From positions 682,001 through 746,000 of the forward strand of contig NW_025767078.1 of the NCBI RefSeq assembly GCF_003918875.1: a DNA stretch of 64,000 nucleotides. The letters run 5' to 3'. The stretch comes from Haliotis rubra. Lineage: Eukaryota. The notes under the pieces were generated by a model. That model made no database searches. It was not told where the DNA came from and saw only the letters and a list, made by a program, of their open reading frames with translations. The first letter of the stretch is position 1, and each line of letters begins with the position of its first letter. The translations under genes were made by a program, and so were the position numbers. Shown one piece after another: positions 1 to 64,000 of this stretch.

Positions 1-275
1 ATTTATCTCCTAAAATTCCACTGCATAGCAGGGTTAGAAATATTTCATTACTTTTAGTCGTCCTCAAAATGCTCAGCTCCAGGATTACCATCATTGTAAT
101 GGTGGCCCTCAGGGCAGTATCATGAGTCTTTTTCTGAAATGGACTTGGCTCAGGCTAGCGAACTTGTGTTAATTTCCAAGCATGTGATCTGTGTCATCAT
201 AATCTTAGATTTTACACTGGCATGATAAATATAGTTAACATCATTAACATCTTGGTTCTGGTGACTTATTTTCAG

Positions 276-305
276 GATGACAACAAAACAATTAGTTTGC
301 CAAAG
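276..305 (+). CDS. Probable septin N-terminal micro-exon (DDNKTISLPK)
   Basis: ttattttcag|GATGAC...CCAAAG|gtgaga; 30 nt, no stop, phase 0-0, in frame with the exon starting at 2835, which itself follows an acceptor (ttgcag). Confidence 0.55.
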
Positions 306-657
306 GTGAGACAAAATATTGTTTTATTTCTGATTACCATTTGTTAGAAGACCTGATTTTGGAACCAGGACAAATATATAACTATGTCAAAAGGACATAT
401 TCGAGAAGAGGGCCTGATTTTAGGAACTTGAGTCAAACTTTCATCCAGTGCATGTTGATAAAACAAAACCAGGCCACCCCACGTGCCATCAATTTATCAA
501 AGTTGTGCACTGATGCATGAACTAGTTCAATAGGTAAAATTTCAGATCAGACTCTGTTGTTTCTAAAGAAATTAATGATGTTTTTCTGTAAAACATTATT
601 GGAACAATACTGACATAATTTTGAATTACCCACAATTTGATGATGTTAGACCCAAGA

Positions 658-1172
658 CATCCTCAATAATCTCCAGGGTATACGTTACGATAGATCCCCA
701 CTAGTACCCTGGATGCATCTACAGCGCGGCCTGATAAGTTTATTACCTCCCTTTGCTGGCTCCGCATTCTCACAGTAGCCAATCAGCTAAGCCACCGTTA
801 CAACCGAGCTTGCTAGTGTCAACAAATATAGCAGCCGCAAAGATTTGTTCACATTGTGACTCAGATGTTTGGGGGAGGGGTGGGGAAATCATACAGTCAA
901 ATTGACAGGTCTGAAACCTTAAAAAATATATGCAAGAACTCTTTCTACCTCTTTCAGAGTACCTCTGCAACAATTATGTTGCCAAGTTTAATTGGTTAGA
1001 TGAAAGAAGTGAAAGTGAGTTGTGATTGGTACGCTCAACTTCCCAGCGTAGACACCTGATTGGATAAAAAGTCAGCCAAGGGAGGTAATAAAATCTTGGG
1101 GCTGAGCCGTAGATGCATCCAGGATATAGTGGAGATTTATAGTAACATATACCCTGGAGATTATCAAGGATG
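658..1172. mobile_element. MITE with ~60-bp TIRs and 9-bp TSD (Mutator-like), copy 1
   Basis: TIR catcctcaataatctccagggtata...; TSD gacccaaga at 649-657 and 1173-1181. Confidence 0.85.
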
Positions 1173-2834
1173 GACCCAAGAAAGCTTGACAAAGTACACA
1201 AAACACCAGGATTAGAGATGTAGTGTGGTATCCAGAGATATGAAGCACAGTGTGTGTTCAGAGAGCAGTGGTGTGTGGAAATGTCAGGATAAGCCAGATA
1301 TAAATTTGAATTTTCTTTTTCACACTTGTGCATGTAGATATCAGGTTGCACTTTATTTGTTAGGTTGCCTTGGGGCACACTTCATATTGTTAAATCAAGC
1401 TTTGTGGAATGATGAGATTATGATTTAAAGGGAGGATCCTTTCCATGGGTAGAAATCATGCTAATATGAATAATTATAGCTTGTTTAAAAAAGACGAGAA
1501 GCTTTCAAACCTGCAGGCTTTTGATTAACGGTACATGAAAAGTTTGTGGTCAACAGTGGTGAAGTGATACCAAGATTATCCATGGAGTTACAGAAAATAA
1601 TATCAGAAATATACATCAATGGTATTGTAGTTGCCAATTTACCTCCCTAAGGTTGACAAGGACATGGATTTAATTTTGATTTCAAATACTTAACAGTAGG
1701 TCTTGGTTGACAAAGATTGACATTTCGCCAGATTTAATCTCCAGGTTGATTTCAAATACTTTACTTAACTGGAGTCTGGCTATCAACTAGGGAAACAAAC
1801 ATGTACACAGTAATTCAGATATGTCATTGTCAAGATTTGACTAAAACAACAAAACCAGGTTTGCAATCGATTGCTTGGTCGCTTGGAAAGCTCACATTAT
1901 TCAGTCTTGTAGTAATTTTAGCTGGTTTGCAAGGGTAGCCACGGTCGTACATTTAACACTCACACAATGTTCTTAGACTACCTTATGTCTATCACTGCAG
2001 CCTGTGCTAAAAACATTCAAGTCTACATTCCCATATTTTTAGTAGAGGTAGAGTGACATCATTTCCACTGTTATCAGCTGAGCTTTGTAGGCCAAACAGA
2101 AGTTTACTTGACTTCTGACTAGTGGCTAGAATTACAAACTGTCACTATATGATGTCCATATTTGTGATGGGTATTGACCTGATTTATGATTTGAAATTTA
2201 TTGCAGTAATAATTTGCATATTGAGATACATACCACTATATATTGCATGCATTCTTTCATCTGTAATTTACTATGGATCAGCATCAAAATGGATCCATAC
2301 ATTGCACGTTTCCTCCGCAGACTTCGTAGTCTGAGATTTTGTTGGAGGTTGCTATTGTCACGAAGTATGTGTATGTGTATTTAGACACATACATCATGTA
2401 CAGAGAAAGTTGGTGGCAAATAATTTCACTTTATTGATCAGAGGAATCTATTTCAAATGTCTGAATTTCATTATTTCAATTCAGATTGTCACTTTAATAT
2501 GGACACTTTTACTACAAGGTAAAAATGTGCATGATTCTCACAAACAGTATATATTTTGGAATATATACTAGTGCTGTGTCTGAATACGAATCGTATTGCT
2601 TTCATAATATGTTTATGTTTCTTATTGTACCCATATGATTGGGATGCATATTGTATTGCCTCGATATCATCAAATCACAGCCTCATTTATCGTTACATCT
2701 TTAGAACTAAGATTTGATTTTGATTAGATTGTTCTCATCGTGGTATACCACTGCACCGCTTTTCGGTGTGGAAGTTGTGTAGTTCTACTCCCCCGACTGA
2801 TAGTTTCAACTTGTGTCATTCTCTGTGTTTGCAG

Positions 2835-2964
2835 ATGCCAACCGTACAGACTCAGAACTTGAGGAATCTCAACTTGACAGGTCATGTTGGGTTCGACAGC
2901 CTGCCAGATCAGCTGGTCAACAAGTCGGTGTCTCAAGGCTTCTGTTTCAACATTCTCTGTGTTG
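2835..2964 (+). CDS. Septin exon (MPTVQ...FCFNILCV)
   Basis: gtttgcag| acceptor, G|gtaaga donor; conserved [16 protein letters not shown]. Confidence 0.95.
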
Positions 2965-5900
2965 GTAAGATCATACAGTTTTCTTAAAGCGCCTCAATTT
3001 ACAGCCTATTAAAGCTACCTCTAGAAGTAAAAGCGTGGCACCAAAAAGATATTACAAAGCCATTGCAAAACTCTATGACGTAATTTGTGAAATCTTTTGA
3101 GATACACCAGCAAAACAATGCCATGTGACGTCATCCTGGCAGCAGGGTTGGTGCTGTCATCGAGCATAACCTCCTTTCAATGATCTGTTATCTCTACAAA
3201 CCTGTGAAGGTCCGGGTTAGAATATTGGCCTTCAGTTACCCATGCTTGTCGTCAGAGGCGACTAACGTGATCGGGTGGTCAGGCTTGCTGACTTGGTTGA
3301 CACATGTCATCGGTTCTCAATTGTGCAGATCGATGCTCATCCTGTTGATCACTGGATTGTCTGGTCCAGACTCAATTATTTACAGACCGCCGTCATATAA
3401 CTGGAATATTGCTGAGTGGCAGCGTAAAACTAAACTCACTCACTATTATCTCTACAGACATAGGTCTTGCAGTATATAAGAATGCACTTTGGTATGTATT
3501 ACAGCTGTGATGTTAAACTAGTGACCTTACTGGAGGAGGAAAGATAAATCATGTTTACTGCATTGTTTCTCACAGCTCCAAATAAGGCAAGTCCTCTATT
3601 TGTGGAAGCCATGGTGGCTGAGCGGGTTAGGCTGTCTTTGTGTGCTGGTGATTATGTGCCTGACTCTAAGGGTGGGGGTTCGAATCCCGGATGGTACTCA
3701 ACCCAACAAAAGTACTATAATCTGTACTTTACTAAGAAAGTGTAATCCCAAATATAACATATGTTACATTTGACCACTTTCTAAATGGCACTGTGTATTC
3801 ATATCCTCTGTCTCAGTGCAGACAACTAGTACAGTGAACAATTCTCTCATGCAGCTGATCCCCACATGGGTACAATATGTGAAGTCCATTTCTGGTGTCC
3901 CCTGCCATGATATTGCTGGAATATTGCTAAAAGCAGCATAAAACTAAACTCACTCACTCACCCACTCATACAGCTGATTGTTTTCCAAAATGATCTAACG
4001 ATGGGTTACTGTTTTGCATTGAATAATCAAAAATGGTAAAAGTCCAATAAAGTGTTGTGATGCTATTTGTCCCTAACAAAATCACTTATTTCCTTTCTAG
4101 GTGAAACGGGAATTGGCAAATCAACGATGATGGATACGTTGTTCAACACCAGCTTTGATTCCACTCCCAGTTCTCATGATCTGCCAGGAGTAAAACTCAA
4201 GGCTCATACATACGGTAATGTTGTGCAGATCGATGATCATGCTGTTGATCACTGGATTGTCTGGTCCAGACTTGATTATTTACAGCCCGCTGCCATATAG
4301 CTGGAATATTGCTGAGTGCGGTGCAAAACTAAGCTCACTCACTCACTCACATACGGTGATGTTGGAACAGTAACAACAGTGCTTCAGAAGGCAGTATCAT
4401 TTGAACTTTAGTATTACATGCTTTTGAAAGACTGCAGTTGTTAGACAATTGTTTTGTCAGCAAAAGACAAAAACGATTTCCTATTAATATTTGGAAAATT
4501 TATTTTAAGATCACAAATTATAGCTGGTCATAATTATGGATGAATAAATGAGGGAATATTTCATTTTTAACAAATTATGATGTATTAATTATTAATCTGT
4601 TTGATGTATTTGCAATCTGTTATCTGAAGACTTTCTATAATTTAGTATCACATTATTAAAAATTGAAGTTAAGATGAACGTTTTATAAAATTTTATCTGT
4701 ATACAATATTGATGCAAGAGTATCTATTCCTTTAATTTCCTTATTGAATATTTCCATAAAACTGCAACACATATCCAGGTTTCACTCGATTTGTAAAGTG
4801 CTCAGGATAAACCATGGCCTTTCAAAAGTGCTTGATTCTGCCATTTTAACAGTGCTGGAAATTTGTAGACAGTTCTTGAACAGTGCTGGAATGTAAATAA
4901 AATTGGTAATATATCAACAATCGAGTTTAAATGTGTTGTTTACTTCCTGTTGCTTACAACATGAATAGAGAGACTTTGGTCGAATTTGGTTTATTTCCTT
5001 AATTCCTTTGCACATTGTGTTACTTATATACTCCCCTACTTTATTTGTCATGAGCAACTATATTTTAGTGTGAAAATCTCAAAAAGTGTAGATCTATGCA
5101 GTATCTGGTATTGTGCAGTAACACAAGCTGTACAGTGATGCTTCACTAGATCTTCATTATGTATAACAGTGGTCCTTGAAAGTAAATGTAAAATATGCTT
5201 GAATTGAAAGATCTGCGTTAACCATGATATACCATTCACACTTGATAACACATAACTGGATTTGGCTGGCTGTAAGATGTGTGATGGACGCTTAATTATC
5301 TTATTTAGAATAAAAGCAAGATCTTTCTGGGGGGCAGTGGGGTAGTCCATTTGTAAAAGTGTTCGCTCGTCACGACTGAGACCCAGGTTCATTCCCTACA
5401 TGGGTACAATATGTGAAGCCCATTTCTGGTGTCCCTGCCGTGATATTGCTGGAATATTGCTAAAAGCAGTGTCTCACTCACTCACTCACTAACCCACACA
5501 TTGACTCACTCATTCACTTTTACATAAACATGAACAGATATAGATTGCTATTTAAGTGTTAAATTGTACATTCAATGTCTCATGTGTTGATACTTGCAGA
5601 TCTACAGGAAAGCGGTGTTCGACTCAAGTTGACCGTTGTCGACTCGGTTGGATATGGCGACCAGATAAACAAGGAGGAAAGGTACGCGTGGTTCATCATG
5701 TTTTCTCATCCCATGTTTCAATATTTCAGAGCTACAGGAGAAGAATGTGTGTTTAAAACTGACACTGGTAGACTCGGTGGGCTTCGGGGACCAAATAAAC
5801 AAAGAGGATAGGTGAGATCACGTAGACGGGTGTTGCTTCTAGCTTCTGACCACTAGTGCTTCTTCATACTGTACTCTCATCTCTTGTGACCGTACCTTCA

Positions 5901-8900
5901 GTACACTGTGTGGCCTTGGACATGTGGAGGTGGTTTGATTCTTGTTTTAATTTTTCACATATTTATGAATGGTTTAGGTGTGTTTGATGTTGTGAATATT
6001 ATCCTCTCTGTGGTGGAACTACTGTTTTTGTGTGTTGTTTGTTTTGTTGTGTTTGTAGTTCGAAGGGTGGATGTATTTTATCTACCAGTATCGTCTGTGG
6101 TAAGTGATGTATTAGAATGAAGGGGTTGATTTTGTGAACACTGTTTTCATCAGCAATACATTTTGTCATTTTCTGACATCGTCAACACTTTAAGGCTTGC
6201 ATACAATACACCCATCCTCGATAATCTCCAGGGTATACATTCCGATAAATGTCCACTAATACCCTGGATGCAATTATCTGGCCTGATAATTGTATTACTT
6301 CCCTTTGTTCGCTCCGCCTTCTCACAGTAGCCAATCTGACAAGCCGTTACAACTGAGCTCGCCAGTGTCACCAAAGATGGCGGCCGCAGCCGCGAAGGTT
6401 TGATCACTGTGTAACTTGGATTTAGGAAAAAATCATACAGACAAATTGACAGGTCTGAAACCGTAAAAAAGAACATATGCAAGAACTCCTGCTACCTCTT
6501 GACATTACTGTTTACTGAAGAAGTGGAAGAGAGTTATGATAGAAGCCTTGTGATTGGTACGTTCAACTTCCCCGCGGAGACACCTGATTGGATAAGAAGC
6601 CTGCAAAGGGAGGTAAGAAATTGATCAGGCCGAGCAGCAGATGCATCCAGGGTACTAGTGGAGATTTATCGGAACGTATACCTTGGGGTAATTGAGCATG
6701 CAATACACCTCGCTCCACAATCTTCCATTTATATGTATATTGGTTGTAACAGTGAAGCATGGCTAGTTTTTGTAACCTATTGAGGTGAGGAAATGTGTAA
6801 CTTCTGGGATTCAACGAGGACCTACTCCATACAACGAGGATCTACTCCATAATAATGCCACCATTGCCCATGATTAAGCTATGAGACAGCCACAAGGCCA
6901 TGATGTGTGCTGTCAAATAACATTGCCTTTCCCGTGATGAAAGCTGATTGTTCATTGGTCACAGTGCTTCCAGGTTACCCTCTTTCTGGGATCAGGAACG
7001 GCTTGTTTCATTGGTTAAAAATAGCAACTACAATGAATAGCAGTTGTATGTATATTTAAGACATGATATACTGTAGATACGTTTCATAGGATATGTTTTT
7101 TAGTTTGGTCGAAATCTTGTTTCTCTTTCTTTCACCTTTAGTTATGATCAGTGTTAATATTGTGTTCATTGTAGGTAATATCATTTTGCCTTGAGGATCA
7201 GAGTCCCAGATAAGCTGCTTATCCGGGTTAAATATGCATAGAAAATTTCCAATTACGCATTGAACAAATAATTGTTGCGTACCAATTACGCATTTATAAT
7301 GTTAGATACGCAAAAAATTTAAAACAAATGTGTACGGAATATATTTATAAAAATCGTTTGCATAATGAAAAAGACATCGATTGCTATCAAGTTGTACTGT
7401 TAGTATAGGACAAGTGTTGTATTGTCAGTATAGGATGAGTGATTTTTTATGAAATCATTTCCATTATAGTAAAGTTGGTTTTGATTAGGTATGACATAAG
7501 GCAGAACATACCTGCTTAGTAAACTTACTCAATGACATATACTTCGGTGTGTAAAATGACTGAAATACGCACATATTTGAAAGTAGTGGGTAATGGAAAA
7601 TGAAATACCCACTCAACATTCATAATACCCACTCCAAACAAATACAGTGGGTACAGTACCCACATTAGCTAAATCTTATCTGGAGCTCTGGAGGATGGGG
7701 AACCTCTTGTTTAGACACTACTGTTCTCTGAGTTGTGTATCTTAGACATGCCAGAATTCAGTGGTAGTGGGTTCAGATCCCAGTTGTGCTGTGGTTTGTC
7801 AGCACCAAACATGTGCTCATCAATGTAGTAAAGTGGTAAACATCTAGGATCTGCATCCCCTCAGGCTTTCCTCCCACGACAGATGACACACCATGAAATG
7901 CGGTTCAGAGCCAGCCTAACCTACTCATGTTGCCTTGGACCTCCATTAGCTGGCTTGCCATGCTTTTCCCCTTAATGCCAACAGTATAATGTAATCATGT
8001 GGTCAGTTTTTAAGATATTTTCAGATTTCATTGGATATGAACAACATTGATTGACCAAATTCACTGCAGATATGTTTTTCAGTCATGTTATTAGTGCACA
8101 GAAAATATCAGCTTTGGAGTTTCTTTTTATAAATTGTCTTCCACTGTTGAATATTTGAATTATCCATTCTTATTCTTCTGTTTGGATCAGTAGCATATCT
8201 GATATTGAATAATACTTACTGTTTTTTCATACATATATCTTTAGCATGATAACATGAATATATCACACTGCACAGATCTGGTGTGTATTGCACCTTCATT
8301 ACCCATGTATACCAGGTTCTCCGCACCAGTCAGTGATCACTTGACAAGGGACACGTTTAAGTACAAAACTGCTCATCGTTGCGTGTCCTAGATATGTATG
8401 TCTGTCAAGACATCCAAGTGTCATTGTAACACCTTGTTAATTTACATAGTCCACATTTCCTGGTAGGGGTGGTGGGGTAGCCCAGTGGTTAACGCATTTG
8501 CTTGTCAAGCAGGGGTGGAAATAACTATAAAATTGCTAGTGTACTCTGGTACAGTGGCGATAAAATCACTTGCCTTGATAAGCCCTATAATTTTCTTGTT
8601 GATTTTTTAAATAAACCATAATTAACATTGGAAAGTCAACTGGACACGGTACAGTGTGATAACAAATTTGCTTGCCCAACAGAAAAAACACTGGACTCGG
8701 TGTCCAACGCATATTTCCTCATGTCACCCATTTGTGGTGGCCCCGCCAACTACTGTAAAACCCAAAGTTTGGGACTCCTCATTTCCCAGTTACTGACAAA
8801 GTGTGTCCTGTGTCAGGTGATCAGCAACAGATAGGATCGTGGGAGGTTTCATGGTCTGGAATATGGACTTCTGTTTAGATGTACAGTTGTATGTCAGACA

Positions 8901-11900
8901 TGTGTACAGTACAGTTCCTGTGTGTATTTAACACTAGATGTTGGTGGACGGAAGTAGTGACAATAATTTGTAGCTGTTTAACATTTCTATCATTTCAAAA
9001 TTCTTATTATTCTTTTCATATTATCATTTCTTAGATGTTATTATTATTTAGAAGTTATTTAAATCATTTTAGCTGATCCTAGTAATTTTAGTTAGTTTTT
9101 ATCAAATATTATGTCAGATTGCGGTGATTTTGCATTTCTTACCAAAGGTTACTTTGTTCTTTGTAAACCTGATGGAGACCCTGATCAGGAAAGGCCTCCA
9201 TCACTCTAATGAAAGACATGAGTTGACTTAATTGTGGTCAGATTCTGAGACTTGGTTGAATGTCATAATTGGCTGAGTGATTCATGAAAGTCTGTCACAG
9301 ACTGTCCGAGATTGTATTTCTTGTCAGAACAACATATCAAATAAATCTTGCATACATGTTACAATTATCATTCTAACGCATATTCCTTTCCAGGAGACTT
9401 GCAGCAGATATTATCTTCATTATTCAAACTGATATGTCTAATGTGACTGTTTTATCATCATTTCCTTTTGCTCCACAAAACAGAAGTTTCAAGTTATGTA
9501 GTGAAGTGGGTGTGCAGCATTTGCAGGATGTTTGCACCCCTCATATGAAATAGTGAACCATTACCAGTACCCTCTATCACAATATCAGTGTTGGTGCAAA
9601 TCATGTGCGATCGTCTTCTGCAATTCTGACCCATGAAGATCTGGGTTATGATTGGTCTTCAGCAACCCATGCTTGTTGTAAAAGGTGACTAACTGGATAG
9701 GGTGATGGGCTTGCTGACATGGTTGACACATGTCACCGTATCCTAATTGCATAGATCGATGCTCAAACTGTTGATCACTGGATTGTCTGGTCCAGACTCA
9801 ATTATTTACAGACCGCTGCCATATAGCTGGAATATTGCTCAGTGCCGCGTAAAAATAAACTCACTCACTCACTCTGCAATTCTGCAACTGTACCCCTGCT
9901 TCCTGTCTCAACACAGTTTATCCTTACAAGCCTAATTGATAGGCATGGTTAAGATATCTTTCAGGAATAAATCCCTCAAGCGAATGGTAAGATGCAGTCA
10001 TTGTGAGGGTCATGTTGCACCAGTGCAAACACATGTGGTCCTGGTTGATACTGACGGGAACATATTCCATAAAGGGAGATAATTGTTGTTTCCAGCTGGA
10101 AGTCCATCGTAGACTACATCGATACCAAATTTGATGCATACCTCCAGGAGGAACTGAAGATCAAACGCATGCTCCACAGTTACCATGACAACCGCATTCA
10201 TGCTTGTCTCTACTTCATTGCTCCAACAGGACACTCGTGAGTATCCCTATGTTTGTCAACTCTCTCAATACCATCGATACACAGGACAGGTATCCCTGGA
10301 AAACTAAGAGTCTCAATACACAGGCAATATTGTGGGAGCAGTATTTTCCTAGTGGGCAGCAGTATTCTGGAAGTAGGTTTCTAAGATTATTTTAGTAGCA
10401 GTTTTCATAAGAAGCAGTATTCTGGGAGCAGCTTTCCTAGTCTGCAGTAATCTGGGAGCAGCTTTCCTAGTCTGCAGTAATCTGGGAGCAGCTTTCCTAG
10501 TCTGCAGTATTCTGGGAGCAGCTTTCCCAGTGGGCAGTATTCTGGGGCAGCAGTGGCTTTCCCTAGGGGCAGTATTCTGGGGAGCAGCAGTATTCCAGGG
10601 CTTTCCCAGTGGGCAGTATTCTGGGAGCAGTTTGCTGGGAGCAGCTTTCCCATGTGGGTGGGCAGTATTCTGGGAGCAGCTTTCCTAGTGGGCAGTATTC
10701 TGGGAGCAGCTTTCCTAGTGGGCAGTATTCTGGGAGCAGCTTTCCTAGTGGGCAGTATTCTAAGAGCAGCTTCCCTAGTTGGCAGCATTCTTTTCCTAGT
10801 GGGCAGTATTCTAGAGGGGGCGGTATTCTGGGGAGCTTTCCTAGTCTGCAGTATTCTGGGAGCAGCTTTCTAGTCTGTGGGCAGTATTCTGGGAGCAGCT
10901 TTCCCAGGGGGCAGTATTCTGGGAGCAGCTTTCCCAGTGGGCAGTATTCTGGGAGCAGCTTTGGGCAGTATTCTGGGAGCAGCTTGCTAGGGCAGTATTC
11001 TGGGAGCAGCTTCCCAGGGCAGTATTCTGGGGAGCAGCTTTCCCAGTGGGCAGTATTCTGGGAGCAGCTTTCCTAGTGGGCAGTATTCTGGGAGCAGCTT
11101 TCCTAGTCTGCAGTATTCTGGGAGCAGCTTTCCTAGTGGGCAGTATTCTGGGAGCAGCTTTCCCAGTGGGCAGTATTCTGGGAGCAGCTTTCCTTGTGGG
11201 CAGTATTCTGGGAGCAGCTTTCCCAGGGGCAGTATTCTGGGAGCAGCTTTCCTTGTGGGCAGTATTCTGGGAGCAGCTTTCCTTGTGGGCAGTTTTCTAA
11301 GAGCAGTTTCCTAGTGGGCAGTATTCTGAGGCAATTTTCCTAGTGATCAGTGTTCTGGAAGTTTTCTTTGTGAAGATTATTCTAGGAGGAGGGGCGGTAG
11401 GGTAGCCTAGTGGTTAAAGCGTTCGCTCGTCACACTGAAGACCTGGGCTAGATTCCCCACATGGGTACAATGTGTGAAGCCCATTTCTGGTGTACCCACC
11501 ATGATATTGCTGGAATGTTGCTAAAAGTGGCATAAAACTAAACTCACTCACTCACCCAGTGCTGTCTGTATTCATGACATTATTTTGACACACTTGGTTT
11601 CCCTTCAGGCTTAAAGCGCTAGATCTGGTCACAATGAAGAAGCTAGATAGCAAGGTCAACATCGTACCTGTTATCGCCAAAGCTGATACCATTACCAAGA
11701 CCGAGCTCCACAAGTTCAAGGCAAAGGTAAGATTAAGAAAACGTATTGTCAGATGTTAACTGAGTGAAGTTAGTTTTTAAATGACCCACATTCTTGGTAA
11801 TTGGCCCCAAAATAGGGATTTCTTAGAGTATCTGATTTTTAATTAATTTCATGGTATTTCAGCATGTATTCATTGCATTGATGTAAATCTATGGTACATT

Positions 11901-14659
11901 TGTATTACTGAGATGACAACATGCTATTTTCAGAGAAATGGTTTGCAGTCCAATAAAGTTTCATTGTATTGCGATGTATATAGTATGACCAGAAACGTGT
12001 GGAATACACAATGCCATTTAGAAAGTGGTCAAATGTAACACATGTAATATTTTGGATTACACTTTATCAGTGTGCTGGTGAGTAGGTGCCTGACTCTGAT
12101 GGTGTGGGTTCGAATTCTGAAATGAACTCAACCCAATAGAAAATACTAGAATCTGTACTTTACTGAGAAAGTGGAATCCCAAGTATACCATATGTTAGAA
12201 ACATGTGGTTCTACTGGAAATCCTGACGTTTTCTGTGGTTATTTCTTGAGTGTAGCCTAGCTGAGGTGGTCCTGTATGTTGCAGATTATGAGTGAGCTGA
12301 TGGCCAATGGAGTACAGATCTACCAGTTCCCCACTGATGACGAGACAGTAGCTGAGAACAATGCTTCTATGAATGTAAGGATTGAAATAATATAATAAAC
12401 TTAGTGGGTAAAGGTATATTGTATATTTTAAATATTGGATACACTTCAATTGATCTAATCATGAGAATAATCAATCACGATACTGCATTCTGTTTTTTGA
12501 CCTTGGAGTGAGTAAGCACAGAGTTGTCTTTAGATTTACTTAATTAAGATGTATCTAAGTTATTCTATTGGGTGCATCTTCTCCTCTGCAGAGTCACCTC
12601 CCCTTTGCTGTGGTTGGCAGCAATGATGAAGTGAAGATCGGAAACAAGATGGTGAAGGCAAGACAGTATCCTTGGGGGACAGTGCAAGGTAGGTTGCCTA
12701 CTTCATGGAAGCTGGAAAATTCTTTGTTCACATCACAATCTTCATCAGTGAAAGACCAATTCCTAGACTTGATGGCAGTGGAGTAGCCAAGTGATTAAAG
12801 CATTCGCTCGTCATGTCGACAGCCCGGGTTTGATTCCCCACATTTGTACAATGTATGAAGCCCATTTCTGGTGTCCCCCGCTGTGATATTGCTGGAATAT
12901 TGCTAAATGTGGCATAAAAATGAACTCACTCACTCGCCCTAGATTTTATTAAAGTGTTTTATGTATGGGGCTGGATCTGGAACATAGAAAATATGCTGAT
13001 CATTACTGGAGGTTGTTACACAAATTGGATGGTTGTGTCAATATACCACAGATACGCAACTACCAGTATCACGAGTGGAAGGAACTGACTTTGTATTTGA
13101 CATATGTGTCTGTGTGTCGTCGGCGCTAAGTCAGGCTAGGTAAAGTCATGGAGGTGAGGCAGAAGGCTTCTACCACATTTAAAGTTGCATGACTTGGTTG
13201 ATACGATTGTCTGGTCCAGACTGAATTATTTACGGACAACCATCCCTTAAACTGCAGTATTGCAAACGAATGTTTAACATTTTTAAGACTTTCTTTCATC
13301 AGATCACCTCAAACATTACTGGGTTGATGTGCTTTGTTTTATGTAAAGTATTATTTTTTGACGTGTGGAGAGACGATATTTATGTTGTGCTTTGTACCTT
13401 TCAGTTGAAAATGAAAACCACTGCGACTTTGTGAAACTTCGCGAAATGTTGATCAGAACAAATATGGAGGACCTAAGGGAGACAACTCATAAGCGTCATT
13501 TCGAGCTGTACCGCAGACATAAACTGGAAGACATGGGATTTTCAGACAGTGACGCAAAGAGGTGAGAAAATTAAACATTTGTTTTACACTCCACGAAAAG
13601 AATGAAACGTTTGTAACTAGTTGTAAACTTTCGAGAGATACATAAGGATCCGTCTGATATTCTGTATTCATATATTTGGTGATGCTGCCCCAGTCAGCCT
13701 GATGTGTTGTTCGCCGAGATACTGACATGGTGTTTGTCCCCAGTCTGTCGGAGACATATGAGCTGAAGCGCCAGCAACATATCAGCGACCTGCAGAAGAA
13801 GGAGGAGGAGATGAGGCAGACGTTTGTCATCCGAGTCAAGGAGAAGGAGGCTGAGCTCAAGGAGGCAGAGAAGGAGGTAAGCGGAGGGTGTAGCCAGCAC
13901 CAGTCCTGTGGAATGAGATAGAAATGAGACATTTGTCTGTACCTTGGAAAATATGTTCCGGACATTTGCAATAAAAATCGGTCAAATTTTCAAGTTGAAC
14001 ACTATATTAATTATAACAATGATACTGTTATGTGAAACTGATAAAACAATTCCCCATATGCACCCTTAGAAAAGTGTGAATTCTGCTCATAGTGCTAGAG
14101 ACATCATTAAATGTTGCCTGAGAACTACTGGCAAACAAGGATAAGTTGAGCACCGACCTGACAGTTGACCCGTATTAGCATGTATGAGTGCCGCCCACTG
14201 GCGCTTACCATTGTGTGTGAAATGGGCCCCAGGTTTTCTGCGATCAAGTGTAGTGCTACACTGACCACCTGAGAGTCTTATGAGCAAGGCGTGTGCAGCT
14301 ACGCGCAGAATCAATTTCATCATCATGCACTGCACGTTCACTAGCCTACATCTGCTCTACCTTTCACAACCAAATGGGTTTGCTCATTGCCGTGCCCCGC
14401 TACTTCTCGTAAACGCGTTCTCTGCACCTGTCCAACTTATCCTTGTTTGCCAGTAAGTGGTGTCCAGTCATTGACTACAGTAAACATCATGTCCTTTCAG
14501 CTCCATGCTCGCTTTGACTCATTGAAGAAGCAGCACGCAGATGAAAAGAAGAAACTAGAGGATCGCAAGAAACAGTTAGACGATGAGATGAATGTTCTCC
14601 AACAGAAGAAGGCTCAATACCAAGCAAACCAATCCACCATGGGCAAGAAGAAGAAGTAA
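2835..14659 (+). CDS. Septin, SEPT6/8/10/11 group (Drosophila Sep2-like); spliced CDS join(2835-2964,4101-4214,[5600-5681 or 5730-5811],10096-10236,11609-11726,12285-12374,12592-12688,13405-13561,13744-13876,14501-14659), 406 aa from the ATG at 2835
   Basis: All introns are GT-AG, phases are consistent and the frame stays open (1221 nt). Motifs: [17 protein letters not shown]1 [10 protein letters not shown]3 DSVG(Y/F)GD, G4 AKAD, septin unique element [24 protein letters not shown]-terminal coiled coil. Confidence 0.96.
3200..3445 (+). mobile_element. SINE-like family B (~245 bp, no tRNA head)
   Basis: TSD ttatctctaca; (ctca)n tail. Other copies ~4224-4348+, 9629-9872+, 25178-25430+, 26305-26543-, 28317-28562+, 30880-31093-, 52190-52425-, 58338-58542-, 60441-60650+. 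Confidence 0.85.
3608..3790 (+). mobile_element. tRNA-like SINE family D (widely spaced A and B boxes)
   Basis: tggctgagcgg...ggttcgaatccc; related copies ~12012-12195, 23035-23165 (-), 60335-60712 (-). Confidence 0.7.
4101..4214 (+). CDS. Septin exon, P-loop G1 (GETGIGKST)
   Basis: ctttctag| acceptor, G|gtaatg donor, phase 1-1. Confidence 0.95.
4224..4348 (+). mobile_element. 5'-truncated family B element
   Basis: 3' half of family B, 16-bp TSD with one mismatch. Confidence 0.85.
5600..5681 (+). CDS. Septin G3 exon, variant A ([28 protein letters not shown])
   Basis: cttgcag| acceptor, AG|gtacgc donor, 82 nt, phase 1-2. Confidence 0.9.
5730..5811 (+). CDS. Septin G3 exon, variant B ([28 protein letters not shown]); putative mutually exclusive with variant A
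   Basis: tatttcag| acceptor, AG|gtgaga donor, 82 nt, same phases as variant A, 21/28 aa identical. Confidence 0.88.
6213..6700. mobile_element. Same Mutator-like MITE family, copy 2
   Basis: Homologous to 658-1172; TSD caatacacc at 6204-6212 and 6701-6709. Confidence 0.85.
7199..7690. mobile_element. Non-autonomous TIR element, unclassified
   Basis: Termini cagagtcccagataag / cttatctggagctctg; flanking direct repeat gaggat. Confidence 0.65.
9629..9872 (+). mobile_element. Family B element, full length
   Basis: TSD tctgcaattctg at 9617-9628 and 9873-9884. Confidence 0.85.
10096..10236 (+). CDS. Septin exon (WKSIVDYID...[11 protein letters not shown])
   Basis: tttccag| acceptor, |gtgagt donor, phase 2-2; not in the ORF track but clearly septin. 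Confidence 0.95.
10320..11390. repeat. 30-bp minisatellite (gggcagtattctgggagcagctttcctagt)n, ~35 units, in a septin intron
   Basis: Direct tandem periodicity, degenerate at both edges. Confidence 0.95.
11391..11556 (+). mobile_element. SINE family A
   Basis: A/B boxes and (ctca)n tail. Confidence 0.85.
11609..11726 (+). CDS. Septin exon with G4 ([27 protein letters not shown])
   Basis: cccttcag| acceptor, AAG|gtaaga donor. Confidence 0.95.
12285..12374 (+). CDS. Septin exon ([20 protein letters not shown]...)
   Basis: ttgcag| acceptor, |gtaagg donor, 90 nt. Confidence 0.95.
12592..12688 (+). CDS. Septin exon ([10 protein letters not shown]...[10 protein letters not shown])
   Basis: ctctgcag| acceptor, G|gtaggt donor. 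Confidence 0.95.
13405..13561 (+). CDS. Septin exon ([24 protein letters not shown]...)
   Basis: ctttcag| acceptor, AG|gtgaga donor. Confidence 0.95.
13744..13876 (+). CDS. Septin exon, coiled coil (LSETYE...KEAEKE)
   Basis: ccccag| acceptor, GAG|gtaagc donor. Confidence 0.95.
14128..14453. mobile_element. Tc1/mariner-type MITE
   Basis: TIR ctggcaaacaaggataagttg, TA on both flanks. Confidence 0.8.
14501..14659 (+). CDS. Septin last coding exon ([10 protein letters not shown]...MGKKKK*)
   Basis: ctttcag| acceptor, coiled coil, TAA at 14657-14659. Confidence 0.92.
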
Positions 14660-17395
14660 GGGAGATAACTCTCATCTCCACCTGTAGAGGGAGCAGTTGG
14701 GAGGGGTTCAAGTCAAGCAGACGGGCAGTCTGATATTGAAGGTTGAAGATCTGTAGATCTCTACACTGATGATTCAACGAACAGACATTCTTTCCTGATA
14801 GGGAACGATCTGTCTATGAATATTCAGTTAGCATGGACAATTAATACAGATTATCTTAATTTTGCTGAAGTTTCTTTCATTTCATTTCATATGATCCTCC
14901 AATCAAATCTATTTTTTAATGATTTTTTTAAAGATTTCAATTTTTCTTGAAACTCAGGATTTAATTTTTCTCAGTTTACTAATCTATCATTTGAATCAGT
15001 GCATGCAACATTCTACATAAACAGGAACACTTACATATAAGTGTAGAGGCACTGCCCAATTTTCGTTTTCGGTGCTACAGAATGTGTGGGCTAATTGTAC
15101 ACGTGTTTGTTTGTCCTTACGTCTTCAGACTGACAGATCATGCAAGACAATATTGCACGGAACCCATATCAAATGGCCTCAATGAGCACTACCAGTGTGT
15201 CTATGCATACATTCAGATATGCTTTGACTTGAATTCCTGCTCAGATTTTTTTACGACCAAGTCAGGCCATACAAACTACATAGTCATGAATTTACTTATT
15301 AGGTTTTGTATGCATGTTTGTAACAATTCCTTTGTTGGAGCTACGTCAATCATTTGTAATCCATTTATAATCTTGCCACCGGTAAATGGCTTGTATCTAA
15401 GTGCATTTTAATCTTCCAGTTGTGCTTAATGTTTTCTTGACATTACCATGTAACTTATCTTTCAAACCCGGAGACTGCATTTGCTGTTATTTTTACTATC
15501 ACAATCAGGCATCAATCATGCTTTGGGTTTAGTTGTATTTTGAACAGTAGTATTATTATTTTTATAAGTTATTTTTCACATTACATACTAGGCAACAGAG
15601 TGATTCTGTCATGGCAACTCTTCACGCAGCCATTACTGTCCCTGTAAATTGTATCTGTATTACCATGGTAACCATATGTCATCGTCTCCTCAGGGCATCA
15701 TTGTTGTCATGGTTACAATAAACATCATCCAACAAGTGCAATATTGCAATATATCTTGAATATTTAGCTATGAAATGCTCATACAATGTAGGTATGACAT
15801 ACTATCTGCTACTACTAAATATATTGGACATGTTGCTTGTTCCAATAAAGTACACCTTAAAATCAGGTCGGACAATTTTTGAGAGCATATCAGCAGATTC
15901 CTGAAATTGTGAAAATTGGCTTGGTCCTACCCTTGAGTATTTTCATTAATCCATGTGGTATGAAAATCACCACCACATCTTTGACAAGTTTACCACCTCT
16001 TGTCATTGTTTAAGAAATAATTATCATAATTTTGCTTTGAAACCCTTCTAATAACTCTAATGTGACAACCACCAGCGTGTTTTGGGGAATGTAAAATAAT
16101 GATAGTGCTTGTGATAGTTTATAATGCTTCAGCTGGAGGTATAAACGATTCATTGTTTAGCTATGACCTGATACTGTACGTTAGAACAGAGTGATTAAGG
16201 ATAAGAGGTATAACCTTTATTGTCTAACAGTGATATATGCTACTAGTCCAGTAGACACCAGACATGACCGGCAAACAGTCTCGGCCTTGTAGACTTGTAA
16301 TCATGTCAGTCTCATTTGAATTAGATCAAAGATGGATACCCTAATTCAGGACAAGTCAAATTGTTTTGTTTTATTGTGAGATAAGTAATATGCTTTACTG
16401 TTAACCTTTCCTAATGTATCTTTCTCTATTTTAGTGTAATTAAATTAAAATAATTAGTTTAATAATCATTTAAGCTGTAAATGATAATTTACATTATAAG
16501 TGTTTGTAAATAGAATGTGTCAGCTCTTCACATAGAATAACACAAGCTCTTTGCTTCATCAGAGCTTAATAACACTATGAAGTTCAATTTCAGTTATGCA
16601 ATGAATAGTAATATTAATGTATTCTATCAGATATTTAATAATTTGTTTGCCTACTAGAATGTAAATTAATTTCTGTATTTATGCACCAAACGTAATGTAA
16701 TGCATGTGCCTCATTTATCCCTGTGTTTGTGTTTTGTACCTATGTTATATCGGACCAACACTATCTAGATGTGTGGGAACAGCTGGGTTCTGTTCTGTAG
16801 GCTATATCCTGTTCTGTTGGGCCAACTGTGGAAGCCAGCAAAGTACAACTGGAATTTCAAACAAAACCTAATTGTCTTACAGTTACATGTAAGAAATGTA
16901 ATTACAGATTTTCATATATTATAAAATACATAAAAGTAAATAATATGAATCAGTTTGATTAGTGGAAGAAGTCAGTGGGTTTGGTTGGGGTTTGTTTTCA
17001 TTTTAGTTTGACCAAACCTAGGTTTTAGTTTAAGATCAGGGCTTCCCCAACTTGTAATTTGGCAAGTTTAGAAATGAAAGATGTTAGTGCCCGTTACGTT
17101 CTGTAATTGTTCTATTATTTTGCTATGATACAACCGTCAGACAACTGACGTTTTCAGTGGAATATGCAATAGTGTGTTTGAATCTCAACTTAAAATCTAA
17201 ACTACCTATATCACCTGTATAACTGTTATGGTCACATAAGTGTTAGAATCATGTGGAGAAATGCCAGATAATTACTTGATAACGTGATGGTAATTTTTCA
17301 AATTGGTTGCAAACAAATAGTTTTTCCCACATAGTTGCAGTATCTGAATAGAATCATTTCAATTCACTTTATGATGACACAGCATGCATTTTATA

Positions 17396-17401
17396 AATAA
17401 A
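17396..17401 (+). promoter_or_regulatory. Candidate polyadenylation signal of a long septin 3' UTR (alternatives at 15717 and 15844)
   Basis: AATAAA followed by T/GT-rich sequence; 14660-17400 is AT-rich and has no recognisable SINE. Confidence 0.4.
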
Positions 17402-18508
17402 CTTTTTTACTTATGTGCCAGTGATGTGTTTGAGTCCTTATTGAAGAAGACGTCTCATGAATTCTGCCTCCGCAACCAAAGCCTGGGCTCTACTGGGAGG
17501 GATGCTAATATTGCTATTGTAATCCATGTATTAGCAAATCAGCTGTTCCAGGGACTGTCGTTGAACGCAGTTACTGCATTGTAGCTGTACTTAATAAGCT
17601 TGTCCCAGCATGAACCATCTCAAACAGTTGGTGAAAAAGTCGGTAAATGAGATCTTGCCTGGTATAGGATACTTGTCTGGAGGAAGGTCGGAGGACGTCT
17701 ACTTCTGTACATTGGTGTGTCAGGTGAACTGTCTAAATGGCCAATCAATGTTGATGCTTATAGATTCCCGGTATGGTGCATTCGGATAAGTATATATCAT
17801 TTCTGGATATTGAAAATGAATGGCGTTACAAATGCAGAAACATGAATTCACGCTTTATTATTGTGGATGTGCCCTTTGTTAGCAGGTGTAATGGCCATTT
17901 CGTTCAGGGTTCATCAGAAGCCACATGAGAAAGTGCAGTCAGGTCTCTATTTAGAGAGGTAGAGGGCAACCATATGACAAAGATCTGATTCAGATGAGAT
18001 TGGAATCCAACCATCCAGAAAAATGACATGCATACTGTCGATTGAGTGAATACTACCTACTGATACACATTTATACATGTAAATGGGGAGGGACAGGAAG
18101 AAGGGGAGGGTAGCTTTTGTATTTGGTCTTTGCAAGAGGGTCATGTAAAACATTTACTAGTACGACATTTACTTTGATTTTAACTTATATTAGGAAAGGA
18201 TTGAGCACAATATTTCACAACTTTGGAAGCCCTCTCCCGAAAAGAAAAACATTAAATGATTAGCATTATATACTATTATAACTAAAACATATACAAAGAT
18301 TAGAGGATAAGTAGGATAACATCACAAGTGAGGTGTGTTCAAATATGACGACATAGGGGTTGGGAGATGAGGTGTAGGGTGTATGTCATTGTAAGAGCAT
18401 CGACCAGACCTATCGTCATGGAAGACGAGCCCTAAGTCTTGAGCTGATGGAGATCTTTGCCCAGTGCCCCTATTAGACAATAACAATAAAGTTTGAGAAA
18501 AAACAACA

Positions 18509-18640
18509 TATACTGGACAAAATAAGTTAGGGATATTGGTATTGTTAAGGTTGATATTTTATCAATGTGTCAATGAATAAATAGATCACTATTCACAATT
18601 TCAAAATTTACGTATATCCCTAACTATTTTGTCCAGTATA
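18509..18640. mobile_element. Short Tc1/mariner-type MITE
   Basis: tatactggacaaaataagttagggata ... tatccctaactattttgtccagtata. Confidence 0.75.
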
Positions 18641-18987
18641 TCTAAAAGCTTCTCTCGAATCTTGCAAAAATACAAATGGAATCTGTGCAATGACCCAATA
18701 CTAGTAATTTCTGAATTTTCAGCTTATGCCAGAGCACACACGAACAGTATCATGTAACAATAATACAATGCAAAGGCCAGTGAACTCGAAAGGGTTGACA
18801 CATATTGCATCAATGGTAGAGGCTGCCTCCCACTTATCAGACGCCCCAGGTGTAAGGCAGCTTATACCAGGATTATTTAACGTTGTTTAGTCAAGGAATA
18901 TTTTCCTGTTTACCTGTCATGAAAGTGGAGCAGACCAGAAAACGCACATTTGAAGGAAATTACTGGATAGATCTATTGTGCACTTTT

Positions 18988-19153
18988 GGGGCGGTGGGGT
19001 AGCCTAGTGGTTAAAGCGTTGGCTCGTCACGCCGAAGACCCGGGTTCGAATCCCCACATGGGTACATTGTGTGAAGTCCATTTCTGGTGTCCCCCGCCGT
19101 GATGTTGCTGGAATGTTGCTAAAAGCGGCGTAAAACCAAACTCAGTCAGTCAG
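18988..19153 (+). mobile_element. tRNA-derived SINE family A (~165 bp), representative full-length copy
   Basis: A box tagcctagtgg, B box ggttcgaatcc, 14-bp TSD tattgtgcactttt. About 23 copies or fragments in the window, e.g. 3860+, 5329+, 11391+, 12772+, 27921-, 29154+, 32484+, 33021-, 34475-, 35400-, 36135-, 37792-, 40645-, 41455-, 50545+, 51445+, 52611+, 57107+, 59905-, 62518+. Confidence 0.9.
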
Positions 19154-20414
19154 TATTGTGCACTTTTAACCAGGGGGAGACAACTCAATTGCGCCTACTG
19201 TGTAGCATGTACCAACTAACACACTTGACCACTCTAACAGCCCAATGCTCCCTCATAGCCCAACTCCACGTTATTTAGGAAATACAGTTCGCTCTACCAC
19301 CATGTATTATGTAATAAAGTACACTTTTGCCCTGAACTATTATTGTTAAAGTACGAGGACGCTTGGTAGCACATGTCCAAATTTTGGGAGACATCTTTAC
19401 CATGCCTACTACAGTCTGCGTCAAAATGATACCTATGAATCACAATCTAATTCCAAATCTGTTCATGATCAAACATTCATTTCAACGCAGAATGTAATGA
19501 AAACATCAGACTAACTCTGGAAAAGGTTTCATAATGTTTGTCTCCAAAATTAAAAAAGGTACTTAACAAACTATCATCATTTTGTTTTAATTTTCCGTGT
19601 GAAGTTGTAGGAGGGTAAAAGTAGTACTTTATGCGGTTAAAGAAATTCGTAACTAATTTGAAACTGCTGAAATCCAATATGGCCGCCGAACAATTCACAT
19701 TTTGACATGCATCAAAGAACACAAATTGTTAAGCACACCAAGTTACTACATACTGCCAAATTCTAACAAAGGATCTTAAATAATGATGAAGATGTGAATT
19801 TTTGAAAACAAATTTTTGGTGAAAATAAACAACAGAAGCAAACATCAAAATATGAATAACTGATCAAGATATCCAAAAAAAAAGTTATAGATTATCCATG
19901 TTGGAGGTATAGACACAAAGTCTGCAAATTTTCAACGTTCTGCAGCTCATACATTCAGAGCTACAGATTGCGGAAGATGCCAACCCCGCCAAACCCTGTG
20001 ACTTTTGACATATGACTAAGGACAGACATTGTTCAGCAACCACATGCGACATCAGAACCAGCTTCTTCAAGTCCTTCCCCTGGTAAGTATGGTTTGTAAA
20101 AACTAGCGAAGAAGTCTTTTTACAAAGAACTTTGGCCCAGAAGTAACGGGAAATTATACTGTATAAGATTTAGAATTTAGGTTTTTAATGTCAGTTTTTA
20201 CTGTAATGATTAGCTGAACTTTATAGTGATCTTTGTCATAATGTGTATTCTTCTCTGTAGGAAACACCGTTAGTTTTTTCTGGCTGCGAATAACGTCAGT
20301 ATTGCAATAATTCAATTAAACAATATTGAATCACTGGCAAAGTGTTGGCGGTACAACGCCAGTAAGAACATTACAAATACGGTTTCTGCTAGAGTAACGC
20401 TTAGTCTCTGAATA

Positions 20415-20849
20415 TATACTACAAACAAAAAGTATGGGAACACATGATGAGGTCATTTATACTCTAAGGTCAATGCAACTTTTTGTGTGTTTACTTCGCA
20501 CTTTAAACGACATGTTGGAACATGAAGTGAAGCCACTGATTCAATATTCGTTGAGTTTGAGTGAAATGAAACAATGTCAAAAACAGCGGAAAACAGGGGT
20601 GCTGAAACACACCAGCACCATGTTTGATTCAAACGCCCCAACACAACAGCCTAGTGCATGTGGAAGACAGACTTCCCATGCAGCTTGTGGCAACTGGGCA
20701 CTGGCAGTTGTGAATCGGACATGTTCCAACATGTCGTTTATAGTGCCCATTAAACACACAAAAAGTAGCATTAAATGACCTCACCACGTTTAAGTATATA
20801 TATGACTATCAAATTTTGAGGTGTTCCCATACTTTTTGTTTGTAGCATA
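20415..20849. mobile_element. Tc1/mariner-type MITE nested in repeat family E
   Basis: TIR tacaaacaaaaagtatgggaacac; inserted in the TA run of family E. Confidence 0.8.
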
Positions 20850-22219
20850 TAATTTTGATAGTAACAAACAAGCCCATTCAAACTGAAAAGGAGCCCCAGG
20901 GAGACCAGAGATTCAGACCCTGAACCCGAGGAAATCTAGACTTGCTTTATTTAGGGTTTTAGCATTGCGGAGAGGGTTTGGCAGTAGGGAAAATAATGTG
21001 GTTCAGGGACTGTGAGTCAGACTAGGTTTCTGCTTGCTGGTCGTATTTACATATTTATTGAATCGTAAAACAACGCTACTCACATGGTAATATAAGAACT
21101 GCCACAGGTGAAACTAAATAGTACCTGTGTAATCAGGGAAATAATATATTTGAATAGAGTCTATTGCCCGGTATGTTTTATATCTAACAAAATGAACTTG
21201 TCACATAAAACATCGGGCGAAATCTCCAGGTATATTTCATTTATCCAAACTGTGAATTTTTAAATAATTCAATAATCAATTTGTCATTCCTTGTCTAAAC
21301 ATTCCAGAATATGGAATATTTTATGTTAAAACATTAGGAAAAGTACCCCAAATCGTTTTTCATTCTTCATGTGTTTTGAATAATACAAGGAATTCAGCAT
21401 TTTCAGAATTTAGTTTTGAGGAGGGGTCGGGCTAGTTCTCAAAACTTAAGAAATAGGATTTTTATCCCCAAGACAACTTAGGTATTGGCAGTCATCGGAT
21501 CTTTGCATGCAACATATCAAGTTACAATCAAGTTGTTTTTGCACGAAAAGATATATTGTTGTTTTATGCCGCAGTGAGCATCATTTCAGCAATCCTGTTG
21601 CAAATAGGTTGAGAGTTTACACAGCGTTGTCGCTGATCAGAATGGCACTCAATCCTAGTTTTGAAGAGGTTATAAACGTGTGTAGCAAGCTGTTATTGCT
21701 TCATTGTATCTTTATGTTCATTATATTTTAGCTGTAAAGTAGGTCACGTGTTCTACTTTCATGCAATAACGGCAGGTGACACCGTGATATTTGTTTTGTT
21801 TGTTATCCGTTAAGCATGCTCTAGCAATACTCCAGCTGTATGGTGGCGGTTTGTAAATAAGTGCGTCTAGACCAAACAATGCAGTTACCAAATAAAATAT
21901 TGCTTCCATTCAGTAGGCTATTTGTTAGGTTTCATTATATACTCTACTAAATCAGTGGAAATATCTGACGGAGTTCAGCTGATATTCCTACAAAATGAAC
22001 ATCAAATATGAATTTCACATGTATGCATGCATCAGGAGTGATTTTTTGCAGGTAGAAAAAAGGACGGCTACAAAGTGGAGGAAACGCAATTTAAGCGCAA
22101 CCATGCAATAGCGTGGCGCCCAAACGCACCAACATGGAATGAAAGCGCAACCTGAATTGTTGGCAAAAATCCCGATGAGTTTTGATTTGTATATCGTGGC
22201 AACTGTACATCAAGTTTGT

Positions 22220-22500
22220 GAGAACACCACTACCAGAAAAAAGAACGCAACACCATCGGCCGACTGCAGACAGGCGACTCGACGTCGGCGGAAGCCAGGT
22301 TGTTCCACGTAAGCACCATTACAAGACTGTGGAACGTATGGGTCAATGCGTGACCTATCTGGTCGACAGCGTGTTACAACAATTTCAAACGGGTTCGTCA
22401 CTTACTTGAAAGATTCACCACGGTCGCATGTACCGCTACAGCAATGCCAAAATTACGTACGATTTCAGCTCAGTCCCCGTTGCACAAAGCTATTGCACAC
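22220..22500 (+). mobile_element. Decayed Tc1 transposase N-terminal (HTH) fragment
   Basis: Frameshifted IGRLQTGDS...ARLFHVS...ITRLW...SGRQRVTT resembles the Tc1 paired-like HTH/GRPR region. Confidence 0.6.
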
Positions 22501-23208
22501 AGCGCAACGACTGTCGTACCTCCTATCCTGTAACTAAGACTTACGACAGTCGTAGCGCTACTGTAGTTCTGTGAAACGGTGCCCAGACAGTTGGGAACAG
22601 CGCCGAGACGACCAGTTCAAGGCGTCATTCGGACTGATCAGCGCGACGTCAGGTGTCAAGGTCACAGGGTATGTCTTTCTTTTCGTGAGTAATGTCCTGA
22701 AAGTTCTGTTCCCATCGATTTCCTTTCATTGTTGGTTGGTTTGTTGTTTTAACGATATTCCTGGTGTATGGCGGCGGTAGGTATGTAATCGAGTGATCAA
22801 CAGCATTTCAGTAACGAAGTAGGAGCTACTATATTGCAAATTCAACCTTGGTTTTTGTTTAAACTGTGTCTGTAAACTATCGTTTCAGAAATTCTTCAAA
22901 ATTAGGAATGCCACCCTACGGACACGGATGTGCCGCTACTGTGTGCGGCACGTGCTGCTGCGTATGATTTGGTGTCACTGTCGTCATCGTTCTTGTATAT
23001 GGTGTTTTTGTCTAATCTAAAACCTACGATACGTTTTATTTGGGATTACACTTTCTTATCAAAGTACAAATTGTAGTACATTTTGGGTTGAGTCCCATGC
23101 GGGATTCGAACCCACACCCTCAGAGTCAGACACCTAAGCGCCAGCACGCAGAGTCAGCCGCCTAAATCTGTTTTTGACGTGTGTTTTTACGATCCCTTAC
23201 GTTTATAA

Positions 23209-23947
23209 AGGTCACATGCAACGTAAAACACAGCTTTGCAGATTCTGATACCTTTCGGTATGGACTTACAGTAACAAATGATCAATAATGCAAATTCAGC
23301 TTATAAAGTTGAAAATAACGCGATGAAAAAACCCCGCGAAATCGGAGTTCAAACGATTCACTAAATTCACCCCAGCTGGGGTGAAAAGTGGTTTCAACAG
23401 CTGTGCTGCACTGCGCTCATGGCGCATGCGCAGTGAAAATGTGTCTGCCAGTCTGTCTGCTAATCTGTCTCTGTCACATTATGTAATTACGCAGACAGGC
23501 AGGTGTGATACTTGTACACATGACATGTTATGATGTCTGTTGATTGCAAAATGTTATACGCAAAAAAATGAGCATGTATTTACAAAACCCAACATCTCTA
23601 TGCACACATACGCCGCCATATAGCTGGAATATTGCTGAGTGCGGCGTAAACCTAACCTTACTCACTCACTATACATATAAAGAGTGTATCGGCAAATGAA
23701 CCAGCCAATGAAAGACTTCGTTACACTTGAGTGCACGCCCACCCGCTCTGACTGGGTTCGGTATCCCGGGTGCTTCGTTTCGAGGGAAGTAAACCCAAGT
23801 ACAAAATATTGCACTATTGATTTGCGATTGACCGCTTATAAATTTGTTTATTTGTTGTTGTTTTTCATAATCAGCAATGTATTATATGTCATGAATAAGT
23901 GATAATTGTGTTTTAATTATGTTTATTATTTTGGTTGCATGTGACCT
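23209..23947. mobile_element. Kolobok-like non-autonomous DNA transposon
   Basis: TIR aggtcacatgcaac; flanks ataa/ttaa (TTAA-type TSD); contains a family B tail fragment. Confidence 0.65.
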
Positions 23948-24919
23948 TTAAAGAATATGTTCTAAACATATTGTGAATGAACCAGAAACCATCGTTAACA
24001 TCAGATGTGTCAAGTTAAACTTGACTACAAGAGAACAAATATACATATAGCTTTGCACATTAAATTATGTATGGAACGAATATCACTTTACTACTTTTAA
24101 GTCCCGAGAATATGTATTTTTCCACGAAATTAGGTGCAAAACTACACCATTCGCCATATGCATTTCACGAATTTACAAAATATGATAACATGTGAGCGGA
24201 TGCTTGGTGCTTTAAACAGTATTTCTATAATTTCAGGTTAATGTTGCAAAGGTGAAGTGAAGTCATTGGAAATTGAAAACTTGTTTGAATCCAGGACCGC
24301 TGTCCATAAGAATGAGGCAGCTTTTATTCCCCACAAAACATGGAAGTCAAAGAAAATGTCACAAATGGCATAAACAGAATCACAAAATGTTCATTTAACC
24401 AATAAATATATACATCCCACAAAGTACAAGTTTCCTACATTACCAAAACCACTTTCTGTCTCGAAACGGTATTTTCTTCGTGATAATGGGAGTTAATCTT
24501 AGAATCTGGCGCGAGTTCTAAACGACGGTTCTGTTTGGGCGAGCGGTCTCAAGAGAAAACAAGAACAGCTGAGTGGCATCCTATTCAGCGCGGACGAACT
24601 TAAATGAAAAATACAAATCATGAAAAAAGCGGCACTGGCACTACCTAGTGTTATAACTCTTGCTATAATGAGCAAGGGGAATAACATGATCTATAAAAAT
24701 CTACATTTTACGAACCACAACATTTAAATGCATATTATTACAACCATACATCGATAGTGTAAAATCAGACATGTTAAAAAAATATAAGGCGAAGACGGTG
24801 CTAAATATCGTTAACTCTCCCATCCCCAAAATAAGTGTAATTTTAATGAGAAAGTAATCCTCTTTTTAAATTCAAAGTCACGAATTCATTTACACAGAAT
24901 ATAAAACCTATCCATATTG

Positions 24920-25170
24920 TACCTCACCCATCAAGTCCACCACGTCCATCTACCATTCACCCATTAGGTCCACCTTATCCAGCCATCTATCCATCAAGTC
25001 CACCTTATCCATCCATCAAGTCCACCTGATCCATCCACCCATTAGGTCCACCTTATCCATCCATCCATCAACTGCACCCTATCCATCCACTCTCAAGTCC
25101 ACCCGATACACTTGATTCATCCGCCCATCACGTCCACCTCGTCTAACCGACCATCAAGTCTCTCCATCCA
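24920..25170. repeat. Degenerate C-rich tandem repeat (ccatcaagtccaccttatccat-like)
   Basis: Visible imperfect periodicity. Confidence 0.7.
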
Positions 25171-25913
25171 GTTAATGACCCTCGAAGATCCGGGTTAGAA
25201 TTAATCCTCAGCAACCCATTCTGGTGGTATGAGTCGACTAACGGGATCGGGTGGTCAGCCTCGCTGACTTGGTTGACACATGTCATCGGTTCCCAATAGC
25301 GTAGATCGATGCTCATGATATTGATGACTGGATTGTCTGGTCCAGACTCGATTATTTCCAGATGGCCGCCATATAGCTGGGATATAGCTGAGTGCGGCGT
25401 AAAACAACCAACCAACCAACCAACCAACCATCCAGTTCGTTCACCTAGCTCATCCACCCAACTGAACTCTCCCTTTTATCTTGTTATGGCATCATATATA
25501 TATCCCCAAACACACCCCGTTATACCGCCAATAACGTCTCCGCAACATACATTGCTATGAGAACGACAGGACGGATAAGTCTACGCTAGGTGGTGATCCA
25601 CATAATTTCATTATAGCCAGTCCACATCGTACTGGCGTGCTTCGGTGTAAGGCCACTGCCTGAAACCCTGGCATTATAACGAGGTATGATCGTTGGTCAC
25701 GCCTCATCTCAAGCTTTTTTAAACTGAACACACCTGGTGGTTGAAGTCCGTGCATATTGTAAGGCTGTAGATTAGAATGGATTGTCATGTTTCACGAAAC
25801 ACAAAAAGATGACGGGTCATATTATCATATTACTGAGTCAGCGATATGTAGCTGTGTCTCTGTCAATGAACATCGGTGACACACCCTTCTGCGTGAAGAT
25901 CCAACACATATCC

Positions 25914-25984
25914 TCAGTCAAAGTTGTCGTCTTTGTCTACAGGAAGGACTAATAACAACCTCTGTATCAACCTCGTAAAAGAAT
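25914..25984 (-). CDS. SLC7 last coding exon ([22 protein letters not shown])
   Basis: ttttcag| acceptor; T..Q.L..V motif typical of LAT C-termini; TGA at 25916-25914. Confidence 0.9.
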
Positions 25985-28565
25985 CTGAAAAAGATTTTAA
26001 AAATTAAACACAACACTGACCATAAATAACCTTACAAAAAAATCCACAATATTTGGTGGAGTCATATCTAATGACTTAAGCTTTCGCTCGTCACGTAGAC
26101 TAATGCTTAGTCCCTGAATATATACATATATATATATATATATATAATATTGATAGTAACAAATACACCCATTTAAACTGAAAAGGTACTTCAGTGAGTT
26201 GGAAGGTTGAGAGGAACCTGAGGAAATCTAGACTTGCATCATTTAGGGCTTTAGCATTGCAGGGAGAGCTAGGCAGTAGGGGAAATAATGTGGTTCAGGG
26301 ACTGTGAGTGAGTTTAGTTTTACGCCACACTCAGCAATATTCCAGCTATATGGCGGCGGTCTGGAAATATTCGAGTCTGGACCAAACAATCCAGTAATCA
26401 ACAGCTTGATCATCGATCTGCGCATTTGGAATACGATGACATGTGTCAACCAAGCCAGCAAGCCCGACCACCCGATCCCGTTAGTCGCCTCTTACGAGAA
26501 GGATAGGCTGCTAAAGACCAGTTCTGGACCGGATCTTCACGGGCTTAGCATCATACCTTGAGCTTCAAAAACTCAGGTTTGGTGATATTGCTGGAATATT
26601 GCTAAAATCGGCGTTAACCCAACTCACTCACTCACTCACAGCAGTGAGTTTATTGTGGAGTTATTTTACCCTTGAATTCCCTCAGCGACCAACTGTAACA
26701 CAGTGACAGAGTCATGACCCACAAATAGTACGAACTATTAAAAACATCTGCAACGCTCTAATGAATTTAAACACAATTAATACGACTTTTAATATAAATT
26801 GATGAAATAATTTCAAAACATTTGTGACATTTAAATGACGTTTTCAATTCTCAATTGAATCGAAGATGGCGGACAAACAGAAGGTGAGGTGAAATTGGGG
26901 TTAACGTCGTGCTTGAGAATATTTCGCTCATATGACGACGAGCATGCGTGAGCATGTGTATGTGCGGCTGCTTGTACTAGCCCAGACTGAAGCTGGTTTT
27001 ATAGTGCTAGCCCACTGAGATACCATGCCGCAGTGAAGCATGAATACCCCACTCAGACACATTATACTGACTCCGAGCCGACCAGTCCTTGATGTACCCA
27101 TTAATGCCGAGCGCCAGGCAGGGACCAACAAGTACCATATTTTAACGTCTTTTGGTACGACGCGGTCGGGGATCGAACCCGCGACCTTCCGCTCTTCGGG
27201 CGGACGCTCTAACCACTACACCACGGAGGCGGTCCGGACCACAGGGGCATGTCACGCATAGAAACAGAGTTAGAAAGACATATAGGTATATAGACCCTAC
27301 CCTAGTACTATATTATATAGTACTAGGGTAGGCTCTATATATAGTACTAGGGTAGGCTCTATATACCTATATGTCTTTCTAACGCTGTTTCTAAGCGTGA
27401 CACGCCCCTGTGGTCCGGACAAACAGAAGCATCGCGATTCAACTATGGATATAGTGAACTATTCATATAAGGAATTGCTTTCGTGGTCTTTTGGATTTCG
27501 TTATTTCAGAGGTCTACAGTACCAGTTCCAGTAAAACCTTACCTAATTTGTGCTTGACTGACGTGGGTTTGGACCAGACAGTTCCGACTACATACACCGG
27601 AACTCCTAACAGCATCAACAGAAGAGCGACTCCGCTTTCATGGGGCTTCTGGTATATCGTTAATATGAAAATGAGCAGACTGACTATGAAGAGAAAACTA
27701 GGTACGACCACCGGTAGCTGAAACAGGAGAAAACACCAGTCAGTGGGAGAGTACTCTTTAATTCCATGTACCACAGAACGGAAATATATCCCGTTATTTG
27801 ATATTTAAATTTTAAGAAAGTTGGCAGTTATTCGCAATTTGAGTTGTGATGTCTCTCTTGTTAATTTCTGGAGCTAATTTGTTTTCGCTCATATCTCAAA
27901 TTTTTGTGTGACTGTTTAATAGTGAGTGAGTATGTTTTTACGCCGCTTTAAGCAATATTCCAGCAACATCACGGCGGGGGGACACCAGAAATAGGCTTTA
28001 CACATTGTGCCCATGTGGGGAATCGAACCCGGGCCTTCGGTGTGACGAGCGAACGCTTTAACCATTAGGCTCCGCCCCTGATTGTTTAGTAACCGAGGCA
28101 ATATTGTTGTTACCCATGTTGAGGAAAGGCTATGTACTTATTGCCAAGCAAATGGAGAATTTGCTTTAAAAGCATGAATTATGAATTTTAATTTATAACA
28201 TGAATTATGAATGTCCACCCCAACACCCCCTCTCAAAAAAATGAATATATTATGGCATGGGTATATATATATATATGTACCTATTTACAGGGATACAAAA
28301 CACACACACACACAGACCCGTGAAGGTCCGGGTTAGAATATTGATCCTCAGTAACCCATGCTTGTCGTAAGAGGCGACTAACGGGATCGGGTGGTCAGGC
28401 TGCTGACTTGGTTGACACATGTCATCGGTTCCCCATTGCGCAGATCGATGTTCATGCTGTTGATTACTGGATTGTCTGGCCCAGACTCGAATTTTTCCAG
28501 ACCGCCGCCATATAGCTGGAATATTGCTGGGTGCGGCGTAAAACTAAACTCACTCACTCACTTAA

Positions 28566-28606
<41 letters not shown>

Positions 28607-31600
28607 CCCTGTACATATGTATGTGTGCCTTTATAGTGAAATTCAACTCTTTGGCTCTTTCTGTCTATAACATTGTCCCGCCATATAGCTGGAATATTGC
28701 TGAGTGCGGCGTAAAACTAAACTCACTCACTCACTATAACATTGTCGTCTACATCGGAAGGATCTGGATCTTAAATAAACGAGGCACATACACCAAATGA
28801 CAATGATGACGTTAATACCTTTATAGGGCGGGGCAAGTCTGGCTCCTTCCATCTGAGGTAAACCTGACCAGCCAGAACTGCACACAACACCGTCGCAAAG
28901 CTAAATCCCATCATCTCGATGAGGTAGAATATTTCCTCAAAACACTGCATAATGAGAGTCAGGATGAGCTGGAAGGGAAACCAAATAATGAAAGAACGAG
29001 ATAAAAGAAACATCCTCTCATGGGGAGAAACTTTAGACAGGTGCTGGAAAAAAATAATTCACCGTCCATCATGCAAACAAAATCAATTCGTCATTGAAAA
29101 ATAATATGTTACTTAAAAGTGGTAAATGATATGAAAAAGGTTCGCAACACATTTGGGCGGTGGGTAAAGCGTTAACTCGTCACGCCGTCACATGGGTTCA
29201 ATGTGTGAAACCCATTTCTAGTGTCCCCCGCCGTGATATTGCTGGAGTATTGGTGAAAGAAGTATAAAAGCTAACTCAGTCACTTACAATACACTTATTT
29301 ACTTCTGTTCATGTATTCGCTTTGATTAAACCCCGTTCATGCGATCATAAATGTGGAGTTGACTTTTACGATTACTGAGTGTGGTTCCAAGCGTTTTGGG
29401 ACGGTTATTTCATAACAGTGTCCTTGACCATAACGCCAGTTACGCCAAGAAAGGTCGACAGACATTGCTTGATACTATGTATTGTACGTAATGTCCATAC
29501 AGTCGTTACGATTAAGACCGTAAATTGGACTTAACGTTACGACGTAACAAAAACGTGAAGATCCGATACAGAATCAGTCCTCACTTATCGAAAGAGGAGA
29601 CTATTCGGATCGGGTGGTCAGACTCGCTGGTTTGGCTCATCTATGTCGTCTCTAAATTGCATATATAGATCGATGTTCTAGGTAAATCACTGGATTGTCA
29701 GGCTTGGTTATTTACAAACCAACTGCACATTGCTGAAACACTGGTACAGTTCTCTACACTGTTATTTCACAGAACCCTTACATTGCCTCCAAGGACTCTT
29801 TAAATTGATAATTGGGGTCCCCGGGACATGCAATGGTGACATATTGTAGTACAGCAGAAGACTCCAAACATTTTCACACATGTTAAATTTTTATACTCCT
29901 ATGAGTGGCGTGACAACATTATATCCAATTAGATATAGCAACCGTTGGGATATATTATTTCGGATTATTGATAAGGAACTGGAGAAATAGTTTTGGCACG
30001 GGATCTGTACAATGTCGATCCACAAACTACAAACTGGACAAACTACTGGGATAATTCTTACCATTCCTAATCATTTGCAGTGAAGGCACCAAACATCAGT
30101 TTCTAAAGAGGCAACAGAAGCCTTTCACAAGTGTAGGCCACGTTGGAGACATGTCCGTCCCATACACATCATTTCCCATACATCTGCGGCTGAGGTCTTG
30201 ACCCGAAATTTAAACTTGGATTTGGGCGAAACATGTCAAAGCTTTTGACTTGTCCATTTTGACGTTGTGTGGGATGCTAGTATATGACTGTAGTTTGCCG
30301 TCCCGTCATGGAGTGTTATGACAAACCAGGCAGACATGAAACAAACGCTTCAACAAACTTCATCCACATTTCGGACGCAACACAAGCTTAGCGCTTGTAG
30401 CCATCAGCAGGGAGAATAGATTATCCCTGCCATCAGGCAGCGGCCAAAATCAATGGCACAATTGTGTATCCAGTCATAGGTGCGCATGCGTCAGGGGTTA
30501 TTATCACACAGTTCACCGTCACAACTTAAAAATATATTACCGTTTAAATGATGAAAACAAGTCTATCTGAAAGCAACGAAATGTTATACTCACAATAACT
30601 ATTAAGGATGGCGCCGGTGTTAGATGGTTCACTGTGATCATTGATATTAAACTTGGCAAGTGATTGTTTTTAGCACCAGCGAAAAACAACCTAAAACAGA
30701 AACAAAAGTGTGTCTCTTTAAGGCTGGACAGTCCTGGAGCCAAGATGTAAAGCTCGGCACAAGTATGGTAGTTAAGGCCAGATGTCGTGAGAGGGAGTGA
30801 GTTGAAGTGAGTGGGTTCGAGTTTGTCTGAGAGCAGGGTTCAATTTGTCGGAGAGAGGGGATGATGTTGAGTTTTGTTTGTTTGTTTAACGATTCACTCA
30901 GCAATATTCAAGCTAGTAGGCGGCGGTCTGTAATTAATCTGGACCAGACAAACCAGTGATCAACAGCATGAGCATCGATCCACGCAGCTGGGATACGACG
31001 ACATGTGTTAACCAAGTCACATGATCCCGTTAGTCGCCTCTTATGACAAGCATGGGTTGCTGAAGATCAATTCTAACCTGGATCCTCACGGGTGATTGAT
31101 TGGTGGAAAGCTGGGCTGCTTAGTGGGCAGTCGGGTTGTTTATTGGTGAGTGTCGGGGTTCAGACTGTGGCTTAGGATGGTTGAGTTTGACGGAGAGTGG
31201 GGTTGAGTGTGACGTAGAATGGGGTTGAAATTCTGAGTTGAGATTGCTAATGAGATGAGGTGAGCGTGACGGAAAGTGGGGTTGAAGTTGACAAGTTGTC
31301 GATGTCGTTGGGAGTGAGGTAGACTAAGGCTTAGTCTCTGAATATATATAAATTTGATAGTAACAAACAAGCCCATTTATATTGAAAAGGAGCCCTAGGG
31401 AGACCAGAGATTCAGAACCTGCGGAAATCTAGACTTGCTTTATTTAGGGCTTTAGCACTGCAAAGAGGGCTTCTCAGTATGGAAATTAATGTGGTTCAGG
31501 GACTGTGAGACAGACTAGGGAGTGAGGTTGCTTGGTTGTGGTGGGAAGCGGGGTTTTAGATTGTCGCAGTGGGGATGCGTTTGGCGGAGACTTGGTTTAA

Positions 31601-34600
31601 ATTTAGCTGAGATCAAACTTCTGTTTGGCAGAGAGTAGGCTGAGACTGCATGAGAGGGGCTTTGCGTTTGGTTGAGAGAGGGTTTGCGTTTGGCTGAGAG
31701 AGGTTTTGCGTTTGGTTGAGAGAGGGTTTGCATTTGGTTGAGAGAGGGTTTGCGTTTGGTTGAAAGAGGGTTTGCGTTCGACGGATGGTTGGATCGAGGT
31801 TGTCCTTCCGTTACCTGGACATGGAGAGACAAGATCCGTTCATGGCTCCGATCACAGACACGGCTATCAGCACAGGCATAATCCACTGCAGGACAGGCAC
31901 GGTGACGGCGGAGAACGTCTGAAAACATTCACCAAAACACAACCATGAATGCATAACGCGGTCACATACATACACGACAGGCATATAAAGTTTATCCCTG
32001 GTAAATACTGTCAGTAAACAAACTAAACGATATACCCAGTTCGGGTTAGACCGCGGTCTATTTATTATATCTATTCCATGTGCAGAGTTGTGTCCCTTTG
32101 GGACGCCAGAAACCTATGATCCTGAATTGTCCCGATTACGTTATTAGGTTTGTCAGTACTATTGTGAGTTTCTTGCAGCTGATGAAGTCTCAGAACTGCA
32201 TCAGTTCGGATTTTCCGCACACATCACACTGAAACGCCGTGATATGACTGGAAAACTGGTCACGGAGTCACGCACACACTCACATGCACCCAAATAGGGT
32301 AAGTTGGTGAACGTTGTACCGTACACATGAAGAGTAAAATTCAACATTTGATTGCACGTTGAACATCTACTTCATTTTCCACTTTTGTTCACAATAGTAC
32401 CTAAAAACAAAAAGAAGAAAATGAAGAAAGAGAAATCGGGTTCGACCCCAATATTCTATTGTTCCCTCCCTCAGCCACTGGTAGGGGCATTTGGGTAGCC
32501 AAGTGGTTAAAGCGTTCGCTCGTCACGCCAAAGACCCTGGTTCGATTAACCACATTGGTACAATGTGTGAAGCCATTTTCGGGTGTCCCCCGCCGTGATA
32601 TTGCTTGAACAATGCTTAAAGCGGCGTAAAACTAAACGAAACGTACTCACTCATTCATCCACTGGTTTGCCTGTCCCCATACCCGATTATGTACAAGCAG
32701 CCGTGATATAGCTGGACAACAGCGTGAAAGAACATACTTACGACAGCGACAGCAGTAGAGTCGAGTATCTCCGCCGGTGACAATACAGCGAAGTATGCAA
32801 TGTTGGCGGTGATGTAGACGCTGGTGACAATCGCCATGGAGATGACAATAGCTCGCGGAACATTGCTGCAAATAATTAACAAATTTATGTCTGATTTCTC
32901 ATTTGTGAAAATAGTGGTAGTGGCTTGGTGCAAGGACTTCGAAAACCTTTAGCAATTCATTAGAATTATTCTTTCCAGCTACACCTGGTAACGTCAAAAC
33001 TGTGTGGCTTCAAGTATGACTGACTGACTGAGTTTGGTTTTACGCCACTTTTAGCAATATTCCAGCAACATCATGGCGGGGACACCAGAAATGGGCTTCA
33101 CACATTGTACCCATGTGGGGATTCGAACCCCGGTTTTCGGCGTGACGAGCCAACGCTTTAACCACTAGGCTACCCCACCGCCCCTTCAAGTATGACGTTA
33201 TTTCAAAGATTGGTTAGCATATACAATGTATTAAAGCCGTTGCTTTCATCTGTCTGTTGTTAATCTGCCATGCGGCGATCAGTCTAAGTAAACTTAGCCT
33301 TAATATTATTCGTTACACTGCTATACTGAGTCTAACAAACCCTAGTAGAAGGTCGTGTCAGCTAACCTTTGAGCGACCTATGACCGTCCAAGCAAACGAG
33401 AACGGATTTAACCCATCAGACAACGACTACTTGTTAGGGCTCGGCGGGACTTACAAAACGTTTTTTGGGATTTACTCTTCCCTGGTCGCTGGCACTGATC
33501 TCTCAATAAACGAAAATTCGCATAAAACACAGGTATATTTGGCCTGTAGTGTTGACTGCATGGTTACTATAAGCTTCTGTTTCCGCAAGATGACATCCTT
33601 GAATATTGACCAAAACGCTATTTTCAGCGACTGTTTACTCATTGCGTCCTCCATGTGTATCACTCGGAAGCGATCGTGCTGAAAATAGCATTCGGAATCG
33701 TTCGAGTTTTTAGGTAAAGGTTAAAATGGTATGTGCGAATGTTAACTTTCGCGATTTTGGTCAGCTGTGTTCTGATTGGTCAGTCCAAGAGGTTATCTCG
33801 CGACCTTCTACTAGGGCGTGTTAGACTCAGTATAGCCGTGTAACGAATAATACTGAGCCTAAGTTTACTCAGACTGTTGCGCGACAGAACCAATGACAGA
33901 TTATCTATGTCTATATATAGGAACATATAGCTTCTTTTATGTGACCACGTAACCTGCTAATCATATCACAAAAATCGATTAGATTTACAACAGACGTCTT
34001 TGTCACTGCCAATTATCTCTAAAATAGTTTTGAGGTAAACCCTATCCCCGGGATTTATGCATGGGTTTATGTGATGCTGGAAGTCGTCACTTCTTTCCAA
34101 AACCTTCATCTCACAATAATAATGGAGGTAATTTTAGGAGACGGGAGTGTCCTATTCCAGATTAAAAGATGCTAAAATAGAATAACTACAGACATATGAA
34201 GAATCCAATATTCTTAAAGATATTATAAGAAGAATGTGATTACAATGTATTAATGTCAGATCGAACTTTATTACCTTGAACTATTGTTATAGTCGATGCG
34301 TATAATATTAGCACTCGAATCCAATGTACTTTCATCAGTTTAAGGAAACGAAGGTTTATCATACATCCAGAAATCACGTGGCACACCTACCGATGAGGAT
34401 CTATCACTTCGTCGCACAGGAAGTTCAAGTAGTTCCTGAAATATAAATCAAATGTAGGTTGTAGGAATATCAATGAGTGAGTGAGTTCGGGTTTAAGCTG
34501 CCTTTAGCAATATTACCGCAATATCACGACGGGGGACACCAGAAATGCGCTTCACGCCTTGTACCCATGCGGGAAATCGAACCCGTAAATTCGGCGCCAC

Positions 34601-37600
34601 AAGCGAACGCTTTAACCATTAGGCTACCCTACCGCCCATAATTATATCAAACCAGGTTATAGTGCTGAATAGTGCAACTGCACCGTGACGGTATCAAAAG
34701 GCAGGTACACTCGACTGGGGTATGTCAATTCTTCAAATGAAATATAAAAGTATGAATATAATTCATGATTACATTTATGCTAACTTGGTATTATGTAAAT
34801 ATAAGTACGTATGTTGCATTACGCATACGGGTATCTATTATATTGTATCTGTAAGTATCTAGTATTATGTCCATAAGTATCTAGTATTATATCTATACGT
34901 ATCTAGTATTATATCAATTAGAATGTAGTATTTTGTAAATATATTTCTAGTATTATGTGAATACTTATCGAGCATTATGCAAATACTTATATAGTTCTTT
35001 GAGTGTTACTTATACGGTGTTATGTAACTATGTATCTAGTATTATGTAAATACTCATCTAGTATTATGTAAATACTTGTCTAGTGTTATATACTCATCTA
35101 GTATTATGTAAATACTTTTCTAGTGTTATATAAATACTCATCTAGTATTATGTAAATACTTGTCTAGTGTTATATAAATACTCATCTAGTATTATGTAAA
35201 TACTTTTCTAGTGTTATATAAATACTCATCTAGTATTATGTAAATACGTACCAGCCCCCGAAGGCCCAGAATCCGGAGTAGAAGCCGACAGCAATGGCCC
35301 CGGCGCTATAATCGCTGTCCTCAAACGAGTTCTCAAACTGTTCGGTCTCACCTAAAAACAAGCAGCATTGGAAAACAGATAAGTTGTCGCTTGCCAGGGA
35401 GTGAGTGAGTGAGTGAGTATGGTTTTACGCCGCTCTTTAGCAATTTCCCAGCAACATCACGGCGGGGGACACCAGAAATGGGCTTCACACATTGTACCCA
35501 TGTGGGGAATCGAACCCGGGTCTTCGGCGTGACGAGCGAACGCTTTAACCACTAGGCTACCCCACCGCCCCCGCTTGCCAAGGACGATAGGACATAACAT
35601 TTCTAAAATGTTAATTTCCCCTACAGCATTGAAAGTATAGTGAGTGAGTGAGTGAGTGAGTGAACTGGGATTCGACCTCAGGAGTGTACCAGTTCTGTTT
35701 AATGTGGGAGGAAATCCCGAAGTGATGGAAGTCTCAAGTTACAGATACCATATGCCATTTTAATGGTCAACAAAATGTTTGTGCTTCCGGGTATCCATAA
35801 ACGTTGTTAAACGTCACGACACTTTTCAGGGCACATTGGAACCATGTTGGGAATCGAACTGGGGACATCGATATGATGAACTAAATCTACATCATCAACC
35901 ATCAGTTCAAAGCGATCCACTTTTCTCTGCGTTTGAAAGTAAACGGGTTCATTGAAGATTCAGTATATATATTCTCCATCTATACTCACCCTTGCCAAGC
36001 CAAATGAATCCGATGATAATGATGATGAGGAGAGCGATGAGTTTGCTGCCGGTGATGACAGCCTGTACTTTGGTGGCCCATTTCACGTTCATGCAATTCA
36101 ACGCGATCAACAGGACTGAAAAGACAATGTATAAGTAAGTACGATTTATATGCCGCCTTTAGCAATATTCCAGCATTATCTCCGCAGGATACCAGTATTG
36201 GACTTCACAGATTGTACCCATAAGGAGAATCGAACCCGGGTCTTCGGCGTGACGAACGGATGCTTTAACCATCAGGCTACCCCACCGCCCCACGTTTGAG
36301 ATGAACAAAAAGGTAGTACGTGTGGTCAAACGCCGCTTTATACAGTAATGTAGTCACATAATGATGAGTCTACTCTAGCGTTAGAACAGGTGAGGTGAGG
36401 TGGAATTGGGTTAAACGTCGTGCTTGAGAATATTTCGCTCACATGACGACGTGCATGCGTGTGTATGTGTATGTGCGGCTGCCTGTACTAGCCCAGACTT
36501 AAGCTGGTTTTATAGTGCTAGCCCAGACTTAAGCTGGTTTTATAGTGCTAGCCCACTGAGATACCATGCCGCAGTGAAGCATAAATACCCCACTCAGACA
36601 CATTATACTGACTCCGAGCCGACCAGTCCTTGTTGTACCCATTAATGCCGAGCGCCAGGCAGGGACCAACAAGTACCATATTTTAACGTGTTTTGGTATG
36701 ACGCGGTCGGGGATCGAACTCGCGACCTTCCGCTCTCCGGGCGGACGCTCTAACCACTACACCACGGAGGCGGTCCGTTAGAACCGTATAGAAGGTAGGT
36801 GTTTATCACTGTAATGACACTGATGAGAACGTGACCTCGAGAACGACCCTTCTGTTAATCCTTCTGTTACCCAAATGCACCGCTGTAAACATATACATTT
36901 AGAATATTGTCAGACATAGCTACATGTATATCTATTGTTCTGTGTTCACTCCTCACAGCGTTACCTCTCGTGGTGCTCGCTGTGTGCTGTCAAAGCTCCA
37001 AACTGTGCTCAACGGCCTGCAACCGTGTATGGAGTTAAACTCGTAATTGACGGACATCTATGCTTGCAAACAGGCAGCACATTTCCATCTCAACTGTTTT
37101 GACTGTTTGTCAAATTGATTTTCTATTTCATTTCACGATGATAACGAAGGTGCTAATCAATCTGATGGAACTATTCCGTGAACGGGACGTAGCCTTTACT
37201 GTAACGTCTGCCACACTGATATGGTGGTCTGTATATACCGTATTTCTTCTAATAAGCGCCCCCGACGCTCAACAGACCCAGCAACTTATTAGAGGCCCGG
37301 CGCTTATTAGAGATCCGGCGCTTATTAAAATACCCTGTATTTTTAAAAGCGGGGGTGAATATTTTTAGACCAAGGGAGAATACATTTGCGAAAAACTGCA
37401 AAGGTCTATACCCGGCGCTTATTAGAGACCCGGCGCTTATTTCTGAAAGCACTGCTTTACCCCCGGCGGTTATTAGAGGCTCGGCGCTTAATAGAGGAAA
37501 TACGGTACTTGACTTCTGATATAAGCAACCGGATTGTACTGAGCGGTATATATTTATATTATGTAACCGAGATTTTATATAACCGACAGGATACATGTGA

Positions 37601-40600
37601 TTAGAGAGGCTGACGAGCTTGTTATCAAGGATGGGGTGAAGATAAAGGTTGAATGGATATGCACACAATGTAGGTCAAGGTCATTACCAAATAACCTATG
37701 ACCTACATAGATCAGAGGTTTTCCTTCGTCAACATCCGAGACACGTATCGCACATCTTGGACATTTTAACCCATGCGTAAAATAGGAAGAGGAGTGAGTG
37801 TGATTTTCCGCCGCTTTAGCAATATTCCAGCAATATCACGGTGGGGGGACACCAGAAATGGGCTTCACACATTGTACCCATGTGGGGAATCAAACCCGGG
37901 TCATAGGCGTGACGAGCGAACGACTTAACCACTAGGCTACCCCACCGCCTCTAGCAATCCTAACAGTATCACAAGTGGGGTATGAGAATGGGCTTCATGT
38001 ATTGTACCCATGGGGGAATCTTTCCGATCGTTCAGGGTGACGAGGGAACGCATTAACTGCTAGATTGTTCCCGTCCACCCCGTCGCCCCGCGCCCCTGAA
38101 ACATGCATGTATTCAAGACACGCAGCATTAAGGCGCCATGTTGAACAGCGAGCATACGTCAGTACATTAACCATTAGCATGTTGTATCAGTCGGATCATC
38201 CATGTATGTGCTTCCTACCTACCTACCTACCTTTGACATGATCACATTATCTACTTTCGAGATAGGTCAATGCGCGCGATGTTGCGTCACGCAAACTTCC
38301 TGATCACGTGTCGATCACGTGGTAACTTCTTCCAACAGCATTAACATCACCCGACACACATCAGCGACGGGTGTTTGACACACAGGTCATGGCAATAACT
38401 TCAGATGTCATCTGTCCTGGCCACTGATTCAAGTTAAAAATGCGACACATCCATTTCCATAATCATAATCATAAATATCATAATATCAGCCCGCATATCG
38501 ACCTACACGTCAAGCATCGTGAACTTTGGGAATTAAGGCCAGGTGTAACACAGTATTTGGATCCCCGTAGTATTTGGCATCGGACCCACAACACTACGGG
38601 TCTGGGTCCGATCCACAAAACGTTCGGAGCGCTACGACATTCGTAAGCCTATGATAAACTATAGAGTTACGACAGGTCGTAACGTTACGAACTTTTTTGG
38701 GGATCGGGACCAAGGGTGCAACGGGCGGTGTATGCGTAGATTCGCGCTGTTCACACTTACAAACTCGCTCTGTTGGATAACGGACCTATGTCAAGGATAC
38801 TTCTGCAACTCAGTAAAATTACTATCCGTTGGGGTGTCTACCTGCTGTGAGGTGGATTCATTATTTATTCAAGGGTAATCATATTCCGTTTTTACGCAGC
38901 ATCAGCGTGGTTACGTTTTTGTGAAACCATTTATTATGTCCTTCAAAACTCTTCGTAACTATACGATATTTTTAAATGTCTGGGTCAAAGTCTGCTTTAC
39001 AGATAAAGCTATACATATCGCACTTGACGTATCATTACACAAGACTGTACCATATGCTGGACACAGTCATGAACTGATGCACTCGTATATCTATTGAAAC
39101 CTTGTTTGAACGGGTCTTAAATTTAGGGCGATATTGTTTTGGATAATAATGAACTGAAGTATAGCTGACCTGCACAGACGTCGTATGGAATAAACTGACG
39201 TTCTCAAGAAAGTACACACCTAGTGCTTTAGGGTTATTTAACCAAAACGTTGGTTATTTGTTTTAATAAAAAACTTATGGTGTATCTCGAAATTGTGTCT
39301 TTTCAGAGATATTTGGGTTTTGTGTTAACACCTTTACCTATTTGGACTAAAGCAGTAGCTACACTTGGTGCACAGACTAAAAAGGCTATTATGACTTTGA
39401 ACAAAGATTAAAAGAAAGTTTAAAATATACCATGTCAAGATTTATTTCAGATATTTGATGCTATGACTGTTCCAATTGTGTGTTATGGTGCAAAAGTATA
39501 GGGGACCTCATATTGTAAAATCATGAAGATGTTTTGCATAAAATATGTAAATGGTTTCTGAGAATGTGTAAAACAACAAATGATCCTATGGTTTGGGGAG
39601 AATGTGGCAGAACCCCTCTCCAACTGGCATTTATATTTCATAATGTGTATGGTTTCTCATTACATAAAAATCTGTAGCTATATCTCGGGTTGGAGTGAGG
39701 AATGGGGGTACATTCAGTTTTAGATATATCATAGTCATGTGATTCTCCATTTCCAGTAGACAACACGCAAATTGTCCGATGTGTAATCAACTTCTCGGTA
39801 GCATCACGCAGATGGTGCCATACCATGATTATTGTTATACTTTTTAATGTGGATGTTATATTCAAATGATACAAGCCAAATGAATAAAACTAATAAATAT
39901 ATTCTTCTTTACTATTATTCCAGTTTTGAAAGCACATTGTTAAAAACACATGGTTTAATTAATCAGTTATTTGTTCCAAATTTATTAGATCTATTTAATA
40001 TTAAATATATAATGTGGTAACAACCATTTTCTAGTTACTAGCGTAAAGTTTAGTTCAAACATACAACAGGAGAATATGGGACCAAATCATCGAATTATAC
40101 GTCATCAAATTTGCTAAATCAAAGATGCTAACTACAATCAATCAATGTGGTCGTTCAGATCCATGTTTAATGTGTACGATTTCGTGACAACAGCGACCTG
40201 ACATGAAATATCACCTCACATGTCGGTGTTGAAAATGGTGTGTGAAAATGGCCGTTGTTCTTGACGTATACTTTGCCATAGTATCGATGAAAATGCTATG
40301 GAAAAATTCTAACCATCCCTTCTCGAATTGTTCTGTAGTAAATATATGGCGTGTCGCCCAGCAGTGATGGTCGCCATTCGGAAGTGATTGCCGGGGTCAG
40401 TCGCGAAGCGTTAGCGCAGCAGGCCCCGGGAACCAGGCTGGGCAGGACATCGAGCTAAACTATATTCGTGACTTCTATCAATCTATTCCACGTCGGTTAG
40501 CTAAAGTTCTGGCCATGAAGGGACATCTTACAAAGTATTAAGGTATGTAGATATCTTTGTCATTGATAGTTGACGCCATATAAAATCGAGTCGAACGGCT

Positions 40601-43600
40601 GCCATTTTGAATCGTACAGATGTAACTGGCACGGCACTGTATAGTCCAACAATATCACGGCGGGGCACTCCAGAATTGGGCTTCACATATTGTTGTACCC
40701 ATGTGGGGAATTGAACCCGGGTTTTCGGTGTGATGAGTGAACTCTTTAACCACTAGGCTATCCTACCTCCCCAACATGTGATCAAAGGAAACAAAGCAAA
40801 TATAACATTCTATACAGGGAGTGAGTGAGTGAGTGAGTGAGTGAGTTGGGTTTAGCGCCGCTTTCGTTCATATGGTCGATATTTTAGTGCCAACACAATG
40901 TGGAAGGAAAGACCGAAATGGTGCTGTGTTCGATGCTTACTTTGGTGACATCCATGACCAGGTGCTGATCAAGTCGGGAACATTATCAGGGCAAAGTCGG
41001 GTATAATCCCGTCACTCTACCAAGCCAAATGTCAACGCAAGCATTCTGACCTCAAATACCCAAAGAATTCTACCCATAAGTATATTTTGGTGTTTCACTG
41101 TGTGTTATGGTCCACAGGAATATTGTGTAGACATTCATGTTTAAGCTGCAGTCGCATGTCTGTTAGACAATAATCCAATTGTACAACTTGATTGTTTTCT
41201 ATCGTTGTTTTCTGATCCATTTAGGCATTTCAGGGGATCAAGCATCAAATAGGCGTGTCATACAGGTTACACACCACCAAATCGGAATACGTAATTTAAC
41301 AAACACTTTTCGTAGGGAGCCTTCAGTGCAGACTGAATCATCTGACAGCTGTGATTGGATGATTTGGTGTAAGATGTTTGTGTTCTTTAAATATACATTC
41401 ATCCAGTAATTAAAACTGACTATGTTTCAAATAATGCTGTCATTTATACATGATGAGTGAGTGAGTGAGTTTGATTTTACGCCGCTTTTAGCAATATTCC
41501 AGCAATATCACGGCGGGGGACACCAGAAATGGGCTTCACACATTTTGTCCATGTGGGGAATCGAACACGGGTCTTCAGCGTGACGAGCGAACGCTTTAAC
41601 CACTAGGCTACCCCACCACCCCCTTTTACATGATGACTTATACTGAATGTGACCACAGTTATTTTCAAGGGGTTGCCGTTTCGTGAGGAACTGGGGTTGG
41701 CTATTCAGCTGCTGGTACTCGGAAAATTGGTTAGCTGAGGTGGTCATATTTTTTAATTGCTTCTGTAAGGCCAGATTATGCAGTCATGTACAGGTAATAG
41801 CTCTTGATAGCTTAGGTAAGTTTTTAAAAAATATAACGTTACTATAGAAGTCAGTGGGAAAATATTTGTTTTTCTGTAACCTGTCTTTTTTTGGTCTTTT
41901 TGTAAATGTTTTTTTTATATTCAGCCTTGGTAATAACAGTTTTACATAAACCATACAAGTCCACGTGGACAGGGGTTACTGGTTTATAGCCTTAAACTTT
42001 TACCAATTATATTTTCTATTGTAAATCTATCATGAGTGCTTCAACATACACAAACTTTACCTATATATAATTCCAGAGCATATTACAAATCTATAATGAA
42101 AAGCTTCATAGAAACTTTGATATTGGTATAGTGAGACTTTTATATAGAGTATTTTAAATCCAAATTTAAAAACTCAAATATTTACCAATTATGATTTTAT
42201 TGTAAATCTAACATGTAACCTATCTTGATACCTACTGTTGACTGTCGCTGCAACGAGCCATGTCGAAGAAAACGGAGGGTCACAGTGTGGAAATACCGGG
42301 CGGAGAAGGTAAGTAGCGACGGTGAGACCAGCGACGGCTTGGGACATGGGAACACTGATGATTAGGTACACCCAGAGACACAAAAATGCCGGAAGATCCC
42401 CTAGTGAACGTTTAAGGTACATATATTCCCCTCCACTTTCAGGCATAGAAGCGCCAAGTTCTGCATAGCACAGGGCACATAGTGTCGAGTAAACTCCGCA
42501 CAGCGCCCAAGTGACACAAGACATCCCGACGGAGCCCACATTGGAGAGAATCCCCACTGGGGAAATAAAGATCCCCGCTCCGATAATTCCACCAACAATT
42601 ATGGAAACACCATGGAAAAGGTTGATCTGCCTTTTCAGCTGGACTTTCTTGTGTTGTTTCACGTCTTGGCGGGCATGTCCCCCATACCTGTTTGGTCTGG
42701 CGGCCATATTGGATAATATGAGGTACAATGAGATTACCATATCAACCCGAGGACCGAAGGCCACGAGGGCTGATATGGTAGTCTCGGGCTGATATGACGG
42801 GCGAAAGGAAACTGTCATATCATAACCTTTTTGTCAAATATCATGTCAAGGGACGTATCTCTAAAATAAAATAGGCTCCGTCCCTAACTTTTCGGGTGTT
42901 TGCGTTTATTCATTCCGTATCAGTTTAGTAGCCGGAAATACGGTTGAATTGGCTTATATGCATTTTCGGCCCGGGTGGTCAATATGGACATATGCCGACA
43001 GTCAGTATTGTATGTGCAAATTGGTCCATATTATTCATAGGTATATGATAATACCTTTCATCACTTAATACAGTGGTATTTTCCCTGATATGGACTTTTT
43101 TTGCCACCCCGATATGGGCAGGATCAGCATGGTCATATCTGAGATGCAATTAACATGAAGCTTTATGTTATGCCTTACGGCATCGGTCATATATGGGTGT
43201 CTCGGGATGATATCGGGCAAGATATGAAAAAAATAATAATCTCTACGTGTCAGTCTAGTTGAAATTGCATGTATCATCCTCCGGATACGGACATTGATGT
43301 ACCAAGAGACATAAGATTTGCCGTACATTGTAAAGAATTCCAGCCAGTCACACAAAACTTCCCACTCTGAAAACACGCCATCAAATAAGGAAACAGAAGT
43401 TGATCTGCTTTTCCATCTGCACATTCTGATGTTAAGTGATGTGGCTATTCTGAGCAAACTCCTACAGCTTTAACAATATCGATAGGAAACATCATACGGA
43501 ACGGAGCATCCTTCCAAAATATACTCATGCCAATAATCCTTGTCACCCTTCAAAATATTGGAGAGGGGTGGGGTAGGGGATGACAAGCTATTTATTGTAC

Positions 43601-46600
43601 AGAAGCCTTCGAAAACATTTTCACATCAGTGCTCAAGTATGACTGAGGAAGTGTCAGCTTATCGGATAAGATGCAAGTTAGTGCATCCCCGATAACTGAG
43701 AAAGATAAACATTGCATAACCAGAGCAAATGTGTCGAAGACCGTAACATAACATAATGAAAATAGACTGTGAACACACGCGTTATCGCAATCTCGTGATA
43801 TTTTGTCTGCTGTCTATAGATACGAACATTGTGTGGGTATGTCTGGTCTATACAGTAGAGGCAAGAATTTAGTAGAGACAAAGCAGAACTATTGTCCTGG
43901 GTATCAGTTTGTCTGACTGGAATAAACATTAAGATGGTAGGATTTAGTCCGAGAAATCAAATAATAAATGTTAGGAAGATATATTACATCATAGCTACAG
44001 ACGCTGTCTCTACACACGAGAATCATACTTCGATACACTCACCGATTTGTAGGTGAGGCGAATGAAGGACAGACACCGGAATGCATTATGGGAATGTAGA
44101 CACGGGCATTCTACCCTGCTAATAGAGGTCTCTGCCAAACTGCTGCCAAGCTTTTTTCGAACAGTTTAACGGTTACTGGGAAATGGATCGCAAGGTTCCA
44201 CCAAGGACTGCGTGACATGGAGGCAAGTGACATAATCTCTGCATGACCATTTTGTCCCACTAACGTTGTTTTTAAGAAGATTTTTGCACGGTACTACACC
44301 CGATAATGGTTACTTTTGTATTGGATGGACCTCGCCGGTACAATTGCGTTGTGTGTTGAAGCCTTGCCGTTCATGCTTACACTATGCCAGTGTGTGACAT
44401 CAGTATTTGTGTTGACAGTTCTGTTCTTCCGTTCCACTTCCATATCTCCAGGAACTTCTACAATATCTCCCGTATTAACCTTCGAGGGAACCATGGTGCT
44501 TCACCATTAGTCAGAATCGTTATGAATCTTGGAGTACAGGTGATTCTGAATGCTTCTTGTAGAACCCTAGCAATGCTCATCTATGTGCCACCCTGCTGGT
44601 GATGCATGGTCTGCCAATATTCTGAAGTGTTGTACTTAACCTTAAGCGAATCTGGTCCATGTGTCATATTGTTGCTGATGCCTGGTCTATGGACATTCTG
44701 GAGGCTTCAAGTAGAAAACTTGCGTAGCTCATCCATGTGTCATCTTGTTAGTGATGTGTGATCTGTGAACATTCTAAAGGCTTCAAGAAGGGCACTTGCG
44801 AATCTCGTGCATGTGTCATCTTGTCGGTAATGTATGATCTGTGAACATTCTGAAGGCTTCAAGTAGAACACTTGAGAATATCGTCAATGTTCCATCTTGT
44901 TGCTGATGCCTAGTCTTTGAACATTCTGGAGGCTTCAAGTAGAACAGTAGTGAATATCGTCCATGTGCCATCTTGCTGGTGATGCCGGGTCTATGAACTT
45001 TCTGGAGGCTTCAAGAACGACACTTGCGAATCTCATCCATGTGTCATCTTGTTAGTGATGTGTGATCTGTGAACATTCTAAAGGCTTCAAGAAGGGCACT
45101 TGCGAATCTCGTGCATGTGTCATCTTGTCGGTAATGTGTGATCTGTGAACATTCTGAAGGCTTCAAGTAGAACACTTGAGAATATCGTCAATGTTCCATC
45201 TTGTTGCTGATGCCTAGTCTTTGAACATTCTGGAGGCTTCAAGTAGAACAGTAGTGAATATCGTCCATGTGTCATCTTGTTGCTGATGCCTGGTCTATGG
45301 ACATTCTGGAGGCTTCAAGTAGAAAACTAGCGAATCTCATCCACGTGTCATCTTGTTAGTGATGTGTGATCTGTGAACATTCTAAAGGCTTCAAGAAGGG
45401 CACTTGCGAATCTCGTGCATGTGTCATCTTGTCGGTAATGTGTGATCTGTGAACATTCTGAAGGCTTCAAGTAGAACACTTGAGAATATCGTCCATGTGC
45501 CATCTTGCTGGTGATGCCGGGTCTATGAACTTTCTGGAGGCTTCAAGAACGGCACTTGTCAACCTCATCCATGTGTCATCTTGTTGCTGATGCCTGGTCT
45601 ATGGACATTCTGGAGGCTTCAAGTAGAAAACTTGTGAATCTCATCCAAGTGTCATCTTGTTGGTGATGTGTGATCTGTGAACTTTCTGGAGACTTCACGA
45701 AGGACACTTGCAAAACCCGTCCATGTGTCATCTTGTTGGTGATGCGTGGTCTGTGAAACATTCTGGAGGGTTGTATTTGGACTTATATTTGGTCTTATAC
45801 AAATGTCATCTTGTCGGTGATCTGTGAACATTCTGCAGGCTTCAAGTAGGTCACTTGCGAATCTCGTCTGTGTGTCACCCTACTGGTGAAGCCTGGAATA
45901 TGAACATTTTGGAGGCTTCAAGTTAAACACTTGCAAAACTAGTACACGTGTCATTCTACTGAGTGAGTGAGGGTATGTTGCAATAAGCACTCAGCAATAT
46001 CCAAAGAATTTCACAGGTGAGGTAGTACGTCAGTGGGTTATGAGCGGGTACCTGAAACGTCGTGGTACGATTGCTACGAAAGCGTCAGCGGGATTAGTGA
46101 TCTGTTCGAGCAGCAGTTTACATTGTCACGAAATTGCTAGAAAAAATCGCTGTGTAAGCACAAACAATTCAATTTCGTCATGACGATTTTCGCACTGAAT
46201 CAAACTGAATTAATCGTTATGTACACAGTATGTGGGTGTGAGTTAAAATCGGCATTTTGTAAGGTATAACGCGACGACATAAAGTTTGTACGTATACACA
46301 AGTGTTTGGTACACAGACTTCTCCCATCTGACCTTGACCTACAATAAACCCAGCGCTAAACAAAATTTCTTTGTGTAGATACGTGTTTCGTTATAATGAA
46401 TCTACGAAGGAACGCAGAGTTAACACGTGCTAGTTTGGTTGAGTAACTGATATATCTCAGTGAAGTCTCTTCATTCTTGTATGAATTAAAATAGAACGAC
46501 CCAGTGGTTTGTTTCACCTGTGACTGCCGTTATCTTATCTAAGCAAATAACACAGGGTCTACATTCATGTAACCTACGGTGTATGAGTTTCACGTAACTT

Positions 46601-49262
46601 GGTTCAAAATAGAACCAAACACCGATAAGTAATCTATGCACGATGTATGTATGGTAACGTATAAACAAGCAAATATTGAGTCTTCTGTGGGTGTAGTTTG
46701 TTCGTTTGTTGATTAAAGCCACGGTCTGCAATTTTCAAGCCATATGGTGGAGGTTCGTAAATTGTCGAGTCTGAAAATCCAAGGATTGGTATAAACAACC
46801 GGGATACCATGACACGCATCGGGTCAGGGAGCCTGACCGCCTGACCGCCTGACCGCCTGATCCTCCAAGTCGGCAGGGGGTCACCATATATTCACACTGT
46901 TGTCTGATTCCTCATTGTTCTCTGTGGCCTTGGTTTGTTCTGTTGACGCAGGACAGAAGAGTGCCCGGGGTTCTCCACTCCGAGCACAGTCCATCTGACA
47001 CCCTGAGATGTTTCCACATTTCCAAGTTCCAGGTGGGTCAACTAAGCAACGCTTCCTGGTAGAAGTCAAAAGAATTTACTGTCTGGGCGTGGTGTAGGGG
47101 GGCCCTGAGCTGATGATGAACCTTACCAGTTCGACTGTGCCGCTCTCACCCACTACCTGCATAAAATCTATTTCAGTCGGTATTGCAACAACAACAACAA
47201 CAACAACAATAGTGTCACTACTTATAGCCACCATACACCCGTCGCCTATCTACAACCAGAGACCATATACTAGTACTAGTATATCTATTATATGGTCTCT
47301 GCTACAACGCTTAGAGAATGTATTGCTATTACATCATATGTTCCCTGGATATTCTCGAACTCTCAATAACAAGCCTGATGATAGTGGGTCCTATATCCCC
47401 AATATAGGACCCTCTGGGTGATGTTTATCATATATCCTCCCACATATCCCATGCATCATGCATACTGAACAATTGTCTGCATGAAATGGCGTTATAAGGA
47501 GGACGAGTCCAAACCAGTACACATATTCCCCAAGGGTGGACTTGCCTGTGCTCATCCTTTCGCGAATGCCTTGTATCACTTAAGATTCATAGCCACGTGC
47601 GATAAACTCCGAATCACTTTCTTATGATAATGGAAAGAGTTCTGTGCTTTAATACCGCGCCACGCCCTGACTAATATCAGCCTGGTTCCCGGGGTCTGTT
47701 GCGCCTGCGCTAACGCGCCGACTGTCAGTGTTGGAGCGTTAGCGCAGGCGCAACAGACCCCGGGAACCAGGCTGGGACTAATATTTGAATATTCTTTTGA
47801 GTGCGAAACCCTGATTCGTTTTCAACATCTAACCAATCTAATTGAAATGCGTGACACGTTGTTACTACAACATATTCCATGTGATAGCATAACAATCCCA
47901 TTTGTCACTGTTGACCCACAATGCACCATTGCCCTACAGTCAAATACGAACGGTCATCGACGTGGAAAATATCTGCTCTTATAATATTATACAAGATGTC
48001 TTTTGGGGCAAATCTGTACTGACGCGTCATTTGCCAATCACATGGGGATTATTTTATTATATTCCGCAGGTATTTACTAGCCCTGCTCCAAGGCTGTACT
48101 GAAGGCTAATACCATGCATGGATAGTAATTCCATCCTTTAAAGAGGCAAGTCTAGATAAGGGGACAGGGTCCCAGTCTGTTCTTTATTTTATTTTTAGAA
48201 ATTATCATTTACACTATTAATTCTATCTTTGGAGACTTGTGCAAGTCTAGTATTTACTAAATGTCCGAGATATGGCGCCGCATGCCTGGCACTCCTCATG
48301 CATATTTTCATTTAATATTTTTCTGCTGGTGCTACGTTCTTGTCATATGTTCTAAACATATTACTCATGAAAGCAACAGCCCATGCATACCGATAGAGTA
48401 TGATGCTTGAGCCGCACATTTGAAAACTTGATTTGAACCCAAAAATTCCAACGTTATCAAAAAGGTATTAAGCTGAAAACAGTCGCAGGTTCATTCCCAT
48501 ATGGAATACACCATCACCGCAAAACCAGTTTGGTTTGTTTAACTTATCCACCATCAAAACTGGTATACGTTCTTTTGCATGGCGGGTTTACCTGAATCGT
48601 TCTCAGAACAAATAACAGTTTATATTTCGTTTTATGTCTTTACATGATTACATATGTTATAGAAACAGTTTACTGGAAAATATTCGGCAGCTGGCCTTAT
48701 TGTGTGACGATCAGTTACAGATGTATTAAACAGATGTGAATGGTTCTCTTGTTTTGGAATCGTTAAGGATCATGGATTGATACTTACTGATGATTATCGC
48801 TGCGAGGAGCCTGATAGATGAAGAGGGAGGGTCGCAGTCGGGGAAGACGGGACGAAGAATGTAGGTGGCAAATATCAGACTAGCAGCGGCCACCCCCACT
48901 GGGCACAGAATGATAAGATTCACCCACAGACACAGAAACGCCGGACAATCTCCAAAAGCACGTTTAATGTACACATATTCCCCTCCCGATTCTGGAATCG
49001 AAGCACCAAGTTCTGCAAAACACAAGGCACAGAGTGTCGAGTAAACTCCACACAGCGCCCACATTACACAAGACATTCCGACAGAGCGCACATTGTAGAG
49101 GATCCCAACTGGGGACACGAAAATCCCTGCTCCGATGATAATCCCGACGATTATAGAGACACAGTGAAAGAGGTTGATCTGTTTTTTTAACTGCACTTTT
49201 TGCTGAGGTTGGGAGTCGAGGCCTTGAGCGAGGGTCCTCTTGCCTTTAGCCCCAGCTGCCAT
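25914..49262 (-). CDS. SLC7 heteromeric amino-acid transporter light chain (LAT/y+LAT/xCT/b0,+AT family); join([49262-48788 or 42707-42236],36115-35990,35351-35252,34435-34391,32865-32742,31918-31815,30690-30594,28968-28819,27717-27543,25984-25914), 488 or 487 aa
   Basis: GT-AG introns, consistent phases, open frame. TM1 IIGAGIF, AELG..PESGGEY, FP.CDPP (Cys for the SLC3 disulfide), TM6 [31 protein letters not shown]. Confidence 0.95.
26884..27234 (-). mobile_element. tRNA-derived SINE family C (~350 bp; body resembles the Meta/MESC domain, from memory)
   Basis: A/B boxes, body cgtaccaaaagac...ccctgcctggcgctcggcatt, (cacct)n tail, TSD cggacaaacagaag. Confidence 0.85.
27240..27412. mobile_element. 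Fold-back MITE with 8-bp TSD GTCCGGAC (P-element or hAT superfamily)
   Basis: Near-perfect palindrome cacagggg...cccctgtg; TSD at 27232-27239 and 27413-27420. Confidence 0.85.
27543..27717 (-). CDS. SLC7 exon 9 (LPVVVP...GVPVY...KHKL)
   Basis: tttcag| acceptor, G|gtaagg donor. Confidence 0.94.
28317..28562 (+). mobile_element. Family B element
   Basis: Near-consensus copy with (ctca)n tail. Confidence 0.85.
28819..28968 (-). CDS. SLC7 exon 8 (LILTLIM...[13 protein letters not shown])
   Basis: cttccag| acceptor, AAG|gtatta donor. Confidence 0.94.
30594..30690 (-). CDS. SLC7 exon 7 ([12 protein letters not shown]...TPAPSLIVI)
   Basis: ttttag| acceptor, |gtgagt donor. Confidence 0.94.
31320..31518. 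repeat. Dispersed repeat family E (~200 bp); other copies ~20399-21025 (interrupted) and 26096-26308
   Basis: Three homologous copies gcttagtctctgaatata...ggttcagggactgtgag. Confidence 0.8.
31660..31780. repeat. 22-bp tandem repeat (gagagagggtttgcgtttggtt)n
   Basis: About 5-6 units downstream of the SLC7 exon 6 donor. Confidence 0.85.
31815..31918 (-). CDS. SLC7 exon 6 ([15 protein letters not shown]...[10 protein letters not shown])
   Basis: ttttcag| acceptor, AG|gtaacg donor. Confidence 0.93.
32742..32865 (-). CDS. SLC7 exon 5 ([10 protein letters not shown]...STAVAV)
   Basis: ttgcag| acceptor, |gtaagt donor. Confidence 0.94.
33021..33184 (-). mobile_element. SINE family A
   Basis: TSD ttcaagtatgac on both sides. 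Confidence 0.9.
33280..33876. mobile_element. MITE with ~75-bp TIRs
   Basis: cagtctaagtaaacttag...ccctagtagaaggtcg mirrored at the right end. Confidence 0.8.
34391..34435 (-). CDS. SLC7 exon 4 ([15 protein letters not shown])
   Basis: atttcag| acceptor, CG|gtaggt donor, 45 nt. Confidence 0.92.
34850..35246. repeat. 22/44-bp AT-rich tandem repeat (tagtattatgtaaatactcatc)n
   Basis: Tandem periodicity abutting the SLC7 exon 3 donor. Confidence 0.9.
35252..35351 (-). CDS. SLC7 exon 3 ([12 protein letters not shown]...[11 protein letters not shown])
   Basis: tttttag| acceptor, TG|gtacgt donor. Confidence 0.93.
35400..35571 (-). mobile_element. SINE family A
   Basis: TSD cgcttgcca(g/a)gga; near-consensus copy. 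Confidence 0.9.
35990..36115 (-). CDS. SLC7 constant exon 2 ([17 protein letters not shown]...WLGK)
   Basis: ttttcag| acceptor, G|gtgagt donor, 126 nt, phase 1-1. Confidence 0.93.
36388..36775 (-). mobile_element. SINE family C with an internal 30-bp tandem duplication
   Basis: Homologous to 26884-27234; TSD cgttagaac. Confidence 0.85.
37236..37507. mobile_element. Tc1/mariner(pogo)-type MITE
   Basis: ta-ccgtatttc...gaaatacgg-ta, internal cccggcgcttattagag subrepeats. Confidence 0.8.
38603..38712. mobile_element. Short palindromic MITE; second copy at ~57991-58098
   Basis: ggtccgatccacaaaa...tttggggatcgggacc, two homologous copies. Confidence 0.7.
39260..39630 (+). mobile_element. Decayed LINE ORF2 fragment related to the element at 53.5-55.7 kb
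   Basis: [20 protein letters not shown] and [10 protein letters not shown] parallel LFDQLVKPILLYGAEVWG and MVYGELGRYP. Confidence 0.7.
41455..41623 (-). mobile_element. SINE family A
   Basis: A/B boxes, (gagt)n tail on the + strand. Confidence 0.85.
42236..42707 (-). CDS. SLC7 first coding exon, proximal variant 1B
   Basis: ATG at 42707 aligns with the 1A start, 472 nt, A|gtaggt phase-1 donor at the homologous codon. Confidence 0.88.
43259..43458 (-). pseudogene. Decayed third copy of the SLC7 first exon (pseudo-exon)
   Basis: Minus-strand fragments FAQ...[18 protein letters not shown] (43321-43341) and [12 protein letters not shown] (43268-43306) are collinear with exons 1A/1B; stops, frameshifts and a ~60-nt deletion. 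Confidence 0.85.
44560..45960. repeat. 76-bp minisatellite, ~18 units, with higher-order structure
   Basis: Unit starts at 44734, 44810, 44886, 44962, 45038 (period 76). Confidence 0.95.
47678..47774. mobile_element. 97-bp hairpin MITE with 9-10-bp TSD
   Basis: Perfect arms cagcctggttcccggggtctgttgcgcctgcgctaacgc; flanks gactaatat; partial relative at ~40408-40440. Confidence 0.85.
48788..49262 (-). CDS. SLC7 first coding exon, distal variant 1A (N-terminus to start of TM4)
   Basis: ATG at 49262, 475 nt, A|gtaagt phase-1 donor. Confidence 0.93.
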
Positions 49263-52200
49263 CCTTGCTGTTCAGGGATCGTCGTTCGACTGTCACGAAC
49301 AGTAAAATTTTGGTCACGTTGAATATGCATGTCAGATACCAAGGTCTACATACTGCGGCCCTGACACAGTATACAAAGTAGTTAGTAGCGGTTTGTACTG
49401 TCAAAATGATTAGATTACACGGTGCTCACCCTTGAACCTGCAAGTAGGCTATTGTGTCTAAACACTGACATCACCTTACATAAGGTGCGAGGCTATCAGA
49501 TCATCACCCCGTGACCCACACCTACGTCCATAGCTGAAACAGCATCCGTATCTTTGTTACGTATATCTCCACTGACGTATCATATAACCCATTTTATGCG
49601 TAGAGGGCATTAAAAAGGGTTTCAATAATTTTTTATGACTTTGATGTCACACCCGTATTATTCACACCCGTTTTACATTCAAAGACCTCTTTAAGGCAGA
49701 TACTATAGCGATTGAGTTAAGTTTTACGCCGCACTCAGCAATATTCTAGCTATATGGCGGCGGTCTGCCCGATACTAGAGACAGGAATACAACAACTACA
49801 ACAACAAGAACAACAGTATTTTTGTAAAACTGAAACAATAATAATGGTCATGTTTTTGCTTCATGTTTTAGGGATGCCATAGTCAGAATCCCTGAACCAT
49901 GTTAATTTCCATTCCTCTCATCCCTTACTCTGGTGTTACAGCTCGAAACAGGGCAGGTTTAGATTTCTTTAGGTCTATATCATGTGAGACCTATGTTTGT
50001 TGTGAGAGATATAAGATGGATCAGGTGGTCAGGTTGGTGACTTGGTTGACATGATGTCATCGTGCCCCACTGACACCAATATTATGGATCGTTCCTCATA
50101 ATATCAATCGCAGGATTGTCTGGTTCAACCTCAGTTATTTACAGACTGCCGTGATTTAGCTGGAATACTGTTGAGTGCGACGTTACTCAACATTACCCCA
50201 CAAACGTTAACTCAGCGAGTCGCCTCTTACGACAAGCATTGGTTGCTGAAGACCAGTTCTAACTCTGATCTTCAGAGTTGGTGTCGGCAGTCTTGCTAGT
50301 ATCTCAGATCCAGCGGAACAGTGATGGAATACTAAAACAGATCTGATCGGTTTGATCACAAAGGTGCTGATTTAGGAAACATCAAATGTAAACTTATAAA
50401 TGCGGTTCGTCTCATTTTAAAGAAAAGCCGGAAATAGATTCAAGAATGTCGTCAAAACGTTATGGATTTTATGTTCAATTCCAGCAACCATCAACAGCCA
50501 ATACACATGACTATAACATTTTTTTTTAAATCAGTATTTCGAAGGTTCGTCACGCCGAGAAGGTCGATTCCCCATGGGCACAATGTGTTAAGCCCATTTC
50601 TGGTGTCCCCGCCGTGATATTGCTGGAATATTGCTAAAAGCGGCGTAAAACTAAACTCAATCAGTATTTCGAGAAGGTCCTTCACCAGTCACGGTACACT
50701 AGTTCACGATTCTGGAACACTGTACCTATCTTCTAAACCAAAAGATGAACGAGGAGACTGTGAAAAATGTTGAACCAATTATTGATTTAATTACAGGTCG
50801 CTTTCCAAGTGCTTGGGCTACAACAGTCATGAGCGCAGTTTCATGACGATGTGTTCTTATCAGATGGGTACTTCCCCGAAGATTCAGATATTCTTGGAGA
50901 AAAGTAACAGTGGGGTTGCGAAACGAACGTACACATTCCCATATCGACAATATATGTTACTGACGTATAGGAACACATTACACGCTTAAAAGGTACAGTT
51001 TATTGTTTTTGTAGATTTTAAGCAACCGTTTTATTTGGTAAGTAGAAGTAAATTGATATTTTAGCATGAAATTGAATAGACATACACTGAAAAACTCTAG
51101 AGTTTAGAGAACGTAACGTAAATTCAGATGTTTATATGTCTGCAATAATGGAAACACATAATCTGAGTATTATGCTTGCTTGCTTGGTCTACAGCAAGGA
51201 TGCACTCTCTGTCGTTTACATTTTCTGTATTTTAAACTATTTTGAGGAATTATATTTTCTAGGTTTAGATTTGTATTCTTATCAGAGGAAATGTACAATT
51301 AAATGTCTTTCATTAGGGTATCTTAGAGGACAGAGGCACTTTCTTTTAAGTTAGTGAATGAGTGAATTTGTAAATGAGTTTGATTTAATGCCGCTTTTTA
51401 CAGTAAACAGCTTATTGTTGGAGTGGTGGAGGTCTGAGACGATAGGGGGCGGTGGGGTAGCCTATTGGTTAAAGCGTACGCCCGTCACGTCGAAGACCCA
51501 GGTTCGATTTCCCACACGAGTACAATGTGTGAAGCTCATTTCTGGTGTCCCCTGCCGTGATATTGCTGGATTATTGCTAAAAGCGGGGTACAACTAAACT
51601 CACTCACTCACTACTTGTGACTTTAGCTAGCTACCAGTAAGGCAGTACTGGAGGTCCGCTAATTGTTGGGTACAAGGAGCTATTGTCCCCTGCTGTGATA
51701 TTGCTGGATTATTGCTAAAAGCGGCGTACAACTAAACTGACTCACTCACTCTGAGACGTTTGCCACGTAAGTGAAAACAACTGAGCTCGAGTATGATACT
51801 GACAAACTTATTCGCCTTGACGCCATGTTCGAGAAATAGTTTATCTGATACTATAGATAATGTTTATATTACTATACTGATACCTTCAGTCATATCCATC
51901 GTGTTACCGATAGCGTTATTAGTCAATAATGTGTCGCGCCATCAAGCTGAAGAATGTATCTTAACGGGTTTAAGGAAGCACTCCTATAATATTTTATAGC
52001 TACGTTCTCATTGATTGGACCTTGCTTTCAACTGTTGACACAATAATGAGCGAGTTCGTTTTCCGCGTTGACCTGATGTGAGAGCAGCCTGGTTCCTGGA
52101 TACGGAGTATTACCATCTCCGTCCTTATTACTATAATAATACTTAATTTAATACTTTTGTATTATTCTGCAGTTGAATTTATACTAGATGGTTGGTTTGT

Positions 52201-52958
52201 TGTTTAACGTCGCAATCAACAATGTCTCAGCTATATAGCGGCGGCCTGTAAATAATCGAGTCTGGGCCAGACAATCCAGTGATCAACAGCATGAACATCG
52301 ATATACGCAATTGGGATACGACACGTGTCAACCAAGTCAGCGAGCCTGACCTCAGATCCCGTTAGTCACCTCTTAAAACAAGCATGGGTTACTGAAGATC
52401 AATATTTAAACCCGGATCTTCACAGGTTTTATACAGTTATTGACACACTATCTTGTACTTACACTTTAATACCTTTCAAGTGATTTGAATTAATGTGTAA
52501 ACTTAGCTGATCATATAATATATAATACAATGGTTAATCACATTCCTTGGACGTTTGTTGGTTTCACATGCAGTTCGTTTACGAACTGATTCCCGACTAA
52601 CTTTCAGTTTGGGCGGTGGGGTAGACTAGTGGTTAAAGCGTCCGCTTGTCACGCCGAAGACTTGGGTTCGATTCCCCACATGTGAAGCCCATTTCTGGTG
52701 TCCCCCGCCGTGATATTGCTGGAATATTGCTATGATTAATATGCTACACATTCAGTTAAGACATTCATGTAGTTCTTTAAATGCCTATCTTTTTCGTGTC
52801 AATGTATCTGAAAGTATAGCTTGATTTTGTGATGCTCGGGTGGAAGATGCCAATCATTTCTTTTAAAATGCCCAAATTATGTCAGCTGCCGGTTTGATTT
52901 GATACATAGCTTTGAAACCTAGCTTAGATATGACACTATTTTATAACTATAATGAAAA

Positions 52959-55900
52959 TATACTCTCCCTAAAAAAGAAACGCATAGGCGTTTTGTATTT
53001 TAAACAATCTATTAATTACCTATTGTGTTCAAACAATCGTCAAAATATGTAACAAAAGTGTTGATAACATGATTTTACACAATCGCACAAGTGAAAAATC
53101 GACTTTACCTGAAAATGTTGATTTTGATGAGATTTCTTACAAGGATTAAAAACGCATCGCCACAACGCAACAAAAATCACCTTCCAGTTGAAATTGTGCA
53201 GCAAAGAGCATGCACTGTCTGGCTATAAAATCCAGATTACTTGCGGAAATCGGCATTCGTTTTGAAGGAGTTTCAAGGTGAATTCACTACGCCACGTCTT
53301 GATACTGCGACACGGAACATCGCCATTGAAAGAATGCACGCTGGAGATTACCAATCTTCTGTTGCCAGGCGTCTGAATGCTAGTCTGAGCACGATATGAC
53401 GGCTTGCAGCTCGTTACAACCAATCAGGTATAACAAATGACCGTCCCCGTTTAGGCAGACCTATTTTTTCAATTCAATTCAATTCAAAGTTTATTCTCAT
53501 AGGAGTCATATACATGACATAGAGAAAAACAAATACATGTGCAAAACAATGAAACAAATACATACTACATTAACGGAGCGTACGCAAGCCCCATTTCACA
53601 AAAAGAGCAAGTTTAACAAGTATTGGTTTTGTATGTGATAGACATAAGTGAAATATATTTGTCCACAGTGGGATGTTTACAATAATATAGAGGGAGATAT
53701 TTGTTTCGTATTTCGTTTAACTCATTGCATTCTAATATAAAGTGAAATTCATCCCCAATTTTACTCTTGCATGATGTACACAATCTATTTTCTTTATCAA
53801 TTTTATGCCATCTACCAGTTTCAATAGGGAGTCTGTGGTTACAAGTTCTAAGTTTTGTAGTATAAATACGTAAATCTAGAGGAAGTTGCAACAAATAAGT
53901 TTCAATATAAAGATTATCCTTAAACATATTGTAATATAGGCCTTTCGATGATTGTGATTTACTTTCTCTCAAGTTTGTAGAAACTGATCAACGAGTACAG
54001 TTTTAACATTATTTACCAGCCAATGGGTACTCTGAAATTCATGTAATTGCCAAATGTAGCTAAAGCCTGTATTCTCTAAGACAGATTTTACTTCCGCTAT
54101 TAGCGGATATTTAGCATTGCCTGAGAATTGTGCAAATTGAACATTAATTTATACATTACTTTTGATAGTTTACCATGAGATAATAATAATTTACACCAAT
54201 ATGATAACATTCTCAATTTGATAGAAATACTAAGTGGATATCTTCCAAGTTCACCATAAACCATAAAGTCTGGGGTTGTTTTTACCTTCAATATGTATTT
54301 ACAAAATTTCAAATGAATACGTCCTAATTGAATAGTGTTTTCGTAGCCCCACACCTCAGCACCATACAATAAAATAGGCTTAACAAGTTGATCAAAAAGT
54401 TTAAGTTGGCAGTCGACCGGTATATCTAACAAGCGAATTTTTCTAAATATAGCAAACATTGCACGAGAAGATTGGTCAGAGAGCCGTTTAATGGCTTTTA
54501 CAAAAGCGACCAGTGCTTGTGAATAGTACACCAAGATAAACATAATGTTTTTCTACCTCTAAAACAGTATTCTGCAGAAGAAATAATGTACTAAGTTTAC
54601 TGCTTCTTTTGGAAAAATCGAAACTTTAGTTTTAGAAATGTTTACTGTTAGTTTCCGTCGTGTACAGTAAGCATCAAAAGTTTCCAAACAAAGTTTCAAA
54701 TCAGAAGGAGATTCAGATAAAAGTACTGTATAATCAGCATAAAGAATTACCAGTAGCTTAATGAATATACCAATTTCTTTTTAGTGCATAAGCATTTACA
54801 AATTCAAACCAATTACGTTATTTGAAAGAAAATATTCCAAATCATTTTAAATAAAGAGCAAACAGAAATGGAGATAAATTTTCGCCTTGTCTAACACCCG
54901 TATTACAAGGAAAGAATTGGGTTGTACTGCCATTATGAGAAACACATGATTTTATATGCTGATACATATTTTTATAACATTAAAACATTTCCAGTAATAC
55001 CATTATCAACCATTTTCCGCCAAAGGCCACAGCGCCACACAGTATCAAAGGCTTTACTAAAATCAACAAATACGCAGTATAATTTCTTATTTTGATTAAG
55101 GTATATATCAATCAATGCCTTTAAGATATAAATGTTATCAATGGTGGAGTAGTTTTTTTCCTGAAGCCCGCTTGCGCAGAGCTTATGACACCAACGCTGT
55201 CAGAGTAGGCTTGGAGCCGTTTACTTAATATGGATGTGAATAGTTTACCCAAGCAGCTTAAAAGTGACACCCCGATAATTATCCGGGTCCCCAACACACC
55301 CTTTGTTTTGTAAATAGGCTTAATTATACCTAGAAGCCAGGACTCAGGCATTACACCACCATCAAGAACTAAATTAAATAGCTTTACATATACAGGTAAC
55401 ATAACGTCAATAGATGACTTAATATACTCATTCACTATATTATCCAACCCACAAGCTTTGTTGCTTTTCAGACAATGGACAGCAGAAAGAATTTCCTTAT
55501 CTGTAATCACCGAATCTAAAATCTCGTTATGTAACACACCTTCATGAAAACAAATATCACAATCAACCTTGCAGGCTTGTCCTGCGATCAAATCTGTGAA
55601 ATTATTAAATAGCCTCTTGCTTGTCAATACCTAATGCTTTTCAGTGCGATTATCAAATGACTTTAAAATGACCTCGAGTCACCACTGCAGCCCAAGATCG
55701 GTACATCCGGTACTACATGATGGTACTGCCACGGGTGAGAGCCCAGCAGCTAGTGTGCCTGGACGTCGGATGATATCCGGTCAAACTGTACGGAACAGGT
55801 TGAGAGAGATTGATCTGAGAGCCAGGAGACCCGACGTCGGGACAAGTCAATACATTGATTATACAAGAGTCTCGTTTCCTGCTGACTGGGTTTCGTCTTA

Positions 55901-56731
55901 TTACGCAACTTCGTACAATAACCAGTCCTGAATTTTGAGAGACCAATTCATTCAACTGGATACATAAATATTAATCAGTATTATTTGATACATCTGAGCA
56001 CTAGTGTATGTTGCAACACTACGCTCCTTCTAATCCTTTGCAAACGATTCGTGCAGCGTGCTCTTGTCGTACAGCGGGCTCTGACAAACGGAAACCTGGA
56101 AATCGTGGAAATCTCAAAACGAGGCTCTGCCGCTAGAAAAGTTTGGCGGTCTGGTACGGACTTGATATTATATCAATCACATTGTGCATTACAAAACTGC
56201 ATTGAATAAGCGCAAAAACACGTAACACGTGTAACCAATGAGCCAGATGAATTCGTGAATCATTGTTCGACCTCATCAAACAGGGCAGTCTGTGACGTCT
56301 TAGTTAACGCCATGCTGCCTACACCTCGCCATAAAATATAGAAATACGATGTTATTAAAGTTTAAAATTAAAATTACTTGTAAATACCACTTCCTTATGA
56401 AACAAGGAATTGACTTCAGTGTAACCATAGTTGTATGTGTGCGTCTTTTACTTTCACACGAGAAAATCTCTGATCGGCTGAAAATAGGTCATTGTCTGAA
56501 TAGGTTAATGAGACTAATGTTCTGCGGTTTGCCGTGCTACGTCGTCACAATCGCGCTCATCGTCTCCGTTATCTAAAATTATCCACTTGGTTGTATAGAC
56601 ATTTCCTTCTTCTAAACTGATGTAAAAAATTCATGCTCTAAAGTCTATTTGTGGACGAGTTATTCATGTTTGAAAATACAACATTTTCGCAACAGATTTC
56701 TGGTCTATGCGTTTCTTTTGGGGATAGTATA
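52959..56731 (+). mobile_element. Tc1/mariner DNA transposon (decayed transposase) interrupted by a LINE
   Basis: TIR tatactctccctaaaaaagaaacgcatag / ctatgcgtttcttttggggatagtata; transposase TNDRPRLGRP (~53433-53462) continues as RVTTAAQDRYI...ISGQTVRNRLREIDLRARRP (55675 onward). Confidence 0.85.
53463..55669 (-). mobile_element. 5'-truncated, frameshifted non-LTR retrotransposon (RT; RTE-X-like, tentative)
   Basis: KACGLDNI, QAGFR, FVDFSKAFDTVW, GVRQGENLSP, LYADY, HRLPIETGRW, C..C...DEFHFILEC; AATAAA plus (ttgaa)n tail. Confidence 0.9.
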
Positions 56732-57322
56732 CTTTTAGTCAAGTCCATAAATTCATTGTGCGTAGTAAGCCATTCAATTAATGTATAATATGTCTTGCCT
56801 CTGTTAATTGTCCATTACATGTATGTTTTCGATGTAATTCTGTCAAGAGCGGGCTTTAATAAGTTGAATAACGTGTGCGCAATCTCTTCTCAATACTGAA
56901 TAAAATATGTTCAAACAAACATTGAAATCGCAACAAAAGCCTATATACAAAGGAACTGAATAGCTGGGGCCTTGTTAGCTACGAATAGACTTGTTGGTTT
57001 ACTGCTGGGTCGAGTCAAGATAGTACAATCACTTGTCGTCATGGAGATACCATCAACAGTCTCGTAAGTCTTACCTACTGACAGCGTAGCCCATTTTACC
57101 TGTGACTTCCCCACATGGGTACAATGTGTGAAGCTCATTTCTGGTGTCCCCTGCCGTGATGTTGCTGGAATATTGCTAAAAGCGGTGGAAAACCTTACTA
57201 ACTCACTCATTCGTTAGGTAACTGGGATTCGCCAGATACCGTCGGTTCATTCGGTTCATTCCCTTGTTCGCCCCGTCAACATCACACCGAGCTCGTCTGT
57301 GTTGCTTAAGTGGTAGCGTTGA

Positions 57323-57561
57323 GGCCCCGATTTCTCGAAACAAAGTTAAGTCTGAGTTTTGACTTAGGTTAGAGCTTTTACTCAAATTTGAGAAAACGCA
57401 TTTCCCAGAATGAACTGAAATCGATATTAAACTCAAACATTGTAGACAATTTGAGTTTGGTGAATAGAATACTTAAGTTGATTGGGATTTTGTATTTTAA
57501 AAACGCAGCTGAGTTAAAATTAGAATTTGAGTAAAAAAGTTTGTTTCGAGATATCGGGGTC
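57323..57561. mobile_element. MITE with terminal inverted repeats
   Basis: ggccccgatttctcgaaacaaa ... tttgtttcgagatatcggggtc. Confidence 0.7.
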
Positions 57562-60440
57562 ACTGTAGACTTTCCTCCCAGCGAAACAAATGGAATACTA
57601 TCAAAATCGACGTTAAATCCAACTCACTCACTCACCCACGACAGGATAGGAAAGGAAGCACGACATACAAAACCGTACACCTGGAAAACTGATCAACACA
57701 GTTTTCAAATATTAGGAAAAAACCAAGGGCGTTGTCATAATGTCTTTTCTTATTGTTATGGTAATGCTGAGCCAGCCTCTGCGTGGTGAACAGAGATGCT
57801 TCAGGAATGTGGTTTGACGGGTTGGAGCTGAGAAGGGTTGCTGTTTACTCGGCAGGTTCATAACAGATAACATAAAGAAAGGATCGATAAACTTATATCG
57901 ACATACACACATTGTTTCTGTGAAGCGAAGAAGATCCAGGCCCTTCTGCAAGCCATGCTTGTTAGAGACGGTCATTGGGATCTCGTGATCAGGGTCTCGA
58001 GCCACAAAGCGTTCGTAGCGCTACGACATGCGTAAGCCTACGGTAAACTCGAGTTACGACAGGTCGTAACGTTACGAACACTTTGTGGATCGGGACCCGG
58101 GCTCGTTGACTTGATTTGATGAGAGAGGCATACTAACATGATCGTAGATCGATCTACGTATTTGGGAAACGACGACACGTTACTCAGGGCGATACCCACT
58201 ATGCCCATCACTGGATTGTCTGGTCCAGACTATTTTTTCCAAGAGCTTTCGTCACAAAAAAAACACCCATTGATATTTTCTTGTTTGCACTCTCAGCATG
58301 ACCCAAACTGACCCAAAATGACCTAGGACACCCCCAACCGCCGCACTCAGCAATATTCCAGCTATATGACGACGGTCCGGACCAGACAATCCAGTGATCA
58401 ACGGCATGAGCATCGATCTACACAATTGGAATACGATGACATGTGTCAACCAAGTCAGCGAACCTGAGCACCCGATCCCGTCAGTCACCTCTTACGACAA
58501 GCATGGTTTGGTGAAGACCAATTCTAACCCGGATCTTCACGTGTATAAAATGAAGGCAAATCAGTGATAAAACTAGCATACCTTTACGATTGATTTGAAA
58601 AATGACGTATCGATTCGTTCATACATGTCAAGAATGATGCCACAATAACGGAGTGTAGGCGGCACAGTTGCAGAAGATGTCGCAAGTCGATGCCATTCAT
58701 CCATCAATAGTTAGCTGTTCGGTATCGATCGATGTTTTGTTACAGAGACGGCCAAAGGGAAGTTAAAGTTGATAAGTGCGTATCTAGGGTAAACAGGAAG
58801 TTGGAGACATGTCGACAAGGTGCGTAATTGAAGCAACGGCGAGGTAGAACAGAAAATACCTGCTCTGACCTTGTTCAATCAACCATAACACAACAAACCT
58901 TGAGGTTAACAGTGGAGTAACGATCGCCTTGTCCACATGTCCACATGTCCACATCGTCCTTGCAACAGGATATTTTGCAACGATTACCATGATTCATGGA
59001 AGGTTTGAAAGTCTGGATATATTTACAAGTACATACTGACATTGTGAGAGTATTTATATCTTGTCGACGACGGTTGCTGACGTAGCAGGTACGTTGTGTG
59101 TATTACAAAGTGTTATCTGTGTGTAGTGTGTCGCGTTTGTGCTGTAGATTTGCATGCGTGCATGTATGTATATATAAGTGTTGTTGTGTGCATGTAGGGT
59201 GGGGTCGGGTGGGGAGCTGTGGTGGTAGGTTACGCTCGGTTGGAAGTCGTTGGGCTGGGCAGGGTGTGTGAGAGATAGAGAGAGTGCAGGTTAGGTGAGA
59301 GCCGCTGAACGCTTAAGAACAATACCATCAGTGTGTGTATAGATTAAAGTACAGGTATAAACATACCCGTATGTATGCCTTCGTGTTCATATATGCCTGT
59401 ATGAATGCCTTCGTGTATGTGTACACCTGTGTGTAGCAGCAAATCCTTCTATTTACCAGCCTAGTGAGACAGGCATACCTGTAGATTGAATAATATCCCA
59501 AGGGTCTGTACATATCGAACCACGACCTAGTTATTGGCGCACGCACTGACCCGACGTGCACAAGCGTGTACACAAACTCCTCGGCAGCACAGTGACTAGA
59601 ATCTCATTCATAGTATTTGTTAACATTAACAACAAGCGAAACGCCCATGACAGGTGTTTGTTCTCAAGAGCTTTTGACAATGTATATATGCTTTTCTCGG
59701 TTGTTTTGCATTAGCCAAATACTAAGCAAACACAAGGAACCATATCCTTTACCTTCCGCCCAGCCCTCGTGGTTGTGCGAAGCTGAACTACTAAGTGGAG
59801 CAAGTCTAGACTGTCCAGACGGAGGCTCCTATTCAGCTTAAATCTGACTGCTTGAAAATGATATAATTTCTTTCGAGACAAAGCGTCCGTCTATGTTCCT
59901 CTTAGTGAGTGAGTTTGGTTTTACGCCGCTTTAGCAATAGTCCAACAATATCTCGGCGGGGAACACCATAAATAGGCTTCACACATTGTACCCATGCGGG
60001 CAATCGAACCCGGGTCCTCGGTGTGACGAATGAATGCTTTAACCACTAGGCTACCCCACCGCCGCCACTGAGAGCAGAGTGCCGTGCAGATGACAGTGTG
60101 GATAAGGGACTTGAAGTGAAATGGATTTTTAATGTCGCGTCCAAAATTACTGTCAGATTATGATATTATTCATATTATATATTTCTTAAACCGTAGTGAC
60201 AGACTGACTGACTGACTGAGTTTGGTTTTACGCCACTTTTAGCACATGAGGTTACATGATATGCGTTCTTAATATCACAAGATTATTGCTACCCACCGCC
60301 CCTATTGTGAAAGAACAATATGACAATAGAATGTCTTTTAGAAAGTGGTCAACGGTAACATATGTGTTAGTTAGGATTGCGCTTTCTCTTTAAAAACAGA
60401 TTATAGTACTTTTTGTAGGTGAGGGTCCCCACCGGGATTC

Positions 60441-60650
60441 ACTCGTGAAGATCTGGGTTAGAATTGATCTTCACTAACCCATGCTTGTCGTAAGAGACGA
60501 CTAACGGGATCGGGTGGCAAGGCTCCCAGTTACGTAGATTGATGCTCATGCTGTTGATCACTGGATTGTCTGATCCAGACTCGAATATTTACAGACTGTC
60601 GCCATATAGCTGGAATAATGTTGAGTGCGCAACCAACCAACCAACCAACT
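60441..60650 (+). mobile_element. Family B element nested in a family D SINE
   Basis: TSD ccaccgggattc at 60429-60440 and 60651-60662. Confidence 0.85.
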
Positions 60651-61315
60651 CCACCGGGATTCGAACCCACGCTCTCAAAGTGAGACACTAGACAGAATCA
60701 GCCACCTAATCAACATAGGTTGCGGGTTCCACAGAAATGGAGTCTGATAACAGGTGGTGTAGATCAAGTACCTTATGTATCTCTCTGACAAGTTTAAATT
60801 GGCACGGCTCCCATGGAGGAAAGCTATGAATATATTATGCTTATAGGAAGGGGTCAAGCGTTGTATACAACTTTGTATGTTGTATTTGGATTCATCACGA
60901 GGCTATTTTAACAAAAGCGAAATATTGCATTATGAAATAGAAGATTGTGAAATAGTCTCGCTGTTATTTTCCAACAGCGAGACAATACACATGTACTTAT
61001 TTCCCCAAGGAAAACAGAACACTAAAATTAGAGACTGAAGAAACTCCATGTTTATTTTCCAGATGTGAGATATTAGATACAAGCGAGTTTCACATGGTAT
61101 TGCTTTTCAGAAAGAAGCATCAGGGTTCGGTATTATTACATTTTATTTTCAGGCAGTCAGACTCAGGGGAAATAGAATAAAACACTCACTTAGAAATTAT
61201 GTTTGAAAAGTAGTGTATGTCTTGTTCTATATATTATGTATAAACACCATCATCATCAGCAACAACAACGGCAACAACAGTGATAATGATAATAATAATT
61301 ATAATGTTATTAACA

Positions 61316-61668
61316 GACCGCCTCCGTGGTGTAGTGGTTAGAGCGTCCACCAGGAGAGCGGAAGGTCGCGGGTTCGATCCCCGACCACGTCATACCAAAA
61401 GACGTTACATAAGGTACTTGTTGGTCCCTGCCTGACGCTCGGCATTAATGGGTACAACAAGGACTGGTCGGCTCGGAGTCAGTATAATGTGTCTGAGTGG
61501 GGTATTCATGCTTCACTGCGGCATGGTATCTCAGTGAGCTAGCACTATAAAACCAGCTTCAGTCTGGGCTAGTACAAGCAGCCACACATACACATACACA
61601 CGCATGCACTTCGTCATATGAGCGAAATATTCTCAAGCACGACGTAAAACCCAGTTTCACCTCACCTC
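61316..61668 (+). mobile_element. SINE family C
   Basis: TSD atgt(t/c)attaaca at 61304-61315 and 61669-61680. Confidence 0.88.
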
Positions 61669-63792
61669 ATGTCATTAACAATATCCCAGTGATCTGTAAT
61701 TTCTCAACCACGAATGACAAGTTGTCATAGTACCAATTAAATATGCAATGTGTACACTATCACTTTTATATACTTATTAATCTACATGATAACTATATGA
61801 GCTCCGTGTGTGTTTTTAATGAGTGATGTTGTATGAGTCACGTTTCATGTATTTGTTGTCAAAGTACATGTGACACATAAATACAATTTGTATTTCTTCT
61901 TTTATAAGGGTTATGCGTGCATTTTGGGTGTCAAACGCACATTTGGCGAAATACCAATATAATTGTCAGGAATTGTCTAATTTTGAAAAAGGTTCAATAA
62001 CACGTATTTCTTCTTTAATGACCAGAATCAATTATTGAAAAGAAACCCCGGACATTCTTGTGCGTATGAAGTCATAAATCATGTATATATAATTCCAAAT
62101 AGATTTGACAACTCTCTCGTAATACCACTAACACAGATAGACAGACCGCGGAATCTTAAAAATGTCATAATATCCGTCGATCTCTCTCGTTACTGTATGC
62201 AACCTCATAGTTTACTTGTACAGACATTTCAAAGATGACACTCCATTAAGTTCAATTTACACACTGGGTCTTAAAAACTGCTTTGATGGCAAGGCAACAG
62301 AAGAGGAAAAACATGATTTCTACCCCCACTCACATAGACGAGTTGCAACTGATACCATGGTATTATTGAGTTACTTAGGCATGCATTGACTTGACAACCC
62401 TGATGCTATATACATGCCACTTCATCTATTTCAGCTTCAAGTACAGAGGTTGACCACAGATCGATACTGTTAAACAAGAATCATGGGTTGTAAGTACAAC
62501 GTTCTTATCTAAATCAAGGGGGCGGTGGCCTAGTGGTCAAAGAGTTCGCTCGTCACGCCGAAAACCCGGGTTAGATTCCCCATATGGGTACAATATGTGA
62601 AGCCCATTTCTGGTGTTCCCCACCTTGATATTGCTGGGATATTGCTAAAAGCGGCGTAAAACTCAACTCACTCACTCACCCACTAAATTACCTGCAAGAA
62701 TATTTAAAACGTGTTTATACAGGTATTGTTAGCATAAAGTATGTGGCATGTAATATCATCAGCAATAGTATGTCAATTTCGGGTAAATATGTACCCATGA
62801 GACACGACCTGCAGCACTTTGACGTCGGGTCCTCTCTTACCCCCACGCCCTCCCCTTAGTATGAGAACACACCCTATTTTGTACATATTCTTCAAAGCCT
62901 ATTATTCCCTAATATGTATGTTTCAGCTATCTTCGATTCGTGTAATACGGTCTCTGAAAAATGCGGAAAAGGTACGCCTTGACTCTAATCACCGACGTTT
63001 TCACAAAGTATACTTCGGAATAATAATGAATTTGGATTTTATACGAATTTGCATATTATTTCACAATAATTATTATACATAATTTTCTCCAATCGGAATC
63101 AAGATATGTATAATCAGTAATATTCAAAATCAATATACTTATTTTATTATTCATCTCATATTATACTTTTATAATTTTTTCAAATTGTTTTCAGGAGGCT
63201 CAGTCATTTGCAACGTCATAGGTACTATACTTCCAATCGCCATGATATCAGTGGGTAAGTGTGAGGTGTTTCGTGTGCCGACCGCATCGTTGGCACCGAT
63301 CCAATTACTGCGTCAGGATCGGACCTTTTCTATTCGAATTTTGTTTGTTTTTCAACCGCGTTTAGAGTATCTGTCCCTCTTTCATCGGTAGTGATCAAGG
63401 TAATGGGTACACATCGATTAACACGTGACAAATACAATAAGCATTTGCGCATTACGCACTTTACTTAGGGACTGAGGGCGCATTAGGTTATTATGCCTGA
63501 TAATGTATATTATTTTATTCTTTTATATTGATCTGAACAAATATTGGACTTAAAGCTATAAACGTTATGAATCAGACATCTGGAAAGACAAGTAGAAAAG
63601 TATAGATCTCATTTTATTCAACATTCCATCATTCATAACAAATGATGCAAATGTACTATGTCCAGAACTATATTTATAATCATGAGAACCTGATTAAAAC
63701 CAAAGACGTGTCTGCTTTGACAGATTCGTGCATTCAGTACAATCGGTTAATTATAAGTTTAATTGAGGTAGAAGACTAATTTGTTTTGAGAG

Positions 63793-63793
<1 letters not shown>

Positions 63794-63831
<38 letters not shown>

Positions 63832-63848
63832 ACACGTACGCACACACA
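63794..63848. repeat. (CA)n microsatellite
   Basis: Direct dinucleotide run. Confidence 0.95.
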
Positions 63849-64000
63849 AATTAGAGAGGTTGAGCAGCGCTGCGTGTACATGTACGCCTACGTGTGATCG
63901 GGGGTATTCCCCTAAATACCTGTGTATTACGTCATCACTATTTGCTGACCTGTCATCCTACAAGTTCCCGCGGTCGCCTACTTCGAAGGATACACGTAAG

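What the first reader, a model, noticed from the sequence alone, without database searches (positions are those of the whole stretch)
5600..5811. Tandem mutually exclusive exons encoding the septin G3/switch-II segment
Seen: two 82-nt exons with the same phases (1-2) and good splice sites. They differ at 7 of 28 aa (D/E, S/K, G/N, R/C, V/L, Y/F, E/D) and at many synonymous sites. Only 48 nt separate them, with a branch-like ctcat ~25 nt from the first donor. Including both or skipping both shifts the frame. Established: very short donor-to-branch spacing enforces mutual exclusion, and switch II contributes to the septin G-interface. Inference: one invertebrate SEPT6-group gene makes two G-domain isoforms, possibly standing in for the vertebrate SEPT6/8/10/11/14 paralog diversity. 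Exon B is missed by the ORF track.
Basis: partly seen in the sequence, partly recalled or inferred. Interest (0 to 1): 0.85.

Follow-up and report, generated by a model that had tools for sequence, protein, structure and literature searches.

The report
Alternative exon pair in abalone septin
The abalone's only SEPT6-type septin gene has two old tandem copies of one 82-base exon and uses one or the other, giving two proteins that differ in seven residues around the GTP-binding "switch II"; the pair is real and shared by snails, but both forms are already in RefSeq gene models.

Summary
Window 5600-5681 (A) and 5730-5811 (B) are two 82-nt, same-phase exons with AG/GT borders. They are 70% identical in DNA, differ at 7 of 28 residues, and lie 48 nt apart.

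The window is Haliotis rubra. My exon model reproduces RefSeq septin-11-like isoforms X1 (A) and X2 (B) exactly. Contigs from four runs that must be cDNA, since they carry these spliced joints (the tool only guessed RNA), join A to the next exon (10096) in all four. They join B to it in three, under two organism labels. Including both exons or neither shifts the frame and gives an early stop.

A/B isoform pairs that differ only in this segment are annotated in four Haliotis species, Littorina saxatilis and Babylonia areolata. Synonymous sites between A and B are saturated while replacement changes are few, so both copies are old and constrained. About 20 other unnamed invertebrate genomic loci have one copy.

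The proposed steric block fits H. rubra only, because the intervening intron is 139 and 166 nt in the two other genomes. Frame-shift surveillance is the shared safeguard. Functional divergence of the isoforms is untested.

This is a new member of a known kind. It is already in RefSeq models, and I found no paper on it.

The parts
276..305 (+). 30-nt cassette micro-exon (DDNKTISLPK) of the same septin gene. An identical second copy lies 1268 nt upstream, outside the window.
   Evidence: RefSeq X1 and X2 contain two copies, X3 one and X4 none.
2835..2964 (+). Constitutive exon ([43 protein letters not shown], then the first base of the Gly codon).
   Evidence: The exon model reproduces P0308 and P0306 exactly.
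4101..4214 (+). Upstream constitutive exon holding the P-loop (GETGIGKST) and switch I. It ends with G, the first base of the split codon (GAT = Asp with exon A, GAG = Glu with exon B). Donor is ACG|gtaatg.
5600..5681 (+). Exon 3A, 82 nt, phase 1-2, encoding (D)[26 protein letters not shown](S).
   Evidence: Junction 5681->10096 (GT..AG) appears in RNA contigs of all four runs, and 4214->5600 in X5. RefSeq X1, X3 and X4 use it.
5682..5729 (+). 48-nt intron between the two alternative exons. Candidate branch site CTCAT at 5705-5709 (A at 5708, 27 nt from the donor and 21 nt from the acceptor).
   Evidence: The branch point is not mapped.
5730..5811 (+). Exon 3B, 82 nt, phase 1-2, encoding (E)[26 protein letters not shown](S).
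   Evidence: Junction 5811->10096 (GT..AG) appears in RNA contigs of X1, X2 and X5. RefSeq X2 (P0306) reads [13 protein letters not shown]...NKED-SWKSIV and is reproduced exactly by the model.
10096..10236 (+). Downstream constitutive exon (rest of switch II, alpha2, beta4). It begins with C, which completes the Ser codon AG|C.
11609..14659 (+). Remaining six coding exons: 11609-11726, 12285-12374, 12592-12688, 13405-13561, 13744-13876 and 14501-14659 (the last includes the stop).

Best explanation
The window holds the single SEPT6-group septin gene of the blacklip abalone, Haliotis rubra (RefSeq 'septin-11-like').

Origin: an old tandem duplication of one 82-nt exon produced exons 3A and 3B.

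Splicing: the mRNA carries one or the other. The upstream exon (ending at 4214) is spliced to either A or B, and either one is spliced to 10096.

Products: two proteins identical except for seven residues in a 28-residue segment. That segment forms the end of beta2, the beta2-beta3 turn, strand beta3, the G3 motif (DSVG) and the first half of switch II. Switch II is a part of the septin G-interface.

What keeps the choice exclusive: each exon is 3n+1 nt, so double inclusion or double skipping puts a stop codon more than 700 nt before the last junction. Such mRNAs are non-productive and are probably removed by nonsense-mediated decay (inferred). In H. rubra the 48-nt intervening intron probably also prevents A-to-B splicing sterically (inferred, about even odds).

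Age: the duplication predates the split between abalones (Vetigastropoda) and periwinkle or whelk-type snails (Caenogastropoda).

Constraint: both copies have been kept under purifying selection, which implies that each isoform has a use of its own. The likeliest uses are tissue- or stage-specific septin filaments with slightly different G-interface or nucleotide-state behaviour (inferred, untested).
For: Sequence anatomy.

Identity of the gene: the best solved relative is human Septin-6 (E 4.5e-199). The SEPT6-group characteristic P-loop Thr (GETG) and switch-I His are present (alignment, with 10.1101/2020.07.08.161463).

Species and annotation: P0268, P0308 and P0306 are XP_046579438, XP_046579436 and XP_046579437 of Haliotis rubra. 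My exon model from the window reproduces X1 with A and X2 with B exactly.

RNA: GT..AG junctions 5681->10096 occur in four runs and 5811->10096 in three, spanning two organism labels and two studies. The relative (X5) carries one synonymous change in each exon and no replacement.

Conservation: A/B isoform pairs differ only in this segment in H. rubra, H. rufescens, H. cracherodii, H. asinina, Littorina saxatilis and Babylonia areolata. Genomic 82+82 nt tandems are present in L001 and in L014-L016.

Selection: A versus B has pS 0.83 (saturated) against pN 0.15. Orthologous comparisons of B (pS 0.39-0.79, pN 0.07-0.13) and of A (pS 0.65-0.81, pN 0.02-0.23) all show pN well below pS.

Tree: B exons form one clade (support 80/90). 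A recent within-abalone duplication is disfavoured (p-AU 0.021).

Frame: stops lie 736 and 719 nt upstream of the last junction.

Mechanism context: PMC4165533 covers the 3n+1 exon and NMD mechanism and the too-short-intron mechanism. PMC7969005 gives the roughly 50-nt 5'ss-to-branch-point threshold.
Against: The junction 4214->5730 was not among the 15 joints that one search printed (250 were not shown).

Absence of the 5681->5730 junction could not be shown. Contigs show presence, not absence.

Contig depth cannot quantify usage. Run X4 showed no exon B.

The steric argument lacks a mapped branch point and a known minimal intron size for abalone. The intervening intron is 139 and 166 nt in the two other genomes.

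The seven differences are of the same kind as differences between orthologues of other animals, so a biochemical difference between the isoforms is not demonstrated.

The AlphaFold model was poor (mean pLDDT 47). The exon tree rests on only 82 columns.
Confidence: 0.9

Rival explanations
1. Exon B is an unused or decaying duplicate (a pseudo-exon). The B-containing transcripts would be splicing noise or non-productive A+B forms.
For: Run X4 shows no B junction. The 4214->5730 joint was not among those listed.
Against: B is spliced precisely to 10096 in three runs. B is intact, 82 nt and in phase in three genomes and in six annotated species. Its orthologues show pN 0.07-0.13 against pS 0.39-0.79, which a neutral pseudo-exon would not. 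The constraint holds in the reading frame that exists only when A is skipped.
Confidence: 0.04
2. The pair is mutually exclusive, but the two protein forms are functionally equivalent. On this view the duplication persists because the two exons carry different splicing or expression control (subfunctionalised regulation), not different biochemistry.
For: The seven differences are conservative or lie at positions that vary among orthologues elsewhere. The core residues are identical in both: D of G3, the GD, Asx(Sw2) and the Lys under the beta-bridge (PMC8640212; 10.1101/2020.07.08.161463).
Against: B-type exons keep type-specific residues (E1, K5, N6, no Arg at position 8) from abalone to whelk. 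Abalone A keeps S5, Y19 and E27 in all four Haliotis species. Type-specific conservation over this time span suggests selection on the protein differences themselves.
Confidence: 0.3
3. Mutual exclusion is enforced mainly by steric hindrance from the 48-nt intron.
For: The intron is 48 nt, so any branch point is less than 48 nt from the donor. CTCAT has its A 27 nt from the donor. The vertebrate threshold is about 50 nt (PMC7969005). In C. elegans, introns shorter than the species minimum are not excised (PMC4165533).
Against: The homologous intron is 139 nt (L001) and 166 nt (L014), with good branch-like sites (CTGAT, CTAAC) more than 100 nt from the donor. The pair has therefore been maintained without a steric block. 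The exons are 3n+1, the class that in C. elegans relies on NMD rather than on short introns (PMC4165533). The minimal spliceable intron in Haliotis is unknown.
Confidence: 0.4

Closest known systems
Mutually exclusive exon pairs that arose by tandem exon duplication (alpha-tropomyosin exons 2/3, FGFR2 IIIb/IIIc, CaV1.2 exons 8/8a, C. elegans let-2 and lev-11)
   Same: The exons are adjacent, homologous, of identical length and phase, and each has its own AG/GT. One is chosen per mRNA. The length is 3n+1, so errors shift the frame. In H. rubra the intervening intron is very short.
   Different: The host gene is a septin, and the swapped module is the beta3/G3/switch II part of a GTPase domain. 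Regulators, tissue pattern and branch points are unknown here.
Vertebrate SEPT6-group paralogues (SEPT6, 8, 10, 11, 14)
   Same: They belong to the same septin group (best solved hit is Septin-6). They provide alternative subunits for the same position in the septin oligomer.
   Different: Vertebrates obtain this diversity from separate genes that differ along their whole length. The vertebrate-like loci seen here have the P-loop and G3 segments fused in one exon. In gastropods, one gene varies only 28 residues by splicing.
Known septin splice isoforms (SEPT9, SEPT4)
   Same: One septin gene gives several proteins.
   Different: The described isoforms differ in the disordered N-terminal extension (PMC8640212). 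Here the difference lies inside the G domain.
SmSEPT10 of Schistosoma mansoni (PDB 4KV9/4KVA), a SEPT6-group septin with beta3 strand slippage
   Same: It is a close relative (E 5e-175). The strand that slips and the switch II it controls (PMC8640212) are the very segment encoded by exons A and B.
   Different: Slippage is a nucleotide-dependent conformational change in one protein. It is now regarded as a property of non-physiological interfaces. No alternative exon is known there.

Membership tests
Mutually exclusive exon pair from tandem exon duplication | Neighbouring exons of the same gene with equal or similar length and conserved reading-frame phase | tested here: met
   Both exons are 82 nt and phase 1-2, 48 nt apart. 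The same holds in L001 and L014.
Mutually exclusive exon pair from tandem exon duplication | Sequence homology between the exons | tested here: met
   70% DNA identity and 75% protein identity.
Mutually exclusive exon pair from tandem exon duplication | Each exon is spliced on its own to the flanking constitutive exons in mRNA | tested here: met
   Seen in RNA contigs: A->10096 in four runs, B->10096 in three runs, 4214->A in one run. The junction 4214->B was not among the joints printed. It is present in RefSeq X2, which the window model reproduces exactly.
Mutually exclusive exon pair from tandem exon duplication | mRNAs with both exons or with neither are absent or rare | tested here: inconclusive
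   No 5681->5730 or 4214->10096 joint appears among the 15 listed, but 250 joints were not shown and contigs cannot prove absence. Both products would be out of frame.
SEPT6-group septin | Septin-type G domain followed by a C-terminal coiled coil | tested here: met
   PF00735 matches exon by exon. There is a full-length alignment to human Septin-6 2QAG_B, E 4.5e-199.
SEPT6-group septin | Group-characteristic residues: Thr in the P-loop (GETG) and His in switch I (Rosa et al., 10.1101/2020.07.08.161463) | tested here: met
   GETGIGKST and SSHDLPG align with GETGLGKST and ATHTQPG of Septin-6.
SEPT6-group septin | No GTPase activity; the subunit stays GTP-bound | not testable with these tools
   This needs biochemistry.
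Sterically enforced exclusion (alpha-tropomyosin type) | The distance from 5' splice site to branch point in the intervening intron is below the minimum for spliceosome assembly | tested here: inconclusive
   In H. rubra the whole intron is 48 nt, below the roughly 50-nt vertebrate threshold (PMC7969005). The branch point and the species' minimal intron are unknown. In L001 and L014 the intron is 139 and 166 nt, so the feature is not met there.
NMD-policed exclusion | Exon length is not a multiple of three, so double inclusion or skipping creates a premature stop far upstream of the last junction | tested here: met
   The exons are 82 nt. Stops lie 736 and 719 nt upstream of the last junction. 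Actual decay was not tested.
Docking-site/selector RNA structure (Dscam type) | Conserved intronic complementary elements that pair competitively | tested here: not met
   Only chance-level 10-14 nt inverted repeats were found. The fold of 5560-5860 is no more stable than its shuffles (z = 0.92).

The most novel reading that the evidence does not exclude
Gastropods have kept, since before abalones and caenogastropods diverged, a splice-selectable beta3/switch-II module in their only SEPT6-group septin. The two modules would give septin oligomers with different G-interface or nucleotide-state properties. That would make this the first case of septin filament diversity generated inside the G domain by splicing rather than by paralogues.
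Probability: 0.3. Interest if true: 0.6.

Novelty: new member of a known kind. Interest (0 to 1): 0.42.

Why it matters
Septin specialists explain which subunit sits where in a filament largely through the switch regions at the G-interface. The isoform diversity they know of lies in the disordered N-terminal parts (PMC8640212).

This gene is a natural experiment. Two versions of strand beta3, G3 and the start of switch II sit in an otherwise identical protein, and both have been kept under selection in abalones, periwinkles and whelks. Comparing the two recombinant forms would test directly how much these residues tune partner choice or filament behaviour.

For genome annotation the case is ordinary. 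RefSeq already lists both isoforms, so the value lies in recognising what the isoforms are, how old the pair is, and that the short intron is not the conserved mechanism.

Tried and rejected
- **Protein search with the open frame around exon B:** no candidates. Short fragments carrying exon B are not in the collection.
- **Representative search with exon 13407-13559:** it returned mostly single-exon ORF fragments and vertebrate proteins. These served only as stepping stones.
- **Look-ups of P0003, P0004, P0005 and P0008:** the contigs did not reach the G3 exons.
- **Look-up of the H. rufescens B isoform:** not on record, so I could not check whether the 48-nt intron is conserved within Haliotis.
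- **Alignments A1 and A3:** the short exon pieces were misaligned, so I discarded both. A4 was clean and I used it.
- **AlphaFold2 on the B isoform with a 23-row alignment:** mean pLDDT 47. I ran no fold search.
- **Complex prediction:** not used, because no partner septin sequence was available by reference.
- **RNA structure as an exclusion mechanism:** no signal.
- **A third exon copy in the window:** none.
- **Vertebrate proteins:** representatives (for example P0108 and P0116) came back from searches. I did not pursue them and took no contig for human.

Full report
**1. What is in the sequence**

- Exon A is 5600-5681 and exon B is 5730-5811. Both are 82 nt, both follow an AG and both precede a GT.
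- They are separated by a 48-nt intron (5682-5729) that holds CTCAT at 5705-5709.
- The upstream exon ends at G4214 and the downstream exon starts at C10096.
- With those bases the exons read [28 protein letters not shown] and [28 protein letters not shown].
- DNA identity is 57/82 and protein identity 21/28. Twelve of the 21 shared residues use different codons.
- Nei-Gojobori counts give pS 0.83 (saturated) and pN 0.15, Fisher p about 1e-7.
- No third copy exists in the window.

**2. Which gene and which organism**

ORFs and tblastn with septin representatives show a SEPT6-type septin on the + strand. A profile search with a clean alignment of window and relative exon pieces (A4) returned 'septin-11-like isoform X3 [Haliotis rubra]' (P0268).

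The members of its cluster include H. rubra X1 (P0308) and X2 (P0306). I built an exon model from the window:
- 276-305
- 2835-2964
- 4101-4214
- A or B
- 10096-10236
- 11609-11726
- 12285-12374
- 12592-12688
- 13405-13561
- 13744-13876
- 14501-14659

This model translates exactly to residues 19-434 of X1 with exon A and of X2 with exon B. The window is therefore H. rubra, and RefSeq already carries both isoforms.

The protein is a SEPT6-group member.
- Its best solved relative is human Septin-6 (E 4.5e-199), followed by CiSeptin-6 and the Schistosoma septin 4KV9.
- It has the group's characteristic P-loop Thr and switch-I His (10.1101/2020.07.08.161463).
- The other septin loci of the genome are at most 54% identical exon for exon, so this is the only SEPT6-group gene.

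**3. RNA evidence**

The run search found four runs whose share of words (0.11-0.12) equals the exonic share of the query, plus one run of a relative. Laying contigs of X1, X2, X4 (organism A) and X5 (organism B) on 4150-10149 gave these results.
- GT..AG joints 5681->10096 appear in all four runs.
- GT..AG joints 5811->10096 appear in X1, X2 and X5.
- A joint 4214->5600 appears in X5.
- These 4.3-4.4 kb skips show that the runs are cDNA.
- X5 differs from the window by one synonymous change in each exon (5640 C>T, 5776 G>T).

The joints 4214->5730 and 5681->5730 were not among the 15 printed, and 250 were not shown. I therefore saw neither the upstream junction of B nor proof that A-B joining is absent. 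The first is supplied by RefSeq X2. The second remains open.

Double inclusion or double skipping gives a stop 736 or 719 nt before the last junction.

**4. Conservation**

RefSeq isoform pairs that differ only inside this 28-residue segment exist in six species: H. rubra, H. rufescens, H. cracherodii, H. asinina, Littorina saxatilis and Babylonia areolata. For Littorina the pair is also present as submitter records KAK7096753 and KAK7096754.

Genomic DNA of two further unnamed animals shows the same tandem arrangement.

| Locus | Exon A | Exon B | Intron between |
|---|---|---|---|
| L001 | 1372-1453 | 1593-1674 | 139 nt |
| L014-L016 | 6563-6644 | 6811-6892 | 166 nt |

L001's exons are identical to those of Littorina and Babylonia.

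B-type exons are well conserved: E-L-[QR]-E-K-N-V-[CSL], 83-85% DNA identity between abalone and L001, and between L001 and L014. Caenogastropod A exons are nearly identical to each other. Abalone A is more divergent.

Every orthologous comparison has pN far below pS.

In a maximum-likelihood tree of the 82-nt exons, the B exons form a clade (80/90). Holding abalone A and B together as sisters is disfavoured (p-AU 0.021). A-type monophyly is not rejected (p 0.10). The duplication therefore predates the abalone-caenogastropod split. By general knowledge that split is early Palaeozoic. With 82 columns this is indicative, not decisive.

Elsewhere only one copy was found.
- Six unnamed long contigs (L009-L013, L018) have a single 82-nt exon with the same phases.
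- None of the 80 metagenome or metatranscriptome loci has two copies. This includes about 15 genomic loci with introns, at least six of which have both flanking exons present.
- Vertebrate-like loci have the P-loop and G3 segments fused in one exon.

The taxa of these contigs are unknown to me. I can say that the pair is not general among invertebrates, but I cannot say where in molluscs it begins.

**5. How exclusion works**

Two mechanisms from the literature apply (PMC4165533): frame-shift plus nonsense-mediated decay for exons that are not 3n, and steric interference when the intervening intron is too short.
- The frame condition is met in all three genomes.
- The steric condition is met only in H. 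rubra. Its intron is 48 nt against a vertebrate 5'ss-to-branch-point threshold of about 50 nt (PMC7969005).
- In L001 and L014 the intron is 139 and 166 nt, with branch-like CTGAT and CTAAC near the 3' end.
- There is no sign of competing RNA structures.

I conclude that frame surveillance, together with regulated splice-site choice, is the conserved safeguard. The short intron is a lineage-specific addition at best.

**6. What the swap changes**

By homology to solved septins, the exon encodes the end of beta2, the turn, beta3, the G3 motif and the first nine residues of switch II. The strand order in the AlphaFold model agrees, but that model is low in confidence.

Switch II contributes about 300 square angstroms to the SEPT2-SEPT6/8/11 G-interface and forms a beta-bridge across it (10.1101/2020.07.08.161463). 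Beta3 is the strand that slips in the Schistosoma SEPT6-group septin (PMC8640212).

The seven differences fall as follows:
- in the turn (S/K, G/N);
- in beta3 (R/C, V/L);
- at the aromatic residue after G3 (Y/F), which I take to be the conserved switch II aromatic (Phe129 of SEPT3 in that paper) — this equivalence is my own inference;
- at both ends of the segment (D/E, E/D).

The core residues are identical in both exons. Similar substitutions occur among orthologues of other animals. A biochemical difference between the isoforms is therefore plausible but unproven.

**7. Novelty**

Mutually exclusive exons from tandem duplication are a textbook kind of alternative splicing. Both isoforms are already in RefSeq for six gastropods.

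Three full-text searches found no paper that describes a septin G-domain exon pair. The main structural review lists only N-terminal septin isoforms.

I file this as a new member of a known kind, of moderate interest to septin biologists and ordinary for annotation.

Noticed in passing
window 276-305, and G000:C2188:681008-681037 (L020 4008-4037, outside the window): The 30-nt in-frame micro-exon DDNKTISLPK of the same gene occurs twice, 1268 nt apart. At least 25 nt of upstream flank and 14 nt of downstream flank are identical, which points to a recent segmental duplication. RefSeq isoforms carry two, one or no copies. H. asinina isoforms have one (DDNKTISLPE). H. rufescens has a different 10-residue cassette (EATVTINLTQ).
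   Followed up: partly
P0298, P0300, P0299 (H. rufescens and H. cracherodii exon A): In these two abalones exon A reads DSVAYGD. The glycine of the G3 DxxG motif is replaced by alanine, while exon B keeps DTVGFGD. This suggests relaxed or altered nucleotide handling in the A form of that lineage.
   Followed up: no
It shares ESG and GYG with abalone exon A and groups with it in the tree (92/89). That could mean the species kept only an A-like copy, or it could be convergence.
   Followed up: partly
window 10414-11358: A 30-nt minisatellite of about 31 copies (78% matches) sits in the intron after exon 10096-10236. It creates long spurious ORFs on both strands (GSILGAAF... repeats).
   Followed up: partly
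window 3282-3418, 4182-4350, 5393-5498, 9651-9876: Copies of a short interspersed repeat ending in (CTCA)n lie in the septin introns, one of them directly after the donor at 4214. RNA-run contigs pile up on them at depths of 1e4 to 1e5, so the element family is abundantly transcribed.
   Followed up: no
L068-L070, L081, L092, L093: In vertebrate-like SEPT6-group loci the P-loop segment and the G3 segment are contiguous in one exon. The phase-1 intron that precedes the 82-nt exon in the invertebrate loci is absent there.
   Followed up: no
L021 296-649: A metatranscriptome contig whose P-loop exon is 97% identical to abalone has a distinct G3 segment ([27 protein letters not shown]). About seven extra residues precede the next exon's sequence. 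The animal is unidentified and mollusc-like.
   Followed up: no

What the first reader, a model, noticed from the sequence alone, without database searches (positions are those of the whole stretch)
42236..49262. SLC7 transporter with a cassette of variable first exons joined to one constant body (UGT1/protocadherin-like architecture)
Seen: two intact paralogous exons (49262-48788 and 42707-42236) each start with ATG and end in a phase-1 GT donor at the same codon. I found only one set of exons 2-10 and none between the two first exons. They differ at 33 of 137 aligned residues, 10 of them in the 22-aa TM3 segment ([22 protein letters not shown] vs [22 protein letters not shown]), plus GIIIGAG vs GGIIGAG in TM1. 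The cytoplasmic N-tails are largely dissimilar, and both keep the FPxCDPP cysteine. Established: in LAT-family SLC7 proteins TM1 and TM3 line the substrate pocket, and that Cys links to the SLC3 heavy chain. Inference: one locus makes two transporters with different substrate pockets by first-exon choice. I do not know of this being described for SLC7.
Basis: partly seen in the sequence, partly recalled or inferred. Interest (0 to 1): 0.9.

Follow-up and report, generated by a model that had tools for sequence, protein, structure and literature searches.

The report
Abalone amino-acid transporter, alternative first exons
An abalone amino-acid transporter gene carries two intact, separately conserved copies of its first coding exon (plus one dead copy) ahead of a single gene body, so it most likely makes two transporters with different substrate pockets, although no RNA evidence could be checked here.

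Summary
The minus strand holds one SLC7 light-chain gene. It has two paralogous ATG-to-donor first exons, 1A (49262-48788) and 1B (42707-42236), a decayed third copy (about 43452-43259), and one set of exons 2-10 (36115-25914).

1A plus the body is 100% identical to a Haliotis rubra RefSeq protein. RefSeq gives no 1B isoform in any of four Haliotis species.

1B is nevertheless an orthologous exon in all four species:
- Its ATG, ORF and donor are kept in three of them.
- Between species its membrane core has dN/dS of 0.11-0.13, and the bootstrap upper limit for the whole exon is 0.31.
- It is a 90.6% identity island inside 69-80% intron.

Nine of the 15 fixed differences between 1A and 1B fall within 16 TM3 residues (P about 1e-6). 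These positions align with pocket-lining residues of LAT1 and with xCT Arg135.

The syntenic Patella caerulea gene has four intact first exons and one body. A Lineus longissimus RefSeq gene is annotated with three homologous alternative first exons on an identical body.

I conclude that these are functional alternative first exons (about 0.75). Transcripts, promoters and transport differences remain untested. This is a new variant of a known architecture.

The parts
48788..49262 (-). First coding exon 1A (475 nt): N-tail, TM1-TM3, the extracellular-loop cysteine and the start of TM4. Phase-1 donor CA|gtaagt.
   Evidence: With exons 2-10 it gives a 488-aa protein 100% identical to P0449 (XP_046579434.1, H. 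rubra). Core dN/dS between species is 0.01-0.03.
49263..49705 (-). Conserved 5' flank of 1A (promoter, 5'UTR, or intron end). It has a conserved pyrimidine-rich ...aacag just before the ATG.
   Evidence: The rubra-asinina block 49705-48779 is 84.8% identical over 934 nt. About 120 nt align across four species.
43259..43452 (-). Decayed third first-exon copy, with several in-frame stops and indels. [quoted passage not shown]
   Evidence: tblastn E 3e-4 with 1A and 2e-5 with rufescens 1C. Collinear blastn pieces.
42236..42707 (-). First coding exon 1B (472 nt). A paralogue of 1A with its own ATG and a phase-1 donor CA|gtaggt at the same codon.
   Evidence: Orthologues occur in H. asinina, H. rufescens and H. 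cracherodii. Core dN/dS is 0.11-0.13. It is a 90.6% identity island. Pfam AA_permease_2 2e-18.
35990..36115 (-). Constant exon 2. Its acceptor ttttcag|TC completes the split codon of either first exon as Ile.
35252..35351 (-). Constant exon 3
34391..34435 (-). Constant exon 4
32742..32865 (-). Constant exon 5
31815..31918 (-). Constant exon 6
30594..30690 (-). Constant exon 7
28819..28968 (-). Constant exon 8
27543..27717 (-). Constant exon 9
25914..25984 (-). Constant exon 10, including the stop codon

Best explanation
The window carries the Haliotis rubra gene for a LAT/xCT-type SLC7 light chain. Vertebrate members of this family are disulfide-linked to an SLC3 heavy chain.

The 5' end of the gene is a small tandem array of paralogous first coding exons: 1A, a dead 1C-like copy, and 1B. 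Each live exon encodes the N-tail, TM1-TM3 and the heavy-chain cysteine. Each has its own start codon and a phase-1 splice donor. Only one acceptor is available, at exon 2.

A transcript that starts at 1A splices over 1B, which then lies in intron 1. A transcript that starts at 1B splices directly to exon 2. The locus therefore yields two 12-TM transporters of 488 and 487 aa. They are identical from TM4 onward and differ mainly on the pocket-lining face of TM3 and at one TM1 position.

Shown here:
- the gene structure;
- its conservation in four abalone species;
- purifying selection on both exon types;
- clustering of type-specific changes in TM3;
- the same architecture in Patella;
- annotated isoforms of this kind in Lineus.

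Inferred:
- that 1B is transcribed from its own start site and joined to exon 2;
- that the two isoforms differ in substrate selectivity or kinetics.
For: Structure. establish the exons. 1A plus the body equals the RefSeq H. rubra protein exactly.

The 1A/1B duplication is old. dS is about 1.1-1.3 and dN/dS is 0.16-0.19. Similarity is confined to the exon.

1B orthologues keep the ATG, ORF and donor in H. rubra, H. asinina and H. rufescens.
- Whole-exon dN/dS is 0.16-0.22, with 95% bootstrap intervals below 0.31.
- The membrane core is 0.11-0.13, while the N-tail is near 1.
- Under neutral substitution at K of 0.3-0.5, the ORF and ATG survive in only 0.2-1.5% of simulations.
- The exon is a sharp 90.6% identity island, against 69-80% for alignable intron.

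In the tree, 1B from the four species is monophyletic (100/99) and mirrors the species grouping.

Fifteen differences are fixed between the 1A and 1B types. Nine lie in residues 115-130, with hypergeometric P 1.3e-6.

Through ungapped alignments anchored on the conserved Cys, these residues map to:
- LAT1 I140, S144 and I147, which are pocket residues (PMC11828871);
- xCT Arg135, which binds substrate and is essential (PMC8654953).

The syntenic Patella caerulea gene, also next to a septin gene, has four intact first exons with the same phase-1 donor and one body.

Lineus longissimus RefSeq isoforms X1, X2 and X3 have consecutive accessions. They carry three homologous first segments on an identical body, starting at the same exon boundary.
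Against: No transcript data could be consulted.

RefSeq gives a single product, the 1A type, in all four Haliotis species. It gives only the proximal-exon isoform in Patella vulgata.

Only about 30 nt upstream of 1B are conserved, against about 440 nt for 1A. In H. rubra a hairpin, MITE-like insertion lies just upstream of 1B.

1B evolves 5-10 times faster than 1A.

In H. cracherodii the conserved ATG of 1B is missing and the invariant SGGEY motif reads SGGGY. H. rubra has already lost the third copy. Members of the array can therefore die.

The genomic arrangement of the Lineus gene could not be fetched.
Confidence: 0.75

Rival explanations
1. 1A and 1B are mutually exclusive internal exons. 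Both are spliced from a shared non-coding upstream exon and promoter, and the choice is made by splicing rather than by promoter. The protein outcome would be the same as in the best explanation, by a different mechanism.
For: A conserved pyrimidine-rich ...(c/t)tc(t/a)acag lies 1-5 nt before the ATG of 1A in all four species and looks like a 3' splice site. Internal mutually exclusive exon pairs exist in a related Lineus SLC7 gene and in SLC7A2 (PMC12714141).
Against: 1B has no conserved acceptor. The nearest upstream AG is at -62 in H. rubra, -10 in H. asinina and -13 in H. rufescens, and none has a pyrimidine tract. Each exon carries its own ATG and an unrelated N-tail. The three distal Patella exons were duplicated together with about 400 nt of 5' flank.
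Confidence: 0.12
2. 1B is an unused relic of a partial duplication, or was inactivated only recently. Only 1A plus the body is made, as RefSeq annotates.
For: RefSeq has a single isoform in four Haliotis species. The 5' flank of 1B is poorly conserved and there is an insertion next to it in H. rubra. The H. cracherodii copy is damaged, and the third copy in the window is dead.
Against: Core dN/dS is 0.11-0.13 between three species at dS of 0.3-0.8. The ATG, ORF and donor are intact. The exon is a sharp conservation island in the intron. The TM3 motif of 1B is invariant in all four species. A relic would look like the decayed copy at 43452-43259.
Confidence: 0.1
3. This is an assembly artefact: a collapsed or mis-joined tandem gene duplication, or haplotigs.
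For: None found.
Against: The window has no gaps. The same order, 1A then 1B then a single exon 2, occurs in independent assemblies of H. asinina, H. rufescens and H. cracherodii. The copies are 26% diverged in protein with dS above 1, far beyond allelic divergence.
Confidence: 0.01

Closest known systems
UGT1A and clustered protocadherin genes (variable first exons spliced to constant exons)
   Same: A tandem array of paralogous first coding exons, each with its own start codon and 5' donor. There is one shared set of downstream exons. Copies are born and die: intact, dead and partial copies differ between species.
   Different: In those genes each variable exon encodes a whole domain and has a demonstrated promoter. 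Here the variable part is three helices of one 12-helix APC fold and must pack against the constant helices. The array is small (2-4 exons). Promoter-per-exon and one-exon-per-transcript are not shown.
SLC7A2 CAT-2A/CAT-2B (mutually exclusive tandem exons 7 and 8; PMC12714141)
   Same: The same transporter superfamily. Homologous duplicated exons are substituted for each other and change transport affinity and capacity.
   Different: SLC7A2 swaps an internal exon in a cationic amino-acid transporter (CAT), which does not need a heavy chain. Here the first coding exon of a LAT-type light chain is swapped, including TM1, TM3 and the heavy-chain cysteine.
Lineus longissimus RefSeq gene XP_064637643-XP_064637646 ('LAT small subunit 1-like' isoforms X1-X3)
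   Same: The same subfamily and the same exon-1/exon-2 boundary. Three homologous alternative N-terminal segments (TM1-TM3 plus the Cys) are joined to an identical body.
   Different: It is in another phylum and is a separate expansion. It exists only as database annotation, I could not fetch its genomic layout, and I found no paper describing it.
Human LAT1, LAT2, xCT, y+LAT and b0,+AT (solved heteromeric amino-acid transporter light chains)
   Same: Full-length similarity, E 1e-103 to 8e-140. The TM1 G-x-G unwound motif, SGGEY and the conserved extracellular cysteine are present.
   Different: No vertebrate orthologue can be named. Neither 1A (Cys) nor 1B (Val) has the Arg of xCT/LAT1 at the TM3 position 135/141, so the substrate class cannot be read off.

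Membership tests
SLC7 LAT-type (heteromeric amino-acid transporter) light chain | APC-fold amino-acid permease domain over the full length | tested here: met
   Pfam AA_permease_2 3e-69 for the 1A isoform. Each first exon matches alone at 2e-18 to 2.5e-20. End-to-end matches to LAT1, LAT2, xCT, y+LAT and b0,+AT chains.
SLC7 LAT-type (heteromeric amino-acid transporter) light chain | Conserved cysteine in the TM3-TM4 extracellular loop that forms the disulfide with the SLC3 heavy chain | tested here: met
   The Cys in FPDCDPP (1A) and FPHCDPP (1B) aligns without gaps to xCT Cys158 and LAT1 Cys164 (PMC8654953 for Cys158).
SLC7 LAT-type (heteromeric amino-acid transporter) light chain | Unwound TM1 G-x-G motif that binds the substrate carboxylate | tested here: met
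   IIGAGIF is present in both exon types and in all species. Its role is taken from PMC8654953.
SLC7 LAT-type (heteromeric amino-acid transporter) light chain | Physical association with an SLC3-type heavy chain | not testable with these tools
   No heavy-chain gene lies in the window. This needs biochemistry.
Variable-first-exon / constant-exon gene (UGT1A, clustered Pcdh type) | Tandem paralogous first exons, each with its own ATG and 5' donor, and a single set of constant exons | tested here: met
   Also seen in three other Haliotis species and in Patella.
Variable-first-exon / constant-exon gene (UGT1A, clustered Pcdh type) | Variable exons lack a 3' acceptor, so only one can enter a transcript | tested here: inconclusive
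   1B has no conserved acceptor-like site. 1A has a conserved acceptor-like ...aacag just before its ATG.
Variable-first-exon / constant-exon gene (UGT1A, clustered Pcdh type) | A separate promoter in front of each variable exon | not testable with these tools
   Only sequence conservation is available: about 440 nt upstream of 1A and about 30 nt upstream of 1B. The distal Patella copies share about 400 nt of 5' flank.
Variable-first-exon / constant-exon gene (UGT1A, clustered Pcdh type) | Each variable exon is maintained by selection | tested here: met
   dN/dS between species is 0.02-0.10 for 1A and 0.16-0.22 for 1B, all bootstrap replicates below 1. Patella copies give 0.24-0.51.
Mutually exclusive tandem-exon substitution (SLC7A2 type) | Internal homologous exons with both an acceptor and a donor, in the same phases | tested here: not met
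   The donor phase is the same, but both exons begin with their own ATG and unrelated N-tails, and 1B has no conserved acceptor.

The most novel reading that the evidence does not exclude
LAT-type SLC7 light chains of lophotrochozoans repeatedly evolve small cassettes of alternative first exons that swap TM1-TM3. The expansions in abalone, limpets and nemerteans appear to be independent. One gene then produces several transporters with different substrate pockets, all able to pair with a heavy chain. These would be natural chimeras that pinpoint the TM3 positions (LAT1 140-151) setting selectivity.
Probability: 0.5. Interest if true: 0.7.

Novelty: new variant of a known kind. Interest (0 to 1): 0.6.

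Why it matters
If both isoforms are made, abalone diversifies an amino-acid exchanger by swapping three pocket-forming helices within one fold, not by duplicating the gene. I found no paper describing this for SLC7 light chains.

The type-specific residues fall on TM3 positions that structural work on LAT1 and xCT links to ligand contact and selectivity. The isoforms are therefore ready-made chimeras for asking what sets substrate choice in this medically important family.

In practical terms, current RefSeq annotation of four Haliotis genomes lacks the 1B isoform. The Patella caerulea annotation splits three first exons off as separate 145-152-aa 'genes'.

Tried and rejected
1. Searches with 1A and 1B against the 5.8-billion-protein set found no abalone fragments spanning an exon 1-exon 2 junction and no 1B-type exon outside Haliotis (best 67%). 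They gave no transcript evidence either way.

2. The two Elysia marginata first-exon hits on one contig looked like a cassette. The copy I fetched has its own body exons, so it is a complete tandem gene.

3. Two other gastropod-like genomic loci (L003, L004) show a single first exon within 10 kb, so the cassette is not universal.

4. The Lineus 'isoform X1' P0409 belongs to a different gene from X2 and X3. The correct gene could not be fetched because the look-ups were exhausted and the product was not on record.

Residue mapping therefore rests on ungapped alignments to solved chains plus published structures.

6. Misassembly and allelic duplication were rejected.

Full report
**What is in the window.** Each starts with ATG. 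Each ends one base into a codon in front of a GT donor: gtaagt for 1A and gtaggt for 1B. BLASTP gives 74% identity over 142 residues.

Both exons match Pfam AA_permease_2 on their own. Both match the N-terminal third of the solved xCT, LAT1, LAT2, y+LAT and b0,+AT chains without gaps.

**Gene model.** I used a full-length homologue from the representative search (P0003, Physella acuta). With it I found one set of downstream exons and no body exons between 1A and 1B or upstream of 1A.

With splice sites placed by eye and checked by script, the gene has ten coding exons, all GT-AG, ending at a stop at 25914. Either first exon joins exon 2 (36115) in frame through a shared split Ile codon.

The 1A isoform (488 aa) is 100% identical to XP_046579434.1 of Haliotis rubra. 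It is 96.7%, 91.4% and 91.4% identical to the single RefSeq products of H. asinina, H. rufescens and H. cracherodii. None of these carries an isoform label. No 1B-type protein appeared in the search that would have listed it. The 1B isoform is therefore unannotated.

**Is 1B a live exon?** Within the window, the two copies share nucleotide similarity only across the coding part. Their dS is about 1.1-1.3 and dN/dS is 0.16-0.19, so the duplication is old.

I fetched the orthologous loci of the other three abalone species. Each has a 1A orthologue, a 1B orthologue downstream of it, and a single exon 2.

- In H. rubra, H. asinina and H. rufescens, 1B keeps the same ATGGCCGCCAGA start, an open frame and the donor.
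- Between species, 1B has dN/dS of 0.16-0.22, with 95% bootstrap intervals up to 0.31.
- Split by region, the N-tail evolves neutrally (0.9-1.7). The membrane core is at 0.11-0.13. The 1A core is at 0.01-0.03.
- In simulations of neutral substitution at K of 0.3-0.5, the ORF and ATG survive in 1.5% and 0.2% of runs.
- In a rubra-asinina comparison, 1B is a sharply bounded block of 90.6% identity. Alignable intron is 69-80%.
- In a maximum-likelihood tree, the four 1B exons form one clade (100/99) that repeats the species grouping. All Haliotis first exons form one clade.

1B has therefore been kept as coding sequence since before these species split. It is under weaker constraint than 1A.

**Birth and death in the array.**

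- H. rufescens has a third intact first exon, 1C (L008:24613-25089), about 1 kb upstream of its 1B. It also has a partial copy of the 3' end of 1A.
- The window has a decayed copy at about 43452-43259, about 0.55-0.75 kb upstream of 1B. It has several stops and indels and matches 1C best, at E 2e-5. This agrees with an earlier scan note.
- H. asinina and H. cracherodii show no trace of it.
- In H. cracherodii, 1B itself lacks the conserved ATG and has Gly in place of Glu in the invariant SGGEY motif. It may be decaying there.

**Where the isoforms differ.** Of 136 core columns, 15 are fixed differently between all 1A and all 1B sequences. Nine of these lie in residues 115-130 of TM3, with hypergeometric P 1.3e-6. 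One is the TM1 residue just before the G-x-G motif, Ile41 against Gly.

The TM3 motif is invariant within each type across the four species. I anchored ungapped alignments on the conserved cysteine, giving LAT1 numbering as 1A + 21 and xCT numbering as 1A + 15. The variable positions then correspond to:

- LAT1 I140, S144 and I147. Together with V148 these form the TM3 face that contacts ligands, and S144 is a LAT1/LAT2 selectivity determinant (PMC11828871).
- xCT Arg135, which binds the distal carboxylate and is essential (PMC8654953). 1A has Cys there, 1B has Val and 1C has Ser.

This fits different substrate pockets, but it is inference. The substrate class of either isoform cannot be deduced.

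**The same architecture elsewhere.**

- In Patella caerulea, three consecutive 'hypothetical proteins' of 145-152 aa (SNE40_016074, 016073 and 016072) are first-exon copies. I merged four overlapping fetches into 61.7 kb.
- That stretch shows four intact first exons, each with an ATG and the same phase-1 A|gtaagt donor. A single set of body exons follows, belonging to SNE40_016071. A septin gene lies downstream on the opposite strand, as in Haliotis, so the locus is syntenic.
- The Patella copies form their own clade. Their pairwise dN/dS is 0.24-0.51, and they vary at the same TM1 and TM3 positions. The expansions look independent, although concerted evolution cannot be excluded.
- In the nemertean Lineus longissimus, RefSeq isoforms X1, X2 and X3 of one gene have consecutive accessions. 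They are identical from the residue that corresponds to the start of Haliotis exon 2. Before that point they carry three different but homologous N-terminal segments. This is an annotated instance of the proposed isoform pattern.
- A second Lineus gene has four equal-length isoforms, built from two pairs of internal alternative exons.
- Other gastropod loci I fetched have a single first exon or are ordinary tandem genes.

**Mechanism.** The array has several donors and one acceptor, so one first exon per mRNA follows from the structure. How the choice is made is open.

- 1B has no conserved acceptor-like site, which favours its own transcription start.
- Its 5' flank is conserved for only about 30 nt, and in H. 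rubra a hairpin-forming insertion sits next to it.
- 1A has about 440 nt of conserved 5' flank and a conserved acceptor-like ...aacag just before its ATG. It may be preceded by a non-coding exon.

My weights are about 0.75 for alternative first exons with separate starts, 0.12 for mutually exclusive splicing from a shared upstream exon, 0.10 for 1B being unused today, and about 0.01 for an assembly artefact.

**Comparison and novelty.** The layout is that of UGT1A and clustered protocadherins. The effect resembles the CAT-2A/CAT-2B exon swap of SLC7A2 (PMC12714141).

The differences are these:

- The swapped part is the first three helices of a single APC fold in a heavy-chain-linked light chain.
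- That part includes pocket-lining TM1 and TM3 residues and the disulfide cysteine.

Four literature searches found no description of this for SLC7. The library does not cover all journals. I rate it a new variant of a known kind, of moderate to good interest. Its main gap is the lack of RNA evidence in abalone.

Noticed in passing
window 44646-45954: A 76-bp minisatellite (about 17 copies, with a higher-order 304-bp period) lies in the intron between 1A and 1B. A similar array occupies the same place in H. asinina and H. rufescens.
   Followed up: partly
window 35400-35580, 36146-36292, 37804-37949, 40641-40779, 41459-41622: Repeated elements of about 160 bp. The one read in full, at 35400-35580, has tRNA-like A/B boxes and a (CACT)n tail. 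They look like tRNA-derived SINE copies scattered through intron 1 and later introns, and also occur in the other Haliotis loci.
   Followed up: partly
window 42740-42850: Just upstream of 1B in H. rubra there is a hairpin-forming, MITE-like segment that does not align with H. asinina. An in-frame upstream ATG at 42740 would add 11 codons to 1B.
   Followed up: partly
window about 2700-14650 (+): A septin gene lies downstream on the opposite strand. The SLC7-septin neighbourhood is conserved in H. asinina (L009) and Patella caerulea (L011). An earlier scan note reports tandem alternative exons in this septin.
   Followed up: no
window 53600-55630: Reverse-transcriptase-like ORF fragments on both strands, about 4-6 kb upstream of 1A. 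They look like retrotransposon debris.
   Followed up: no
window 10350-11310: Long open frames on both strands made of a short peptide-like repeat ([10 protein letters not shown] and similar). This is a tandem DNA repeat inside the septin region.
   Followed up: no
L008:12897-13001 (H. rufescens): A partial duplicate of the last 35 codons of exon 1A, 2.4 kb downstream of the intact 1A.
   Followed up: partly
L010:21642-22115 (H. cracherodii): The 1B orthologue lacks the ATG conserved in the other three species. It has one codon deleted and carries Gly for Glu in the SGGEY motif. This may be the start of exon death in that species.
   Followed up: partly
Proteins P0409, P0457, P0454, P0455 (Lineus longissimus; locus L012): Four 487-aa RefSeq isoforms of a second SLC7 gene differ only in two adjacent segments that appear in all four combinations. 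This is the pattern of two pairs of mutually exclusive exons, at the positions of Haliotis exons 7 and 8.
   Followed up: partly
Patella caerulea GCA_036850965.1, SNE40_016072 to SNE40_016074 (L001, L006, L007): Three annotated 145-152-aa 'genes' are really upstream first exons of the neighbouring transporter gene SNE40_016071.
   Followed up: yes

Follow-up and report, generated by a model that had tools for sequence, protein, structure and literature searches.

Multiple variable first exons are found in the vertebrate UGT1, GCNT2 and protocadherin (PCDH) clusters, in which some variable exons are classed as "pseudogene or relic" and evolution proceeds by birth-and-death (PMC1885805). The Ugt1, Gcnt2 and Ugt2a organizations studied in that paper were stated to be vertebrate-specific. 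The same paper cites gene conversion between neighboring protocadherin variable exons. The locus analyzed here is an SLC7-type (LAT-like) amino acid transporter gene on the minus strand of a Haliotis rubra sequence. Like the UGT1, GCNT2 and PCDH clusters, it has tandem homologous first exons, each with its own ATG and splice donor, in front of one constant set, and copies have been gained, mutated and deleted between relatives. It differs from these clusters in that the array is tiny (two or three copies), belongs to a mollusc and to a membrane transporter, and has as its variable part TM1-TM3 of the APC fold; in addition, the use of the abalone copies as alternative first exons is proposed on the basis of sequence conservation. 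As in the protocadherins, close variable exons appear to have been homogenized (1C and 1B of H. rufescens, here ruf1C and ruf1B), but in abalone this concerns a single pair of exons, in one lineage. Tandem mutually exclusive internal exons are a further parallel, since there too local exon duplication yields alternative versions of one protein segment. The abalone copies differ from them in being first exons with their own starts, presumably chosen by promoter and not by splice-site competition, and one of them is dead. A literature search found nothing on such a first-exon array in Haliotis or in SLC7 genes. We regard the abalone array as a further case of the known variable-first-exon architecture, and the Haliotis/SLC7 instance as new.

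The present work concerns a damaged sequence of about 180 bases (the relic) located between the two intact first exons, 1A and 1B. The relic is very probably what decay has left in H. rubra of 1C, a third alternative first coding exon whose ortholog is still intact in the red abalone H. rufescens. It provides direct and datable evidence that a transporter gene gained and lost copies of its first exon without involvement of its other parts.

Live first exons and constant exons

All positions are those of the window, i.e., the whole 64-kb stretch of H. rubra DNA that was analyzed (about 40% G+C). Two long minus-strand ORFs, 48726-49262 and 42189-42818, code for the same part of a protein, the N-terminal tail and TM1-TM3, in two versions that are 72% identical. 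TM1-TM3 line the substrate path in APC-fold transporters. At the DNA level the homology of 1A and 1B is limited to 48777-49199 and 42225-42647 (76% identity), and the flanks show no similarity. The coding part of exon 1A lies at 48789-49262 (minus strand) and ends at the donor A/GTAAGT (the slash marks the splice site). It is the first exon of the H. rubra RefSeq protein XP_046579434.1, which agrees with exon 1A at 100% and, wherever the match keeps to the exon boundaries, with the downstream exons at about 98-100%; this identifies the window as H. rubra DNA. The coding part of exon 1B (42237-42707, minus strand) starts with ATG (MAARP...), has an open frame and ends at the donor A/GTAGGT. It is orthologous to intact 1B exons in H. 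asinina and H. rufescens.

Each exon was searched separately, and full-length comparisons relied on database proteins. With database proteins a single set of nine constant exons was located on the minus strand at 25917-36116, the individual exons being 36116-35985, 35352-35251, 34434-34372, 32864-32742, 31918-31814, 30692-30567, 28968-28816, 27720-27517 and 25985-25917. No second copy of the constant exons was found between 42.8 and 48.7 kb, i.e., between the two first exons. A preliminary description of this DNA, made from the sequence alone, had proposed that exon 1 was duplicated at least twice without the downstream exons, and the single constant set bears this out. Exon 1A, the relic and exon 1B of H. 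rubra (rub1A and rub1B for the live exons) stand in tandem upstream of it.

The ATG and the donor (A/GTAAGT or A/GTAGGT) are found at the same codon position in rub1A, rub1B, the two H. asinina exons (asi1A and asi1B) and the three H. rufescens exons (ruf1A, ruf1B and ruf1C). The live exons 1A and 1B and the red-abalone 1C score 67 to 73 bits against PF13520 (AA_permease_2; cut-off 27) over profile positions 1-126. Full-length orthologs also carry PF13520, and the RefSeq name is LAT2-like. In this match 1A, 1B and ruf1C resemble the SLC7 light chains (LAT1/LAT2, y+LAT and xCT). The relic, unlike them, consists of pieces broken by stops and frameshifts and is too damaged for a PF13520 score. 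The upstream flanks of 1A, 1B and 1C are mutually unrelated.

A first-exon relic between 1A and 1B

The homology of the relic to the first coding exon spans 43441-43259 on the minus strand and lies in the first intron between 1A and 1B. Collinear minus-strand remnants with stops and frameshifts had been placed at 43259-43458 in the preliminary description; the three peptides were found again, and the coordinates proved right to within 17 bases. The 5' block of the relic (43307-43441, minus strand) corresponds by homology to the part of exon 1 that encodes the last stretch of the N-terminal tail, TM1 and the loop between TM1 and TM2. Its peptides include [10 protein letters not shown] and, further on, GILYNVR; VQMEKQIN and GILYNVR are read in one frame. 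The block carries deletions of 4+4, 1 and 8 bases and in-frame TGA codons at 43383-43381 and 43350-43348. Most of TM2 is missing, as had also been noted, and this loss corresponds to a 53-base deletion bordered by the sequence CTTGG at 43302-43306 (minus strand). In 1B-type exons the 53-base segment that the relic lacks is flanked on either side by CTTGG (alignment columns 142 and 195). The context to the left of the relic CTTGG fits the first site (column 142) and the context to the right fits the second (column 195). Because CTTGG flanks the missing segment and both contexts fit, we infer that the 53 bases were lost by deletion between short direct repeats (microhomology). The 3' block (43259-43301, minus strand) is in a different frame from the 5' block and contains a TGA at 43276-43274. 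Its peptide is [12 protein letters not shown], or [13 protein letters not shown] with the stop included.

The relic ends short on both sides. At the 3' side it lacks 174 bases, the final part of the exon (TM3), together with the splice donor; at the 5' side it lacks the ATG and the first approximately 50 coding bases, where the homology gives way to a high-copy repeat. The relic is unable to contribute protein because it has no start, no frame and no donor. In annotation, an exon-like signal at this place should be labeled a pseudo-exon instead of being fitted into a gene model.

In local DNA alignments the segment 43200-43500 (minus strand) scored 35 against exon 1B and 28 against exon 1A. 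One thousand dinucleotide shuffles gave a mean of 10, a standard deviation of 1.3 and a maximum of 19, so that z is 13 to 19, and the comparison with shuffled sequence that had been named as a possible refutation came out clearly in favor of homology. The best other 300-nt chunk in the window, on either strand, scored 17. In a tblastn search with exon 1A the relic was the top non-self match in the window (E 0.003). With the red-abalone exon 1B as the query the whole relic scored 54, compared to a window background of 11.9 ± 2.3 and background and shuffle maxima of 19 to 21. The 3' piece taken alone scored 10 against the H. rubra exons at the DNA level (shuffle mean 8.8). At the protein level it scored 40 against 1B, a value reached by 14 of 5000 shuffles and by none of 970 real chunks. 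Against the red-abalone 1C, 25 of 29 bases of the 3' piece match, and the score of 21 was reached in none of 5000 shuffles. Five exon-1 queries run over the whole 64-kb window found no further relics and no trace of the missing 3' third.

The surroundings of the relic were examined with contigs from DNA runs of three organism labels, placed on 42000-44400. A high-copy repeat at 43458-43619, with a contig word depth of about 1000 times single copy, occupies the place of the ATG/start of the dead exon. Between the relic and 1B there is a patchwork of repeats (42747-43231, within a stretch of raised depth at 42729-43231) at depths of 10 to 240 times single copy, with many contig breakpoints and with boundaries near 42767, 42811, 42950, 43051-43060 and 43231. 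The patchwork has no homology to the spacer between 1C and 1B in red abalone. The stretch 43232-43457 is at single-copy depth and lies between these deep blocks; therefore the relic is an island between inserted repeats. This island is also single-copy in the 1.38-Gb assembly. DNA contigs of all three organism labels carry the same relic with 0 to 3 differences, so the death of 1C predates their divergence. A 39-base similarity between 43229-43191 and 42811-42773 was considered as a part of the relic (non-collinear homology to the 1B ORF) and was rejected, since the depth puts both copies in repeated elements. Part of the long ORF that precedes the 1B ATG (MTVSF...) is repeat as well.

A third first exon in red abalone

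The array was compared in four species, H. rubra, H. rufescens (locus L031), H. asinina (L032) and H. cracherodii (L033), the loci being found via orthologous RefSeq proteins. H. rufescens has three open exon-1 copies, each with an ATG, an A/GTAAGT donor in the same phase and a PF13520 match. They are ruf1A (L031 10001-10474), the middle copy, named ruf1C here (24613-25089), and ruf1B (26086-26562). The order of landmarks is common to H. rubra and H. rufescens: a 74-76-base tandem array, a unique block (window 43961-43706, L031 21880-22154), 1C or the relic, and 1B. The intact ruf1C occupies the syntenic position of the relic, between the tandem array and 1B, and a related species thus keeps the intact orthologous third exon whose existence the preliminary description had left to be checked. 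H. rufescens also has an incomplete copy, of recent origin, of the 1A 3' end (L031 12897-13101).

Over 167 aligned sites the relic shows 75% identity to ruf1C and to ruf1B, 73% to the H. cracherodii 1B (cra1B), 67% to rub1A and rub1B, 64% to asi1B, and 44 to 53% to other paralogs; the relic was aligned piecewise, and the tree alignment was built against ruf1C, which may slightly favor ruf1C. Reference-free blastn gave the same ranking (72-74% vs. 64-65%). A maximum-likelihood tree of the 5' part placed the relic on a long branch inside the 1B/1C clade (UFboot 96), with a UFboot of only 43 to 66 for its place within that clade. The phylogeny of the copies that had been called for therefore settles the clade and leaves the position inside it weakly supported, and because of this the orthology of the relic to 1C rests mainly on synteny and higher identity. 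There are 18 sites fixed differently between the H. rufescens/H. cracherodii (1C-type) and the H. rubra/H. asinina 1B-type sequences, and the relic has the 1C-type base at 13 and the 1B-type base at three. None of the eight derived states of the H. rubra/H. asinina 1B is found in the relic. It follows that the relic is not a young copy of the H. rubra 1B and that it split off before the separation of H. rubra and H. asinina. The preliminary description had taken the relic for an intermediate or ancestral-like relative. It does carry ancestral states where the H. rubra/H. asinina 1B is derived, but it is better read as a separate old lineage, 1C.

The H. rufescens copies point to the age of that lineage. 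In the tree of the 3' part ruf1C forms a lineage of its own, outside the 1B clade (support 89) and outside the pair of H. rufescens and H. cracherodii 1A (91). The synonymous distance (dS) of the 3' part is 0.75 between ruf1C and ruf1A and 0.39 between the 1A orthologs of H. rubra and H. rufescens (dS being based on 14 to 25 synonymous differences), which indicates that the third exon lineage predates the species split. The 5' part behaves differently. The exons ruf1C and ruf1B, which are 1 kb apart, are 95 to 100% identical from the ATG for about 150 bases, then 85 to 93% identical to about base 330, and only 58 to 72% identical in the last 150 bases; both flanks are unrelated. In the 5' part dS is 0.24 for ruf1C-ruf1B compared to 0.70 for 1A-1B. 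Consequently ruf1C is a mosaic with a 1B-like 5' part and a 3' part nearer to 1A. This looks like a gene conversion tract by which the 5' two-thirds of ruf1C and ruf1B were homogenized. Within the span of the relic there are 11 sites at which ruf1C and ruf1B differ, and the relic matches each of them five times. Such a homogenization would be the reason that the relic is equally near to both.

Alternative explanations

The similarity might be a chance match of short peptide motifs in non-coding DNA, and the 3' piece alone is indeed not significant at the DNA level against the window's own exons. Against this stand the z of 13 to 19, the fact that no other stretch of the 64 kb, on either strand, comes near the score of the relic, and the collinear order of the blocks. 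Moreover, the similarity becomes stronger, not weaker, when sequence from another species is used, at a level met in none of the 5000 shuffles, and chance is excluded. It is also very improbable that the intron received a fragment of some other SLC7 paralog or a processed copy. The genome offers donors enough, with 74 SLC7 exon-1-like matches. Yet the relic scores at background (17 or less) against the 28 other paralog loci tested and matches only 1A and 1B of its own locus; its identity to the nearest paralogs is the 44 to 53% given above, and in another species the syntenic position is taken by an exon of this very gene.

An origin of the relic as a partial tandem duplicate of the 5' part of 1B, made independently in the H. 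rubra lineage, never a complete exon and not an ortholog of 1C, deserves more consideration, although we judge it unlikely. The distance from the relic to the downstream 1B ATG is only about 550 bases, and less without the inserted repeats; the search of the window gave no sign of the 3' third of the exon; and H. asinina has no third copy, while the placement of the relic inside the 1B/1C clade is weakly supported. Against this origin, the relic is nearer to the red-abalone exons 1C and 1B (75%) than to rub1B (67%) and shares none of the eight derived states. In addition, H. rufescens has an intact exon at the syntenic position, the 3' part of which is an old separate lineage. A last possibility is compatible with the decayed 1C ortholog that we prefer: the coding function would be dead and the island kept or co-opted, for example as a promoter or 5' UTR of 1B. 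The relic is situated just upstream of 1B and is the sole single-copy stretch between two repeat blocks. In contigs of run X8 it shows one difference in 138 bases compared to 30 in 422 in the nearby unique intron, but such counts, taken from contigs alone, are very small. The equally small contig counts of run X2 show no clear difference between the relic (5/271), exon 1B (8/611) and the intron (11/354). The H. asinina 1B is intact with no such island upstream. As regards neutral decay since inactivation, the 75% identity between the relic and ruf1C is near the 71 to 73% of alignable intron blocks; within-group contig counts are sparse and in one run point the other way. Retention of the island is possible but unsupported, and we give it a low probability.

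Possible use of exons 1B and 1C

The dN/dS ratio is 0.01 to 0.04 for 1A orthologs, 0.12 to 0.14 for 1B orthologs, and 0.14 to 0.33 for 1C compared to the others. The low ratios, together with the kept ATG and donors, are the reason to take 1B and 1C as used exons, and they argue for coding exons under purifying selection. RefSeq models in the four Haliotis species have only 1A as the first exon. Searches of the protein collections, for full-length proteins and in the 115-366 aa range, yielded none headed by 1B or 1C. No RNA run contained the stretch, and in one small run, presumed to be RNA, neither 1B nor the relic was covered by a contig. Exons 1B and 1C would be spliced to the constant exons as alternative first exons, each from its own promoter.

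If so, the abalone LAT-like SLC7 genes would probably be true invertebrate variable-first-exon clusters, a reading that we favor over its negation with some reserve. In such clusters a promoter-selected TM1-TM3 segment would be swapped onto a constant body, and the array would evolve by birth-and-death, gene conversion and transposon hits so quickly that congeners come to differ in it. An architecture described mainly for the vertebrate UGT1, PCDH and GCNT2 genes would then extend to molluscan membrane transport, and the current RefSeq models would miss alternative isoforms. The analysis flags these unannotated alternative N-terminal modules (TM1-TM3) in species of aquaculture interest.

Fates of the array in four abalones

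The preliminary description had read the relic as a third, dead first-exon copy and as a sign of birth-and-death in the array. Three exon-1 lineages, the lesions of the relic and the differing fates across species agree with this. H. rufescens has three live copies, H. rubra two and the relic, H. asinina two, and H. cracherodii one live and one broken copy, so that four abalone species show four different outcomes.

The following history would account for them, the order of events being inferred from the comparison. The ancestor of the sampled abalones would have had three tandem exon-1 copies in the order 1A, 1C, 1B, derived from duplication of exon 1 alone. Each copy, situated upstream of the nine shared constant exons, would have encoded the N-terminal tail and TM1-TM3, begun with a separate ATG and ended at a donor of identical phase. 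In the H. rubra lineage 1C probably fell out of use and drifted. Small deletions would have broken its frame, the 53-base deletion between the two CTTGG repeats would have taken TM2, and repeated elements (transposon insertions) would have replaced the 5' end with the ATG and the 3' third with TM3 and the donor. In H. rufescens 1C would have stayed intact while its 5' two-thirds were homogenized with 1B by gene conversion. H. asinina may have lost 1C completely, and in H. cracherodii the 1C body and the spacer may have been lost, with an insert now parting the 1B body from an ATG derived from 1C. The locus is a small and tractable case for studying how variable-exon arrays start, how neighbors are homogenized, and how copies die by microhomology deletion and transposon insertion.

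In H. asinina both 1A and 1B are intact, and no third copy scored above shuffles in the 826 bases upstream of 1B or in the whole first intron. H. cracherodii keeps the upstream flank of 1C and the ATG plus 17 bases. Next come an insert of 929 bases and the body of 1B, which begins at about base 15. Both the body of 1C and the spacer have disappeared. What remains of 1B lacks its own in-frame ATG and has Glu replaced by Gly in the GGEY motif.

First exons in red and black abalone

An intact third first exon (1C) is found in red abalone (Haliotis rufescens) at L031:24613-25089, 1 kb upstream of exon 1B (L031:26086-26562), where L031 denotes the red-abalone locus of the SLC7 transporter gene. The H. 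rufescens RefSeq model lacks this intact exon. The 5' two-thirds of 1C are nearly identical to 1B, the near-identity beginning precisely at the ATG, and the 3' third is divergent. Such a pattern resembles a gene-conversion tract.

In the black-abalone (H. cracherodii) locus, L033:13706-15115 carries, in this order, the 1C upstream flank with the ATG and 17 bases, a 929-base insert and the body of 1B; both 1C and the spacer have disappeared. The 1B body has no ATG of its own and shows a Glu-to-Gly change within the conserved GGEY motif. On these two sequence features, the black-abalone 1B exon may be dying.

H. rufescens also carries a partial duplicate of exon 1A at L031:12897-13101, comprising the last 104 bases of the exon plus downstream intron (99% identical). 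A CA-rich microsatellite precedes this recent duplicate, which is located 2.4 kb downstream of 1A. H. cracherodii and the window both lack it.

Comparison of the window with the DNA sequencing run X8 (organism label C) revealed 1 difference in 138 bases of the relic island (the decayed 1C copy, 43279-43416), 30 in 422 of a unique intron block (43702-44124) and 11 in 426 of exon 1B. This uneven distribution may stem from constraint close to the 1B promoter, or else from a divergent haplotype.

Two further SLC7 exon-1 copies, at the paralog loci L006 (G000:C2663:113953-114366) and L005 (126346-126759), are found on the same strand of one contig in the searched assembly, 12 kb apart. The pair may represent either tandem genes or a second array of first exons.

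Repeats and mobile elements

The first intron of the SLC7 gene contains a tandem array (window 44543-45954; approximately 18 copies of a unit of about 76 bases). It occupies the same position in H. rufescens and H. cracherodii with about 70% identity and was used as a synteny landmark for cross-species comparison. A short tandem repeat (10670-11210, plus strand) translates into repeated peptides resembling a 10-residue sequence; the weak matches of this translation to exon 1B's TM1 motif are spurious.

A SINE-like dispersed repeat, roughly 165 bases long, recurs many times across the window with 80-90% identity (41454-41625, 37792-37949, 36134-36291, 40641-40772, 51444-51612, 59904-60066 and 62516-62682), and copies in the H. 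rufescens locus are 88-93% identical. Upstream of exon 1A, minus-strand ORFs with reverse-transcriptase-like sequence (53613-55627) are likely fragments of a non-LTR retrotransposon.
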